Source of the DNA: a virus | Taxonomy: Duplodnaviria > Caudoviricetes | Direction: 5' to 3' (one strand) | IMG/VR virus record: IMGVR_UViG_3300017747_002940 | Coordinates: 1-35,899 of that record | Length of the DNA: 35,899 nt | Part shown: positions 1-35,899 of the stretch, in pieces | How positions within the stretch are numbered: the first letter of the stretch is position 1 | Layout of the letters: each line of letters opens with the position of its first letter | Program-made: the position numbers and the translations under genes | Notes under the pieces: generated by a model | Database searches by the model: none | What the model saw: the letters and a program-made list of their open reading frames with translations, nothing else | What the model was told of the DNA's origin: nothing

Positions 1-123
1 CAGTCTGCGAAGTTCCCGTTGGTCTTCTTGTCCCAAACCAGCACGCAACTCGTCGGCGGCAAGCTGTAGTAGTTGCCGCCGAAGATGATCTGATGCTGCG
101 CCTTTGCACGCATCAAGCCAATC
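1..123. repeat. Terminal direct repeat, copy 1 (circular assembly overlap)
   Basis: 1-123 is identical to 35777-35899, and a methyltransferase ORF reads in frame across the join. Confidence 0.95.
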
Positions 124-356
124 AGCCAATCGGCCGGCACGTCGGCATCCCATGTCGTTTGCGCGTAGATGCGTTTAGCCACACGGCGGTGCCCGTGGCC
201 CACCACAGTGCCGCTCGCTTTGTGCGCGGCAGCATCTGCGCCAATCCCGTAGGGCGGGTCCGTCAGCAGCAAGTCATGTGCAGGCAGCAGCGGCAGCACC
301 TCGCGGCAGTCCCCGTGCCACAGTTCCGCGTTCCCGATCACTACTTTCTCAGCCAT
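1..356 (-). CDS. DNA adenine-N6/cytosine-N4 methyltransferase, N-terminal part (continues at 35776-35422; about 236 aa in total)
   Basis: Manual translation from ATG 356 gives MAEKVVIGNAELWHGDCREVLPLLPAHDLLLTDPPYGIG (DPPY catalytic motif). It joins ORF 35422..35892, which carries LDPFMGSGTTG. Alternative in-frame ATG at 362. Confidence 0.9.
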   Translation of the reverse strand, partial: MAEKVVIGNAELWHGDCREVLPLLPAHDLLLTDPPYGIGADAAAHKASGTVVGHGHRRVAKRIYAQTTWDADVPADWLIGLMRAKAQHQIIFGGNYYSLPPTSCVLVWDKKTNGNFAD

Positions 357-358
357 CT

Positions 359-451
359 TCATCCTTTGTTGGTGCGCCACCAGTGAAACCTAACCCCTCG
401 GTCAACCGGAGAGCCCACGGCAAGTGTGGTGGCGTTATCAGGCTTTGTCAT
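359..451 (-). CDS. Leader peptide starting inside attC-like site (MTKPDNATTLAVGSPVDRGVRFHWWRTNKG)
   Basis: GGAG upstream of ATG 451 within the attC; its stop TGA overlaps the MTase ATG at 362 (ATGA). Confidence 0.5.
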   Translation of the reverse strand: MTKPDNATTLAVGSPVDRGVRFHWWRTNKG

Positions 452-483
452 GGGTGGTCTCCCGGTTACCTCGAACGTTAGGC
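388..483 (+). mobile_element. attC-like site 2 (96 bp)
   Basis: ACCTAAC-CCCTC-GGTCAACC...GGTTACC-TCGAAC-GTTAGGC. Confidence 0.9.
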
Positions 484-755
484 GGACGCAAATACCGGCG
501 CCCGTGGCCTCTCTGCTTTTCAGCCAAGAAAAACTCTGCGTCCTTGTTGACGCAGCCGCCGTCCGGGTCAAGAAACCACCAAGCATCTGTGAAGTCGTCA
601 GAAATCAGCGGCGCCCGCGTCTTCCAGTCGCACTTCACGGCCAGCACATAGCGGCGGCGGTTTGCCGTGGCATGGGCCACGATGAGAAACAGCCACCACG
701 AGTCTTCGGCCTCGTTTGTCGCTGCCCAGTAATCACCTGCTTTTATGTGACTCAT
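438..755 (-). CDS. Hypothetical cassette protein
   Basis: GAGG RBS upstream; C-terminus PNVRGNRETTHDKA is read from the neighbouring attC. Confidence 0.7.
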   Translation of the reverse strand: MSHIKAGDYWAATNEAEDSWWLFLIVAHATANRRRYVLAVKCDWKTRAPLISDDFTDAWWFLDPDGGCVNKDAEFFLAEKQRGHGRRYLRPPNVRGNRETTHDKA

Positions 756-781
756 GCGTTTCCTCGTTTGTCCACAGCGCC

Positions 782-839
782 GCCTAACCCATCGCTCAAC
801 TTGACCGCCTACGGCGGCAAGTTAGCTCGAACGTTAGGC
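782..839 (+). mobile_element. attC-like site 3 (58 bp)
   Basis: GCCTAAC-CCATC-GCTCAACT...AGTTAGC-TCGAAC-GTTAGGC. Confidence 0.92.
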
Positions 840-840
840 G

Positions 841-1074
841 TCAGCATTGAGCGCAATAAGCAAGACGGCCAGCGTGCGTCAGTTCGTAGCCAGATACAGT
901 GCAAGGCCACGGGCTATGCCCTACGCGCATTTCCGTTTTGCGAAGAAATCCTTCGTTTACCAATTTGTCAGCTAACTTCGATTTTGTCTGCATCAGATGC
1001 ACGCCTTTTGTAAGCGCGGCATTTACCTCTGCGTCAAACGCTTTTTCAAGCAATGCAAGTTCTCTTGAGTTCAT
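841..1074 (-). CDS. Hypothetical cassette protein (possible winged helix)
   Basis: MNSRELALLEKAF...YELTHAGR; AGGA RBS; fills the cassette. Confidence 0.7.
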   Translation of the reverse strand: MNSRELALLEKAFDAEVNAALTKGVHLMQTKSKLADKLVNEGFLRKTEMRVGHSPWPCTVSGYELTHAGRLAYCAQC

Positions 1075-1095
1075 TCCTATTTCCCTTCTGAGCCA

Positions 1096-1146
1096 GCCTA
1101 ACAGCCCGGTCAAGCCGACCTTCGGCGGCTTACCTAATCGTTGGGC
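1096..1146 (+). mobile_element. attC-like site 4 (51 bp)
   Basis: GCCTAAC-AGCCC-GGTCAAGC...GCTTACC-TAATC-GTTGGGC. Confidence 0.88.
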
Positions 1147-1388
1147 GTCTTTCCCGGCGCCCGCATCTTTTGTGTTGGCACGGCTTGCACAAACACGGCG
1201 AACAACTCAATTCCAGCCTCCCTCATCATCCTGTCGGTGGGTGCCCTTCGCCCGCTAGTAACTGTGGTCACAAACGTCGGCGTGATCCCCCAGTGCCGGG
1301 CGGCAGCAGCTTGCGTGCCGTGCACAGACTGAATGTGTGCAAGCACCATGACGCCTAGTTGCCGCTTCAGTTCGTCCGCAATCTTCAT
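1134..1388 (-). CDS. Small HTH (Cro/XRE-like) cassette protein
   Basis: GTQAAAARHWGITPTFVTTVTSGRRAP resembles a Cro/XRE HTH. Confidence 0.65.
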   Translation of the reverse strand: MKIADELKRQLGVMVLAHIQSVHGTQAAAARHWGITPTFVTTVTSGRRAPTDRMMREAGIELFAVFVQAVPTQKMRAPGKTPND

Positions 1389-1410
1389 TCTGTGCCTTCG
1401 TTCGCCAGCC

Positions 1411-1468
1411 GCCCAACCCCCGCATGCAGCGGAGCCCCTACGGCGCCCGCTGATGCTGGCCGTTAGGC
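1411..1468 (+). mobile_element. attC-like site 5 (58 bp)
   Basis: GCCCAAC-CCCCG-CATGCAGC...GCTGATG-CTGGCC-GTTAGGC. Confidence 0.88.
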
Positions 1469-1744
1469 CCCATACCCGGCGCGCTGACTATCAATCAGGT
1501 CTGCCACCATCTGTGCGTCATCGCCGCATGCTTTGAACAGCGCATCGGTTAGCACGCGAAGTTCTGCGTCTTGCGCCCTCACCAGTGCAGCCCAGCGTTT
1601 GCGCTTGCCGGCCCATGTCTGGTTTATCGTGTCGTCCAGTTCGCGCAGCACGGCATCGCGCGTGGGGCCTAACCCCTCGCTCAAGCCGAGCCCCAACAGC
1701 GGATCAGGCTGCTGTGGCGTGTCGGTAGCTTTGTCGTCATTCAT
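1463..1744 (-). CDS. Hypothetical cassette protein starting inside attC loop
   Basis: GGAG RBS and ATG 1744 lie within attC 6; stop TAA lies in the R' box at 1463. Confidence 0.7.
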   Translation of the reverse strand: MNDDKATDTPQQPDPLLGLGLSEGLGPTRDAVLRELDDTINQTWAGKRKRWAALVRAQDAELRVLTDALFKACGDDAQMVADLIDSQRAGYGA

Positions 1745-1789
1745 GCTTCTTCTCCCGCTGTTGTGTCCGGCTTAGCTCGAACGTTAGGC
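1667..1789 (+). mobile_element. attC-like site 6 (123 bp)
   Basis: GCCTAAC-CCCTC-GCTCAAGC...GCTTAGC-TCGAAC-GTTAGGC. Confidence 0.9.
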
Positions 1790-2119
1790 GTCAAAGTCCA
1801 GCGCCTTTTGCATGCGTGTCATGGATGCTTCCGGCTCGGGGTGCTTGTGTGCCGTACACAGCTCTTCAATGATGCCAATTGCCTCACGCAACGCCTGATC
1901 AAGCATGTCACGGTGCGCCTGAAGATCGGCCATCGTATGTTGCGCGTACTCCAGCGCCTTGGCCGGGTTGCACGCGCTGCAACCGTCTCCCAACAGGTAC
2001 TGCGTAAACGTGCATTTGCATCCGGTCGTGGCGTTGACGCCTAACCCCAAATTCGACTTGAGAGCCAACGGCGTGTTGGCGGGCGTAGCGTCGTGCGCTT
2101 CGGTTGGTTTCGTGGTCAT
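1784..2119 (-). CDS. Hypothetical cassette protein with Cys motif, starting inside attC loop
   Basis: CKCTFTQYLLGDGCSACNP; ATG 2119 in attC 7; stop in R' box at 1784. Confidence 0.7.
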   Translation of the reverse strand: MTTKPTEAHDATPANTPLALKSNLGLGVNATTGCKCTFTQYLLGDGCSACNPAKALEYAQHTMADLQAHRDMLDQALREAIGIIEELCTAHKHPEPEASMTRMQKALDFDA

Positions 2120-2152
2120 CGCGTTGTCTCAAAGTCAATTTGAACGTTATGC
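2039..2152 (+). mobile_element. attC-like site 7 (114 bp)
   Basis: GCCTAAC-CCCAA-ATTCGACT...AGTCAAT-TTGAAC-GTTATGC. Confidence 0.85.
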
Positions 2153-2156
2153 AGCA

Positions 2157-2480
2157 TCAAAACAGGTCCGCCGTCATCGCCGCAGCTTTGCGGGTGGCGT
2201 AGGCGGTGCGCTTGTGGTGCTCGGCGTCATAGGTCAGGTGGCACCGCTGGCACATCGCCTTGAGGTTGTGCGCGTCGCAGTTCTCAGGCGTGTGGTCCAG
2301 ATGCGCCACAGTCAGCACAACCCGCGATCCGGTCACCGGGTGCAGCGTGCCATTGGCTGCTCGGCAGTCCGGGTATGCCGGCGAACCTTCACACAGTTGG
2401 TGCGCTCGCTCGCGAATCGCGTCAGCAATGCGCTTCCAGTCCTTCGGGTAGCGCGCTTTGTTTTCCGGTCGTATCGGCAT
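2157..2480 (-). CDS. HNH-like endonuclease cassette protein
   Basis: LTVAHLDHTPENCDAHNLKAMCQRCH HNH motif; AAGGTG RBS. Confidence 0.8.
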   Translation of the reverse strand: MPIRPENKARYPKDWKRIADAIRERAHQLCEGSPAYPDCRAANGTLHPVTGSRVVLTVAHLDHTPENCDAHNLKAMCQRCHLTYDAEHHKRTAYATRKAAAMTADLF

Positions 2481-2502
2481 ATGTTCACCTTTCACCAATG
2501 CT

Positions 2503-2611
2503 GCATAACCATTCGCTCAACCGGACCCATTGCGGCGTGCCGCCATTTGGGCTAAACACATAGCCCAAATGCCGTCCCGCCGCAACGGTCCGGTTAGCTC
2601 AAACGTTAGGC
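2503..2611 (+). mobile_element. attC-like site 8 (109 bp, long internal stem)
   Basis: GCATAAC-CATTC-GCTCAACC...GGTTAGC-TCAAAC-GTTAGGC; inner ATTTGGGCTA/TAGCCCAAAT stem. Confidence 0.9.
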
Positions 2612-2613
2612 GC

Positions 2614-2856
2614 TCAGTAGTCCACGCCGATCACAAGCGGCCCCATGTGCAGGTACACCATGCACCAGCCCTGAGCGTAGGTCGTCACGAGCCGCCAGCG
2701 CTTCGGGCCGCGGCCGGGCCAGTCGCCCCAGTGCCAAGTCCAGTGACCGCGAGTTGCAGCAATCCAGCATTCGCGCAGCCATCCACCGCCGCGCCTAACC
2801 CCTCGCTCAACCTGACCCAAATGGGCAGGCGCCGCCGTCTTGTGTTCATGCTTCAT
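2614..2856 (-). CDS. Hypothetical Trp-rich cassette protein starting inside attC loop
   Basis: ATG 2856 in attC 9; N-terminal GQVERGVRR is the attC L''/R'' read antisense. Confidence 0.6.
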   Translation of the reverse strand: MKHEHKTAAPAHLGQVERGVRRGGGWLRECWIAATRGHWTWHWGDWPGRGPKRWRLVTTYAQGWCMVYLHMGPLVIGVDY

Positions 2857-2894
2857 CTGCTGCCCCTTTGGTCAGGTTAGCTCAAACGTTAGGC
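2793..2894 (+). mobile_element. attC-like site 9 (102 bp)
   Basis: GCCTAAC-CCCTC-GCTCAACC...GGTTAGC-TCAAAC-GTTAGGC. Confidence 0.9.
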
Positions 2895-3139
2895 CCTTCA
2901 ATCGGCGGGTACACAAACTCGCGCGTGCCGTTCTGGCGTAGCGGAGTGATGACCCCCTGCCGCTCAAAGTGCTCCAGAATCCGCGCCGCTTGGTTGTAGC
3001 CAATCCGCAGATTCCGCTGCAAGAAGGTAAGCGTTATCCGGCCTGGGTTCGCAAGCAACAGCGCCAGCGCGTCGTCTATGTGCTGTGCCGTCACCAGCGA
3101 CAGGCCGGGCCGGTTCTCTATCGGTGTCAGTTCAATCAT
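2882..3139 (-). CDS. Stand-alone FtsK gamma-domain protein (cassette)
   Basis: ITLTFLQRNLRIGYNQAARILEHFERQGVITP...NGTREF matches the FtsK gamma winged-helix signature (LQRxxRIGYNRAARLIE). Confidence 0.85.
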   Translation of the reverse strand: MIELTPIENRPGLSLVTAQHIDDALALLLANPGRITLTFLQRNLRIGYNQAARILEHFERQGVITPLRQNGTREFVYPPIEGPNV

Positions 3140-3161
3140 CTGCTCGCTCCGGTTACAACGG

Positions 3162-3227
3162 GCCTAACCCGTCGTCCGACCTGACAGCCCCGGCAAGCCG
3201 GGTCTGCAGGCCGACTCTGCGTTAGGG
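3162..3227 (+). mobile_element. attC-like site 10 (66 bp)
   Basis: GCCTAAC-CCGTC-GTCCGACC...GGCCGAC-TCTGC-GTTAGGG (one L-box mismatch). Confidence 0.8.
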
Positions 3228-3589
3228 CTGTAGTGGCGCACCACCGCCATCAATTCATCCTCTGTCGGCGGGCGTGGCGGTTGGTCGCTGAACAGCAACC
3301 ACGCGCCTTCAGTTCGGCCCCGGCTCTTGTACCAAGTCACCCATAACGCCAGCGCGCCGCCTGCGCCTTCAACGTTGTCAACTTGCACCGTCGCGTACTT
3401 CTGATCTTCGCAATATCGGTAATCCACGCCGCTCGGCATCGGGCTTTGGCCTTCGTACACCAGATCGCGCAGTGCGTTCACGCTGGCGCAGTTCCAGTTT
3501 TCGGCGTGGAACGCGCCCCGCTTAAAGGCGCACGTTGGGTCGTCGCCGGGCCAGGTCTTGCCACGCTTCTTGCACTCTTCACAGTTCAT
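3164..3589 (-). CDS. Hypothetical cassette protein
   Basis: GGAG RBS; MNCEECKKRGKTW...WYKSRGRTE; reads through the whole of attC 10. Confidence 0.75.
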   Translation of the reverse strand: MNCEECKKRGKTWPGDDPTCAFKRGAFHAENWNCASVNALRDLVYEGQSPMPSGVDYRYCEDQKYATVQVDNVEGAGGALALWVTWYKSRGRTEGAWLLFSDQPPRPPTEDELMAVVRHYSPNAESACRPGLPGLSGRTTG

Positions 3590-3608
3590 CGCGTTTCTCC
3601 AACAACAG

Positions 3609-3668
3609 CCCTAACTACTCGCTCAAGCCGAGCCCGCACGGCGGGCCGGCTTAGCTCGAACGTTAGGC
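3609..3668 (+). mobile_element. attC-like site 11 (60 bp, canonical)
   Basis: CCCTAAC-TACTC-GCTCAAGC-CGAGCCCGCACGGCGGGCCG-GCTTAGC-TCGAAC-GTTAGGC; extra C in L'' and extra A in the stem. Confidence 0.93.
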
Positions 3669-3955
3669 GCTGCAATCCTGTATCGCGCGTACCCGCATTT
3701 TTCAACAATTCCAGCATCCAGCAGCTTGCGCATCGCTTGGTCAACGGAGGTCACCGACACATCAAGCACAACAGCCACCTCGGCCGTCTTCATGGGTGCC
3801 CGGAACTCTGCCAAAGTCAGCAGAATCTTCGCCTGTGTTTTTGGCGGCTTTCCAAGCCTGCCGCCGTGCACGCCGCGCCTAACCTTTCGGTCAAGCAGAG
3901 CGCCAACGGCGGCCACGCCGTCACGCTCCGGGTCAGTCTGTAGCGCCGTTGTCAC
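3623..3955 (-). CDS. Winged-helix DNA-binding cassette protein starting inside attC loop
   Basis: ILLTLAEFRAPMKTAEVAVVLDVSVTSVDQAMRKLLDAGIVEK wHTH pattern; GGAGG RBS then GTG 3955 inside attC 12. Confidence 0.7.
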   Translation of the reverse strand: MTTALQTDPERDGVAAVGALLDRKVRRGVHGGRLGKPPKTQAKILLTLAEFRAPMKTAEVAVVLDVSVTSVDQAMRKLLDAGIVEKCGYARYRIAAPNVRAKPARRAGSA

Positions 3956-3976
3956 CTGCTTACCTCCACGTTAGGC
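3877..3976 (+). mobile_element. attC-like site 12 (100 bp)
   Basis: GCCTAAC-CTTTC-GGTCAAGC...GCTTACC-TCCAC-GTTAGGC. Confidence 0.88.
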
Positions 3977-3989
3977 ATCACAAAACCCG

Positions 3990-4286
3990 CTAAGCACGTT
4001 CCGCTGCAATGGCCGCGTCCAGCAGTTCGCGCAGCGGGCCAGGCCGGTATGCGGCATCCTTGTAGTGCTCGTCCCAGTCATCCCAGCCAGTGCCGTTCTC
4101 GTCCACGGCCACGCACCACGCGGCCAGCATGGCAATGGCAATGTCGCGCTCCTTCACCAGTTCCTCGCGCTCATCGGCGCGGCCTTCGGCGTAGGCTTCC
4201 TCCAGCGTCGGGGGCAGCACGTTCGCCAGTTCAGCGGCTTCTTCGGTGTTCAGGCCGTCAGGCGGCTGGAAATTGTCGTGGCTCAT
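3990..4286 (-). CDS. Hypothetical cassette protein
   Basis: AAGGA RBS; NGTGWDDWDEHYKDAAYRPGPLRELLD. Confidence 0.75.
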   Translation of the reverse strand: MSHDNFQPPDGLNTEEAAELANVLPPTLEEAYAEGRADEREELVKERDIAIAMLAAWCVAVDENGTGWDDWDEHYKDAAYRPGPLRELLDAAIAAERA

Positions 4287-4316
4287 ATCGTCCTTTCGTT
4301 GTTCGTCAACAGTGAT

Positions 4317-4374
4317 GCCTAACCCCGCAATTCAAGCCGACCGGCGTACCGGCGGCTTAATTGCAACGTAAGGC
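4317..4374 (+). mobile_element. attC-like site 13 (58 bp; R' is GTAAGGC instead of GTTAGGC)
   Basis: GCCTAAC-CCCGCA-ATTCAAGC...GCTTAAT-TGCAAC-GTAAGGC. Confidence 0.85.
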
Positions 4375-4620
4375 GCTTACCGGCACGCTAGCAAAGGCAT
4401 GCTCGCAGCAGCTACCCAGCTTCTTCACTGGGAAGCCGCCAATGCCGCAGCGGTTGGCTTGAACGCCGTACTTTTCAACGTCCCACACGCCGGGTTGCTT
4501 CTGAATCCAGGCTGGCAGCGTCATCGTCGCCACGCGGTGCGCGCAGTTTCCGCACACGCCAGCGATCAACCTTGGCGTGTACTGCTGCGCCTCAATGGCG
4601 GCTTTGTGTTTCTTGCTCAT
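4357..4620 (-). CDS. Hypothetical Cys-rich cassette protein
   Basis: CGNCAH...RCGIGGFPVKKLGSCCEH; GAGG RBS. Confidence 0.75.
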   Translation of the reverse strand: MSKKHKAAIEAQQYTPRLIAGVCGNCAHRVATMTLPAWIQKQPGVWDVEKYGVQANRCGIGGFPVKKLGSCCEHAFASVPVSALRCN

Positions 4621-4649
4621 GCTTGCTTCCCCTCGTTTATCAACCACGC

Positions 4650-4709
4650 GCCTAACCCCTCGCTCAAGCGGGACCGCCTGACGGCGGCCCCTTAGCTCGA
4701 ACGTTAGGC
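4650..4709 (+). mobile_element. attC-like site 14 (60 bp)
   Basis: GCCTAAC-CCCTC-GCTCAAGC...CCTTAGC-TCGAAC-GTTAGGC. Confidence 0.9.
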
Positions 4710-4710
4710 A

Positions 4711-5055
4711 TCACTGAATACGCACCGTGCGGCCGCCGTGGCGCAGAACTTCACCACGCTCGCCAATGGTCACCGGGTCGTCGCGGTGTACGCGCAGCGC
4801 CTGCTTGATCGCTGTCTCTGCGTTGCGCTGGTACTTGTCATACTCGGCTTGCAAGCGCTTCAACTTGTCGGCGGCCTCGCGCTCGATTTCGCCTATGCGG
4901 TCGCTCCGCGGCGGCGAGTAAAACGCCATGCCGTAGTGCTCATGCCCGCCTTCTGCGCCGCCAGCCAAGCAGTCAAGCTGCTCTGGCGTCAGCTTCAGGC
5001 CGCACTCGTCTGCGGCTTCGGCGATGCAATCTTTCCAATAGTCACTGTTGCTCAT
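4711..5055 (-). CDS. Hypothetical cassette protein
   Basis: MSNSDYWKDCIAEAADECG...HEHYGMAFYSPP; AGGA RBS. Confidence 0.75.
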   Translation of the reverse strand: MSNSDYWKDCIAEAADECGLKLTPEQLDCLAGGAEGGHEHYGMAFYSPPRSDRIGEIEREAADKLKRLQAEYDKYQRNAETAIKQALRVHRDDPVTIGERGEVLRHGGRTVRIQ

Positions 5056-5078
5056 ATTCGTCCTATCGTTGTAGTGAT

Positions 5079-5179
5079 GCCTAACCCCGCAATTCAAGCG
5101 GAGGCCCAACGGCATCAGCTTTGGTGGCTTCTTCGTACATGGTCACGCCGTTGGTCTCCGCTTAATTGCAACGTTAAGC
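5079..5179 (+). mobile_element. attC-like site 15 (101 bp; last of array)
   Basis: GCCTAAC-CCCGCA-ATTCAAGC...GCTTAAT-TGCAAC-GTTAAGC. Confidence 0.88.
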
Positions 5180-5554
5180 CCCAAATAAGCTGCCAGGCGT
5201 GCCAACAGGTGGCGGGGCTTCAGGCCTCGCGCTGCCTTCCCATGCTGTCGCCAGCAGTGCCAGTAATTCCTGGTCACTGTCCGCGCGCAGCAGCCGGTCG
5301 TGTGCGTTCACGCAGATGGATTGCAGGCGGGCAATCTCTGCGGGCGGGCTTGCTGCCAGGGCTGCGCGCTCTTGCCACAGCGCCCATGCCAGATCGACCG
5401 GATAGTCCTTGTAGTTCCCCGGCCATGCGCTGGTGTGGTCGTCGGGCCAGCGCTCGGTGTTGCGCTCGTAGGGCGGGCCACTGATAGTGCGCTCAAACGC
5501 AGTGCGCTCGGCATCCGTGGGCGCAGGCAGTGCGCTTGTTGTGTTGGTGGTCAT
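5174..5554 (-). CDS. Hypothetical early protein
   Basis: ATGA coupling with the upstream gene at 5551-5554; stop TAA in the last R' box. Confidence 0.7.
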   Translation of the reverse strand: MTTNTTSALPAPTDAERTAFERTISGPPYERNTERWPDDHTSAWPGNYKDYPVDLAWALWQERAALAASPPAEIARLQSICVNAHDRLLRADSDQELLALLATAWEGSARPEAPPPVGTPGSLFGA

Positions 5555-5979
5555 GCTCTTGTCCCCAATGGGAAATTGATCGGATTGTTTGCGTAGTGCC
5601 AAATGCTGGCAATTTGCACCGGCCGACGCCATGAATAATTGCGCGGTTCAACGGTTTGCGCTTTTGCTGGCTTTGGCAATTTTGGGCTTGTTGCCGTTTT
5701 TATGCGCTTGCGTTCTCGGGCTCGCTTACGCTTCCGCTCTTTCCGTTGCTCAGAGAAAACAGCATAGATACCGACAGGCCCGTAGCGGTTATTGGGGCCT
5801 TTGGTCATTTCGGAGAGCCCGCGTCCAGCAAGAACGCGCATGTATGCCTGGGCATGATGCACTGTCAGCCCAGTAGCTGCGCACACATCAATTAAGCGTA
5901 TGCCGGCCATACCTGAACCCAGCACCAGCGACAAAACTTGTTGCAGCTTTGCTTCGGGCATTGCGTATTGGCCTTTCAT
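5551..5979 (-). CDS. Hypothetical basic protein (possible wHTH)
   Basis: ATGA-coupled on both sides. Confidence 0.6.
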   Translation of the reverse strand: MKGQYAMPEAKLQQVLSLVLGSGMAGIRLIDVCAATGLTVHHAQAYMRVLAGRGLSEMTKGPNNRYGPVGIYAVFSEQRKERKRKRARERKRIKTATSPKLPKPAKAQTVEPRNYSWRRPVQIASIWHYANNPINFPLGTRA

Positions 5980-6473
5980 TTAATCGCCAGCCTCCAACCT
6001 TGCGCCAGCGTCACGCCCGGGATGTCTGCACCGCCTTGAATTGCGGTCTTCAGAAGCGCTTTGTCCGGTTCTGGCTCTGGCGCAGGCTTTTGACGCATGT
6101 ATTGCGCAGGAATTACGGCGCCGTCTGCAATCTGTACGGCTGGCGGCTTCTTTGCTATCTTTGCCGCCCATTCGTCGGTTGCAATCTCTGTTGTTCCCGT
6201 CGTCTGCATGTGTGTGAGTGCGTATTCCCGCAAAGCCTCTGCACGGCTGTCCAACGTTTTTGCGCGGTCGGCCATGCGCTTTGCTGCATCCTTGGCGCCA
6301 CCGGCCAAAATGTCAAGTTCCAAGCCATACGCGATGACTGCGCGCAACTTGTCGTGCAAGTCCCCCTGTAGGCTTTCTATGGTGTCGCGCACCACTTCGA
6401 CGGGCATGTCTACGTCTGCCAGTTCGGCAAGCTGGGTGCGGTATTCGGCTGCAATGTGAAAAAGGGCGGTCAT
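5976..6473 (-). CDS. Siphovirus Gp157-like protein
   Basis: Coiled coil then KIAKKPPAVQI...IPAQYM...PEPDKALLKTAIQGGADIPGVTL; sits next to the SSAP as is typical. Confidence 0.8.
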   Translation of the reverse strand: MTALFHIAAEYRTQLAELADVDMPVEVVRDTIESLQGDLHDKLRAVIAYGLELDILAGGAKDAAKRMADRAKTLDSRAEALREYALTHMQTTGTTEIATDEWAAKIAKKPPAVQIADGAVIPAQYMRQKPAPEPEPDKALLKTAIQGGADIPGVTLAQGWRLAIK

Positions 6474-7105
6474 GTTGTCACTTTCTGGACTTTCGCCATC
6501 TTGGTTGCTTGTGCTGCAAGAAATTGGCTTTCAGCATCGCCGTCGTTTTCAGCGCGGGCTTCTTCAATGGCTTCGTGTGTCAATCGCTTGCACTCGCCCA
6601 CGGTCGGCGAAAACTGGATTGCCTCCAGCCACGCGGCCAGCCATTGCGCACGATCCGGGCTGTCTGTGCGTGGCTCGTCGGCATGCAAATCTCCTTTGTG
6701 CCACAAGTCCAGCGCCGCACCGAAGCGCATGGCGGCATTGCGCAGAGCATCCCCAATGCGCTCCTTCATGGCGGCTGGGCCGGTCTTGCCTTCAGCGTCC
6801 CCGTAGCCCATGCGCGTAACCCCGCAGATGGTAAGGCGAATCCACAAGCCCCCATTGCTGTCCAGCTTGGGCAAGCCATCCCCGTCAAAGGCCACCGGCG
6901 CCCATGTCCAAGTGGGGTCGGTGTCCAGCAGTCGATCCGTTAAAGCTGCGTGGCCCACGTAATCAAGGTGCATGGCCGGCAGCCCGTGATAGCCACCGCA
7001 CTCTGGACAGTTGCCCTTAGGTGAGTCTTTTTTGTACGGCTTGGGTAGCTTGCTGATTTGGTGCGCAGGAAAGGGGGTGCGCAGAAGTTGCAATTTGTCG
7101 CTCAT
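6470..7105 (-). CDS. Rad52/Rad22 (Sak-like) single-strand annealing protein
   Basis: LDYVGHAALTDRL...KERIGDALRNAAMRFGAALDLW resembles the Rad52-family motif. Confidence 0.75.
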   Translation of the reverse strand: MSDKLQLLRTPFPAHQISKLPKPYKKDSPKGNCPECGGYHGLPAMHLDYVGHAALTDRLLDTDPTWTWAPVAFDGDGLPKLDSNGGLWIRLTICGVTRMGYGDAEGKTGPAAMKERIGDALRNAAMRFGAALDLWHKGDLHADEPRTDSPDRAQWLAAWLEAIQFSPTVGECKRLTHEAIEEARAENDGDAESQFLAAQATKMAKVQKVTT

Positions 7106-7112
7106 GTAAACC

Positions 7113-7226
7113 TCAAAACGGCGGGCGTTGGACGGTCGTTTTCCATGCTTGGAACAGCGCTTGGTGCATTGGCAAGTGACCGCGCAGCAGGCGATACATC
7201 AGCAAAAATGTACGGGCGCGGCTCAT
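7113..7226 (-). CDS. Small hypothetical protein
   Basis: ATGA-coupled; MSRARTFLLMYRLLRGHL. Confidence 0.45.
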   Translation of the reverse strand: MSRARTFLLMYRLLRGHLPMHQALFQAWKTTVQRPPF

Positions 7227-7378
7227 GTCGCGCTCACGCGGGTCAGAATCACCAGCCACGCCACCACTGCCACCAGCAGGACGGCAATCACGAAGTCTGC
7301 CATGTGCCCGTGACGATTGATAGCATCCAGGTGACCGTCGAATTCTTCGTCGGTCATGTCCCGAATGCGGCGGTTCAT
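7223..7378 (-). CDS. Small membrane protein (51 aa)
   Basis: Manual translation MNRRIRDMTDEEFDGHLDAINRHGHMADFVIAVLLVAVVAWLVILTRVSAT; AGGAG RBS. Confidence 0.6.
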   Translation of the reverse strand: MNRRIRDMTDEEFDGHLDAINRHGHMADFVIAVLLVAVVAWLVILTRVSAT

Positions 7379-7545
7379 TGCTTGCTCCTGACGATTTCAT
7401 CCAGCATGGCATGCAAACGCGCCCGACGTGCGGCTGCTTCACGCTCGCGCAAGGCTTGCAATGCCTGTTCGTTGGCGCGTGTTTGCATCGGCGTCAGGGC
7501 CGGGAAAGGCCAGGGGCTAGGCCCCCAGTGATGTGTGGCTTTCAT
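7375..7545 (-). CDS. Small hypothetical protein (56 aa)
   Basis: GGAGG RBS, ATGA coupling; MKATHHWGPSPWPFP. Confidence 0.55.
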   Translation of the reverse strand: MKATHHWGPSPWPFPALTPMQTRANEQALQALREREAAARRARLHAMLDEIVRSKQ

Positions 7546-7832
7546 GCTACCTCCGACTGGTAGCGCTCAACTTGAGCAGCAGCCAGGAAGTCGGCGCGCT
7601 CGATAGCCGCGTCCGCAACATCGTCGGCGTATTGCGCTTCAGACTGCCGGGTGACGGCCCAGTCGATGCAGTCGCACAGCGCAGGGCGCAGGATGTCGCG
7701 CGGGTCAACCCAGCCGTCGCGCCATTGCAATTCTGTGGCGTAGTGCGTGGGGATAGCATCTTCGTCGCTGTCATAGCGAACTGTGAACGCGACGCCATCA
7801 ACGGTGACTGTGGTTTCCAGGGGCTTGGGCAT
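7542..7832 (-). CDS. Hypothetical early protein
   Basis: First ORF after the leftward promoter. Confidence 0.65.
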   Translation of the reverse strand: MPKPLETTVTVDGVAFTVRYDSDEDAIPTHYATELQWRDGWVDPRDILRPALCDCIDWAVTRQSEAQYADDVADAAIERADFLAAAQVERYQSEVA

Positions 7833-7868
7833 GTTGCTGTCCGGTCGGTGTGTTGCTGCGATGTAGAG

Positions 7869-7897
7869 ACTGTGCCCGGATTCGGTGAGGCTGTCAA
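7869..7897 (-). promoter_or_regulatory. Leftward early promoter candidate
   Basis: TTGACA-17 bp-CACAGT on the minus strand. Confidence 0.55.
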
Positions 7898-7903
7898 CCG
7901 CTT

Positions 7904-7927
7904 TTGGTTAGGACAAACCCTAACCAA
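7904..7927. promoter_or_regulatory. Palindromic operator candidate
   Basis: TTGGTTAGG-ACAAAC-CCTAACCAA between the divergent -35 boxes. Confidence 0.55.
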
Positions 7928-7933
7928 TTCCGG

Positions 7934-7962
7934 TTGACGCCAAGCCCCACATCCGGTAATGT
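7934..7962 (+). promoter_or_regulatory. Rightward promoter candidate
   Basis: TTGACG-17 bp-TAATGT, 7 nt before ATG 7970. Confidence 0.55.
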
Positions 7963-7969
7963 CCAGCAC

Positions 7970-8176
7970 ATGAACATCAAACCACTTCCCACAATGGAAG
8001 CTGTGCGTCAAGCACTGGCGCCCCTGACGCTCAGGCAGCTAGACAAGTTGCAAGAGCTATCCGGCGTGCCGGCGACCACGGTTTACAAGATCAAGCAAGG
8101 GGAAACGGCAAACCCTGGCATTGACACGGTGCGCAAGTTTTTGCCGCACATCGAAGCCGCTAAAAAAGGAGCATGA
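7970..8176 (+). CDS. Cro-like HTH regulator
   Basis: LRQLDKLQELSGVPATTVYKIKQGETANPGIDTVRK XRE/Cro HTH. Confidence 0.8.
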   Translation: MNIKPLPTMEAVRQALAPLTLRQLDKLQELSGVPATTVYKIKQGETANPGIDTVRKFLPHIEAAKKGA

Positions 8177-8177
8177 C

Positions 8178-8315
8178 ATGCCAAGTTTTTTTGATGAGCC
8201 GCCGGAGCAACTGCAATCCACCATGCGCTGGGTTGCCGGATTTCTTCTTGGTTGCGCGTCTTGCGTTCTGCTGGTGTTGGCTGGCCTGCTGGTTCAGCTG
8301 GGGGTGTGCCGATGA
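8178..8315 (+). CDS. Small membrane protein
   Basis: AGGAG RBS; one hydrophobic helix. Confidence 0.55.
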   Translation: MPSFFDEPPEQLQSTMRWVAGFLLGCASCVLLVLAGLLVQLGVCR

Positions 8316-8485
8316 CCGGCCCGAAGCTCTACCCCCTCGGATCGCACATCAAAGGCGTCCGCAACAACAACGGCCACCGCACAAGCCAGCACCAGGCGAC
8401 AAAGGGGCGCAGCAACGCGGCAGCGGTGCCGCTTGCGCGGGTTGGGGCGGTGCTGCCGTGGGTGGCACCGACGGAAAGAGCATGA
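8312..8485 (+). CDS. Small hypothetical protein
   Basis: ATGA-coupled on both sides. Confidence 0.5.
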   Translation: MTGPKLYPLGSHIKGVRNNNGHRTSQHQATKGRSNAAAVPLARVGAVLPWVAPTERA

Positions 8486-8730
8486 ACGAGACGACTGACT
8501 TTGCCGAAATGTGGGTATCTGTGACCGCGCTGCGCAGTGCGATTGCCGGCGGCTATGTGAAGCCGGGAGGAGATGAGCGCACGACGCTTGTTCTGGCGGC
8601 AGAGATTGATAGGCTGCGCGAGGCCCTGCATGAGATTGCAGAAGCCGACATGACGACAAAGGGGTTTCAGATGATGGCCGCCGAAGCGCTGGATGCCCCT
8701 GCCCCGCCACACCCGGGGCAACAACCGTGA
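8482..8730 (+). CDS. Hypothetical protein
   Basis: ATGA-coupled; AAEIDRLREALHEIA coiled coil. Confidence 0.6.
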   Translation: MNETTDFAEMWVSVTALRSAIAGGYVKPGGDERTTLVLAAEIDRLREALHEIAEADMTTKGFQMMAAEALDAPAPPHPGQQP

Positions 8731-8736
8731 AACCCC

Positions 8737-8766
8737 TTGCGCATCTGTGCGGTAGCACGCTATGAT
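8737..8766 (+). promoter_or_regulatory. Promoter candidate upstream of replication gene
   Basis: TTGCGC-18 bp-TATGAT. Confidence 0.45.
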
Positions 8767-8771
8767 GCAAA

Positions 8772-8892
8772 CATCCATTGCTTGGCGGCGAAGGATGCAG
8801 TCATGAGGCCACTAGCTCATGCGTTCTGTGGGGGGGAAACCCCTCAACGCCGCCAAGCACAGAACGCAGCAGCTAGTGGCCTTTTTGTTTTT
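8772..8892 (+). ncRNA. Structured leader RNA / attenuator upstream of replication initiator
   Basis: Long stem 8806-8830 pairing with 8858-8882 followed by a T-run; 11-nt complement 8780-8790 / 8848-8858. Confidence 0.6.
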
Positions 8893-8900
8893 GGCGCCAT

Positions 8901-9758
8901 GTGAACTACTTTCCTTTCCATGTTGGCGATTACGCAGCCCATACGGCACACCTGGAGCCGATGGAAGACCTTGCTTATCGGCGCATGCTCGACCTGTACT
9001 ACTTGCGCGAGTGCTCGTTGCCTCATGAGCCGGCAGAAGTTGCCCGCCTGATTCGCATGCGCGCGAACGTGGCAGAGGTTGAGGCCGTGCTGCGCGAGTT
9101 TTTTACGCATACCGATGGCTGCGGTTGGAGCCATGCGCGCTGTGAAGCCGAAATTGCAAAGATGCAGGATAAACAAGCGAAGGCTAAAGCGTCCGCTCAC
9201 GCATCAGTGAATGCGCGTCAAGCGAACGCTCAACGAACGCTCAACGAACGCTCAACGCATGTTGAGCTACCAACACCAACACCAACACCAACACCAGAAG
9301 ATTCTGTAGCTAAAGCTACAGACGCCGCTGCCGCGTCGGCTCCGGTTGCTGACGCAAAGCCAAACAAGCCGCCGAAGTCGGCAGAGGACATGGCAAAGTC
9401 GGACCTCTGGCAAGCGGCTGTCTCCGTTTTGGAGGCTGGCGGCTGTCCGAAGTCGCAATGCAGGACGTTCATGGGGAAACTTGTGCAGGATTACACGCTG
9501 CTGACTGTGCAGCAGGCTGTTGCAGCCGCTGTCAGCGTACAGCCCGCTGATGCCAGGGAATACCTGAAAGCTACATGCCAGCGGCTGAAGGGGGAGCGAA
9601 AAGACCCCGTGACGGTTGCCAGCGACGCCGCGGAGAAGACAGCGGCATTTTTGGCGGCGCAATCGGCTCCCAAGCCTGGTATGACCGAGGAGCAGAGAGC
9701 AGCCCTGGCAGCGGCGCGCAGGGTAGGTGGCACAGCATCACTGAGGGCGGTAGGATGA
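8901..9758 (+). CDS. DUF1376/YdaU-family replication initiator
   Basis: MNYFPFHVGDYAAHTAHLEPMEDLAYRRMLDLYY signature; internal repeats and PTPTPT linker. Confidence 0.85.
   Translation: MNYFPFHVGDYAAHTAHLEPMEDLAYRRMLDLYYLRECSLPHEPAEVARLIRMRANVAEVEAVLREFFTHTDGCGWSHARCEAEIAKMQDKQAKAKASAHASVNARQANAQRTLNERSTHVELPTPTPTPTPEDSVAKATDAAAASAPVADAKPNKPPKSAEDMAKSDLWQAAVSVLEAGGCPKSQCRTFMGKLVQDYTLLTVQQAVAAAVSVQPADAREYLKATCQRLKGERKDPVTVASDAAEKTAAFLAAQSAPKPGMTEEQRAALAAARRVGGTASLRAVG
9223..9296 (+). repeat. Iteron-like repeats (putative origin)
   Basis: (CGAACGCTCAA)x3 at 9223-9255, inverted GTTGAGC at 9261-9267, (ACCAAC)x4 from 9269. Confidence 0.65.
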
Positions 9759-9961
9759 GCTTGTACGAAAAAGCCTTTGCCGAGGGCGAGCGTGCATCAT
9801 GGCGGGACCGACAAGCGGGCCAGCTTCGAGAGAAACCCAACGAGCCCATGGGCGCTTACGGTGTGGGGTGGTGGGACGGCTACACGCCCCGCACGTCAGC
9901 GTGGGCTGTAAGGACGCGGGCTGTGGTGGCGTTTGAGGCGGGGCAAGCAAAGCAAGCGTGA
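9755..9961 (+). CDS. Hypothetical protein
   Basis: ATGA-coupled; YEKAFAEG...WWDGY. Confidence 0.6.
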   Translation: MSLYEKAFAEGERASWRDRQAGQLREKPNEPMGAYGVGWWDGYTPRTSAWAVRTRAVVAFEAGQAKQA

Positions 9962-10362
9962 TGAGCAAGCGCGTATTTGGCCTAGTCCACGTGGAGGCGC
10001 GCAAGCGTGCAGCCCAGGCTGTTGCAGAGGCTCCGAATGGTTACGTGTGCGAGGTGCGAGAGCCGTCCAGAAACGGCGCTCAAAACGCGCTGCTGTGGGT
10101 TTGGTTGACGGCTTTTGCTGAACAGCTTGTGTGGCCCGTGAACGGATCAATGGTCAAACTAGAGCCGGAAGAATGGAAAGACCTGCTGACCGCTGCCTAC
10201 CGCCAGGAATCGCAGCGCGTGGCAATGGGCTTGAGTGGCGGGATGGTCATGCTGGGCATGCGGACAAGCAAGATGGGAAAGCGGGAGTTTGCAGAGTTTT
10301 TGTCTTTTGTCGAAAGTGTTGCCGCTGACCGTGGCGTGGCGCTTGAGGATGCGACGGTATGA
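9961..10362 (+). CDS. ninB: NinB-family recombination protein
   Basis: RNGAQNALLW...EEWKDLLTAA...LGMRTSKMGKREFAEFLSFV. Confidence 0.85.
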   Translation: MSKRVFGLVHVEARKRAAQAVAEAPNGYVCEVREPSRNGAQNALLWVWLTAFAEQLVWPVNGSMVKLEPEEWKDLLTAAYRQESQRVAMGLSGGMVMLGMRTSKMGKREFAEFLSFVESVAADRGVALEDATV

Positions 10363-10550
10363 GCGCTGGCGACAAATGGCAACTCCCCGGAGGCCACTTG
10401 GCTATTGAGGTTGACGGCAGCACACCCGACACCCTGCGAGTCTGCGTTATTCCGCCCGGATGGGCGTGGGTCAAACCGCCGCAAGACGTGGCCCGGGTGC
10501 TGTGCGAGCGCTTGCCAATGCGGTATTACGGGGGTGCTGTGCCATGCTGA
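10359..10550 (+). CDS. Hypothetical protein
   Basis: ATGA-coupled to ninB. Confidence 0.55.
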   Translation: MSAGDKWQLPGGHLAIEVDGSTPDTLRVCVIPPGWAWVKPPQDVARVLCERLPMRYYGGAVPC

Positions 10551-11158
10551 CCCGCAAGGCCCCTCTACGCGCCAGCACCACGGCAACGCTCCGTGTCCGG
10601 CTGAAACGCTGCAAGCACTGCCGGCAAGGCTTTGCGCCTGCCGCATCGTTCCAGACCCATTGCCGTGCGGAAGCCTGCGCAGTGGCTGCGCTCCAAGCCG
10701 TGCAAGACAAGCGGGCGAAGGCCAAAGCCAAGGAAAAGGCGGCGGAGAAGAAACAGGACCGCGCCAAGCTGGCCGCACTCAAGAGCCGGGCAACGCTGAT
10801 CCGCGAGGCACAGACAGCCGTGAACGCATGGATTCGCCTGCGGGACGCTGACAAGCCCTGCGTGAGCTGCGGAAGATGGCACGAAGGCCAATGGCACGCG
10901 GGACATTTTCAAAGCACGGGAGCGCGCCCAGACCTAAGATTTGACGAGGCCAACATCCACAAACAATGCCAGCCCTGTAACACCCACCTAAGCGGGAACC
11001 TGATCCACTACAGGGCAGAGCTAGTCCGAAGGATAGGACTTGCAGAGGTTGAGAGATTGGAAGGCCCTGCCAGCCCTGACAAGCTGAGCCGGGAAGACAT
11101 CATTGCGCTGCGCAAAACTTACGCAGCCAAGGCCAAGCAACTGAAGGAAGCAGCGTGA
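10544..11158 (+). CDS. ninG: NinG/Rap-family endonuclease
   Basis: NAWIRLRDADKPCVSCG...WHAGHF...LRFDEANIHKQCQPCNTHLSGNLIHYR. Confidence 0.9.
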   Translation: MLTRKAPLRASTTATLRVRLKRCKHCRQGFAPAASFQTHCRAEACAVAALQAVQDKRAKAKAKEKAAEKKQDRAKLAALKSRATLIREAQTAVNAWIRLRDADKPCVSCGRWHEGQWHAGHFQSTGARPDLRFDEANIHKQCQPCNTHLSGNLIHYRAELVRRIGLAEVERLEGPASPDKLSREDIIALRKTYAAKAKQLKEAA

Positions 11159-11161
11159 ACA

Positions 11162-11365
11162 TCAGCGCGCAAACCGGCTCGGCCACGGCCTCCCCCTGGG
11201 TAGCACTACGGGCGGATCAGCAGCAGCGCACGCCCGTGTCAGCGTGGATGGCGCTATACCAAGCAGCGCTGCTACCCCGCTTAGGTCAGGGTGCTTTCCG
11301 GCTGCCAGGCGTTCGCGCAGCAACGCCACGCCGCGCGCTGTTAGGGGAGATTGTCGGCCGGTCAC
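11162..11365 (-). CDS. Small HTH protein (moron)
   Basis: DLSGVAALLGIAPSTLTRA; GTGA coupling with the upstream ORF. Confidence 0.55.
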   Translation of the reverse strand: MTGRQSPLTARGVALLRERLAAGKHPDLSGVAALLGIAPSTLTRACAAADPPVVLPRGRPWPSRFAR

Positions 11366-11562
11366 TGCCCGGGCATCCGCAGATGCGGCGTCCGCACGGT
11401 GGCCAGGCTGGCGACGGTGTTGCCGTCCTCGCACCAGTTGTTGTTCACGATGTCGCAGGCGTTTTTCTCATCAATCCCGTCCTGGATCAGCAGGCGCACG
11501 GCACGGTTCATCAGGTCGCAATCGGCTTGGCTGAAACCGCTGGTATTGTCGGTCGTGAACAT
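11362..11562 (-). CDS. Hypothetical protein (moron)
   Basis: GAGG RBS; MFTTDNTSGFSQADCDLMN. Confidence 0.65.
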   Translation of the reverse strand: MFTTDNTSGFSQADCDLMNRAVRLLIQDGIDEKNACDIVNNNWCEDGNTVASLATVRTPHLRMPGQ

Positions 11563-11574
11563 GGCGCAGTGTCC

Positions 11575-11793
11575 TCAGATGGCGACGGCGCGCAGGGTGG
11601 TGGGGCGATCTGCTGCGGCCAGATCAGCCAGCAGTTCGGCGGCCGAGTCGTAGCCCAGCGCGTCGGCCACATAGGCAAAAGCGGCGGCTTCCGACGCGCA
11701 TTCGCACTTGGCGCAATACACGGCGCCGACAGTTCCGGCGGCGTAGCCAGGGAAATCCTTAATGCGGACGGCTTCAACGCGGTAGGTGGTCAT
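11575..11793 (-). CDS. Hypothetical protein (moron)
   Basis: AGGGG RBS, ATG 11793. Confidence 0.6.
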   Translation of the reverse strand: MTTYRVEAVRIKDFPGYAAGTVGAVYCAKCECASEAAAFAYVADALGYDSAAELLADLAAADRPTTLRAVAI

Positions 11794-11841
11794 TTTGGTT
11801 CCCCTTGTTTGGCCCCGCGACATGCAGAACCCATGAGCAGT

Positions 11842-11870
11842 AATGTACGCAACATCGAGGCATCATGCAA
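11842..11870 (-). promoter_or_regulatory. Moron promoter candidate
   Basis: TTGCAT-17 bp-TACATT on the minus strand. Confidence 0.5.
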
Positions 11871-11912
11871 GCATAAAACGTAGGTGCAAACCCTAACCGT
11901 GAGAAAACGCAC

Positions 11913-12170
11913 ATGAGCTTGGACAGAATCGACCTAGCCCTGAGACTGCTGGCGGAGCGTGACGCCGCAGCAGCCGACATCGAGCGCCTGGGAGCAAGAG
12001 AACGCGAGGCTTTAACCCTGCTGGTAAAAGGGTTTGATTTGGACGAAATAGGCGACCGCATGGGCCTGAGCGCGCAGAGTGCCAAGAGCAATCTCAGTAG
12101 AGCCGGGCAAAGATTGGGGCTGTCGCGCGTGGAATTGATTGTGCTTGCAACAAAAGCAGGGATGGCGTAA
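11913..12170 (+). CDS. LuxR/GerE-type HTH regulator
   Basis: LGAREREALTLLVKGFDLDEIGDRMGLSAQSAKSNLSRAGQRLGLSRVEL. Confidence 0.85.
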   Translation: MSLDRIDLALRLLAERDAAAADIERLGAREREALTLLVKGFDLDEIGDRMGLSAQSAKSNLSRAGQRLGLSRVELIVLATKAGMA

Positions 12171-12260
12171 TGTATAATCCATTCTCGTGCACAAAGAATC
12201 CACCCTGGCCACGACGGAACGATGGGGCGCATCAACGCGAGATGTGCAGGATTCGGCAGG

Positions 12261-12283
12261 GAGCCGGGCTTAGGTCCGGCTTT
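12261..12283 (+). terminator. Possible intrinsic terminator
   Basis: AGCCGGGC-TTAG-GTCCGGCT followed by a short T-run. Confidence 0.4.
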
Positions 12284-12301
12284 CGGCTTCATGGGTGACG
12301 C

Positions 12302-12538
12302 ATGAAACTTGGCAGCCTTCAACTCCGCGTGATGCTCTACTGCGCTAGCAAACCAGACGCACGCCTGACCGCCGCAGAGATAGCCACGCGGTTCAGATTT
12401 AAGTGCCGAGAAAATGTGACGACCGCACTACGGCGCGCGGTTGATTCTGGATGGCTGCAGCGTCACAATGGATCGCAGCGGTGCGAGTATGGCGCTGGGC
12501 CGCAGTTGCTGCGGGTTGTGAAGATGGAGGCTAGCTGA
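12302..12538 (+). CDS. Winged-helix protein
   Basis: LTAAEIATRF...TTALRRAVDSGWL. Confidence 0.6.
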   Translation: MKLGSLQLRVMLYCASKPDARLTAAEIATRFRFKCRENVTTALRRAVDSGWLQRHNGSQRCEYGAGPQLLRVVKMEAS

Positions 12539-12804
12539 TGTCGGAAACACTGAGGCCCGGCGATAAATTCACCGTCGCAGGCGTTGGCTATGACAAAGAC
12601 GGCTGGCTCGTGTTAAACGGTCATCGTGGCGATGGTCGGCGCAGCGTGGCGCTACAGGATGCAGTGTGGACAGCGCAAGCAACCCCAGACGGGGAAACGC
12701 TGCCGGCAATCATCGGCTCAATCCCAGCCGTCCTGCCAAAGCAAGCAAAGCCGCAGCCAAGAGCACCGCAAGGGCCAGCGCGCAAAAGATGGGGGAAGGC
12801 GTAA
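12538..12804 (+). CDS. Hypothetical protein
   Basis: GGAGG RBS, TGATG coupling. Confidence 0.6.
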   Translation: MSETLRPGDKFTVAGVGYDKDGWLVLNGHRGDGRRSVALQDAVWTAQATPDGETLPAIIGSIPAVLPKQAKPQPRAPQGPARKRWGKA

Positions 12805-12806
12805 CC

Positions 12807-13286
12807 GTGGCACAAGCCAGCACCTACAACAAGGAAGACGGCGAGACAATCTGCGCCGCACTGGCGGAAGGCCATTCGCTGCTGTCAATCTGCGAGGCGA
12901 TGGGTATTTCTTACTCCGCTGCAGTCAGGTGGGAACAAGACATACCCGAACACGCGGCAAATTCCACGCGCGCGCGGGAAATTGGCTGTCACGCAATGGC
13001 GCAACAGTGCTTGCAAATTGCGGACGACGACACGCGAGATTGGGAGCCAATCAAAGACCAAGACGGCCAAATAATCGGCGTCAAGGTGGATGGCGAGCAT
13101 GTCCAGCGGTCAAAGCTGCGCATTGAAACCCGCATGCGATTGATTGGCAAATGGTTGCCGAAGATATACGGCGACAAACTGGCGGTTGGTGGCGCAGATG
13201 ATTTGCCTGCAATCAAAACAGCCCGCCCACTTGCAGACATGAGTTTGATTGAGATTCGCGCGGCGCTGGATAAGCTCACCAAGTGA
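12807..13286 (+). CDS. terS: Terminase small subunit (Sf6-like)
   Basis: ICAALAEGHSLLSIC...RAREIG...VQRSKLRIETRMRLIGKWLPKIYGDK; precedes TerL. Confidence 0.85.
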   Translation: MAQASTYNKEDGETICAALAEGHSLLSICEAMGISYSAAVRWEQDIPEHAANSTRAREIGCHAMAQQCLQIADDDTRDWEPIKDQDGQIIGVKVDGEHVQRSKLRIETRMRLIGKWLPKIYGDKLAVGGADDLPAIKTARPLADMSLIEIRAALDKLTK

Positions 13287-14776
13287 CAACAAAGCAAGGC
13301 CTAGCGCGGGAGTTGTCGCTAGAGCTGGCGCGACGCGACCTGTCGGAGTTTGCGCGTAGAGTTCCCGTTCCTGGATCGCCAATATCCGACGCAGAAGATG
13401 GGGCGAGAATCCCGCTGATTGAAACGCAGCAGGCAGAGCACCACAAACTGATTCTTCGGGAAATGCAGCGGTGTATGGAAACCCCGCACGGCAGGCTTAT
13501 GATTATGGCGCCGCCCGGTAGTGCAAAAAGCACCTATGCTAGTGTCGTTGCGCCCTCTTGGTATCTCGGCAGCAAGCCTGAGCGGCGCGTCATCCTGGCA
13601 AGCTATGGCGACGAATTGGCACGCAGACAGGGGCGAAGAACGCGGCAGCTTCTGCGGTCTTCTGAGTGCGTGGAAATCATCCAAGCGCAGCTAGAAGCGG
13701 ACTCACGCGCAGCGGATGAGTTTGGGCTTACAAACGGGTCGGAATACATCGCTTGCGGCATCATGGGCGGCGTCACGGGCAACAGAGCGCACGGCATCGT
13801 GATTGACGACCCCATCAAAGGGCGCGAGCAGGCCGACAGCCAGACGATCCGGGATCGCACGTTTGAGGCGTACGAAGACGACCTTTTGACTCGCCTGATT
13901 CCGGGCGGCTGGGTGGTTATCATCAACACCCGATGGCACGAGGACGACCCCTGCGGGCGAATCCTGCCGGCAAGTTGGGCTGGCCAGTCGGGCGACATTG
14001 AATGCAGGGACGGCAACACCTGGCGCGTGCTGTGCCTGCAAGCGGAGTGTCAAACGCTGACCGATCCGTTGAAGCGCGGCATGGGCGATATGCTCTGGCC
14101 TGAATGGTTCGATGCCAAGCATTGGTCGCAGTTCAGGCTCAACCGCCGCACATGGTCAAGCCTGTATCAGCAGCTTCCGGCCCCGGCAGACGGCATCATG
14201 TTCCGCAAGGACGACATGGCGACCTATGACGTGAAACCTGGCGGGCTGCGCATCATCTGCGCCAGTGACAACGCGGTAACGCCGGGCGGTGGGGACTGGA
14301 CAGAGCAAGGCGCGGCCGGCATTGCACCCGATGGCTCGCTGTACCTGCTGGACTGGTGGCGGGATCAGGTTGGACCGGAAATCTGGATAGAGCGTCAAAT
14401 TGACATGATGGTCAGGCACAAGCCGCTTGCGTGGTTCTGCGAATCCGGACCAATCCGCCGCGCGACCGAAGGCAGGCTTCGCGCAAGAATGGCAGAGCGC
14501 GAGGTCAACTGCCGGCTTGAGTATCTGCCAAGCATCGCAGACAAGCCTACGATGGCGCAAAGTATCATCGCCACTGCAGGCATGGGGAAACTATGGTGGC
14601 CGCGTGCAGCGTGGGCGCCTGAACTGCAGCGGCAGTGCTTGGTGTTTCCTGCCGGGTCTCCCGATGACGGAGTGGATACGCTTGGATTACTTGGGCGCGG
14701 AGCCGATACGCTCGGGCGCAGGAATGCCGAGACATACGACTTCAGCAAATCAGCAGCGCAAGGGGCGAGAATCTAG
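13283..14776 (+). CDS. terL: Terminase large subunit
   Basis: Walker A-like APPGSAKST, Walker B IVIDDP, NTRWHEDD, C-terminal nuclease FPAGSPDDGVD. Confidence 0.92.
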   Translation: MTTKQGLARELSLELARRDLSEFARRVPVPGSPISDAEDGARIPLIETQQAEHHKLILREMQRCMETPHGRLMIMAPPGSAKSTYASVVAPSWYLGSKPERRVILASYGDELARRQGRRTRQLLRSSECVEIIQAQLEADSRAADEFGLTNGSEYIACGIMGGVTGNRAHGIVIDDPIKGREQADSQTIRDRTFEAYEDDLLTRLIPGGWVVIINTRWHEDDPCGRILPASWAGQSGDIECRDGNTWRVLCLQAECQTLTDPLKRGMGDMLWPEWFDAKHWSQFRLNRRTWSSLYQQLPAPADGIMFRKDDMATYDVKPGGLRIICASDNAVTPGGGDWTEQGAAGIAPDGSLYLLDWWRDQVGPEIWIERQIDMMVRHKPLAWFCESGPIRRATEGRLRARMAEREVNCRLEYLPSIADKPTMAQSIIATAGMGKLWWPRAAWAPELQRQCLVFPAGSPDDGVDTLGLLGRGADTLGRRNAETYDFSKSAAQGARI

Positions 14777-14824
14777 CCAATCCTCCGTTGCATCATCCAT
14801 GTGCCAGCGTAGAATCCCCGCCGA

Positions 14825-16981
14825 ATGGATGCCGTCACAGATGCAGCAAAACTCTACGCAGAAAGCCTTGATGCCCTGCGGGAGCAGCGCGCGCAGATTG
14901 AAGAAGACCTAGCGTTTTCCGATCCGTCAAACCCGAAGCAGTGGGATGACCAAGAAAGAGCAGAGCGAGAACGCGACCCGGGAGGGGCGCGGCCGTGCTT
15001 GGTCATGGATCAGATTGGGCAGTATGTGTCCAACGTGGCGGGCCAGATCGAGCAGCGGCCCCCGGCAGTCCACGCCATTCCTGTCGGCGCCGGTGCCGAC
15101 ATCCGCGTGGCCGAAAAGCTGGATGGCGTGTTCCGCCAGATCGAATATGCCAGCCGCGCCCAGCAGCATTACGCCCGCGCGCTGACATCCGCAGCCCGTG
15201 CGGGTGTCGGTTACCTAGTTCTGCGGCCCGAGGTCATCGACCGCGCGCTGAACTACAGCGAGCCGCGTATCAGCAGCGAGGGCGACCCGCTGCGGGTGGT
15301 GTTTGACCCGTGGTCCGTAGAGCTGGACGGCTCAGATGCAAACTTTGGTTTCCTGCTGTCTCCTTTGAGTCATTCAGAGTTTGAGCGGCAGTTTCCCGGC
15401 AAGGAGAAAGTATCGTTTGACGGCAAAGAAGCCCGTACCGTCACCGATACGCGCGAATCCATCGTAATCGCGGAACAGTGGTACTGCGAAGAAACCACCG
15501 TTGATATGGTGATTTTTGGCCGTCCTGAAACGCAGATGAGAGAATCGCTGACCAAGACTGATTTTGTTGCTTCGCTTGAAGCCGGAGAACAACTGCAGTT
15601 CCTTGGCGAATACAAGGACAAGCGCAAGCAAGTATGGTGGCGCAAGATCAGCGGCGCCGACATCCTGCAGCAGTCGCAAACCCCAGACGGCAAGAAAGCC
15701 CCCTATCCCGCTGACGGCATCGGCATTGTTCCGGTGTATGGGTACGTGGGCTGGTCTGACGGCCGGATGAAATACTGCGGCATTCCCCGGAGAGCAAGGG
15801 AACCGCAGCTGGCCTACAACTACCATCAGTCCGAGATTCGGGCCTACATGAGCCAAGCCCCCAAGGCTCCGTGGCTTGCCAGCGCACGGGCCGTGAAGGG
15901 CTACGAGAAGCTGTGGGATCGAGCAGGCGTTGAGAGCAGAGCTTTCCTGCCTTACAACGACATCGACGAAGAAGGCCCCATTGCTGCCCCGCAGCGCATG
16001 CAGAACACCGTGAGTCTGCAGAACCACATCGCAAACGCACAACAAGCGTTGCAGGACATCCAAGCCAGCATCGGGATGTACCAGGCGAACCTTGGTGCCC
16101 CAAGCAACGAAAGCAGCGGCGTAGCGATTGACGCGCGCAAATCTCAGGGCGAATCCAGCACGGCTCACTTTCAATCGCACTTAGCTGCAGGCATGGCTCA
16201 GATCGGCCGGCTGACCATGCAGATGTGCGCCAGACTACTGGACACCTCGCGCCAACAACGGATGCTTGGGATTGACAACACGCCAAGCATGGTGCAGATC
16301 AATCCCAACCAGCCGGAAGCCGTTCAAGAAACAGAAAACGGCCTGAGCATCAACCCATCACGCGGCACCTATGACGTGCGCGTTGTGGTCGGGGCAAGTT
16401 TCACCACGCAACGCCAGCAAGCACAAGCGGCGTTTGCCGAAATGATCCGCGCCAATCCCCAGATGGCCCCCGCACTGGCCCCGTTGTGGGCGCAAAGTTT
16501 GGATGTGCCACACGCTGACAAGCTGGCCCAGGTGCTGACCGCAGTTGCTCCGCCTGAAGTGCGCGCCATCCTGCAGCCGGACGAGAAAGAGACGACCGGC
16601 GCACTCAAGGCGCAAATGGAAGAAATGAAAGCAGCGTTAAAGGAAGCCATCCAACACGCTGAAGACGCGCAGCGGGAGTGCGACGAGAAAGACGCGCAGC
16701 TTCAGCAAAAAGAAGTCGAGTCCGACGCGCAGAAACGTGAGCTGGACATTAAGGCTTACAGCGCAGAGACAGACCGGCTCAAAGTCACGGGCGCCAACGA
16801 AGAACAACTCCGCGTCATCGTTGGCGACCTTATCAACAGCATGTTGACGCAGCCCGAGCCGTTGCCTGCTGAGATGCCGGAAGCCTATGAGCCGCCCGAG
16901 ATGGAAGAGGGCATGGAACAGCCAGAAATGAGCGAAATGCCAGAAACAATGCCCGAACAGGGCGCAGAGGTAATGCAATGA
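14825..16981 (+). CDS. P22-like portal protein
   Basis: 718 aa after TerL; RPCLVMDQI, NESSGVAIDARKSQG, YDVRVVVGASFTTQRQ; C-terminal coiled-coil barrel. Confidence 0.9.
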   Translation: MDAVTDAAKLYAESLDALREQRAQIEEDLAFSDPSNPKQWDDQERAERERDPGGARPCLVMDQIGQYVSNVAGQIEQRPPAVHAIPVGAGADIRVAEKLDGVFRQIEYASRAQQHYARALTSAARAGVGYLVLRPEVIDRALNYSEPRISSEGDPLRVVFDPWSVELDGSDANFGFLLSPLSHSEFERQFPGKEKVSFDGKEARTVTDTRESIVIAEQWYCEETTVDMVIFGRPETQMRESLTKTDFVASLEAGEQLQFLGEYKDKRKQVWWRKISGADILQQSQTPDGKKAPYPADGIGIVPVYGYVGWSDGRMKYCGIPRRAREPQLAYNYHQSEIRAYMSQAPKAPWLASARAVKGYEKLWDRAGVESRAFLPYNDIDEEGPIAAPQRMQNTVSLQNHIANAQQALQDIQASIGMYQANLGAPSNESSGVAIDARKSQGESSTAHFQSHLAAGMAQIGRLTMQMCARLLDTSRQQRMLGIDNTPSMVQINPNQPEAVQETENGLSINPSRGTYDVRVVVGASFTTQRQQAQAAFAEMIRANPQMAPALAPLWAQSLDVPHADKLAQVLTAVAPPEVRAILQPDEKETTGALKAQMEEMKAALKEAIQHAEDAQRECDEKDAQLQQKEVESDAQKRELDIKAYSAETDRLKVTGANEEQLRVIVGDLINSMLTQPEPLPAEMPEAYEPPEMEEGMEQPEMSEMPETMPEQGAEVMQ

Positions 16982-18459
16982 CTACCCTTGAAGCGGGCTC
17001 GGCGACATCGCTGCTGATTTCCAACAACGGATTCTTGGAAGTGGCAACGGGTGGTGGGTTTGGATCGGTGACGATCACGCCCACGGGTGGTGTGGCAGTT
17101 TCTGAAGCGTGGGGGCCTGCGCCGTTCCGCAAGCGTTGGACGGGCTACCCCGATGGCGCGGCGGTGTCTCTGACAAACACGACAAGCGCATCGTTTGACT
17201 ATGAAACGGACACAACGAATCTACCGCTAGCAGTCCAAGCCCTGGTGCAAGGGGGTGGGATGCGGTCCTTGGTGCAGTACCTGCCGAGCGCCACAGACAT
17301 CACGGTGGACGCCGCAGCCGCGACTGTCACGCCGGGGCCGGTGACGGCAGCCAACGTGGCCACCGAGGCGGCCACCTTGCGCGCGGCCCTGACCCGGAGC
17401 TACAACTTCCGCACGTCGAACGCGGAAACGGCCAAATGGCTCAATGTGCCTGGCGGGATCATCGATACCCAGTGGTACGGCACGGCTGCACAAAGCGAGG
17501 CGTACACCAGCGGCGGAACGGATCGCCTGTTCGAGAACGGGGTGTTCGAGTTGGTGACTGACGCCACCGACATCGCCATCATGTTCTATGGCCAGTCCGC
17601 CACGGTGGCACAGTTCCTTATCGATGGGGTCACTGCCCAGTCATCGGACTACACCACCACGGCGCCCCTGGCTGGCGACAACCGCGAAATGTGGTTCCGG
17701 TTCGTCTTCAGTGGCCGCAAGCCCCGCGTGATCGAGTTCCAGCAGCCGGCCGGCGTGCGGCTGTGGGAAGTGCGCTGCGGCCCAACGGCAACCATCTGGA
17801 AGCCAGGCCGGCGTCCGCGCATCAAGATCGTGGCCGACTCCTTCGGCGTGCGCCGCGCGGCCGTGGGCGAAACCGAGCCCACCAGCAGCGATGCCATTGC
17901 GCGAGTTGGCGCCGTCATTTCTCGGGTGCTGGGGTTCGCCGTGCCTGTGCAGTCGTGTGCAGGTGGTACGGGCTTCGCCAAGACGTTCACGAACACCGGC
18001 AATTACGCCTGGCGCATGACGCGAGAGGCGGCAGACCCGACCATCGACGTGGTGTGGCTCTGGGGCAGCGGCAACGATTTGGACCAGACCGAGGCGGCAG
18101 TTCGCCAGGGCGTCACCGACGCCATCGGCCTCGCCAAGTCCAAGCACCCAACAACCAGAATCATCGTCACGGGCATTCTGGGCGGCATGTGGACAGAGGA
18201 CGCGACCCACCAGGCGGTTACGTCATGGGTGCGCACGCAGGCGCTCTCGCTGGGCGCGACCTACATCCCCGTGGCCAGCTATGAAACAGGCGACCAGGGA
18301 GTGATTTTCGGCACCGGCCGCGTGGGTGCAACGACCGGCGACGGCAACGCGGATGTCTACCTGGGCGGCGGCGGTACGGATCGCCATTGGAACGTGGCCG
18401 GCATAAAGTATTACGCCCGGCGCATGGCGCAGACCGTGGCAGCGGCAATCGCGGCTTGA
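16978..18459 (+). CDS. SGNH/GDSL hydrolase-domain protein
   Basis: IVADSF (block I), GGTGF, GSGND (block III), DRHWN (DxH). Confidence 0.75.
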   Translation: MTTLEAGSATSLLISNNGFLEVATGGGFGSVTITPTGGVAVSEAWGPAPFRKRWTGYPDGAAVSLTNTTSASFDYETDTTNLPLAVQALVQGGGMRSLVQYLPSATDITVDAAAATVTPGPVTAANVATEAATLRAALTRSYNFRTSNAETAKWLNVPGGIIDTQWYGTAAQSEAYTSGGTDRLFENGVFELVTDATDIAIMFYGQSATVAQFLIDGVTAQSSDYTTTAPLAGDNREMWFRFVFSGRKPRVIEFQQPAGVRLWEVRCGPTATIWKPGRRPRIKIVADSFGVRRAAVGETEPTSSDAIARVGAVISRVLGFAVPVQSCAGGTGFAKTFTNTGNYAWRMTREAADPTIDVVWLWGSGNDLDQTEAAVRQGVTDAIGLAKSKHPTTRIIVTGILGGMWTEDATHQAVTSWVRTQALSLGATYIPVASYETGDQGVIFGTGRVGATTGDGNADVYLGGGGTDRHWNVAGIKYYARRMAQTVAAAIAA

Positions 18460-18501
18460 TTCAAGCTCCTGCCGACTATCTCCCTAGCAACTGGAGGCAT
18501 C

Positions 18502-18684
18502 ATGAACTCGCAACAAGACCTCACCATGCCCAAGCTCAGCCAAGAGGCAGCCGAACTCGACCGTTTGATGCAGCAGAGGGGGATTATTTGCGGCACCGGC
18601 CGAGACGCCCGGCAAGACGTTGCGGAAGTGCCCCTGGAACTCACCGAATCTGGCAGAGAGCTACTGCGGCGCCTGTCGGCTTGA
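18502..18684 (+). CDS. Small hypothetical protein
   Basis: GGAGG RBS. Confidence 0.55.
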   Translation: MNSQQDLTMPKLSQEAAELDRLMQQRGIICGTGRDARQDVAEVPLELTESGRELLRRLSA

Positions 18685-18727
18685 TCCCCAGCCCCTGCCG
18701 GTGCACCAACAGAAAGGACAACCAGAC

Positions 18728-18928
18728 ATGACGACCCTTGCCCCTCACCAACAGAGCGTTGTGGACGAGAAGGAAGAACTGAGCGAGCGCCTGAGCAAGC
18801 TGCTGGCCTTCTTCCAAGGCCCCATCTTCCCGACGCTGCCTGAAGCGGAACAGATGCGCCTGCGGAACCAGGCCCGGTTCATGGACGGCTATGCGGCAGT
18901 GCTGGAAGACCGCATCCGCGCCTTCTGA
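18728..18928 (+). CDS. Small conserved phage protein (crAss001_48-like)
   Basis: PHQQSVVDEKEELSERLSKL...QARFMDGYAAVLEDRI; AAGGA RBS. Confidence 0.65.
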   Translation: MTTLAPHQQSVVDEKEELSERLSKLLAFFQGPIFPTLPEAEQMRLRNQARFMDGYAAVLEDRIRAF

Positions 18929-19026
18929 TTCAAGCCTTTTTGCCGGCACCTTTAACCCGCTGCCCGACCGGCGCAAATAGTCGAGCTGTTATGGGTATCG
19001 CAGTGATGCGCCCCCGTGGAGAGTGA

Positions 19027-19833
19027 ATGAGCACCGAAACCGCGTTGTCACCCGCTGCACCAGCAGCCGAGGCGACCGGCAATCAAGAGGCCGAAACCAA
19101 CACGCCAGCCATAGCCGAGACAACATCAGGCGAACCGCAGGCCGAAACCACAGAAGGCGAGGCAAAGCCCGAAAAATCTCCGCTGGAGAAAGAGCTTGCG
19201 CGCGAACGGCGCCGGATTGCCCAACTCACGCGCATCCGCAGAGAGCAAGAAGCCGAGCTTGCATCTTTGCGCTCAAATGCTCCGTTGCAACGTCAACAAA
19301 CCGGGGCATACAATGCCGACGCCTTGGGCGATAGCGGCGACACGCTGCAACTCACACGGGCGGAACTGCAGGAGCGGATTAGGGCTGAAGCTGAAAAGCT
19401 CGCACCCACGATCAACGCGGAGCAGTCCCGCCAGAAGCAGTTGCAGACGGCAGCGGCAGAAACCCGCAAGGCGCTTGGAGAACGGTTTGAAGAGTTGACG
19501 GATGACCTCGCGGCAGTCCTGCCGGCACCGAAGCAACTTCGGGTGCTGACGGCGGAAAAGCCAGCGGCCCTTATCCAGTACCTCACCGATCCCGAGAACG
19601 CGGCGGAAGCTGACGCACTCGCTGGCATGGATGATTTTGACTTCGGCCGGGCGCTTTCCCGATTGGAAGCCAAAGCGTATGCAGCAACGGCATCAACGCA
19701 ACCGCAGCGCAGCAACGCAGCGACCCCCGTGGAACCCACGCGGGGCAGAGGGACCATCAACGGCGGCCCGCCGTCCGACATCAAAGCCTACGTCAAGTGG
19801 GCAAACGAACGGGAAAACGCGGGTCAGCTTTAA
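19027..19833 (+). CDS. Scaffolding protein
   Basis: Acidic N-terminus and coiled coil; directly before the coat gene. Confidence 0.75.
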   Translation: MSTETALSPAAPAAEATGNQEAETNTPAIAETTSGEPQAETTEGEAKPEKSPLEKELARERRRIAQLTRIRREQEAELASLRSNAPLQRQQTGAYNADALGDSGDTLQLTRAELQERIRAEAEKLAPTINAEQSRQKQLQTAAAETRKALGERFEELTDDLAAVLPAPKQLRVLTAEKPAALIQYLTDPENAAEADALAGMDDFDFGRALSRLEAKAYAATASTQPQRSNAATPVEPTRGRGTINGGPPSDIKAYVKWANERENAGQL

Positions 19834-19871
19834 CTCAATTTCTAGCGCCGTGAGGCGTCGAAAGGTACATC

Positions 19872-21155
19872 GTGGCAAACGCTCTCCAGACTGCAACGCT
19901 CATCACCAACGAGGTGATTCGCATTGCTCACAACAACTCCGCCTTCCTGGGCAACATGAACACCGACTACGAACCCATGTGGAAGGGCAAGTACGCCCCG
20001 GGTTCGACCATCTATGCGCGCCGCCCGGTGCAGTTCACCATCCGCAACGGCGCGGCGGCAAACGTGCAGGACATCACCGAAAGCACGGTGCCGCTTGTCG
20101 TCAACCCCGAACTGGGCATTGACTTCGCCGTCAGCGACTACGACCTGACGACCGCGGTCCGTTCCGATGGCAGCATTGACAAGGCATTCCGTGAGCGCTT
20201 TCTGAAGCCTGCCGGTTTGCGCATTGCTGCCGAGGTGGACTTGCAGATCGGCACGCTGGTCAAGAACGCGGTTGCAAATTTCGTTGGCACTCCCGGCACC
20301 GGTCCGAGCACGTTTCTGCAAGTGGCTGAAGCTCAGGTCCCCATGGACAACAACGCTTGCCCGCGTGACGGCCTGCGCTACGCTGCCTTCAACCCGACCG
20401 CCAACGCCGCGTTGGTCGGTGGCTTTTCTGGCCTGTTTAACGCAGGCTCGCAGATCAGCCAAAACTTCAAGAAAGGCGTTTTGCAGGATGCGCTTGGCCT
20501 GGGCATCATGATGAGCCAGAACGTGCCGACGCACACTGTGGGTCCGTTGGGCGGCACCCCGCTGGTGAACGGCTTGCAAGGGATCATCAACGCAGGCGCG
20601 ACTGACAACCCCTACGCTGCCACGACCAGCCTAGTCACTGACGGCTGGACATCGGCTGCGGCGCTGCGTTTGCGCAAAGGCGACGTGTTCACCATCGGCT
20701 CCGGTGCAACGGGCGTTTTTGCTGTCAACCCGGAAACGAAGCAAAGCACGGGCGCTCTGCAGAACTTTGTGGTAACGGCTGACGCCTCTTCGGACGGCTC
20801 TGGCAATGCAACCATCGTAATCTCTCCAGCCATCATCGCTGGCGGCGCTTACCAAAACGTCACCCAGCGCGCTGCCGACAACGCCGCTATCACGGTGGTG
20901 ACCGGCACGGCATCAACGGCCTACTCGCAAAACATCCTCTGGCACCGCGACGCAATCACGTTCGTGTCGCCGGAAATGGAGTTGCCGGGCGGAATGGACA
21001 TGGCCGCGCAATCCTCGCTGGCGGATGAAGGCTCGATCAGCCTCCGCTTTGTTCGTGGTTTTGACATCGTAAACAACCGCCGCATTAGCCGCTTCGACGT
21101 GCTTTGGGCCGCTGCGGTGACAAAGCCCGAATGGTGCACCCGCCGCACGAGCTGA
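19872..21155 (+). CDS. P22-like major capsid (coat) protein
   Basis: MANALQTATLITNE...GSTIYARRP...LRKGDVFTI...RFDVLW. Confidence 0.9.
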   Translation: MANALQTATLITNEVIRIAHNNSAFLGNMNTDYEPMWKGKYAPGSTIYARRPVQFTIRNGAAANVQDITESTVPLVVNPELGIDFAVSDYDLTTAVRSDGSIDKAFRERFLKPAGLRIAAEVDLQIGTLVKNAVANFVGTPGTGPSTFLQVAEAQVPMDNNACPRDGLRYAAFNPTANAALVGGFSGLFNAGSQISQNFKKGVLQDALGLGIMMSQNVPTHTVGPLGGTPLVNGLQGIINAGATDNPYAATTSLVTDGWTSAAALRLRKGDVFTIGSGATGVFAVNPETKQSTGALQNFVVTADASSDGSGNATIVISPAIIAGGAYQNVTQRAADNAAITVVTGTASTAYSQNILWHRDAITFVSPEMELPGGMDMAAQSSLADEGSISLRFVRGFDIVNNRRISRFDVLWAAAVTKPEWCTRRTS

Positions 21156-21180
21156 CCGACAACCAACACAGGAAACCATC

Positions 21181-21666
21181 ATGGCAACCATCCCCTCACT
21201 TCCGCGCATCACTCCTGGCGGCCCAGCAATGGGCTTGGGCCTGCTGCGTCAAGTCATCGACGGCGTTGGCGCAACCCGCACTCTTGCCCCCGAAGAGTCC
21301 GGTGCGCTGTGCCTGTTTGACCGCGCCGCTGGCAACGTCTACACCCTGCCGGCGCCCCAAGTCGGCATGCAGTTTGAGTTCAGCACCACGGTGCTGGTTA
21401 CCTCGAATGCAGCAAAGGTCATCACCGATGCGGCAACGACGTTCATCGTTGGTTCGCTCATGGGTGGGTCACTGACGGTGGCCGACTCTGGTGACGTGTT
21501 CCAGGCTGACGGCACCACCATCCGGTCTGTTTCAATGGGCGGCAGCACCACGGGTGGCTTGGTTGGCGGCTCATTCACACTGACTGGCATTAGCTCCACG
21601 CAATGGCGCGTTGAGGGCGACTTTGTGGCGTCGGGCACGGTGGCAACGCCTTTTGCCACGTCCTGA
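21181..21666 (+). CDS. Putative capsid-associated/decoration protein
   Basis: Beta-rich, after the coat gene and before a terminator. Confidence 0.55.
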   Translation: MATIPSLPRITPGGPAMGLGLLRQVIDGVGATRTLAPEESGALCLFDRAAGNVYTLPAPQVGMQFEFSTTVLVTSNAAKVITDAATTFIVGSLMGGSLTVADSGDVFQADGTTIRSVSMGGSTTGGLVGGSFTLTGISSTQWRVEGDFVASGTVATPFATS

Positions 21667-21685
21667 TCTTTGGTGCAAGTGGTTC

Positions 21686-21720
21686 AGGGCGCCGCGCTAA
21701 CAAGGCCGGCGCCCTTTTTT
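21686..21720 (+). terminator. Intrinsic terminator
   Basis: AGGGCGCCG/CGGCGCCCT stem followed by T-run. Confidence 0.75.
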
Positions 21721-21731
21721 GAAAGCACGAC

Positions 21732-22262
21732 ATGCCCGGTGAAACAAACATTGTTGCCCCTAGTGCTCCGGCATTCTGTGCCGCAATCAGCGGGCTGGTT
21801 GCGGCTGCTTCGGCAACCGACATTTTTACCATTACTGGTGCTGATGGCCGACGCATCAAGATTTACCAGATTCGCATCAGCGGCATTGCCACGGCGGCGG
21901 CTTCAATTCCCATCATCATTATCAAACGTTCTTCGTTGAACACAACGGGGACATCTACCGCAGTGACGCCCGTTCTGCTGGACACGCGCGACACTTTGGC
22001 ATCCCTGGCAACAGTGCGCGCGTACACGGCAAACCCCGGAGCGTTGGGCACTGCGGCTGGAAACCTGACGGCTGTCCGACTTGGTTTAAGTACCGCATCA
22101 ACGGCCAACAATCACGGAGTTTTGGTAAGTTATGACGGCATCGCGTCCAAACAGCCGGCACTGAATTCAGCTTTGGAGTCAATCTGCATCAACTACGACG
22201 GCACCACCGTATCGGGCAATGCGCTTGACATTGAAGTATCTTGGACCGAGGAACAAGTTTGA
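21732..22262 (+). CDS. Putative virion protein
   Basis: Ala/Thr-rich beta protein in the structural operon. Confidence 0.6.
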   Translation: MPGETNIVAPSAPAFCAAISGLVAAASATDIFTITGADGRRIKIYQIRISGIATAAASIPIIIIKRSSLNTTGTSTAVTPVLLDTRDTLASLATVRAYTANPGALGTAAGNLTAVRLGLSTASTANNHGVLVSYDGIASKQPALNSALESICINYDGTTVSGNALDIEVSWTEEQV

Positions 22263-22525
22263 TGTATCCATTGAACATGAAGACCGAAGGCGCAAAGCCT
22301 GGGTTTGCCGTGGCAAACAACGAAGCAGAGCACGCAGCTTTGACGGCAGCCGGCTATCTGCCAGCGCTGGTGGTTGAGCCCATTGCTCCCTTGGAATTGC
22401 CCGCCGACGAAGTGCCGGACGGCGATGGCCGCACGGTTGCATCTGTGCGCGCCGAACTGGACGCCGCAGGCATTGCCTATGACAAGCGCTTGGGCCTGGC
22501 CCGATTGATTGAGCTGCTGCCTTGA
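22262..22525 (+). CDS. Small head-region protein (HeH/LEM-like C-terminus)
   Basis: TVASVRAELDAAGIAYDKRLGLARLIELL. Confidence 0.6.
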   Translation: MYPLNMKTEGAKPGFAVANNEAEHAALTAAGYLPALVVEPIAPLELPADEVPDGDGRTVASVRAELDAAGIAYDKRLGLARLIELLP

Positions 22526-23205
22526 CGACCGCCCGCCAAATCATCACTAGCGCTCTTACGGTGCACCTTAACCGGCTGTCGCCGGGTGAGACGCTGGATG
22601 CTGATCTAGCGGCGCCGTGCTTGGTTGGCCTGAACGAAATTACCGACGAAATCAGCGGCGCGGGCTCAATGCTTTGGCGCGAAACGCTCGAAAACTCGCT
22701 GACGACGATCACGGGCATCACCGCAACGCTTGGCACCGATTGGGCCAACGTCCTGCCGGGTGACGACCTCTTGGGCGCGACATACAACCCCGGAGGCTAT
22801 GACTTCCCTATTGCCATCATCACGATGCAGCAATATCAGGATGACATCAGCGTCAAGACCACATCAGGCGGCTTTCCGCAGTATCTGGCCTATGACGGGC
22901 AGTCAACCGTGTTCCTGTACCCCGGCGCGACGGGGCAGACGATCACGCTGCGCATCAAGCGCTCAATCACCGAGTTTGCGGACTTGGATACGGACTATTT
23001 CATGCCGCAGGGCTGGCGTGGGGCAATGTCGGCCATGTTGGCTGAACGAATGGCCCCTAGCATTTTGGGCGCCATCCCGCCTAACATTGTACGGACAGCA
23101 GCCAACGCTAAACGCGCTTTGACTGCGCGTGCAATGCAGCCTGCAATCATCGGCGGTGGAGGAAACTCTGTGCGCGGAAACATCTTTAACGGGTTTTTGC
23201 CGTAA
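22522..23205 (+). CDS. Head-tail adaptor (P22 gp4-like)
   Basis: TTARQIITSAL...MLAERMAP; position before the gp10-like gene. Confidence 0.7.
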   Translation: MTTARQIITSALTVHLNRLSPGETLDADLAAPCLVGLNEITDEISGAGSMLWRETLENSLTTITGITATLGTDWANVLPGDDLLGATYNPGGYDFPIAIITMQQYQDDISVKTTSGGFPQYLAYDGQSTVFLYPGATGQTITLRIKRSITEFADLDTDYFMPQGWRGAMSAMLAERMAPSILGAIPPNIVRTAANAKRALTARAMQPAIIGGGGNSVRGNIFNGFLP

Positions 23206-24599
23206 TGGCTGGGCAACGTGAAGCCCGGTGCGTTGGTCCGTCCTACTACCTGAAGGACAAGAAAACCGCCGTCCAACGCACCATCAATATGTACCCGATG
23301 GCGGTGGAGGGGTTCGGCAGCGATCCGCCGCTGGTGCTGGAAAGCGTACCGGGGTTGTCGCTTGTGTCGGACCTAGGCGCAGACATTCGAGGCATGTTCA
23401 ACGCTGACGGCCGGATGTTCCTGGCAGTCGGCAGCGCCCTAAAAGAGATGAGCAGTGCCGAGGCGTTCACTGACCGTGGCACGCTTGGTGTTGGTTCGTC
23501 CAATGTTTCAATGGTGAACGGGGTTTCGCAACTCGCCATCGTGGATGGGGCAACCTACTTTGTGTTGAACCTCGACACAAACACCATTGCACAAGTCACG
23601 TCACCTGGCTGGCGTCAGTCGAGCGCGGTGGACTACATTGACGGCTACTTTGTTTTTGTGGCCCCAAACACCGACCAGTTCTACATCAGCGCAGTAGACA
23701 ACGCCGCATCGCTGGACCCGCTGGACTTCAGCAGCGCAGACAGCCAGCCCGACAACATCGTGCGGCAGATTGTGCGTAAACGTGAGCTGTATCTGTTTGC
23801 GGTTCGTTCAACGGAAGTTTGGATCAACAGCGGCGACCCCGACTTTCCGCTAGTGCGCTATCAAGGCACGCCGATTGACGTGGGTTTGGTCGGCCCCCGG
23901 GCTGTAGCTAGAGTTGCGGACACTCTGGTGTGGGTTGGGCAGACAGAGCGGGGCGGGCCATACGTCTATCGCATGGACGGCTATCAACCCGTGCGGATCA
24001 GCGACCAATGCGTCGAACAACAACTGGCTGCCGCTGACTACACCAACGCGGTGTGCTGGGTGTATCAAGATGCTGGGGCAGAGTTCTGGTGTGTCACAGC
24101 CCCCGGGATGGAAACCACCTTTTCATGGAACGCCGCTACGCAGATGTGGACGGAGCGGGCTGAGTTGGTGGCAGGCGAATGGCAGCCGTTTCGCGCGGAG
24201 CGGTGCACATTTTTCAATGGCCGGCAATATGTGTCTGCAGGGTCCAAGCTGTACCGCTACAGCCGCGATTACTACACTTTAGCGGGCGATGTTCTGGCCC
24301 GTGAACGCACCTGGCCGCACTTGGTGGCCCCAAGCCAAGAACCGACGATCTATCGGTCGGTGGAGCTCCGCTGCACGACAGGATCGACGGTTGAAGGGTC
24401 GATCACGCTAGAAGTCAGCAACGATGGGGGGTCCGTGTTCTACGGCCCCCAACGCCGCAGCCTTGGCGTGGTTGGGCAGCGCAATCGGCGCATTCGCTGG
24501 GGTCCGCAAGGAACCTGCCCCGCTGGCGGTGGCCGCGTGTTCCGGTTCCGGTGCACGGATGCAGTCCCCTTGACCATTCAAGAAGCGGCGGTTGCATGA
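23205..24599 (+). CDS. Packaged-DNA stabilization/tail hub protein (P22 gp10-like)
   Basis: INMYP, VDYIDGYFVF, SADSQPDNIV, STEVW motifs. Confidence 0.85.
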   Translation: MAGQREARCVGPSYYLKDKKTAVQRTINMYPMAVEGFGSDPPLVLESVPGLSLVSDLGADIRGMFNADGRMFLAVGSALKEMSSAEAFTDRGTLGVGSSNVSMVNGVSQLAIVDGATYFVLNLDTNTIAQVTSPGWRQSSAVDYIDGYFVFVAPNTDQFYISAVDNAASLDPLDFSSADSQPDNIVRQIVRKRELYLFAVRSTEVWINSGDPDFPLVRYQGTPIDVGLVGPRAVARVADTLVWVGQTERGGPYVYRMDGYQPVRISDQCVEQQLAAADYTNAVCWVYQDAGAEFWCVTAPGMETTFSWNAATQMWTERAELVAGEWQPFRAERCTFFNGRQYVSAGSKLYRYSRDYYTLAGDVLARERTWPHLVAPSQEPTIYRSVELRCTTGSTVEGSITLEVSNDGGSVFYGPQRRSLGVVGQRNRRIRWGPQGTCPAGGGRVFRFRCTDAVPLTIQEAAVA

Positions 24600-25261
24600 C
24601 TCTGGTCACCATCCCCCGCGCCACTGTTCCCGTTGCCGCAAATACTCCGATGTCGGCCGATTGGTATCGATGGGCAAATGACATCACGCAGCGGGTGGGC
24701 GGCCCCACGGGTGCGGGATCAAACGACCTGTCTTTGTCGCAGTTTGACGACGCTGGCATTGAAGAGGCAAAAGCCAACATCAACGATTTGCGTCAAGAAG
24801 TGCGTCAGGCGCCGCAAGCGGCCGAAGAAGCCGTCATGGCACTGGAATCTAGCGTGCATTCTATTGTTGCTGAGGCGCAGCAGATGTCGGCGGACATGGA
24901 TGGCTTAGCGTTGGCACCAACGCTATACAGCGTGCCCGGAGTCGGCGACCCGATTTGCCGGCTTGGGATTCTTGGCGGCATGGTGGGGATGTACGGCACG
25001 GCGGGGGCACTACAGGCAGCGGCTTACATCAAGACATACGCAACCGCTTCGCGCACCATACCCAACGCGACATTTTCAAACCTGGCCACGACGGCAGCAA
25101 CAAACGTTGCGCCCTACGGATTTTCCACAGCAGCCCAAGCTGACGCCATCGCGACCAAAGTCAACCAGCTTGCAGCGGATGTTTTAATCCTGAAGCAACT
25201 CATTGTGTCGCTGGTGAACGATAATTCAACGTCGCTTGGCGTTGGTTTGAACGCAACATAA
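24596..25261 (+). CDS. Putative tail needle/tail accessory protein
   Basis: MSADWYRWAND N-terminus, coiled coil; follows gp10-like gene. Confidence 0.5.
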   Translation: MTLVTIPRATVPVAANTPMSADWYRWANDITQRVGGPTGAGSNDLSLSQFDDAGIEEAKANINDLRQEVRQAPQAAEEAVMALESSVHSIVAEAQQMSADMDGLALAPTLYSVPGVGDPICRLGILGGMVGMYGTAGALQAAAYIKTYATASRTIPNATFSNLATTAATNVAPYGFSTAAQADAIATKVNQLAADVLILKQLIVSLVNDNSTSLGVGLNAT

Positions 25262-25272
25262 ACAGGCCAAAA

Positions 25273-25611
25273 ATGACAGTTACGTCGAAACCGCTCATTG
25301 TTTCCAAATACGCTTCAAGCTCGGAAGCAACGGAATACACAGCAAATGGGCTGCGGACAATCATCGACAAATTCACCGGCTACAACGGCTCCGGTGGTGC
25401 GGTCACGCTGACTATCAAGCTGGTGCCGAATGGCGGGACGGCGGGAGCATCCAACATCACGGTGACGCGCGCTATCGCAGTAGGCGCGACGGACACGTTC
25501 CCCGAGATTTGCGGGCACAGTTTGGAGCCAGGCGGGTTTATCAGCGTGTTGGCAAGTTCTGCAACAGCCATCGTGATTCGCAGCACTGGCCGTGAGGTCA
25601 CGGGATCATGA
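25273..25611 (+). CDS. Putative virion protein
   Basis: [10 protein letters not shown]...[16 protein letters not shown]. Confidence 0.65.
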
Positions 25612-25805
25612 ACGAAGAAACCCCATTATGGCTGACGATGCGGCGCAACGCCTGGGATGTGTACTTTGCATCCGTGGTCAGTATGAGCCTTCATCCTGGA
25701 ACCACGCGCGACGCGGCGGTTCAGCGGCCGATCCCTGAGTGCGCTGCAATGGCAGATGCAATGCTTGCTGAGCGTGACCAGCGGGTCCAGGATGGTGTAT
25801 TGTGA
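25608..25805 (+). CDS. Small hypothetical protein
   Basis: ATGA/GTGA coupling. Confidence 0.6.
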
Positions 25806-26338
25806 CGCCCATTCGACTGCTAGACAAAGGCTTGCCGGTGGCGCCTATCTATTGGGCGCTTCAGCAGCACCCCGAGCTGTGGAACCAAAACAATGCCCGC
25901 ACCACAGACCCGCAAAGCCCGCACTATGGGCTAGATGACATTTGGGCGCGGTTTGGTGATGCAGATAGGGCAGAAGACGGCCTGCCGCATGAGGCTCATT
26001 GGTATCCAGCAGCGGATGTGCTCGGCATCAAACGCTTGTGCTTGGACATCATGCGTTCTGTAGATGGCGTCGAGTTGGGTGGAATTCTCATCACGCGCAT
26101 TCCTGCGGGCAAAACCTGCAAGCCACACACCGACCCGGGCTGGCATGCTCGACAATATGAGAAGTTTGGCGTGCAGATCACCAGCGCGCCCGGGCAGCAA
26201 TTCTGCTTTGAAGGCGCAAGCCTTGAGACGCAACCGGGTGACTTGTTTTGGTTTGACAATCAACATGAGCATTGGGTCACAAACCAAACCGCTTATGAGC
26301 GTGTGACCATGATCGTTTGCATCCGAAGGGGGAACTAA
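25802..26338 (+). CDS. Aspartyl/asparaginyl beta-hydroxylase-like 2OG-Fe(II) oxygenase
   Basis: KPHTD (HxD), [12 protein letters not shown] (distal H), RVTMIVCIR. Confidence 0.8.
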
Positions 26339-26339
26339 A

Positions 26340-27029
26340 GTGCCGTGGGGAGCAGCAGCCATCGCCGCAGGCGGCGCAATCATCAGTTCTTCAATGCAGA
26401 GCAGCGCAGCCAGGCGCGCTGCCGACACTCAAAGCCAAAGCTCAGCCGAGGCCATTGCGGAACAGCGCCGGCAGTTTGACCTTCAACGTGAAGACGGCCG
26501 CGACTATCGGGAGACCGGAGTCAACGCGCTGCGGCAACTTGCCGGCGACATCAACACACCAGTTACGGCCGAAGAGGTCATGTCTGATCCGGGCTATCAG
26601 TTCGGGCTTGACCAAGGACAGCAGGCTCTGGATCGACGTTTCGCGGCTTCCGGTGGCCGGCTTAGCGGGGCTTCTTTGAAGGCTGCAAGCCGGTTCAACG
26701 TCGGCACAGCGGCATCCGGCTACAACGCAGCCTATCAGCGCCGCCAAGATCGACTCAACCGCTTGGCAGCGCTTGCCGGCATTGGGCAGTCTTCCACGGC
26801 CAGCAGTGCAGCCGCTGGCGCACAGAGCGCAAACGCTATCGGCAACCTGCGCACGGCACAAGGCAACGCGACCGGCGCGGCGCAACTGGCTCAGGGCAAC
26901 ATCTGGGGCAACGCGATCAACCAGATCGGAGCCATAGGCGCCCGACAGTTTGGTGGCACCAGCGGACCGTCGATCAATCGTGAGTACAACCTGCCGAACT
27001 ACGCTGTTGACCCGTATGGAGGTCCGTGA
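26340..27029 (+). CDS. DNA ejection protein (gp7-like)
   Basis: Gly/Ala-rich N-terminus, DPGYQFGLDQG...ASGGRLSGASLKA. Confidence 0.75.
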   Translation: MPWGAAAIAAGGAIISSSMQSSAARRAADTQSQSSAEAIAEQRRQFDLQREDGRDYRETGVNALRQLAGDINTPVTAEEVMSDPGYQFGLDQGQQALDRRFAASGGRLSGASLKAASRFNVGTAASGYNAAYQRRQDRLNRLAALAGIGQSSTASSAAAGAQSANAIGNLRTAQGNATGAAQLAQGNIWGNAINQIGAIGARQFGGTSGPSINREYNLPNYAVDPYGGP

Positions 27030-28429
27030 TGCCTGCTGAAAACATCTTTGCAGCCTACGCACAGCCCGTTCGGTCGGTCTTGGATTACCTAGGCGACATG
27101 GACCGACGCGACCTGTTGCAGACTCAACTGCAGGGGGCAAAGCGGCAGAACGCCATCGCCGACCTGACGGCTATGCAGACACAAGACCAACTGCGGCAAT
27201 CGGCTGCGGAGCGCGAAGCATTGCGTGTCGCCGCGTCGCAGTCGGGCGGTGATCCCCGGGTTTTGGTCCAACGGCTGAGAGCAACCGGAATGCCGGGCCT
27301 GTTGATGCAAGCCGACGCTTTGGAAAAAGGCGCAATTGAGCGTACCAAGGGCGAAGCGGCGGCCGGCAAGGATTTGGCAGACACAAAAGCAAAAGACATT
27401 GCAAACCGGAAGGCTTTGCTTGAACACGGCATTTTGTCGCTTCAGACGGCGCAGACCCCGCAAGAGGCTCGGAGGCAAGTCAACCAAGGCGTAACGCAAG
27501 GCTATTGGTCGATGGCAGATGCACAAGCCAAAGAATCGCAGATTCCGACCGATCAATCCGCGTTTGAGGCGTGGCGTCAAAACCAGCTTCGCGCAGTGAC
27601 CGAGGCTTACCGGCAGCTTCCGACAGTCAGCACGGTTGACTTGGGCGGGACCAAAGCCACGCAGGCAGTCGATCCGTTCACTGGACGGCCAACGATCACG
27701 GGTCAGCAGACGGTGACGCAGACCCCTGAAAGCATTGCATCGACAGGCGTCGTCTTGCAGCCGGGCGGCCCGGCAAAGATTGACGAAGGCGTGTTGAAAG
27801 CGAAACAGCGCATTGCGGCAGCCGGCGCAGCCAGAACGTCAGTCAACATGCCGCCTGCTGAAGCTGCGTTCACGCAAGAGCTGGCAAAGTTGGACGCCAA
27901 ACAACTGGACAGCTACCGTGACGCGGCTGACAAGTCAGTGGGCGCGGTGGCTCGTGTTCAAGCGATGCGCGATGCTGTGCAAAACGGCATTTACTCGGGC
28001 TCGTTTGCTGGGGACAGAACCAAGCTGGCGAACTTCTTTGAAACCATCGGAGCGCCCGGAGTTGACCCGAAGAAGTTGGCAAACTCGCAGGAATACCAAA
28101 AGCACGCCAATGAGTTGGTGCTGTCGGTCCTCAAGGAAGGTGTTGGAAGCTCGCAGATCAGCAATGCCGACCTGCAGTTTGTGAACGAGACAGTGCCGCA
28201 GCTTGAAACGTCGCCGCTGGCGCGCGAACGGCTGTTGAACTACATTGAAGCTCGCTCTCAGGCAAACATCGACCGTTTTCAGCAAGCTGACGCATACGCG
28301 CGCAAGAATCGCAGCTTGGGCGGGTTTAAGCCTAGCGCGCCCGCAACACCGACCCCCAAGCCGGCTGGCGGGCTTCCTTCAGAGGCTGACATTGATGCAG
28401 CCATCAGGCGGAAGATGGAGGGCAAGTAA
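27029..28429 (+). CDS. DNA ejection protein (gp20-like)
   Basis: Position and Ala/Gln-rich helical composition. Confidence 0.6.
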   Translation: MPAENIFAAYAQPVRSVLDYLGDMDRRDLLQTQLQGAKRQNAIADLTAMQTQDQLRQSAAEREALRVAASQSGGDPRVLVQRLRATGMPGLLMQADALEKGAIERTKGEAAAGKDLADTKAKDIANRKALLEHGILSLQTAQTPQEARRQVNQGVTQGYWSMADAQAKESQIPTDQSAFEAWRQNQLRAVTEAYRQLPTVSTVDLGGTKATQAVDPFTGRPTITGQQTVTQTPESIASTGVVLQPGGPAKIDEGVLKAKQRIAAAGAARTSVNMPPAEAAFTQELAKLDAKQLDSYRDAADKSVGAVARVQAMRDAVQNGIYSGSFAGDRTKLANFFETIGAPGVDPKKLANSQEYQKHANELVLSVLKEGVGSSQISNADLQFVNETVPQLETSPLARERLLNYIEARSQANIDRFQQADAYARKNRSLGGFKPSAPATPTPKPAGGLPSEADIDAAIRRKMEGK

Positions 28430-30084
28430 TGGCCTCGCTTGACGATCTGTCGCTTGAAGACTTGCGAGCTTTGAAGGCTGGCAACCTTGACGCTATGTCG
28501 GTTCAGGGGCTGCAGTCGCTCAAAGCCATGCGGGCAACAGCGCCGGCAGAGGCGAGTATGGGAGCAAAGATCGCGCAAGGTGCCGGCAACCTGCTGGCTG
28601 GCGCTGTGCGTGGCGCGGGCAGCATCGGAGCGACTTTGCTGGCCTCTCCGCAGCAACTTCGAGAGGACTTGACGGGCAGCGGGCCGGGAACATCGACACG
28701 CCGCGCTGAAATGACCGCCGCACTGCAAAGCATGGGCGCTGACACCGAGTCGCTCGCATTCAAGGGCGGTAAGCTGGCGGGCGAGATTGCTGGCACTGCC
28801 GGGGCCGGTGGGGCGATTGCCAACACCGTGACGCGCCTAGCGCCTGGCGTGGCTGCTGCGGCGCCAAACGTCATCAACGCCATCCGCACGGCAGGCTTTC
28901 AAGGGGGCGCAGCAAACCCGATTGCAAACCTTGCCACGCGGGCGGCTGGCGGCGCAATCACTGGCGGCGCATCCGCTGGATTGGTCAACCCGGAAGACGC
29001 GGGGGTCGGTGCTTTGGTGGGCGGGGCGCTGCCTGGCGTCACTACGGCAGCAGGTTACGCGGGTCAAAAGATCGGACGCGGCATCCTGCCAAAAGCAGCG
29101 CCAGAAGTGGCGGCGCTGGCAAAACGCGCCCAAGAACTGGGTATTGAAATCCCGGCCGACCGGATTGTGAACAGCAAACCCCTGAACGCTGTAGCGGCCA
29201 GCCTGAACTATGTGCCGTTTTCCGGCCGTGCAGCCACCGAAGAAACAATGGCAAAGGGTTTGAACAAGGCTCTTTCCAAGACCTTCGGGCAAAACTCCGA
29301 CAACGTGACGCAAGCTCTGCGGCAGGCGTCGGCGGACCTGGGGACCAAGTTTGACACTGTGCTGCAAGCAAACACTGTAAAGATGACGCCAGCCTTCAAA
29401 ACGGCTTTGGCAGATGCTGAGATGCAAGCCAACAGCGAACTTGGAGACGAAGCTGCGTCAGTCATCCGAAAGCAGATTGCGTTGATCCAAACCAAGGGCG
29501 CCGCTGGAGAGATTGACGGGCAGGCAGCCTACAACATCAAGAAAGCGCTCGACCGCATCGGCAATGGCAATTCAGACGCCGCTTTTTACGCGCGGGACTT
29601 GAAGAAAAAGCTCATGGACGCTTTGAACGAAAGCCTTGGGCCACAGGAAGCGCAAGCGTTTGCCAAGGTGCGCCAGCAGTATGGAAACATGCTGGCGCTG
29701 GAAAATATCGCGCAGAATGGTGCCGAGGGTGGGGTTTCCGCTGCTCGCTTGGCAAACATGAAGAACATCAACAATCCAGACCTGCAGGAACTTGCTGACA
29801 TCGCCGCGCAATTCATGCGGACGCGGGAAAGCCCGCACGGAGCGCTTCAGCGAATCGTCATCGGCGGAACAGCCGTCCCTGCGGCCTACTCAGTTAGCGC
29901 GCTGCCGATTTTGGCTGGCGGTGTTGCTGCGGGGCGCGGGACCAATGCGCTGCTGAACAGCGGCATCGCCCGCAGGCTTGCAACAGGGAATGGGCAGCCC
30001 AACGCTATTTCTGGCTTGCTTGCGAGCCCGGAGGCGGCACAGCTTCTGTATCGCGCTGCCCCGGTTGCAGCGGGCGGCCGGTAA
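28429..30084 (+). CDS. DNA ejection protein (gp16-like)
   Basis: Gly/Ala-rich membrane-like segments; third ejection gene. Confidence 0.6.
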   Translation: MASLDDLSLEDLRALKAGNLDAMSVQGLQSLKAMRATAPAEASMGAKIAQGAGNLLAGAVRGAGSIGATLLASPQQLREDLTGSGPGTSTRRAEMTAALQSMGADTESLAFKGGKLAGEIAGTAGAGGAIANTVTRLAPGVAAAAPNVINAIRTAGFQGGAANPIANLATRAAGGAITGGASAGLVNPEDAGVGALVGGALPGVTTAAGYAGQKIGRGILPKAAPEVAALAKRAQELGIEIPADRIVNSKPLNAVAASLNYVPFSGRAATEETMAKGLNKALSKTFGQNSDNVTQALRQASADLGTKFDTVLQANTVKMTPAFKTALADAEMQANSELGDEAASVIRKQIALIQTKGAAGEIDGQAAYNIKKALDRIGNGNSDAAFYARDLKKKLMDALNESLGPQEAQAFAKVRQQYGNMLALENIAQNGAEGGVSAARLANMKNINNPDLQELADIAAQFMRTRESPHGALQRIVIGGTAVPAAYSVSALPILAGGVAAGRGTNALLNSGIARRLATGNGQPNAISGLLASPEAAQLLYRAAPVAAGGR

Positions 30085-30163
30085 GCCCACAGAAAATGCC
30101 CCAGCAAAACGCCAAAAAGACGATGACGCCAGCTTTCACCAGCACGTAATCGAGATAATCCAT
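30005..30163 (-). CDS. Small antisense membrane protein
   Basis: MDYLDYVLVKAGVIVFLAFCWGIFCGLTG; convergent with and overlapping the ejection gene end. Confidence 0.5.
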   Translation of the reverse strand: MDYLDYVLVKAGVIVFLAFCWGIFCGLTGRPLQPGQRDTEAVPPPGSQASQK

Positions 30164-30194
30164 AGCCAGCGCCGTGTGGCGTCGTGAGGAAAAA

Positions 30195-32219
30195 ATGCCA
30201 GCCGTCAGTCTACCCGGAGTTTTTAACCTGCAGAGCTTTACCGATGCAGGACTGCCCGCCGCGTCATACAGGCTGTACACCTACGTCCCCGGCACCACCA
30301 CGCAAAAGGTGGCCTACACCGAACCCACGGGCACAACGTCACAGACATACGTCAGCGACGGCATCGGCGGCGTCTACATTGCTTTGAACGCTCGCGGCGA
30401 ACTGCCGGCGCCTTTGTTCCTGCAGGCAGGCGGCTATGACATCGCGTTAAAGACCCCTGCCGGTGCGGCGGTGTGGACGCGGCGGGCCATTGGGCAAGAC
30501 GACAACGCGACAACGCTTGACGCAGCATTGCGGGCTGACCTTGCCAGCACGGCCAACGACAAGGGCGCGAGTTTGATTGGTTGGCTTCGCGCCCTTACAT
30601 CAGCCGTAGCAACAACGGTCTATCGCTGGATGAGCTGGCAAAACCCGTGCGTCTTTGAGTGGATGACGACGGCTCAAATTGCCGACTACCAAGCCCGCAC
30701 AGCAGTTACCAACATGGCTGGGGCGCTAGATTTGACGGCGCCAATTCAGGCTGCAATTTATGCAAGCTACGCATCTGGGCAGAGTTTGTATTTTCCTCCG
30801 GGCGCGGCAAAAGTCACCGGCCTGCAGGTGCCGACAAACTCCGCAAACTATGAAGATCGGGGCGATGCTTGGTGCATGTACGGGGCCGGTGCGCCGCAAC
30901 CGTTTGTGCGCGAGCCTAGAAGTGGCACGCTGTTGATTAGCCAAACAGACGCGCCGGTATTGAGATACCAACAACGCAGAAGCATGCCGACAGCGGGAGG
31001 AAATGCAAAGGTTCGCGGCATTCGCTTTGAACAACGCAACACCGGAGCAACTAGCGCCGTGGTGCTTTGGGATTCAATGTCGGAAGATGCGGAATTTTCA
31101 AACAACGCCATTCTGCAATTCGGCACTGGTCAAGGGTTTGAGACTACATACCAAATCAAAGGGAACATTTACCGGAATTTTGCTTTGTACGGCGGGTATT
31201 TTTCTAGCACCAAATCATCCGCAGGCATTGGTTTCAACATACCAAGCGCGGCTGACAGTGGTTTACTGACGGTGCGAAAAAACACCGCCCGCAGTTTTTT
31301 GTGGGGCTACGTGCACGGCGACGGGACCAACGATTCAAGTGGTGCGCTGTTTGAACAGAACGAGTGTAGCGACTGCACTAACGGCTTTTGGAACAAAGCC
31401 AACATTACAGCCGCTGCGTTTTTGTCAAACTATACCGAAGGAATTACAGGCACCGTGCTAAAAGACGAAGGCACAATGACTAAAATTCTTGGCGGTATGC
31501 ACTACGTTGGGTTTTCTATCGGAATTGACTCCAGCGCAAACAGCAACTACGGCACGTTGATTGAAGGCAACTATCTTGAAACCGCTGGGCCAAACTGCAC
31601 ACTGATTAAAGTGGCAAGCGGTGGCCCAAATAAAACTGTTCGTAGCAATCACTTGCTGTTCAGTACCAGCGGCGGCAGTGTGGTTGGCGTTGTTGGCATA
31701 GAGCTTTCCGGGCTTGATCCTCGACTTGACCTTAGCAGCAACGCTTTCTTACCGCGTGAGGCTTGGGTGGGCGGGGCTGGCACTACAAAGATTTTGGACA
31801 GCAGCACATCAACCCCGAGCAGCTCCCGCGCCAAGGGCGGGATTGGTCTTGCAGTGGCGCAGCAAGGTGCCAACGAATTCCCATCGCTCAACCAAGTGGC
31901 TCTTTCGATTGCCACACTTGACGCAATTACGGCCACAGTTTCAAGTGGGACGATCATGGCGGATCACGGCGGCTGGTATGACGTGACGTTTGCAGGCGCA
32001 ACCACTGTCAGCAAGATCGCAGACGGCGGGCAAGAGGGCAGAATTGTTTGGCTGGCTTCGACAAATGGAAACACTACTTGGAGCCATAACGCGAACCTAA
32101 AATTGTCTGGCGCTACAAACTGGACGCCTGGGGCAAATGGCGGTTTGCTGGTTTTGCGGGTGTATGGGCAAAGCGGTGGTTTTGTGAATGCGCGTGAAAT
32201 TGCCCGCGTCGCATATTAG
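30195..32219 (+). CDS. Tailspike (head-binding N-terminus plus beta-helix)
   Basis: N-terminal LYTYVPGTTT...LNARGE; DLTAPIQAAI...LYFPPG pectin-lyase-like entry motif; Gly/Asn/Ser-rich beta repeats. Confidence 0.85.
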   Translation: MPAVSLPGVFNLQSFTDAGLPAASYRLYTYVPGTTTQKVAYTEPTGTTSQTYVSDGIGGVYIALNARGELPAPLFLQAGGYDIALKTPAGAAVWTRRAIGQDDNATTLDAALRADLASTANDKGASLIGWLRALTSAVATTVYRWMSWQNPCVFEWMTTAQIADYQARTAVTNMAGALDLTAPIQAAIYASYASGQSLYFPPGAAKVTGLQVPTNSANYEDRGDAWCMYGAGAPQPFVREPRSGTLLISQTDAPVLRYQQRRSMPTAGGNAKVRGIRFEQRNTGATSAVVLWDSMSEDAEFSNNAILQFGTGQGFETTYQIKGNIYRNFALYGGYFSSTKSSAGIGFNIPSAADSGLLTVRKNTARSFLWGYVHGDGTNDSSGALFEQNECSDCTNGFWNKANITAAAFLSNYTEGITGTVLKDEGTMTKILGGMHYVGFSIGIDSSANSNYGTLIEGNYLETAGPNCTLIKVASGGPNKTVRSNHLLFSTSGGSVVGVVGIELSGLDPRLDLSSNAFLPREAWVGGAGTTKILDSSTSTPSSSRAKGGIGLAVAQQGANEFPSLNQVALSIATLDAITATVSSGTIMADHGGWYDVTFAGATTVSKIADGGQEGRIVWLASTNGNTTWSHNANLKLSGATNWTPGANGGLLVLRVYGQSGGFVNAREIARVAY

Positions 32220-32269
32220 GTTGTGGCGCTAGACAAACATTGTGCGGTTCAAAGAGTACGGCCCAAACT

Positions 32270-32377
32270 ATGAAGCAAATTATCAAAGCCCTGCGGTACA
32301 TGGGCGACAGCTTGCGCAAGCTGGCCGACAAACTGGCAAAAGGCGGCGGCGGTGGCGGACCTCAAGAGCCGCTTTAG
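32270..32377 (+). CDS. 35-aa peptide ending GGGGGGPQEPL
   Basis: Manual translation MKQIIKALRYMGDSLRKLADKLAKGGGGGGPQEPL. Confidence 0.45.
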   Translation: MKQIIKALRYMGDSLRKLADKLAKGGGGGGPQEPL

Positions 32378-32758
32378 CCTATGCGCCGCCTTGCTGCTTG
32401 TTGGGTTCTGGCGGCACTATGGCTGGGCGCTATTCGACGGGCATGCACGCGCGCTTGTCTCCAAGGCTTCCGGCGCGGCTGCGATTTGCTGTCTGCTGCT
32501 TATCGTGTGGCGACTCGCAAACAAGTGCCACTCGCAGGAATCCTGCTGTGGTGGGCATGGGAAGAGCTGCAAGTGATGCTCTGTTCCGTGTGGTTCATCT
32601 TTGACCCGTGGCCCGTGGAGCCAGGTCAAGCCATGTGCAGTGCGCGTGCCGGCTTCGACATTGGGGCGTTGGGGGTTTTGATTGTGGCATTGTTGGCATT
32701 CCGATTGACAACTACCCAAGTGGGTAGGGACACAGACGTGCAAGGTCAAGGAAAATGA
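32352..32758 (+). pseudogene. Membrane protein apparently split by a -1 frameshift near 32520
   Basis: Hydrophobic N-half in ORF 32352..32576 and hydrophobic C-half in ORF 32381..32758. Confidence 0.5.
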
Positions 32759-33069
32759 CAGAAGATCAGATTGCCCAACTAGCAAAAGTTAGCGAAGGAA
32801 TGGCACACATTCTGAGTGCGATACAAGAGCTGAAAAAAACTATTGACAAGCTGCGTGAAGATTTTGTCTCTCGAACTCATTATGAGGGAGAAATCACTGC
32901 GCTAAAGCTACGCATCGACACGTTGTCAAAAACAGTTGAAACGCTCACCCAGGAAGTCAAAAAGTCACCGCTTGAATCCGTGACCCGGTTTTTTTCCGGC
33001 GTTTCTGTGGTGCTGGCTGGAGTAATTGCGTTATATGTGGTTGCTCAGTGGGTTGTGAAACACGCATGA
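32755..33069 (+). CDS. Holin/antiholin-like protein (coiled coil plus C-terminal TM)
   Basis: Directly before the endolysin; C-terminal hydrophobic helix. Confidence 0.55.
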   Translation: MTEDQIAQLAKVSEGMAHILSAIQELKKTIDKLREDFVSRTHYEGEITALKLRIDTLSKTVETLTQEVKKSPLESVTRFFSGVSVVLAGVIALYVVAQWVVKHA

Positions 33070-33485
33070 TAAACAGCCGCAAGCTCGAAGACCTGCACCC
33101 CAAGATTGCAGCCAAGGCCCAGGCATTCCGCGATGCATGCGCGGCACAAGGCATCGACGCTCTGATTACCAGCACGTACCGCGACAACGAATCTCAGGCG
33201 GCGATCTATGCACAAGGGCGCACAGCACCTGGCAGCATAGTCACCAACGCAAGGCCCGGTGAGTCTTGGCATAACTGGCGATGCGCTTTTGACTTTGTGC
33301 CCATCGTCGGTGGCAAGTGTCAATGGAAAGACTCTGACCTGTTCACGCGCTGCGGCGTCATTGCCGAGTCGGTCGGCTTGGAGTGGGCAGGGCGCTGGAC
33401 AGGGAAACTCCGTGAGGCTGCGCATTGCCAGTACACAGGCGGGCTGACGCTTGCGGACTTTCGCGCAGGGAAGACGCTGACATGA
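33066..33485 (+). CDS. Endolysin, M15 family peptidase
   Basis: TYRDNESQAAIYAQGRT...SWHNWRCAFD...WAGRW...EAAHCQ. Confidence 0.9.
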   Translation: MINSRKLEDLHPKIAAKAQAFRDACAAQGIDALITSTYRDNESQAAIYAQGRTAPGSIVTNARPGESWHNWRCAFDFVPIVGGKCQWKDSDLFTRCGVIAESVGLEWAGRWTGKLREAAHCQYTGGLTLADFRAGKTLT

Positions 33486-33685
33486 TCCGCAGCATGCTTG
33501 ACGGCGCTGGCGGACGGCGCTTTGCCGTCACCATTGGGGCTGGCCTTGTCACCAGCATTCTGCAATGGTTCGGCAAGTTGGACGTGGCGGGCACCGCATA
33601 TGCCGCTGTAGTCATCGGCACCGTGGGCGCTTATATTGCCGGCAACACAACACAAAAAATCAAAGCGCCGGATGGCACGCAATGA
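33482..33685 (+). CDS. Putative holin
   Basis: 67 aa with two TM segments after the endolysin. Confidence 0.65.
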   Translation: MIRSMLDGAGGRRFAVTIGAGLVTSILQWFGKLDVAGTAYAAVVIGTVGAYIAGNTTQKIKAPDGTQ

Positions 33686-34107
33686 GCGTGCAAGCCATCT
33701 TGGCGATTGCGCTGCTGGCAAGCGCCGTCGCTACCGGATGGTACGGGCGCGACGTGATTGCAGACCGTGACACAGCCCAAGCGCTGGCCGAACAAACCGC
33801 CGCCATCAGCCGCCGCGCCATGCGCGTGCAGGAGACATCAGATGCTGCATACCTTCAGGCCCAGGCCCGCGTTGCTGCTGTGCGCCGCGCTGATGCTACT
33901 GGCAACGGGCTGCGCGTCGCCGCCGAAGCCCTTGCCGCCCCCGAACCTACCGACCAGTGCGAAACAGCCGCCGCCCGACTTCAGGTGTTTGCCGACGTGC
34001 TTGGAGGCGTGGAGTCAGAAGGCCGAGAAATGGCGCGCATCGCTGACGAACGCGGCGAAGCCGGCACTGCCTGCGAGCGCATCGCAGGCAATCAATTAGC
34101 GCCGTGA
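33682..34107 (+). CDS. i-spanin (Rz-like)
   Basis: N-terminal TM, coiled coil, C-terminal ADERGEAGTACE. Confidence 0.75.
   Translation: MSVQAILAIALLASAVATGWYGRDVIADRDTAQALAEQTAAISRRAMRVQETSDAAYLQAQARVAAVRRADATGNGLRVAAEALAAPEPTDQCETAAARLQVFADVLGGVESEGREMARIADERGEAGTACERIAGNQLAP
33842..34099 (+). CDS. o-spanin (Rz1-like lipoprotein) embedded in Rz
   Basis: Lipobox LATG-C then Pro-rich segment, in the +1 frame inside the i-spanin. Confidence 0.75.
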   Translation: MLHTFRPRPALLLCAALMLLATGCASPPKPLPPPNLPTSAKQPPPDFRCLPTCLEAWSQKAEKWRASLTNAAKPALPASASQAIN

Positions 34108-34127
34108 ACGCATGACTGCCTAACAAC

Positions 34128-34187
34128 GTATAGCTATGTATAGCCATGTATATCACAAGCAGCTTAGACAATACCTGCACATGGCTA
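34128..34187. repeat. 10-bp tandem repeats plus inverted repeat at the late/early convergence point
   Basis: GTATAGCTAT GTATAGCCAT GTATA; TAGCCATGT (34141) / ACATGGCTA (34179). Confidence 0.6.
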
Positions 34188-34189
34188 GC

Positions 34190-34582
34190 TTAAGGTGTCG
34201 GGTGCAAAGTGGCGTCAAGCAGTACATCCAGTTCGTCGCGCGGCGTGTAGCCCTCATCGCGCCGCCAATCAGCCAGCGTGGAAACACTAGGCCTGGGCTT
34301 GATGCGCTTGCGCACTTCCACGCCAATCTGGGTTGCCGACAGCAGGCCGACGATCTCCCCGTCGATCATGGTTGCATGCTGGTCACAGCGGCCATGAGTA
34401 GGCACGTACACCTGCACAGTGACGGTCTGCCAATGCGACAACGGTTCAGGGCCTGCATACGCTGGCGGCAGTGCAGAAGCCAATGCCTCACGGCGCGCAT
34501 CCTCAGCAGCCCTGCGGCGGCGTTTGGCGGGTATTGTGTTTGCGTGCGCCCATCGGCCGCGGTGGTGGCTGCGACTGTGCAT
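34190..34582 (-). CDS. Hypothetical protein (last early gene, outside the array)
   Basis: ORF 34190..34588, ATG at 34582. Confidence 0.6.
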   Translation of the reverse strand: MHSRSHHRGRWAHANTIPAKRRRRAAEDARREALASALPPAYAGPEPLSHWQTVTVQVYVPTHGRCDQHATMIDGEIVGLLSATQIGVEVRKRIKPRPSVSTLADWRRDEGYTPRDELDVLLDATLHPTP

Positions 34583-34584
34583 AG

Positions 34585-35337
34585 TCAAGGTATGGACAAG
34601 TTATGCGTGTTCCGCGTGCCAGCAGTCAGCAGGCGCCAGGCTGCGGCGGCAACCTGCGGCACCTGTCCATTGCCAAGAGCTTTCACGCGGGCCTTGTCCA
34701 GTGGGGTTGCCACCCCATCAACCACTCTAGCCACGTCGGGTTCGGAACCCCACGCAGCCAGTCCTTCAAGTTGGAGCATCCGCCTTTCGTCTTCGCTCGC
34801 GCCAGCGCGGCCTCTGAGCGTGCGCCCATCGCGTCCATGCAGTTTGGAGTGGGCAGCAATCCAGATTCGTTCCCTTCGATGCTTGGCGCCAAGCTCGGCA
34901 GCTCCCAGCACTCCCCATTGCGCATCAAACCCCAGCGCGGCCAGGTCTGCAAGGACAGTTCCAAGTCCTCGAACAGCGAGCATTGGGCTGTTCTCCACAA
35001 AGACGAACTCGGGTCCAACCTCGCCAACGATTCGGGCCATTTCTCGCCACATGCCGCTGCGCTCTCCGTCCAGGCCTTTGCCTTTCCCGGCTGCGCTGAT
35101 GTCCTGGCACGGAAACCCGCCCGAAACCACATCAATAGTGCCGCGCCAAGGTCTTCCGTCAAAGGTGCGAACGTCATCCCAAATTGGGAAAGGCGGGAGT
35201 GCGCCTTCATTCTGGCGGGCGGCAAGTAGCCCAGCGGCGAAGGGGTTCCACTCAACGGCACAGACAGTGCGCCACCCGACGAGCTTGCCGCCGAGTATTC
35301 CGCCACCAGCGCCCGCGAAAAGAGCCAACTCATTCAT
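34585..35337 (-). CDS. DNA cytosine-C5 methyltransferase, alpha-like chain (cassette 1)
   Basis: LFAGAGG (motif I), GGFPCQD (IV), VENS (VI), HRRERIW (VIII), ALGNG (X). Confidence 0.9.
   Translation of the reverse strand: MNELALFAGAGGGILGGKLVGWRTVCAVEWNPFAAGLLAARQNEGALPPFPIWDDVRTFDGRPWRGTIDVVSGGFPCQDISAAGKGKGLDGERSGMWREMARIVGEVGPEFVFVENSPMLAVRGLGTVLADLAALGFDAQWGVLGAAELGAKHRRERIWIAAHSKLHGRDGRTLRGRAGASEDERRMLQLEGLAAWGSEPDVARVVDGVATPLDKARVKALGNGQVPQVAAAAWRLLTAGTRNTHNLSIP
34600..34610 (+). mobile_element. Left boundary of cassette array (G|TTATGC R box with no upstream hairpin)
   Basis: GTTATGCGTGT is the reverse complement of ACACGCATAAC at 35359-35369. Confidence 0.75.
34683..35333 (-). CDS. 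Overlapping alternative-frame ORF, C5-MTase beta-like chain
   Basis: 216-aa open frame inside the MTase ending PNPTWLEWLMGWQPHWT (motif IX-like); ATG 4 nt from the alpha ATG behind the same GGAG. Confidence 0.7.
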   Translation of the reverse strand: MSWLFSRALVAEYSAASSSGGALSVPLSGTPSPLGYLPPARMKAHSRLSQFGMTFAPLTEDLGAALLMWFRAGFRARTSAQPGKAKAWTESAAACGEKWPESLARLDPSSSLWRTAQCSLFEDLELSLQTWPRWGLMRNGECWELPSLAPSIEGNESGLLPTPNCMDAMGARSEAALARAKTKGGCSNLKDWLRGVPNPTWLEWLMGWQPHWTRPA

Positions 35338-35362
35338 ACATCTCCACGCTTCGGAACCACAC

Positions 35363-35420
35363 GCATAACCCCTCGCTCGAACCGACCGCCTACGGCGGCG
35401 GTTCAGCTCGAACGTTAGGT
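35363..35420 (+). mobile_element. attC-like site 1 (58 bp)
   Basis: GCATAAC-CCCTC-GCTCGAAC...GTTCAGC-TCGAAC-GTTAGGT. Confidence 0.92.
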
Positions 35421-35421
35421 T

Positions 35422-35899
35422 TCACAACAGCCCCTCCTGCACAGGCTGTCTGGTTTTTTCGGGCGGTAGTAGCGTGCCCTGAGCCTGGGCGCGGCTGATG
35501 CGCTCGCAGGCGATGTCGAAATACTTGCGCTCGCGCTCGATGCCGGTGAACGCCTTTCCAAGCTGGGCGCATGCCACGCCTGTCGTGCCGCTGCCCATGA
35601 AGGGGTCAAGCACCATGTCAACGTCATCAGGCGCCTGCTGTATTGCCCACGCCAACACCTTGATGGGCTTCTGTGTTGGGTGGTCGAAGCGTTCTTCGCC
35701 GCCTTCGCGTGCAAACCCGTTCCACAGGCATTCAATCCTGCGCACCGCCGTTGATAGGTTCGTCCAAGCAAGTTCACAGTCTGCGAAGTTCCCGTTGGTC
35801 TTCTTGTCCCAAACCAGCACGCAACTCGTCGGCGGCAAGCTGTAGTAGTTGCCGCCGAAGATGATCTGATGCTGCGCCTTTGCACGCATCAAGCCAATC
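35422..35899 (-). CDS. DNA N6/N4 methyltransferase, C-terminal part (cassette 2)
   Basis: HPTQKP, VLDPFMGSGTTGVA, GIERERKYFDIACERI. Confidence 0.9.
   Translation of the reverse strand, partial: IGLMRAKAQHQIIFGGNYYSLPPTSCVLVWDKKTNGNFADCELAWTNLSTAVRRIECLWNGFAREGGEERFDHPTQKPIKVLAWAIQQAPDDVDMVLDPFMGSGTTGVACAQLGKAFTGIERERKYFDIACERISRAQAQGTLLPPEKTRQPVQEGLL
35777..35899. repeat. Terminal direct repeat, copy 2
   Basis: Identical to 1-123. Confidence 0.95.

Follow-up and report, generated by a model that had tools for sequence, protein, structure and literature searches.

Reversed integron cassettes behind an attI-like site in the early region of a P22-like phage without an integrase gene

Background

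Integrons are generally seen as bacterial devices, and the strand selectivity of cassette recombination is regarded as a means of keeping captured genes facing the Pc promoter. The genomes of lambdoid phages are mosaic, with boundary or linker sequences forming short conserved stretches between the modules, and exchange is concentrated there. Clusters of attC sites without intI nearby (CALINs) have already been published for phages, often in association with orphan methyltransferases (Qi, Rajabal, Ghaly, Tetu and Gillings 2023; PMC9892861); they comprise two to four predicted attC sites (Table S1; three in TJE1), and IntI1 recombined five of the six sites tested.

The window analyzed here, i.e. 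the whole stretch of 35,899 nucleotides, represents the genome of a 35.8-kb, P22-like freshwater phage, and shares with those CALINs an attC cluster without intI and methyltransferase cargo. It differs from them in the number of sites (15 versus two to four), the presence of an attI-like site, the reversed genes, the translation starts inside attC loops and the movement of cassettes at G|T in relatives; TJE1, the sole published cluster that we re-analyzed, is forward, and others of that set could be reversed. With complete integrons (class 1 and betaproteobacterial chromosomal) the locus has in common the attC anatomy and strand asymmetry described by Nivina 2016 (PMC5027507), an attI simple site built of an L box, a 5-bp spacer and GTT, the crossover at G|TT and tandem cassette duplication. 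Unlike them, it has no intI in the genome, its genes lie on the bottom strand and its attC sites form the 5′ leader of a gene instead of the 3′ trailer. Two phage-borne integrons with their own IntI (records G454 and G459) resemble it in the attC family, the reversed cargo and the position of attI, which lies at the distal end of the early region, but carry intI followed by a phage integrase where the window has an anchor gene and no integrase.

In this work we have analyzed the sites, the cargo and the relatives of this array, which is probably a phage-borne integron platform devoid of its own integrase, whose cassettes would be moved by IntI provided in trans by the host or by another phage.

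Results and discussion

Fifteen attC sites in an array crossing the contig junction

The window ends in a terminal repeat of 123 bp, so the circle has 35,776 bp and the array spans from 34600 over the junction to 5179, as proposed in the preliminary description. The 15 attC sites listed there, of 51-123 bp each, were found again on re-inspection, and positions 1-6000 are covered without differences by two contigs of one possible source run. The region is organized as follows.

34190..34582, minus strand: anchor gene, 130 aa, no family assigned; occupies the intI slot of two related phages
34583..34606, plus strand: attI-like site with crossover G|TT at 34600; its L box, 34588-34594, is degenerate, and the spacer has 5 bp
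34601..35414, minus strand: cassette 1; C5 DNA methyltransferase 35337 to 34585 (PF00145), reads through attI; attC 35363-35420
35415..35899, minus strand: cassette 2, part one; N6/N4 DNA methyltransferase 362 to 35422 (PF01555, phrog_67); resumes at 124-477 past the terminal repeat
1..477, minus strand: cassette 2, part two; attC 388-483 with a 30-codon leader (ATG 451), the stop of which overlaps the methyltransferase start
478..833, minus strand: cassette 3; ORF 755 to 438, 105 aa, no function assigned; attC 782-839
834..1140, minus strand: cassette 4; ORF 1074 to 841, phrog_2239; attC 1096-1146
1141..1462, minus strand: cassette 5; ORF 1388 to 1134, 84 aa; attC 1411-1468
1463..1783, minus strand: cassette 6; ORF 1744 to 1463, start codon and ribosome site within attC 1667-1789
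1784..2146, minus strand: cassette 7; ORF 2119 to 1784, weak phrog_12238, start within attC 2039-2152
2147..2605, minus strand: cassette 8; HNH endonuclease 2480 to 2157, phrog_1571; attC 2503-2611
2606..2888, minus strand: cassette 9; ORF 2856 to 2614, start within attC 2793-2894; alternative frame 2782 to 2606
2889..3221, minus strand: cassette 10; FtsK-gamma domain protein 3139 to 2882, PF09397; attC 3162-3227
3222..3662, minus strand: cassette 11; ORF 3589 to 3164, reads through the entire attC 3162-3227; own attC 3609-3668
3663..3970, minus strand: cassette 12; winged-HTH protein 3955 to 3623, PF01022, start within attC 3877-3976
3971..4368, minus strand: cassette 13; ORF 4286 to 3990; attC 4317-4374, R′ GTAAGGC
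4369..4703, minus strand: cassette 14; ORF 4620 to 4357; attC 4650-4709
4704..5173, minus strand: cassette 15; ORF 5055 to 4711, phrog_21617; attC 5079-5179 with a 19-21 codon leader
5174..5554, minus strand: cap gene, 126 aa; stop codon located within the final R′, 5′ side free of attC
5976..7105, minus strand: Gam-like/Gp157 gene and single-strand annealing protein gene (phrog_253, phrog_3290), upstream of the array in the same leftward gene run
7860..8176, no strand: point from which genes diverge leftward and rightward; cro-like gene 7970-8176

All sites display the order R″ (RYYYAAC), spacer, L″ (8 nt), variable stem, L′ (7 nt), spacer and R′ (GTTRRRY); the last motif, ascribed earlier to every site, begins with GTT in 14 of the 15, but the site at 4317 reads GTAAGGC. 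Covariation of the L arms had also been proposed; the arms pair at 7/7 positions in 13 sites and at 6/7 in two. The extra base of the top strand is C in 14/15 sites (an extrahelical G on the bottom strand), the bottom strand folds more stably than the top one in 13/15, and the cassette ends are complementary over 7-13 nt in 14/15 cassettes. Exact sequence, by comparison, is little shared, with matches of at least 20 bases in 4 of 105 pairs and a median longest match of 9 nt. The assumption of one gene per interval requires amendment: each interval has one main gene, but many genes start inside an attC or read into it.

The check by an attC model, recommended in the preliminary description, was carried out with our own covariance model, trained on 23 bacterial attC sites only. 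It scored all 15 sites, which took ranks 1-15 with 23-62 bits, all on the plus strand; the minus strand of the sites gave at most 18.2 bits and the best match outside the array 14.9 bits. The three TJE1 sites were recovered by the same model. A strict attC grammar retrieved 12/15 sites and a relaxed one 14/15, as compared with means of 0.125 (maximum 1) and 2.35 hits, respectively, in 40 Markov-simulated genomes. No match was given by Rfam or ARAGORN. The integrase and recombinase profiles PF00589, TIGR02249 and PF00239 had no match in the complete record, in line with the claim that the genome lacks an integrase. With 15 sites and no TIGR02249 or PF00589 match the array is thus a CALIN and not a complete integron, in which intI adjoins attI; the attI-like site at 34600 makes it more than a CALIN.

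Genes reversed relative to attC sites of canonical polarity

The cargo is on the bottom strand in all 13 scored cassettes, and in the eight of 15 cassettes with family matches these are all on the minus strand; the canonical order of a top-strand gene followed by its attC was not found. Among phage clusters 195 were reversed, five forward and two unclear, and among bacterial ones 11 were reversed, 76 forward and two unclear or mixed, the bacterial set having been retrieved with a pattern taken from the window and the clusters being non-independent samples. Locus L265, which has no megablast match to the window phage, was left out of this count. The five forward phage calls concern weak ORFs (scores 5-9), and their interpretation as captured host cassettes was set aside.

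The extra base in L″ is C in 182/204 phage sites and 67/78 bacterial sites, and the bottom strand is the more stable one by 2.1 and 2.7 kcal/mol, respectively, the published mean advantage being 2.12 (Nivina 2016, PMC5027507). Applied to the IntI1-tested TJE1 sites, the same polarity method gave the forward orientation. The polarity of attC in the phage array is canonical, and the genes are reversed relative to it. A Pc promoter reading the top strand from upstream of attI would run antisense to every cargo gene. Each gene has an attC as its 5′ leader, and the long attC loops contain ribosome sites and start codons. The leftward transcript is likely to originate at the divergence point 7860..8176, where no repressor gene was seen and a consensus scan called no promoter; promoter and terminator counts in positions 1-9000 were at chance level. 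A literature search for the reversed cassette layout in phages found none.

Cassette gain, loss and reordering in relatives

Comparison of related phages had been suggested as a check of cassettes being mobile units, and it bears this out. Near-identical contigs from two other studies (runs X4 and X5) differ in cassette content and order: exactly cassette 14 (335 bp) is absent from the X4 contig, and cassette 12 is joined to cassette 5 in the X5 contig. Both joints are at G|T, with five (X4) and four (X5) shared bases and the left attC body kept; each is seen in one assembled contig, of depth 6.2 and 8.9, and is compatible with either loss or gain. In a second comparison with run sequences positions 33800-34700 were hardly covered, so it has no bearing on attI.

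The same cassettes have other neighbors in other phages. Cassette 1, located behind attI in the window, has a copy in L289 (736 bp at 97.8% identity) that is preceded by an attC; the sequences to the left of the two copies are unrelated, and the L289 copy lacks its own attC. The start of cassette 2 follows other attC sites in L301, L112 and L268. The HNH gene of cassette 8 has an 84.8% copy with other neighbors in L257 and a homolog without attC in L323, and cassette 15 has the same cassette ends in L082 and is a plain gene in 18/19 relatives. Another cassette has three different left neighbors in L264, L275 and L278. Cassette ends are complementary over 9.1 nt on average versus 5.2 nt in shuffled ones (n=220). 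As in canonical cassettes, the moving unit is bounded by G|TT on either side and its ends are complementary, with the exception of swapped attC bodies: gene bodies of 99% identity carry different own attC sites in L265 versus L264/L275/L278 and in L262 versus L264, and so does a duplicated gene body in L280. These swaps and the attC-less copy in L289 are not explained by bottom-strand recombination by IntI alone; attC bodies are exchanged between genes also by a second, less precise route. A circular, cassette-only contig (L299) may be an assembly loop derived from the 380-bp duplicate in L280 and was not counted as a free cassette circle.

Alternatively, IntI might contribute little, and the single-strand annealing recombinase of the phage might use the attC-derived repeats chiefly as linkers of short homology. 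We regard this as improbable. The phage does encode an annealing protein together with NinB and NinG, near-identical genes have exchanged their attC bodies, the breakpoints lying in the conserved 5′ arm, four attC pairs share long exact matches, and L264 and L278 differ by gain or loss of one cassette between identical attC sites. However, the joints of the X4 and X5 contigs have no more than 4-5 bases in common, centered on G|T, cassette 1 changed its surroundings between attI and attC with no common left sequence, structure and bulge are kept despite sequence drift, and attI, a non-repeated site, is conserved. In contrast to the linkers of lambdoid mosaics, the window conserves structure and not sequence. 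Of 80 loci related by their annealing protein, only three had at least two attC-like calls; the array is thus not tied to the annealing-protein gene.

The attI-like site and the anchor gene

The array begins at a conserved insertion site. At 34/36 anchor loci the start codon is followed by 17 nt and GTT, after which the sequences differ, as they do at an attI with differing first cassettes, and the R″ of the first cassette is the exact complement of the attI heptamer in 19/21 loci. Loci L110 and L111, considered as a pair with different first cassettes, actually show a 75-bp difference at microhomology. At some positions the L box of the window lacks the A/C of most relatives; this degenerate box and GTA at 4317 suggest that some sites here may be weak.

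Of 291 candidates, 157 were homologs of the anchor protein. In cultured phages, where the matches were HNH and other cargo genes, there was no anchor homolog, and attC matches were not beyond chance. Since intI occupies the anchor slot in the related phages L330 and L331, the recombinase or a required helper might be the anchor protein itself, or else a further phage protein without annotation, which would make the system self-sufficient. The fixed distance to the cut point and the lack of IntI over the cut-off in all 16 anchor-bearing viral records would agree with such a role, which we consider quite improbable: the 130-aa protein matches no recombinase family, fold or profile and is not similar to IntI, Foldseek searches of PDB and BFVD with its AlphaFold model (pLDDT 79, pTM 0.44) gave nothing at E ≤ 0.001, only three of the loci found by the attC pattern match the anchor profile, and other phages have a different attI type and no anchor gene.

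Possible sources of IntI and bacterial relatives

The integron platform served in trans that we favor needs an outside IntI. IntI is present in 18/25 bacterial genomes bearing this attC family and is encoded beside attI in 2/40 related viral records. Among metagenome bins, the bacterial integron L322, located beside malate synthase G and with an IntI of 459 bits, carries a tandem pair of reversed cassettes at attI, with the attC of one of them identical at 78/100 positions to that of cassette 12, and genome G217 combines an anchor-type array with IntI on another contig. When the window attC sites were compared with the nearest phage and bacterial sites, the phage site was at least as close in 15/15 and closer in 14/15. 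Sequence shares in RNA runs were small only.

The least probable explanation, very unlikely in our view, is a single transduction event that brought the array in as an inert host-integron fragment: the attC family does occur in bacterial chromosomal integrons, and such captures are described for Vibrio prophages by Qi et al. (2023; PMC9892861), but bacterial cassettes are forward and those of the window reversed, the sites are as close to phage as to bacterial ones or closer, the cargo has phage homologs without attC, as its phage-like appearance had suggested, and the X4/X5 reordering indicates that cassettes move in present-day relatives.

Proposed operation and origin of the phage platform

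In the proposed platform the attI-like site would be followed by the 15 attC-bounded cassettes, with all genes on the attC bottom strand and likely read from the leftward early promoter of the phage. Excision, insertion and reordering at G|TT would likely be performed by IntI supplied by the host or another phage; for the host we infer this use. If, as in bacteria, it is the folded bottom strand that IntI binds, each unit (TTRRRY-gene-attC-G) would land the same way round and, with the promoter placed at the end opposite attI, the newest cassette would be promoter-distal, unlike in complete integrons. As to the origin, an intI-attI platform may have been inserted into the early operon such that intI was co-oriented with phage transcription, an arrangement still present in two related phages, and in this geometry expression would be limited to bottom-strand genes. 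The window lineage would then have lost intI or replaced it with the anchor gene, keeping attI, while attC became the 5′ leader of each gene and the long loops acquired ribosome sites and start codons.

In phages, attC sites of unchanged polarity carry reversed genes and undergo shuffling in nature, which offers a site-specific explanation for the mosaicism of phage early regions and links phage gene flux with IntI activity of the host. More speculatively, and with considerable doubt, Burkholderiales phages may run an integron system of their own, with a distinct pool of reversed cassettes as well as attI sites and an IntI lineage specific to phages; ordinary phage genes would be cassettized by a new attC leader, and the reversed polarity would silence landed host cassettes, including anti-phage ones. 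If true, this would be a natural setting in which to study how cassettes are made. PADLOC matched only methyltransferase and HNH models in the cargo. The question of cassette origin becomes testable on the phrog_21617 gene, the HNH gene and the cap gene, which are found as cassettes and also as ordinary phage genes, the cap-gene homolog being a full cassette in L330.

Results and discussion

Reversed cassettes in an integron-like phage array

The array is an integron variant that was not found in the searched literature and that differs by its reversed cargo, encoded on the attC bottom strand; phage CALINs (attC clusters without intI) are themselves already known. Judged from sequence, it would work like an integron, and its sites came through every sequence test for attC. 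Its parts are:

34190..34582, minus strand, anchor gene (130 amino acids)
34583..34606, attI-like site, crossover G|TT at 34600
34600 across the terminal-repeat junction to 5179, cassettes 1-15, attC top strand plus, cargo minus
5174..5554, minus strand, cap gene past the last attC

The definition of a CALIN applies to the array, which additionally has the attI-like site, whereas its cassettes depart from canonical gene cassettes in gene strand. According to the available text of Qi 2023 (PMC9892861), 17 CALINs occur among 10,705 phage genomes and 5/6 tested phage attC sites were recombined by IntI1, the integrase of class 1 integrons; that text holds no mention of reversed genes that we found. 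The literature searched, most subscription papers lying outside its reach, yielded no description of phage arrays with reversed cassettes.

Family matches were obtained for 8/15 cassette genes, all on the minus strand, and none for five long plus-strand ORFs across the array; codon scoring called the bottom strand for 13/13 scorable cassettes. With one attC pattern at least 122 loci were retrieved from bacterial genomes (flanks for 80) and 46 from viral contigs, and orientation was counted after clustering cassettes at 70% identity. The phage set (the window, anchor loci and viral loci, with locus L265 left out) gave 195 reversed, 5 forward and 2 unclear clusters; the bacterial matches listed gave 76 forward (the usual layout), 11 reversed and 2 unclear or mixed.

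The attC sites and their polarity

All 15 attC sites of the preliminary description were found in place, and its GTT-type R' held for every site except 4317. There R' reads GTA, which is why the grammar searches missed it; the strict grammar recovered 12/15 sites, the relaxed one 14/15, and the chance level of the former was a mean of 0.125 matches per genome (40 simulated genomes). A covariance model was trained on 23 short attC sites that terminate forward cassettes of bacterial genomes, excluding those matched by the pattern used to retrieve attC loci. This bacterial model scored all 15 sites, bearing out their proposed identity: they took ranks 1-15, all on the plus strand, at 23-62 bits, with reverse-strand scores of at most 18.2 bits and a best match outside the array of 14.9 bits. 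The same model found the three sites of the phage CALIN TJE1 on the gene strand. Since our own top-strand call for TJE1_attC2 matches the oligonucleotides in the available text of Qi 2023 (PMC9892861), the polarity call has been checked on an IntI1-recombined site.

Phage and bacterial attC sites are alike in bulge base and strand stability: the extra base in L'' is C in 182/204 phage and 67/78 bacterial sites, and the bottom strand is the more stable in 166/204 and 67/78, respectively, in line with the accessible part of Nivina 2016 (PMC5027507). At the cassette 13/14 junction (4368-4370) G|TA replaces G|TT and may lock this junction; a form without cassette 14 from sequencing run X4 has G|TT at this position.

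attC as a probable 5' leader of cargo genes

A Shine-Dalgarno-like 4-mer with ATG lies in the loops of phage attC sites of at least 80 bp on the bottom strand in 68/120 and on the top strand in 3; the figures for long bacterial sites are 1/29 and 2/29. In 63/120 of these phage sites a loop ATG shares the reading frame of the cargo ORF. Four of the seven long window sites contain the gene start (1744, 2119, 2856, 3955), two a leader peptide (451, 5140) and one no clear start. Ribosomes would translate through attC hairpins. For class 1 integrons, translation is described as governing how the array is expressed (PMC11511950, available text). A second long open frame (34683-35333, minus strand, 216 amino acids) overlaps the C5 methyltransferase gene of cassette 1 on the same strand, with a ribosome site region common to both.

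The attI-like insertion site

G|TT 34600 closes the array; the start codon of the anchor gene, which has no assigned family (157 homologs), is 17 nt away. Among 36 anchor loci, window included, the arrangement start codon, 17 nt, GTT was found in 33 by an in-frame test and in L112 by eye; L122 has the site but lacks a start codon at this distance, and L127 is truncated. The 33 loci comprise 27 distinct sequences with a common L-box-like core and 5-bp spacer, differing after GTT. Where a first attC lay within the available sequence (21 loci), its R'' is exactly complementary to the attI-like site's heptamer in 19/21; 3 of the 21 are near-copies. Other reversed phage arrays (L268, L269, L270, L278, L287, L296, L300) end in a second attI type, lacking the anchor-type consensus and composed of an L box close to TGTCTAA, a 5-bp spacer and GTT.

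Cassette gain or loss, reordering and exchange

Contigs of four sequencing runs were compared with window positions 1-6000. Cassette gain or loss and cassette reordering at G|T were seen in one contig each. In an X4 contig (1,394 bp, 3 differences) precisely cassette 14 (335 bp) is missing, and 5 bases are common around G|T; the cassette is present in another X4 contig and in an X2 contig. In an X5 contig (1,717 bp, 1 difference) cassette 12 is joined to cassette 5 at G|T, with 4 bases common. The left attC body is kept at both joints, in agreement with the predicted bottom-strand crossover in R'.

In phage locus L289 a copy of cassette 1, 97.8% identical over 736 bp from the crossover, is preceded by an attC and not by attI. 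Cassettes 2 (N6/N4 methyltransferase), 8 (HNH endonuclease) and 15 (phrog_21617) also begin at the crossover in other phages, after other attC sites, and one cassette has three different left neighbours across L264, L275 and L278. The attC of the cassette itself differs between 99%-identical gene bodies (L265, L262, the L280 duplicate) and is missing from the L289 copy, which counts against one single mechanism. Such attC-body swaps could proceed via top-strand recombination in R'', described in the available text of PMC5027507, or via annealing in the conserved arms. In L280 one gene body occurs twice (1-378 and 4773-5150) with two different attC sites; the sequence separating these copies is matched by L299, a circular contig of 4.8 kb made up of cassettes alone.

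The phage genome and a probable source of an integrase

The window, a complete virus record, carries a direct terminal repeat of 123 bp and closes into a circle of 35,776 bp. Annotation of 70 ORFs revealed P22-like portal and coat proteins, terminase, ejection proteins, endolysin, spanins, a single-strand annealing protein, a Gam-like protein, NinB and NinG, among others. The genome had been described as integrase-free, and six-frame searches of the window indeed gave no match to a tyrosine recombinase, an integron integrase or a resolvase. A lambda-like divergence point (7860-8176) carries a cro-like gene (7970-8176) and no repressor gene was seen there; given this and the lack of an integrase, the phage may descend from a temperate one and have turned lytic. 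The portal gene is immediately followed by a GDSL-lipase-like gene (16978-18459; Pfam match below its cut-off), and the tail genes include an Asp/Asn beta-hydroxylase-like one (25802-26338; Pfam match). The stretch that separates the lysis genes from the anchor gene (34118-34195) contains an isolated GCCTAAC together with small palindromes (TATAGCTATGTATAGC, TAAGCTAGC-type) and a weak 7-bit model match; it may be a degraded site or a terminator region.

We infer a host among the Burkholderiales, and an IntI quite probably acts on this array in trans. No IntI scored above the cut-off in 18 viral records (16 with anchor), 6 of which encode an ordinary integrase; IntI was present in 18/25 bacterial genomes chosen among the attC matches listed. 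In the family of G022 (Rubrivivax albus) one of 401 genomes (G217) has anchor, attI and reversed cassettes, with IntI on a separate contig. The chromosomal integron L322 (G026:C68, 17992-19957; IntI 459 bits; adjoining malate synthase G and LysR) begins with two tandem 369-bp copies (368/369 identical) of a reversed cassette starting inside its attC, followed by mostly forward cassettes. This attC is identical to window site 3877 at 78/100 positions, and a weak homolog of the gene sits in a reversed phage array. These two phage-type reversed cassettes would lie antisense to the promoter of the host.

IntI is encoded in 2/40 viral records with this attC family (L330 = G454, L331 = G459), each with a complete integron: reversed cassettes come first, then attI, then intI about 40-45 nt away and on the strand of the cargo; a phage integrase follows. 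The pair, 57% identical to each other, cluster apart from 18 bacterial IntIs with support of 97/95 in a 20-sequence tree, too few sequences to define a clade.

Origin of the cassettes

Cassette 15 carries a gene that 18/19 relatives have as an ordinary phage gene lacking attC and that one has as a cassette with identical ends. L323 contains an attC-free homolog of the HNH gene of cassette 8, and the cap gene (5554->5174), lacking attC in the window, has a homolog that is a cassette in L330. This distribution fits a conversion between plain phage genes and cassettes, perhaps from the former into the latter. The same 95-amino-acid cassette protein start occurs in L138, a reversed array on a Roseateles bin contig, and in L330. 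The Lampropedia arrays L146 and L208 contain several near-identical 245-bp cassettes without a clear ORF.

Follow-up and report, generated by a model that had tools for sequence, protein, structure and literature searches.

A freshwater phage carries an integron-type array of attC cassettes whose genes lie on the attC bottom strand

How can an array of integron recombination sites serve a phage when every gene in it is antisense to the strand on which integron cassettes are canonically read? The window (the whole stretch of 35,899 nucleotides that was analysed) is a complete circular phage genome of 35.8 kb with a 123-nt terminal repeat (1-123), of freshwater source, and its array consists of 15 attC-like sites and a bare R' box, running from 34600 through the origin to 5179. 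Because the array crosses the origin of the circular genome, it extends beyond 388-5179; this region, given by the first-pass annotation as the array, stands as its core but not as its limits, with a further attC at 35363-35420 and the R' at 34600. The bare R box at one end and the full hairpin at the other, which the same annotation had described, are both present, the hairpin (5079-5179) being the last attC. With at least two same-strand attC sites and no intI adjoining them, the window holds a CALIN rather than a complete integron; no PF00589 (tyrosine recombinase) match was found anywhere in the complete genome. An Rfam search of the window gave nothing at gathering score, and blastn of the array against GenBank phages gave partial gene matches only and no cultured close relative. 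In the following features, attC sites are supported by a detector together with box anatomy, and genes by an ORF, unless other evidence is named:

34560..34606 (left limit approximate), +, attI-like candidate for the primary insertion site, crossover G/TT placed at 34600/34601
34190..34579, -, ORF behind the attI-like site, in the position of intI in relatives; homologs in L009 and L047
34585..35337, -, cassette 1 gene, C5-cytosine DNA methyltransferase (PF00145, phrog_363)
35363..35420, +, attC 1, 58 nt
35422..35899, -, cassette 2 gene, N6/N4 DNA methyltransferase spanning the origin, 3' part (PF01555, phrog_67)
1..356, -, cassette 2 gene, 5' part, start at 356 (phrog_67)
388..483, +, attC 2
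438..755, -, cassette 3 gene, 105 aa, runs into attC 2; no family match
782..839, +, attC 3; its body recurs beside unrelated genes of other phages
841..1074, -, cassette 4 gene, 77 aa (phrog_2239, E 1.9e-14; weak codon score)
1096..1146, +, attC 4
1134..1388, -, cassette 5 gene, 84 aa; cassette stands after cassette 12 in a related phage
1411..1468, +, attC 5, extra base G
1463..1744, -, cassette 6 gene, RBS and ATG within attC 6
1667..1789, +, attC 6, 123 nt, loop holds gene start (box anatomy)
1784..2119, -, cassette 7 gene, ATG within attC 7, clear SD lacking (phrog_12238, E 1e-4)
2039..2152, +, attC 7
2157..2480, -, cassette 8 gene, HNH endonuclease (phrog_1571; 87% identical cassette in L006)
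2503..2611, +, attC 8
2614..2856, -, cassette 9 gene, start within attC 9; no family match
2793..2894, +, attC 9
2882..3139, -, cassette 10 gene, stand-alone FtsK gamma domain (PF09397)
3162..3227, +, attC 10
3164..3589, -, cassette 11 gene, 141 aa, crosses most of attC 10
3609..3668, +, attC 11
3623..3955, -, cassette 12 gene, winged helix-turn-helix, start within attC 12 (PF01022)
3877..3976, +, attC 12; crossover at its G/TT in a related phage
3990..4286, -, cassette 13 gene, 98 aa
4317..4374, +, attC 13, variant R' with third base A (box anatomy)
4357..4620, -, cassette 14 gene, 87 aa; cassette 4369-4703 precisely missing in a related phage
4650..4709, +, attC 14
4711..5055, -, cassette 15 gene, 114 aa (phrog_21617, E 2e-43)
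5079..5179, +, attC 15, last site; R' shares bases with the stop codon of the early gene upstream
7869..7897, -, candidate leftward early promoter, perfect -35 and weak -10 (sequence only)

By its bulged bases, the + strand is the top strand of the array. In all 15 sites R''/R' and L''/L' form inverted boxes spaced by 5-6 nt, R' being a variant in one, and L'' pairs with L' at 7/7 positions in 13 sites and at 6/7 in two. The extra base of L'' lies on the + strand at position 4 in every site (C in 14, G in one), as first described; the second bulged A ascribed to the same strand is the best fit in ten sites, three of them tied with a right-arm bulge, and gives way to another base or an unclear position in the other five. 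The more stable fold is that of the minus strand in 13 of the 15 sites. A strand-symmetric detector called 14 sites in the window, every one with + as top strand, and missed 4317-4374, where R' is the variant; 40 dinucleotide shuffles of the whole window yielded no site in 37 cases and one site in three. The detector assigned canonical polarity to its controls (a class 1 integron, Shewanella phage M16-3 and phage TJE1) and called none of the published P12002L sites.

The cassette genes are all 15 on the minus strand, as previously noted, and none has the canonical arrangement of a top-strand gene upstream of its own attC; eight match a PHROG or Pfam family and seven match neither. Their ORFs start 19-31 nt behind R'' in 11 cassettes and within the attC in four. 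Among the matches listed, the loop of long attC sites holds a Shine-Dalgarno sequence and ATG on the bottom strand in 91 of 199 viral sites versus 11 of 249 bacterial ones, and these viral loop starts continue in frame for at least 40 codons into the gene in 79 of 91 cases versus 66 of 182 control frames.

At 34600 the first 11 nt of the bare R' are complementary to the sequence flanking R'' in attC 1, and L009 and L047 combine similar sequence upstream of the attI-like site and a homologous downstream ORF with different first cassettes. None of the contigs aligned to 33300-35899 spans the attI-like site. The ORF itself (34190-34579) has no PHROG, Pfam or Atlas match; its arginine-rich N-terminus may resemble N-type antiterminators. 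IntI above the TIGR02249 cut-off is encoded by 3 of 44 array-bearing viral records. At 22 of 32 viral IntI loci, attC sites lie upstream, and at all 22 their top strand is opposite intI (in L361 a further site was called the other way); an attI-like G/TT precedes the intI match by 31-73 nt in 12 of 15 loci examined. Related phages thus include complete integrons of IntI, attI and attC array, with intI collinear with the cassettes, and intI on the attC top strand, the inverted-integrase layout, was not found. The attI-like character of 34600, the starts inside attC loops and the IntI of related phages go beyond the first-pass annotation.

Two natural joints, each in one contig of a related phage at depth 6-9 (all runs used are contigs), record cassette movement. 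In run X2, 4364 is joined to 4700 with five shared letters spanning the crossover, so that cassette 14 and attC 14 are gone and attC 13 is kept; in run X5, 3968 is joined to 1139 with four shared letters, placing cassette 12 with attC 12 before cassette 5. Both joints fall at the G/T of R', indicating that a gene moves together with the attC on its 5' side. Comparison of shared cassettes agrees: the attC body is unchanged in 8 of 12 pairs with a common top-strand-left gene and in 1 of 16 with a common right gene (8 of 12 and 1 of 10 in the bacterial control), although pairs are not independent and several involve L003. Since the body differs in 4 of the 12 same-gene pairs and 75 pairs of near-identical bodies stand on unrelated genes, excision and insertion at R' alone are insufficient for all exchange.

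We therefore hold with high confidence that this is a phage-borne integron array, comprising an attI-like site and 15 attC cassettes without an integrase of its own, in which the genes all occupy the attC bottom strand. An integron integrase provided in trans likely cuts the cassettes out and puts them back, and their genes are likely read on the leftward early transcript of the phage. The absence of IntI from the window, a single-strand annealing protein gene at 6470-7105 (found by family search) and the body swaps and near-identical bodies on unrelated genes would also suit attC-derived repeats that the annealing protein now shuffles on shared attC sequence without integrase. Annealing proteins, however, normally need far longer shared sequence than the 4-5 letters of the two joints, which are centred on the R' crossover, and the bulges, spacers and inverted flanks of every cassette are kept; we regard this explanation of the array as improbable, and the annealing protein may account for the body swaps. 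If the cassettes were conventional (gene, then attC) and the sites recombined at R'' on the other strand, the bulge rule would mislead; attC sites are near-palindromic, and some recombine the top strand at low frequency (Nivina 2016, PMC5027507). Yet the X2 deletion took gene 14 with its 5' attC and left the 3' attC, the attC body follows the 5'-adjacent gene, and four genes start within that attC. Recombination at R'' on the other strand is contradicted by the natural joints, and conventional cassettes are correspondingly very improbable.

There is likewise little probability that the array is an inert remnant of host cassettes captured once, with the antisense strand recruited later. An L'-R' motif is common to the phage array and Burkholderiales chromosomal arrays among the matches listed, and phages with captured canonical arrays exist (M16-3); against this, the cargo is of phage type (methyltransferases, HNH, PHROG families), cassette order and presence vary among related phages, and polarity stays the same across about 100 viral loci, among the matches listed, that differ in attC type and have a GC of 0.39-0.72. 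As for + strand ORFs being the real genes of a canonical array, some long frames exist on that strand, the longest ORF alone favouring the top strand in 2 of 13 intervals of the window and in 52 of 165 viral cassettes; because the longest ORF is a poor strand caller in GC-rich DNA, strands were called instead with a codon model that had been compared with PHROGs. Family and start signals go the other way: a Pfam search matched none of 16 plus-strand ORFs of the window, PHROGs matched 14 of 56 bottom-strand versus none of 56 top-strand ORFs, and a Shine-Dalgarno sequence with ATG heads 117 of 165 viral cassettes on the bottom strand and none on the top, which makes such a reading scarcely credible.

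The integron array with inverted genes had been proposed as a distinct class in which attC precedes its gene, and this is borne out by the natural crossovers, the shared-cassette test and a tabulation of ORF versus attC orientation, the check proposed at the outset. Among the matches listed, from loci chosen by attC patterns, viral cassettes number 263 reversed, 2 canonical and 20 uncalled or ambiguous (n=285), versus 15 reversed, 113 canonical and 94 uncalled or ambiguous in bacteria (n=222). Sequence comparison supports treating the reversed layout as a phage class. Phage-type reversed cassettes occur within host chromosomal arrays, which shows exchange between the two kinds of array; there they are oriented against the array, the outcome predicted if such cassettes are silent from Pc, which could not express bottom-strand cassette genes. 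The attC type points to Burkholderiales as the probable host.

Recombination geometry would be unchanged, with the cargo alone inverted, and the recombinase could be an IntI encoded by the host chromosome or by a phage that is related or co-resident. Arriving cassettes would be added at the end farthest from the promoter, and cassettes and intI would be read from one upstream phage promoter, so that no Pc would be needed. The candidate at 7897-7869 has a perfect -35, a 17-nt spacer and a -10 matching at 3/6, and is not among the promoters listed by a consensus scan. Two RNA runs contain 21-26% of the sampled words, as contigs; one of them, X7, shows neither strand nor level. Because the attC lies before the gene, the RBS and the first codons can be placed in its loop, as is often the case. 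If the genes are co-oriented with a leftward fork, the strand that recombines would belong to the lagging-strand template in replication and would be the non-template strand in transcription, which would favour fast turnover; a lagging-template effect on attC recombination is described by Loot 2017 (PMC5371416). The GC-skew turn at about 7-8 kb coincides with the switch in gene strand, so that the skew is no evidence of fork direction.

More tentatively, with the balance slightly against it, phages may run an integron branch of their own, to which an IntI clade specific to phages, separate attI families and inverted cassettes with attC as a portable RBS and N-terminus would belong. Early accessory genes such as methyltransferases would be shuffled at a high rate and cassettes traded with host chromosomal integrons, where they would be antisense under Pc; the recurrence of identical attC bodies with unrelated genes may be a trace of cassette genesis still in progress. 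In the IntI tree, 24 of 26 viral IntIs fall in one starred clade, the set having been gathered with one phage query, identical rows collapsed and L378, L379, L380, L400, L401 and L402 left out as short or unmatched.

Phage attC clusters without integrase, often with DNA methyltransferases as here, have been published, and IntI1 recombined 5 of 6 tested phage attC sites at G/TTRRRY with bottom strand preferred (Qi 2023, PMC9892861). In the sections covered here, that paper presents TJE1 and PH101 as typical, with no mention of genes antisense to attC, of a phage-specific IntI clade or of starts inside attC; by our detector TJE1 and M16-3 are canonical, whereas its CALIN in MW202573 is reversed, unremarked in the text. 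A literature search with few subscription papers, and with Qi 2023 covered through its text, found no description of the reversed gene polarity. Canonical class 1 and sedentary chromosomal cassettes, as described in Nivina 2016 (PMC5027507) and Loot 2017 (PMC5371416), share with this array the R''-L''-loop-L'-R' order, the extrahelical bottom-strand G and the greater stability of the folded bottom strand; they also share a crossover located in R', an attI 5' of the array on the top strand and an intI opposite the top strand. Unlike them, the array here has its genes on the bottom strand, each following its attC and reading in the same direction as intI, and expression would come from an upstream phage promoter rather than Pc. 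The statement in Nivina 2016 that promoter-facing inserted cassettes are never observed in mobile or chromosomal integrons concerns insertion polarity, which is normal here; the cargo is inverted. In the inverted-integrase integrons of Treponema and others (Cury 2016, PMC4889954), intI and cassette genes also share a strand, but there, as reported, it is intI that is turned round with respect to attC, next to ordinary cassettes, whereas in phage arrays intI is regular and the genes are flipped. Cargo opposite Pc is also reported for symE with sRNA-Xcc1 in Xanthomonas, a single antisense chromosomal cassette (bioRxiv 2025.06.18.660453), and for ORF-less cassettes with antisense promoters (PMC8876359); as presented there, these are isolated exceptions outside Pc control, whereas here whole arrays are reversed, seemingly as one operon.

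The integron model holds gene-before-attC polarity to be essential, and in the reversed class the polarity of the gene is uncoupled from that of attC. This limits the possible models of cassette genesis, which Loot 2017 (PMC5371416) describes as largely unknown. Annotations that pair a gene with the attC behind it would mis-assign reversed cassettes. Integrons have reportedly been portrayed in recent work as host anti-phage libraries; if the reversed class is widespread, with some lineages having their own integrase, phages would use the integron machine for accessory and counter-defence genes. The class also offers a case of one short sequence that acts as a recombination hairpin in DNA and at the same time as the start of translation. 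The ORF-11 leader of attI1 likewise lets a recombination site provide a translation start to the cassette behind it, but it is a single copy in attI on the top strand, whereas the starts here are in many attC loops, on the bottom strand and cassette-borne. As a separate observation, a Chi-like octamer stands behind R'' in only 15 of 471 viral sites.

The window comprises the entire circular genome of a phage, with a terminal repeat of 123 nt and genes for terminase, portal, head, lysis, primosomal and annealing proteins; the phage occurs in freshwater metagenomes. Its genes switch strand at about 7.9 kb, minus to the left and plus to the right, and neither intI nor any other tyrosine recombinase gene is present in the complete genome. 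Its cassette array and neighbouring features are as follows:

35363 through the origin to 5179, + as top strand: 15 attC-like sites
34600: bare R' box ahead of these sites, resembling an attI
34190-34579: conserved ORF, its N-terminus rich in arginine, located immediately behind the attI-like site, which the start of the ORF overlaps; it occupies the place that intI has in other phages
34118-34160: single R''-like box with short, imperfect repeats after it, in the interval from the lysis genes to the 34190 ORF
2882-3139, minus strand: cassette 10 cargo, a stand-alone FtsK gamma (KOPS-reading) domain
4368-4374: R' of attC 13, with A as third base, so that cassette 14 lacks the usual cleavage triplet at its left end
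7869-7897, minus strand: promoter candidate
8806-8882: inverted repeat of 25 nt, 92% complementary, directly ahead of the primosomal gene

The first-pass annotation held that these cassettes form a distinct class in which the attC precedes its gene in the mRNA, and this reading is borne out by natural joints, a shared-gene pair test and a tabulation of phage versus chromosomal arrays. The extra L'' base lies on the + strand at all 15 sites (C in 14, G in one), as had been described; the second bulged A, assigned to the same strand, fits best there at ten sites but not at the other five. The minus strand folds more stably than the plus strand in 13 of the 15 sites, and a more stable fold of attC bottom strands is reported in Nivina 2016 (PMC5027507). 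A two-strand detector called 14 sites in the window, every one with + as top strand; 40 shuffled controls yielded no site in 37 cases and one site in three, and a class 1 integron and the phages M16-3 and TJE1 were all scored as gene-before-attC. Complementarity of cassette ends extends past the 7-nt box, with a mean of 4.1 matches at positions 8-14 in cognate pairs versus 1.9 in non-cognate pairs.

Each of the 15 cassettes carries a minus-strand ORF, starting 19-31 nt behind R'' with a Shine-Dalgarno (SD)-like motif in 11 cassettes and inside the attC in four. Eight of the 15 have family matches (two methyltransferases, HNH, FtsK-gamma, winged HTH and three PHROG families of unknown function), and none of the 16 plus-strand ORFs of the array matches Pfam. 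Six genes (438-755, 1134-1388, 2882-3139, 3164-3589, 3623-3955 and 4357-4620) have their stop codon beyond their own cassette, in the adjacent attC, and therefore cassette reordering alters their C-termini. The promoter proposed for these genes at 7869-7897 has a perfect -35 element, but its -10 matches at only three of six positions and it is absent from the list of a consensus promoter scan.

Because bulges are only predictors of polarity, natural crossovers were sought, and the window contributes natural, base-precise evidence that its own cassettes are excised and reordered. A contig of run X2, differing from the window at three places in roughly 1.4 kb, connects 4364 with 4700. The junction is ambiguous by five letters, which straddle the G|T of R'; cassette 14 is therefore missing together with the 5' attC of its gene, and the 3' attC is retained. 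A contig of run X5 carries cassette 12 with attC 12 and then cassette 5; here the ambiguity amounts to four letters, which straddle G|TT. One contig stands behind each joint. Viral pairs sharing the gene at the top-strand left have the same attC body in eight of 12 cases and those sharing the right gene in one of 16, and the same test on bacterial arrays gave 8/12 and 1/10, respectively. Joints and pairs together indicate that the recombination geometry is canonical and the cargo inverted. The variant R' of attC 13 has identical letters in an independent contig from run X3, which excludes an assembly error; it may slow the loss of cassette 13 or 14.

The exceptions in the pair test, together with 75 pairs of near-identical attC bodies on unrelated genes, reveal a second type of exchange, one that excision and reinsertion at R' do not account for. 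Such bodies recur in the loci L003, L025, L056, L009, L058, L097 and others, even twice within one array, and may reflect the formation of new cassettes or the swapping of attC sites. The phage arrays L027 and L042 have in common a long attC body similar to the type seen in Rubrivivax chromosomes.

An 18-letter attC motif retrieved viral contigs and chromosomal arrays, the latter largely from Burkholderiales among the matches listed, and a looser pattern contributed further attC types among its listed matches. Counted over de-duplicated intervals of at most 1.3 kb between same-strand sites, and among the matches listed, the 285 viral cassettes comprise 263 reversed (gene on the bottom strand of its attC), two canonical, 19 uncalled and one ambiguous, whereas the 222 bacterial cassettes comprise 113 canonical, 15 reversed, 82 uncalled and 12 ambiguous. 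By locus, again among the matches listed and with possible overlap of loci on one contig, reversed cassettes predominate in 102 of 105 viral loci, and of 68 bacterial loci 48 are mainly canonical and five reversed. An independent PHROG check of 56 of the 133 eligible viral cassettes (at most two per locus) matched bottom-strand ORFs in 14 and top-strand ORFs in none. When 80 loci were chosen by their annealing protein rather than by attC, nine had a site, with the bottom strand as sense in eight; most such phages are therefore without arrays in the stretch covered. Canonical phage arrays exist as well, for example in TJE1 and M16-3, and loci L442 and L474 gave one canonical call each.

Among the 15 reversed bacterial calls, six come from two short contigs that carry phage-like genes, three are phage-type cassettes in long host arrays (two in L172, one in L180), and the others are weak or multi-gene. 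The phage-type cassettes in these betaproteobacterial chromosomal arrays (L172:9472-11031 and L180:3852-4502) include a methyltransferase gene with its start inside its attC; array-wise transcription in these hosts would yield RNA antisense to the phage genes.

Reversed cassettes represent a novel form of integron cassette that is widespread among phages. Phage CALINs have been described and their attC sites are IntI1 substrates, according to Qi 2023 (PMC9892861); one CALIN from that study, MW202573, is reversed by the present polarity analysis, which passes without comment in the text consulted. In inverted-integrase integrons (Cury 2016, PMC4889954), it is intI that is flipped, whereas in the phage class the genes are; the antisense cassettes reported in chromosomal arrays are isolated, whereas here whole arrays are reversed. 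A literature search for a reversed phage cassette class found no description.

On the bottom strand, SD plus ATG occurs in the loops of 91 of 199 long viral sites, 0 of 272 short viral sites and 11 of 249 long bacterial sites, and the frame from the loop ATG stays open for 40 or more codons of the gene in 79 of 91 cases, versus 66 of 182 control frames. An SD of their own is present in 15 of the 79 fused genes, in 11 of 12 genes behind short leaders and in 193 of 272 genes behind short attC sites. In loci L022 and L040, one gene is preceded by two different attC sites, with differing N-termini in the same frame. From these patterns we infer that translation initiates at ATGs within attC loops.

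IntI is likely to bind the folded minus strand and cut in R', so that the excised unit would be TTRRRY-gene-R''-L''-loop-L'-G, to be reinserted at attI or another attC. With inverted cargo, a single early phage transcript could read cassettes and intI, making Pc unnecessary, and the recombining strand would be the lagging template when the fork moves with transcription, an orientation with higher excision rates in Loot 2017 (PMC5371416). GC skew fits this fork direction, yet is confounded by gene strand. Within a host array, reversed cassettes would be silent from Pc.

A true IntI is present in three of 44 array-bearing viral records (425-428 bits, cut-off 265), two of the three being near-identical. 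A search with one viral IntI as query led to 32 viral loci. In 22 of these, attC sites lie upstream of intI, their top strand being the one opposite to intI, and most of the upstream genes share the strand of intI. Of 15 loci examined, 12 have a G|TT 31-73 nt ahead of intI that matches the other end of the first cassette; most such loci have a heptamer 31 nt upstream, resembling the attI1 heptamer 32 nt upstream. In a tree of 44 rows, biased by this single-query gathering, 24 of 26 viral IntIs fall in one starred clade without the 15 bacterial-genome IntIs and IntI1. In locus G034, intI is followed by a second tyrosine recombinase, and in several other loci the next ORF looks, by its N-terminus, like a phage integrase.

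The window shares its 34600 site, as well as the ORF next to this site, with the loci L009 and L047, whose first cassettes are different; the site is therefore a candidate attI, which would be used by an integrase acting in trans. The IntI-like protein of virus Rctr41k (L383:4668-5639, KX853513) is divergent and its gene runs in the same direction as the neighbouring genes; no clear array was detected there. In L379:5250-5512 and L380:7880-8144, intI has apparently suffered an internal deletion that leaves the start region and only the final 48 residues; phage CALINs might arise from phage integrons in this way.

Follow-up and report, generated by a model that had tools for sequence, protein, structure and literature searches.

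Are the long attC sites in the cassette array of a phage recombination sites only, or do they also provide the start of the genes that lie behind them? attC sites are usually regarded as DNA recombination signals that hinder translation of the sequence following them, and the origin of a cassette's attC and of its start is a long-standing question. The locus analyzed here, a stretch of 35,899 nt referred to as the window, represents an entire phage of 35.8 kb that carries 15 attC sites, with every cassette gene located on the attC bottom strand.

The attC Array and Its Polarity

Fourteen attC-like sites are located between positions 388 and 5179, and the fifteenth (35363–35420, 58 bp, short) lies beyond the circular join. 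The detector gave no matches in 718 kb of shuffled window sequence and overlooked one site, 1411–1468, which was recovered by separate inspection. R'' (RYYYAAC) and R' (GTTRRRY) boxes form an inverted repeat at all 15 sites, with R' of the 4317 site reading GTA rather than GTT. L''/L' boxes, a bottom-strand extrahelical G, an unpaired central spacer and a variable terminal structure are present at 14 sites, the L'' of the 1411 site being atypical, and these are attC features described in PMC2727003. The two length classes recognized in the preliminary description hold with all their coordinates. Seven of the 14 sites are short (51–66 bp): 782–839 (58 bp), 1096–1146 (51 bp), 1411–1468 (58 bp), 3162–3227 (66 bp), 3609–3668 (60 bp), 4317–4374 (58 bp), and 4650–4709 (60 bp). 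The other seven are long (96–123 bp) and are described below. All sites are given on the plus strand, all genes and leaders on the minus strand.

The first site on the transcript is the long one at 5079–5179, and the last cassette is a C5 DNA methyltransferase gene with its own Shine-Dalgarno (SD) sequence (34585–35337). At this left end of the array a lone plus-strand core site, GTTRRRY at 34600–34606, is complementary to R'' of the 35363 site and is a candidate attI-like insertion point. The cluster of 15 sites with no integron integrase nearby corresponds to a CALIN, and the units agree with integron cassettes in the complementarity of R'' to their own core site and in their mobility. The intI gene of a complete integron is lacking in the window, as no TIGR02249 match was found across the complete phage record, and the usual cassette polarity, in which the gene precedes its attC and is encoded on the top strand of that site, is not that of the window. 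Rfam returned no match for the window, and a promoter scan of positions 5000–9000 gave one site against 0.9 expected, i.e., no clear promoter.

The inverted polarity is also found in related phages. The gene adjoining R'' is on the bottom strand at 315 of 372 viral sites, on the top strand at 3 and unclear at 54, while the corresponding counts for 196 bacterial sites, found with one of the same patterns, are 7, 73, and 116. These are codon-score calls, which replaced orientation by longest open reading frame as too noisy (66 bottom, 21 top, 58 ties; n = 145). The array of the published phage TJE1 has canonical polarity by the same detector.

Start Codons Within the Long Sites of the Window

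Four long sites carry a putative start module from which the gene beyond R'' can be read in frame, as was proposed earlier. The site at 1667–1789 (123 bp) has GGAG at 1752–1755 and ATG 1744, which opens a 93-aa gene (1463–1744) with its initial 26 codons within attC and no SD-led start further on. In the 2039–2152 site (114 bp) a weak GAG (2128–2130) precedes ATG 2119 of a 111-aa gene (1784–2119; 27 codons within attC), the conserved Cys motifs of which come before the next in-frame ATG at codon 63. The 2793–2894 site (102 bp) has AAGG at 2865–2868 and ATG 2856 of an 80-aa gene (2614–2856; 21 codons). Finally, the 3877–3976 site (100 bp) has GGAGGT at 3962–3967 in the spacer/L' and GTG 3955 of a 110-aa winged-helix protein gene (3623–3955; Pfam HTH_5 at residues 39–86), the first 26 codons of which are in this attC and the last in the next. 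Starts downstream of R'', which would have refuted the earlier proposal, were not found for the 1744 and 2119 genes, neither of which has an SD-led start ahead of its conserved core, and the loop starts are kept in homologs. For GTG 3955 there are alternative starts at 3916 and 3871, and the SD or start of 1744 and 3955 is predicted to be paired in the mRNA hairpin.

Two further long sites contain leaders, both of them as described before. In the 388–483 site (96 bp) ATG 451, with GGAG at 7 nt, begins a 30-aa leader (359–451) whose TGA overlaps ATG 362 of an N6/N4-type DNA methyltransferase gene; the 5' part of this gene occupies positions 1–362, and it continues over the join to 35422. In the 5079–5179 site (101 bp) the leader (5081–5146) is 19 aa from ATG 5140, or 21 aa from the in-frame GTG 5146, which has GGAG at 9 nt, and ends with TAG in R''; the R''-L'' spacer of this site is 6 nt, so that the loop start falls in the closed frame. 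The seventh long site (2503–2611, 109 bp) is a near-perfect hairpin without a start module, and its arms resemble those of bacterial chromosomal sites (e.g., L336).

The earlier count of start codons in six of seven long loops is correct for the six but says little, because the seventh also contains ATG, GTG, and TTG codons, although a 4-nt SD match precedes none of them, and because ATG or GTG occurs in 61–96% of shuffled loops (with an SD match of at least 4 nt in 7–34%). RBS-like sequences do precede most loop starts, except that ATG 2119 has only GAG (3 nt) and that ATG 5140 lacks an SD within a usable distance. For genes behind short sites, a 4–5-nt SD match outside the site is present in 7 of 7 cases, again as described.

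Frame and Shine-Dalgarno Matches in Related Phages

The part of the loop-start pattern that is not due to chance is the frame agreement, which is demonstrated on related phage contigs. Loci were gathered with two patterns drawn from window sites; they include the window's own sites, and pairs are not independent. At 143 long sites with the gene in an open frame, the loop ATG is in the gene frame only at 87, in the other open frame only at 8, in both at 17 and in none at 31. When one gene was drawn per protein family, about 75 were in the gene frame against 7 in the other (n = 125; binomial p ~2e-15). An SD match precedes 77 of 102 in-frame loop ATGs but only 12 of 63 out-of-frame ones. Downstream of R'', an SD-led start is found for 16 of 102 module genes compared to 78 of 104 genes behind short sites, and for 39 of the 102 the first 60 nt past R'' contain an in-frame ATG. 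An SD-led open loop ATG is present in 132 of 229 long sites from viruses and in 23 of 119 from bacteria, the two sets differing little in purine content (0.57 and 0.55, respectively).

Protein starts in databases are gene-caller output, and some loop starts are spurious, as in L414, where an independent SD and ATG come after the called loop start of P0013. Pfam named 5 of 98 module-led relatives; in four of these the model begins 5–32 residues past R'', two with an intervening Met, and the model positions therefore give weak support to loop starts. Taken with the frame concordance, the SD enrichment, the few downstream starts and the homologs that keep the loop start support the proposal that the site may supply translation signals.

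Modules Shared by Unrelated Genes

Relatives begin with an attC-arm motif in 14 of 15 cases for the 1744 core and in 20 of 34 for the 2119 core (19 by pattern, 1 by eye). The 3955 module heads eight other proteins with different bodies, and 16 of 17 multi-member module families are found on more than one gene family. In L030 and L040 the spacer is one base longer, which shifts the module into the frame of its gene. As a start piece is joined to unrelated genes in other phages, the sites are likely to be swappable gene starts as well as recombination sites, with the modules adding a likely N-terminal tag of 12–31 residues. They would also account for a false "motif" that recurs at both termini of numerous unrelated phage proteins. 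K-mer counts showed a recurrent motif after R''. The pattern for the 3955 module found one viral locus, and the bodies of the 1744 and 2856 genes had no related loci in the viral contigs searched. Among cultured phages the 3955 gene and the 1667 site had no match, and matches were limited to the HNH region and one neighbor.

Translational Coupling and the Two Leaders

Coupling of expression along the array, suggested earlier, finds support in the design of the modules and not in the present gene order. Genes that read through into a site use one and the same frame in 63 of 66 cases, and in some 37 of 67 module families this frame has a stop between -8 and +1 relative to the loop ATG, compared to 5 for the other frame. 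Modules in phase with the read-through frame have a stop before the loop ATG in 12 of 13 cases, and for the window starts 1744, 2119, 3955, and 5146 the stop in that frame is at +1. On the other hand, among 86 module sites with a called upstream gene, that gene reads into the site at 24, stops in R' at 39 and stops before the site at 23. Read-through genes are paired with overlap modules no better than at random (12 of 24 overlaps against a null of 9.5; p 0.16), and an upstream stop overlapping the start was absent from all four loop-start genes of the window.

The overlap of the 451 leader with ATG 362 is real, but an SD for ATG 356 belongs to the methyltransferase gene itself, and behind the 5140 leader the gene at 5055 likewise has its own SD. 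Both leaders look more like modules left before genes with their own start than required couplers. SD-led out-of-frame loop ORFs end within -5 to +1 of the gene start in 4 of 16 cases, some of the 16 being miscalled frames.

Recombination at R' and the Possible Role of IntI

In 184 of 226 cases R'' is complementary to R' of the cassette to which it belongs, compared to 108 for R' of its own site; in the subset with non-consensus R'' (n = 79) the numbers are 47 and 7. In one metagenome contig a 335-bp cassette is missing precisely from one R' box to the next, and in a second one position 3968 is joined directly to 1139, with R' meeting R'. The break at the AAC of R' is sharp, with spacer identity at random level in pairs sharing the upstream gene, while at R'' it is blurred, as the L''-R'' spacer goes with the gene to some extent. 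IntI scored above the cut-off in 4 of 50 phage records (G020, G023, G043, and G054), three of them picked with the gene already seen, and was absent from the four large arrays examined. In these relatives intI is placed relative to attC as in the bacterial L269. The preliminary description was silent on IntI in relatives and on module exchange between unrelated genes.

With the loop starts being real, it is conceivable, though unlikely, that reshuffling is now mainly homology-based, between repeated arms and through a phage single-strand annealing protein, with the attC structure being a relic or kept for translation control. The start modules are compatible with this and only the enzyme would differ. 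The window has an annealing-protein gene (6470–7105) and no IntI, gene bodies are mosaic also at points outside attC, and the blurred R'' break would fit. Recombination by IntI is favored over homology by the sharp break at R', the complementarity of R'' to the R' of its own cassette, the retained extrahelical base and the IntI of relatives.

Probable Nature and Origin of the Start Modules

The inverted polarity, the frame agreement, the SD matches, the reuse of modules and the loss and reordering of cassettes at R' can be read from the sequences themselves. Because the SD match and start codon of a loop share the frame of the gene in that cassette, the loop is likely to be a translation-initiation module, and it is probable that the locus is a phage array of inverted integron-type cassettes with such modules. 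The following course of events is proposed. An early leftward phage transcript would run through the array. IntI of the host or of a co-infecting phage would shuffle whole cassettes at R', so that module and gene move together, and rarer exchanges at or near R'' may re-pair modules with genes. Selection would then retain pairs that are in frame, or those in which the gene possesses a start of its own, as with the two leaders. The ribosome may load on the loop, which is open and rich in purines, ahead of synthesis of the 3' arm; alternatively, an upstream gene may read into the loop and stop at the start codon, allowing re-initiation.

It is very improbable that loop SDs and ATGs are by-products of a purine-rich attC bottom strand, with genes starting downstream of R'' and the extensions being gene-calling artifacts. 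attC bottom strands are indeed described as purine-enriched (PMC5027507; PMC5371416), bacterial long sites also show a bottom-strand SD and ATG (29 of 121 where a call was attempted), chance start codons are as frequent as the shuffled loops indicate, and L414 is an example. However, agreement in frame with a gene that is called only from sequence past R'' (87 against 8) cannot come from base skew, and the missing SD-led starts before the cores of 1744 and 2119 and the compensating spacer insertions also speak against it. Recombination of the top strand, which would make this a mirror image of an ordinary gene-then-attC array with each loop starting the next inserted cassette, is also very improbable. 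The gene-strand layout does mirror a normal cassette (stop in the RYYYAAC box at 39 of 86 module sites), both neighbors are different in 159 of 174 pairs with an identical long core, and top-strand cleavage is described to fall in R'' (PMC5027507). However, the gene strand carries the extrahelical G, as bottom strands do, and pairs with one core have the downstream gene in common 12 times but the upstream gene only once (9 and 1 for short sites). Moreover, both contig rearrangements are at R', intI is positioned as in L269, and with two different open frames half of all new joins would be out of frame.

If the start-module reading is true, one 100-bp element is both a recombination hairpin and a gene start, tuned so that any cassette order can be translated, and identical modules on dozens of unrelated genes are a natural series for the question of cassette origin. 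A more tentative and rather doubtful extension is that IntI joins long-attC start modules to start-less coding fragments by top-strand R'' crossover, giving new cassettes that can be expressed and are translationally coupled. Cassette genesis and N-terminal shuffling would thereby have a natural route in phage early operons, driven by host or phage IntI.

Comparison With Known Systems

A literature search found no report of inverted phage cassettes with starts inside attC loops. Phage CALINs (Qi et al., 2023; PMC9892861) are similar in having an attC cluster without intI in a phage and methyltransferase cassettes; the available part of that account gives a typical cassette structure and makes no mention of inverted genes or attC-internal starts. 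TJE1 is canonical, whereas every gene of the window is inverted and the probable gene start lies inside the long sites. Short ORFs in attC that aid downstream translation (Jacquier et al., 2009, as cited in PMC8876359 and PMC11511950) are described there as an exception. They share translation inside the attC mRNA hairpin and termination-reinitiation, and the 451 and 5140 leaders resemble them, but they are separate short ORFs on top-strand mRNA, while the phage modules are on bottom-strand mRNA, would form the N-terminus of the gene itself and occur at more than 100 sites. ORF-11, ORF-17, and ORF-18 of attI1 are described to supply SD and ATG to cassettes without them (PMC8876359), so that here too the recombination site provides both. 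attI1 is however one fixed site serving the first cassette only, whereas each phage long attC carries its module, which travels with the gene. In the gcuF1-blaOXA-28 read-through fusion (Hocquet et al., 2012; PMC3375312), presented as a single case of two fused cassettes, the reading frame likewise crosses attC to give a fused protein, but polarity is canonical and the start is outside attC.

Complete integrons share the attC anatomy, the cassette rule and the R' crossover, and intI of the relatives is placed as in bacteria. According to Nivina et al. (2016; PMC5027507), neither mobile nor chromosomal integrons have been observed to contain promoter-facing cassettes. The phage genes, in contrast, are directed toward the intI/attI end, and their transcription would come from a phage promoter at the opposite end; the IntI-bearing relatives are phages that have both their own IntI and arrays of reversed polarity.

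Organization and genome setting of the array

The complete phage record spans 35,899 bases, carries a terminal repeat of 123 bp and holds 14 attC-like sites in 388-5179 and a 15th at 35363-35420. At all sites the left L box has an extra base on the + strand, which is therefore taken as the attC top strand, using strand features set out in passages of PMC2727003. All genes between sites lie on the minus, i.e., bottom, strand, so that a gene begins beside or within its own cassette's attC and runs up to R' of the following site. On this strand two reading frames of the L''-R'' arm are open, and TGA and TAG close the third. The array terminates at a solitary core site, 34600-34606, which is complementary to R'' of the last site; together with the 15th attC, this core site carries the array over the circular join and bounds a C5 methyltransferase cassette, whose gene reads across the core site and has its stop next to the start of ORF 34588-34190. 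A lone R''-like heptamer with an AT-rich palindromic stretch, no full attC, is found at 34118-34169, at the junction of the array transcript with the lysis genes. Site 2503-2611 is long and of bacterial chromosomal type (its arms resemble those of loci L336 and L296), forms a near-perfect hairpin, has no start module and precedes an HNH gene.

PHROGs annotations in the window include terminase, portal, major head, endolysin, NinB/NinG, a single-strand annealing protein and a Gam-like protein, and no integron integrase gene was found in the complete record. As the array sits downstream of the annealing and Gam-like genes on the minus strand, it most likely forms the end of an early leftward operon; a promoter scan gave nothing beyond chance expectation. 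Bacterial genomes, frequently those of Betaproteobacteria, also match the attC pattern of the window, which suggests this group as a possible host.

Proposed translation starts in long attC sites

The preliminary description placed start codons in the loops of six of the seven long sites (96-123 bp). These are confirmed, including those in frame with genes, but their presence is uninformative, as shuffled loops have them in 61-96% of cases and the seventh long site has them too. Because presence matches chance, frame agreement was tested instead on 262 related viral loci fetched by two patterns (136 + 126; long flanks for just 80 from each), in which site lengths are bimodal. The gene frame was called solely from sequence beyond R'', and the long-site test was restricted to genes in an open frame. 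Flanking sequence sufficed at 386 sites, counting those of the window; at these the gene strand was confidently bottom at 327 and top at 3, with no call at 56.

The comparative statistics support the proposal that attC supplies translation signals. At 143 long sites an open loop ATG occurred in the gene's frame alone 87 times, in the other open frame alone 8 times, in both 17 times and in neither 31 times; with one gene per protein family the gene-frame and other-frame counts were about 75 and 7. By a crude, ad hoc rule (longest consensus match at a spacing of 3-12), a Shine-Dalgarno (SD) match of at least 4 nt precedes 77/102 in-frame and 12/63 out-of-frame loop ATGs, and 101/119 ordinary starts behind short sites (51-66 bp). 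An SD-led start within 60 nt past R'' was found for 16 of the 102 genes with an in-frame loop ATG versus 78/104 behind short sites. A motif, CCGAAGCG/CCGGAGCG, LAPER-like if translated, recurs on the gene strand at many loci, 3-14 nt past R'', and at 35346-35362 of the window; besides it, leaders of 20-35 nt are shared in front of unrelated genes.

The second pattern also yielded 148 bacterial loci, with a top-strand gene at 73 sites, a bottom-strand gene at 7 and an unclear strand at 116. SD-led open loop ATGs were present at 132/229 phage versus 23/119 bacterial long sites, and the bottom strand of long bacterial loops is as purine-rich as that of phage. The phage modules (loop SD plus in-frame start) likely grew out of this purine-rich strand.

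Conservation of loop starts in homologous cassettes was assessed from database protein starts, which are gene-caller output (L414 is an example of a wrong loop-start call). The core of the gene starting at 1744 recurs in 15 further proteins; 14 of these have an attC-arm motif at the N-terminus, and in nearly all of the 14 the loop peptide differs. For the gene at 2119, 20/34 relatives begin with the motif (7 in one frame, 13 in the other) and 14 do not, some having Met right before the Cys motif. The 3955 module is retained in a relative of 89% identity and stands at the front of 8 proteins whose bodies differ. At the DNA level, 102 modules form 67 families, 17 of them multi-member, and 16 of these 17 occur with at least two gene families. 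A spacer one base longer brings the module into its gene's frame in L030 and L040; the same one-base difference separates window site 5079 from a relative in L111, the frame at 5079 being closed and its gene having its own start. Both leaders (451; 5140 or GTG 5146) look like modules before genes not needing them, possibly adding some coupling. Gene bodies are also mosaic at non-attC points (1463-1663 in the window; L414-L422), a 35-aa core having many different C-terminal halves and, in L415 and L417, standing behind another domain.

Possible translational coupling and predicted mRNA structure

The upstream genes of 86 module sites comprise 39 ending in R', 23 ending before the site and 24 reading into it, and read-through is confined to one frame in 63/66 cases. 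In about 37/67 module families that frame stops at -8 to +1 of the loop ATG, compared with about 5 families for the other frame. At -8 to -1, 19 stops were counted versus 2.7 in shuffles, and 12/13 modules in phase with read-through avoid fusion. From these features of sequence the modules seem designed to capture ribosomes arriving from whichever gene reads through. The suggested coupling along the array is supported in module design, with stop/start overlap at 1744, 2119, 3955 and 5146, but not for the current window neighbours, which stop 26-40 nt upstream.

In predicted mRNA folds the unpaired fraction is 0.59 for the SD and 0.66 for the ATG, versus 0.36 for the whole site, and hardly exceeds the mirror position (0.60 vs 0.57); the predicted stem holding both is about -49 kcal/mol. 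The ribosome may load before the hairpin closes. If the genes are co-directional with replication, the lagging-strand template would carry the attC bottom strand, an arrangement that favours attC folding according to a section of PMC5371416.

Cassette mobility and exchange

R'' is complementary to R' of its own cassette in 184/226 cassettes and to R' of its own site in 108. This rule is visible in the window, where the unusual R'' of sites 388, 1411, 2503 and 3609 each complement R' at the opposite end of the gene. Rearrangements were read from contigs that represent relatives of the window phage, in four metagenome runs matched to the array, one of them probably its source. One contig lacks exactly 335 bases, R' to R' (the 4620 cassette); in another, the 3955 cassette with its module is fused at R' to the 1388 cassette; and in contigs of three runs the 2793 site has different sequence past R''. 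Where two sites have the same long core, they agree in the downstream gene in 12 cases, in the upstream gene in one and in neither in 159; the break is abrupt at R' and diffuse at R''. From these joints, breaks and pair counts, whole-cassette shuffling at R' looks to be the usual route; module exchange near R'' looks less frequent but cumulative. The top-strand crossover lies within R'' according to the relevant part of PMC5027507; homology-driven exchange within the attC arm would also fit module exchange there. Sites 4317-4374 and 5079-5179 have the same outer arms around a short and a long loop, respectively, which suggests loop exchange between sites. Six genes (438-755, 2882-3139, 3164-3589, 3623-3955, 1134-1388 and 4357-4620) read into the next attC, so that their C-termini depend on cassette order; the compared proteins P0002 and P0010 end inside other sites.

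Comparison with known integron systems

Neither all-inverted phage cassette arrays nor gene starts inside attC were reported in the full-text literature searched, which takes in few subscription journals. The 17 clusters of attC sites without integrase (CALINs) tabled in the supplement of PMC9892861 may include inverted cases; phage TJE1, with a published CALIN, has canonical polarity at the 2 sites that the detector used here finds in it. The array is regarded as a variant of integron cassette arrays, with inverted genes and putative starts in attC. An integron integrase above the NCBIfam cut-off was present in 4/50 phage records, three of the four picked because the gene had already been seen. 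Integrase genes at L062:2491-3600, L156:3766-4791, L200:1702-2688, L306:1820-2701 and in L427, which are phage records and one MAG contig, lie at the early-operon end beside excisionase/integrase-like genes, with inverted cassettes upstream. The phage genes, at the far end of the transcript, have the same placement relative to attC as in the bacterial locus L269, but differ from it in that the phage intI is co-directional with the cassette genes.

Follow-up and report, generated by a model that had tools for sequence, protein, structure and literature searches.

How does a phage genome that holds a long row of small, repeat-bounded genes, and no integrase gene beside them, come to gain, lose and reorder those genes? 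The window, by which we mean the whole stretch of 35,899 nucleotides analysed here, is a complete circular P22-like phage, a 35,776-bp circle whose last bases, 35777–35899, form a direct terminal repeat (no strand) copying bases 1–123 in the circular assembly. Fifteen attC sites bound 15 cassettes that run from 34601 across the circle junction to 5173, plus denoting the top strand. We consider it likely that they make up an integrase-less phage integron, in which attC-bounded cassettes with backward genes, starting from an attI-like docking site, are excised and rejoined at G|TT by an integron integrase of the host.

Each site carries an R'' box ending in AAC, an R' box starting with GTT (GTA in one of the 15), spacers of 5–6 nt and paired L boxes. 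A site model built from the window found 15 sites, and the hairpin and extra base are kept at all of them. By the polarity rule, which reads the extra base in L'', 14 sites lie on the plus strand and one weaker duplicate on the minus strand; the unpaired fourth L'' base of the 14 plus sites, C in 13 and G in one, defines the bottom strand. Sites span 51–123 nt, with a variable terminal stem, the usual range for attC being about 57–141 nt; one falls below 57 nt. This 51-nt site and the one with the GTA triplet are the two atypical members. In five of the seven sites of at least 96 nt a gene or leader is predicted to start and has a clear ribosome-binding motif; a sixth shows a weaker one.

Every cassette lies on the plus strand and contains one gene on the minus strand. 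Cassette 1 (34601–35414; attC 35363–35420) encodes a C5 DNA methyltransferase (35337–34585, PF00145) and cassette 2 (35415–35899, then 1–477; attC 388–483) an adenine-type DNA methyltransferase starting at 362, whose start codon is overlapped by a predicted leader of 30 codons at 451–359, also minus. The ORF of cassette 3 (478–833; ORF 755–438; attC 782–839) runs into the neighbouring attC. Cassette 4 (834–1140) has an ORF at 1074–841 matching phrog_2239 and an attC at 1096–1146; cassette 5 (1141–1462) has an ORF at 1388–1134 and an attC at 1411–1468. In cassettes 6 (1463–1783; ORF 1744–1463; attC 1667–1789), 7 (1784–2146; ORF 2119–1784, weakly matching phrog_12238; attC 2039–2152) and 9 (2606–2888; ORF 2856–2614, frame uncertain; attC 2793–2894), the predicted start lies within the attC. 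Cassette 8 (2147–2605; attC 2503–2611) encodes an HNH-type protein (2480–2157, phrog_1571), cassette 10 (2889–3221; attC 3162–3227) an FtsK-gamma-domain protein (3139–2882, PF09397), and cassette 12 (3663–3970; attC 3877–3976) a winged-helix protein (3955–3623, PF01022), again with its predicted start within the attC. Between the latter two, the ORF of cassette 11 (3222–3662; ORF 3589–3164; attC 3609–3668) reads through attC 10. Cassette 13 (3971–4368; ORF 4286–3990) ends in the attC with the GTA crossover triplet, at 4317–4374, and is followed by cassette 14 (4369–4703; ORF 4620–4357; attC 4650–4709) and cassette 15 (4704–5173; ORF 5055–4711, phrog_21617; attC 5079–5179), which has a predicted short leader at 5146–5081. 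The last gene before the array in the reading direction, 5174–5554 on the minus strand, has its stop codon in the final R' box; we found no attC at its start.

All 15 genes are thus antisense to the attC top strand, and the usual cassette polarity, with a top-strand gene upstream of its attC, is not seen here. Eight cassette genes have PHROG or Pfam matches, all on the minus strand, and seven long plus-strand ORFs have no Pfam match. Because calls from the longest ORF are noisy (21 of 79 phage cassettes were called top), we also compared PHROG matches in the 65 of the 79 phage cassettes that are shorter than 1000 bp: 14 of 64 bottom-strand ORFs in the other phage cassettes matched, against 0 of 62 top-strand ORFs. 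The bacterial control has 197 of 231 cassettes with the longest ORF on the top strand, a count made with our own attC detector, by which some sites are missed. The phage genes point towards the docking site, so that the arrangement of a Pc promoter beside attI that drives the array is not seen here; the array would instead be read as the tail of a leftward early operon, with additions at the promoter-far end. Two DNA methyltransferases, an HNH protein, an FtsK-gamma protein and a winged-helix protein are typical phage accessory genes, and the pool therefore appears to be the phages' own.

The ends of the cassettes are complementary across each gene. The 14 pairs described by the sequence-only reading are exact in coordinates and length (11, 12, 9, 7, 8, 11, 12, 12, 9, 9, 11, 9, 12 and 13 bp), including the 35414/394 pair, which is legitimate because bases 1–123 recur at 35777–35899. 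Randomly paired ends, which that reading expected to match less well if the signal was real, do so: the observed mean is 10.36 bp against 6.03 ± 0.47 bp in shuffled pairings, none of 10^6 shuffles reached the observed mean, and the highest gave 9.29 bp. Across the 15 cassettes, positions 4–7 match in 60 of 60 cases (4 of 10^6 shuffles as good), positions 8–12 in 54 of 75 (0 of 10^6) and positions 13–20 at chance level; pairing within the same site averages 5.2 bp. A cassette's own tail ranked first among 16 possible tails in 11 of 15 cases, the remainder ranking second, third, fifth and sixth, and the mean folding advantage of bottom strands circularised in silico over the native sites is 6.3 kcal/mol. 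A fifteenth pair (4368/4656, cassette 14 by position), which the earlier reading had not listed and which has the crossover triplet GTA rather than GTT, matches at 8 of 9 positions. That reading also made no mention of genes facing backwards, of a docking site with its anchor gene, or of the lack of an integrase.

The complementarity was taken there as a footprint of circular intermediates. It is real, but it is a general trait of cassettes and proves no circle: a crossover anywhere in the interior of attC, at either end, leaves it intact, and so by itself it is evidence neither of a circle nor of which strand was exchanged. Pairing of 9–11 nt, beyond the 7-nt boxes, has already been reported for integron cassettes (Bouvier et al. 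2009, PMC2727003), and in the bacterial control the end match is exactly 12 bp in 149 of 231 cassettes, a count in which matches are lowered because our detector skips sites and some pairs scored as adjacent therefore span one. End complementarity marks real cassettes and is, on its own, textbook rather than new. No single-cassette circle junction occurred in four assemblies compared with positions 1–5700, these being contigs, which drop rare forms. The further claim of assembly by site-specific exchange at G|TT is supported, not by complementarity but by independent evidence from joints, a relative's cassette 1, homology breaks and the docking site.

Two joints come from public contigs of near-identical phages in other samples. 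A contig of run X2 joins 4364 to 4700, with 5 ambiguous bases, and skips exactly the 335 bp of cassette 14; a contig of run X5 joins 3968 to 1139, with 4 ambiguous bases, placing cassette 5 directly after a moved cassette 12. Both are compatible with G|TT within 4–5 bases and indicate cassette loss and reordering. Being drawn from assembled contigs, they could be chimeras, yet at least 255 letters flank each joint on either side. In locus L090, a copy of cassette 1 with 97.8% identity has its first matching base exactly at 34600, a pattern that bears at most indirectly on a free circular form. Of 22 homology breaks near sites, as located by the same imperfect detector, 11 fall at R' and 5, which represent three or four events, on the R'' side, with 6 elsewhere; given the last two classes, other exchange routes must also operate. 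In relatives of cassette 1 both ends change together (GTTATGC versus GTTGGGC), and relatives of cassette 2 provide a second such case. Loci of four portal relatives (L095–L098) stop short of the array region. Some candidates were set aside: L093 versus L088 as a reordering also fits a cycle from a duplicated cassette, L088 beginning inside a site, and the one-cassette difference between L085 and L091 lies between near-identical attC copies, leaving its route ambiguous. A tie between arrays and the annealing-protein gene was likewise dropped, as our detector saw no array in 80 loci of its relatives.

At the head of the array lies an anchor gene (34190–34582, minus), which encodes a basic protein of 130 residues, has 157 homologues and sits where an integron would have intI, reading the same way. 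A candidate docking site (34580–34606, plus) takes in the anchor start codon (34580–34582, minus), an L-like box at 34588–34594, a 5-bp spacer and the crossover G|TT at 34600/34601. The simple site of attI consists of an L box, a 5-bp spacer and an R box, and from its sequence the conserved array-start site has this layout and may be called attI-like. In 26 of 28 homologous loci the array starts 20 nt before the anchor start codon, with varied first-cassette tails; the spacing was not confirmed in L367 and L371, the latter an incomplete sequence. Locus L128 also shows the docking site. A second comparison of sequence data with the window left 33996–34661 uncovered and gave no information on the docking site or on expression. 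In the window's own copy the L box is degenerate, which counts against our preferred explanation. The anchor protein gave no convincing match in Pfam, PHROG or fold comparisons (best viral E 0.11; best fold Z 4.0, over one helix) and none in a feature search of the Atlas; its predicted model has pLDDT 81 and pTM 0.45. Among 401 sampled genomes, one has a strong match to the anchor gene and another a weak, partial one.

Which enzyme could act on these sites? Profile searches of the complete record with PF00589 and PF00239 (tyrosine and serine recombinases) gave no match, a PHROG scan of 64 ORFs no recombinase, and intI is absent beside the array, which is therefore a CALIN, that is, at least two attC within 4 kb on the same strand and no intI nearby. 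The same attC sequence family fills bacterial arrays, and IntI scores above the cut-off in four of five such genomes. In genome G187, from the family of Rubrivivax albus, a single contig carries an array together with its docking site and anchor gene, and a different contig a complete IntI with attC of the same type, though this may be a binned genome whose two contigs need not share a cell. No cassette gene is common to the 79 phage and 231 bacterial cassettes, which gives no sign of traffic with host integrons. IntI is an SOS-induced enzyme, and its chromosomal arrays store anti-phage genes. IntI1 recombines attC sites of other phages (Qi et al. 2023, PMC9892861).

On the reading we prefer, exchange by a host integron integrase, two attC sites would recombine through their folded bottom strands and release the cassette between them as a circle. 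Circle formation would reunite its two ends in one stem, which would explain why complementarity and joint change are seen between the ends of a cassette and not between the two parts of an integrated site. Either the docking site or another attC would take a circle back in. Transcription of the array would come from the phage's leftward early operon, of which it would form the last part; insertions would extend it at the end far from the promoter, and a gene's own attC would provide its 5' leader. We speculate, though we think it rather improbable, that Burkholderiales phages run an integron of their own, with cassettes minted from phage genes with attC in front, a dedicated docking site, and an anchor protein that recruits or steers host IntI to shuffle counter-defence genes.

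The same site-specific cassette system could also be served in trans by a phage- or Xer-type tyrosine recombinase, from another phage or the host and perhaps directed by the anchor protein. The docking site is strictly coupled to the anchor gene, ordinary phage integrases occur near the anchor gene or array end (L347, L353, L087 and G187 C167), and the phage cassette pool is separate from the bacterial one. We nevertheless think this quite unlikely, given the IntI-type anatomy of the sites, which score 51–66 bits in bacterial arrays beside IntI, the scores of the nearby integrases, which fall far below the IntI cut-off, and two complete records, the window and G008, with no tyrosine recombinase match. 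Short homology is a different route, in which the sites would be decayed attC, complementarity a relic, and genes would be shuffled by the phage's single-strand annealing protein, Gam, NinB and NinG, all encoded here by PHROG match. It would suit the persistence of end complementarity after any crossover inside attC, the five breaks on the R'' side or in shared stretches of 20–50 bp, and methyltransferase bodies swapped at the start codon. However, joints at G|TT share only 4–5 bases, first cassettes diverge immediately beyond the docking site, which lacks homology to attC, both ends of a cassette change in pairs, and hairpins with their extra base are intact throughout, all of which makes this account improbable.

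Least of all do we credit the view that the repeats act as RNA in the early transcript, where they would be processing sites or attenuators and the two ends of a gene would pair. It leaves the G|TT-exact loss and reordering and the docking site unexplained, the same end match occurs in bacterial arrays of opposite polarity, an Rfam search of the repeats gave no match, and terminator-like sites are not enriched (10 seen, 11.5 expected, in a scan of 1–9000). What it does capture is that predicted leaders begin inside sites and that the strand carrying the genes forms the more stable hairpin at 14 of 15 sites, by DNA folding parameters; an added RNA role alongside recombination is possible. Exchange by a host integron integrase would open a site-specific route to phage mosaicism, with the host enzyme adding, dropping and reordering methyltransferase and other early genes.

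The array shares with integron cassettes the R''-L''-VTS-L'-R' hairpin, the extra L'' base and the G|TT crossover (Bouvier et al. 2009, PMC2727003; Nivina et al. 2016, PMC5027507), as well as pairing past the 7-nt boxes and one small gene per cassette. Unlike them, it has its 15 genes on the bottom strand, with an attC in front of each. Phage attC clusters are already published: the CALINs of Qi et al. (2023, PMC9892861) are integrase-less and carry DNA methyltransferases. In the accessible part of that paper they have few sites each (4 for MW202573), the typical ones are treated as like bacterial arrays, and no inversion, conserved docking site, anchor gene or natural shuffling is reported. 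MW202573 is a distant P22-like relative with a portal 30% identical; our model matches five sites opposite its annotated-gene strand, with end matches of 6–8 bp between the detected sites. A literature search, mostly of sources outside subscription journals, found no report of inverted phage arrays or of the docking site. Sedentary chromosomal integrons of Burkholderiales (G001, G002, G004 and G005) share the attC family, the cross-gene complementarity and an attI-like first site, but have intI, top-strand genes, a uniform attC of about 128 nt and a sharp 12-bp end match, whereas in the phage arrays attC length varies, the match is broader, at 8–13 bp, and no cassette genes are shared with them in our sample. 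The origin of integron cassettes is unsolved (Cury 2016). This second pool, of opposite polarity and with the same ends but an 8–13-bp rather than a sharp 12-bp match, offers a natural comparison with the bacterial one. If phages do run an integron of their own, as speculated above, mirror-image cassettes with the same complementary ends would imply that cassettes are made regardless of which way the gene points, a direct constraint on how they arise.

The sequence-only reading had listed 14 cassette end pairs in which the R′ tail is complementary to the R″ of the next site across the gene, and every one of these matches proved exact as given. Compared with random pairing of ends, the mean match was 10.36 bp against 6.03 ± 0.47 bp, and 0 of 10^6 shuffles reached 10.36 bp. 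The signal is confined to positions 4–12 and is lost from position 13 onward, and the two halves of one integrated site pair over a mean of only 5.2 bp. A 15th cassette, at 4369–4703, was absent from that list; its crossover triplet is GTA. By bottom-strand folding, the circularised form was better than the native site by a mean of 6.3 kcal/mol, with the cassette's own tail the best of 16 candidates in 11 of the 15 cassettes. The end complementarity of the window cassettes is real and far beyond chance.

Complementary ends are, in general, a known cassette trait and not special to the window. Sections of Bouvier 2009 (PMC2727003) describe pairing past the 7-nt boxes, up to 9–11 nt, in most cassettes, and parts of Ghaly 2021 (PMC8352920) state the same extended pairing in general terms. 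As a bacterial control we used loci with the same attC motif, where the 231 distinct adjacent-site pairs among the matches listed gave a mean end match of 10.8 bp (7.4 bp shuffled), exactly 12 bp in 149 of these listed pairs. IntI scored above the family cut-off in four of five control genomes checked, with a partial match in the fifth. Other phage contigs averaged 8.8 bp, versus 5.8 bp shuffled (79 pairs). In the bacterial arrays (loci L129–L342), complementarity ends sharply at 12 bp, the mode for every one of seven genomes and also for the remainder, a longer and sharper match than the 9–11 nt in those sections of Bouvier 2009.

The pairing had been read as a footprint of circular cassette intermediates. 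It can be reasoned that both outer tails stay on the gene wherever the crossover falls, at one end of the attC, at the other or between them, so the match shows neither a circle nor the strand used. What survives of the claim is that matching ends identify units in which both ends were fitted to each other, for which a circle is the simplest route; taken alone, the match shows no circle. In two related loci, L357 and L358, the first cassette has lost 77 bp at a short repeat within its R′ tail, which takes the match from 12 to 7 bp and shows how it decays.

To follow cassette movement, assembled contigs from four public runs were compared with window positions 1–5700, and two clean joints were found with at least 255 letters on each side. 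In run X2, 4364 is joined to 4700 with 5 ambiguous bases, and the 335 bp left out correspond precisely to cassette 14. In run X5, 3968 is joined to 1139 with 4 ambiguous bases, which places cassette 5 directly after cassette 12. Both joint intervals contain the G|T of R′, and at both each attC stays with the gene to its left, as bottom-strand exchange predicts. Overlaps of 4–5 bases would be hard to explain by homologous recombination. It is independent evidence such as this natural, G|TT-exact shuffling, and not the complementarity, that supports the earlier proposal of site-specific recombination. Joints with sides of 30 letters or fewer or with unknown inserts were left uncounted, save for a contig of X5 that continues, beyond 5181 and the last R′ (window 5173–5217), into 327 other letters and a further attC; arrays therefore reach further at this end. 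The related locus L090 matches cassette 1 at 97.8% from 34600 on, behind a different attC.

In a survey of 36 phage loci, near-identical stretches stop at 31 distinct points. Nine of these are remote from any site; of the 22 close to a site, 11 coincide with R′, 5 with R″, and 6 lie at other positions. The R″-side breaks mean that a second route exists, which is top-strand exchange, short-homology recombination or misassembly. The same choice applies to the locus pairs L099/L104, L109/L123 and L088/L093, where the gene bodies are near-identical, the attC interiors joined to them differ, and the breaks lie at R″. Homologous cassettes in two families differ at both ends in concert. L093 (1–4825) is array DNA only, and its contig ends overlap once mapped on L088; it may be a circle of several cassettes or a cycle in the assembly due to a duplicated cassette. 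At L090 5250–6790, a single attC with perfectly matched ends (the circle form) lies between two C5 methyltransferase genes; the left gene has the cassette leader and lacks R′, and the right has the cassette 3′ end and lacks the matching R″. A cassette circle that entered a resident gene by a single exchange in the conserved N-terminal region would give this arrangement, and so would a swap with two crossovers from a tandem pair.

The 15 attC sites (51–123 nt) read on the plus strand as R″, a 5–6-nt spacer, L″ with one unpaired base, stem, L′, spacer and R′, which makes plus the top strand. Every window cassette has one minus-strand ORF, eight of them with PHROG or Pfam matches; seven long plus-strand ORFs had no Pfam match. 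In other phage arrays, PHROG matches fell on 14/64 bottom-strand versus 0/62 top-strand ORFs. In 197 of the 231 bacterial control cassettes among the matches listed, the longest ORF is a top-strand one. Beside short attC sites, genes start 28–37 nt beyond R″. In five of the seven sites of at least 96 nt, a clear ribosome-binding motif accompanies a predicted start, which belongs to a gene in three sites and to a leader in two; of the remaining two sites, one has a weaker start and one has none. One of these predicted leaders overlaps the methyltransferase start codon. Seven ORFs run past G|TT into the neighbouring cassette, so their C-termini would differ after shuffling.

No attC lies left of 34600, where the array meets the anchor gene (34190–34582, minus strand). 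Two loci with a homologue of this gene, L128 and L347, have arrays that share this G|TT as their starting point and differ in the first cassette. We aligned 30 of 157 anchor homologues and retrieved 28 loci, L347 and L349 being one contig. In 26 of the 28, GTT precedes the anchor start codon by exactly 20 nt. Around it, TA at −9/−8 and C at −3 are conserved, a TAAC- or TATC-like box stands five bases ahead of the cut, and attC sites follow in most anchor loci with enough DNA. We take this docking-site layout to be that of an attI simple site. Other phage arrays have start sites that resemble the sites ahead of the opening cassette of two bacterial integrons. The anchor gene has an intI-like place and direction, yet encodes no recombinase, and its protein matched no known family or fold. 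The protein carries an invariant RCDQHA motif, and its arginine-rich helix near the N-terminus recalls RNA-hairpin-binding antiterminators, a likeness we regard as putative.

The window represents a complete phage in circular form, in the direct-terminal-repeat class (bases 1–123 equal 35777–35899). Its portal, head-closure and ejection genes are P22-like, and its early region is lambdoid, with genes for an annealing protein and for Gam-like, NinB and NinG proteins. Public runs that contain at least a fifth of bases 1–5600 carry freshwater or freshwater-sediment labels, and the best of them may be the run from which the record came. The divergent control region at 7850–8200 has one short rightward ORF, and the search for a repressor or integrase was negative, so this may be a non-integrating phage. 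Short tandem repeats at 9228–9260 and 9270–9295, within a replication-initiator-like gene (8901–9758), are possibly origin iterons. After the portal gene, a 493-aa ORF (16978–18459) has a weak GDSL-hydrolase-like match below the Pfam cut-off.

No tyrosine or serine recombinase was found in the complete window record. We sampled 401 genomes from the family of G003 (Rubrivivax albus). In genome G187, one contig bears the anchor gene and docking site together with four attC sites, and another bears a 474-bit IntI with same-type attC; this would fit a prophage served by a host IntI if the bin is sound. IntI1 recombined 5/6 phage attC sites according to portions of Qi 2023 (PMC9892861). Against a host IntI, ordinary phage integrases lie near the array or anchor in some relatives, and no cassette gene was common to the phage and bacterial cassette sets compared.

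Parts of other integron studies tie bottom-strand choice to expression from Pc (Nivina 2016, PMC5027507) and call cassette creation unknown (Cury 2016, PMC4889954); further integron literature, also drawn on in part, comprises Loot 2017 (PMC5371416) and PMC8876359. The literature searched gave no account of wholesale inversion or an anchor-linked docking site. CALINs in phages are already published, as portions of Qi 2023 record, and a model based on the window places the sites of one, MW202573, on the strand opposite its genes, a feature those portions do not mention. By definition the window element is a CALIN; it behaves as a reversed integron, for which a docking site and natural G|TT-exact shuffling are shown here.
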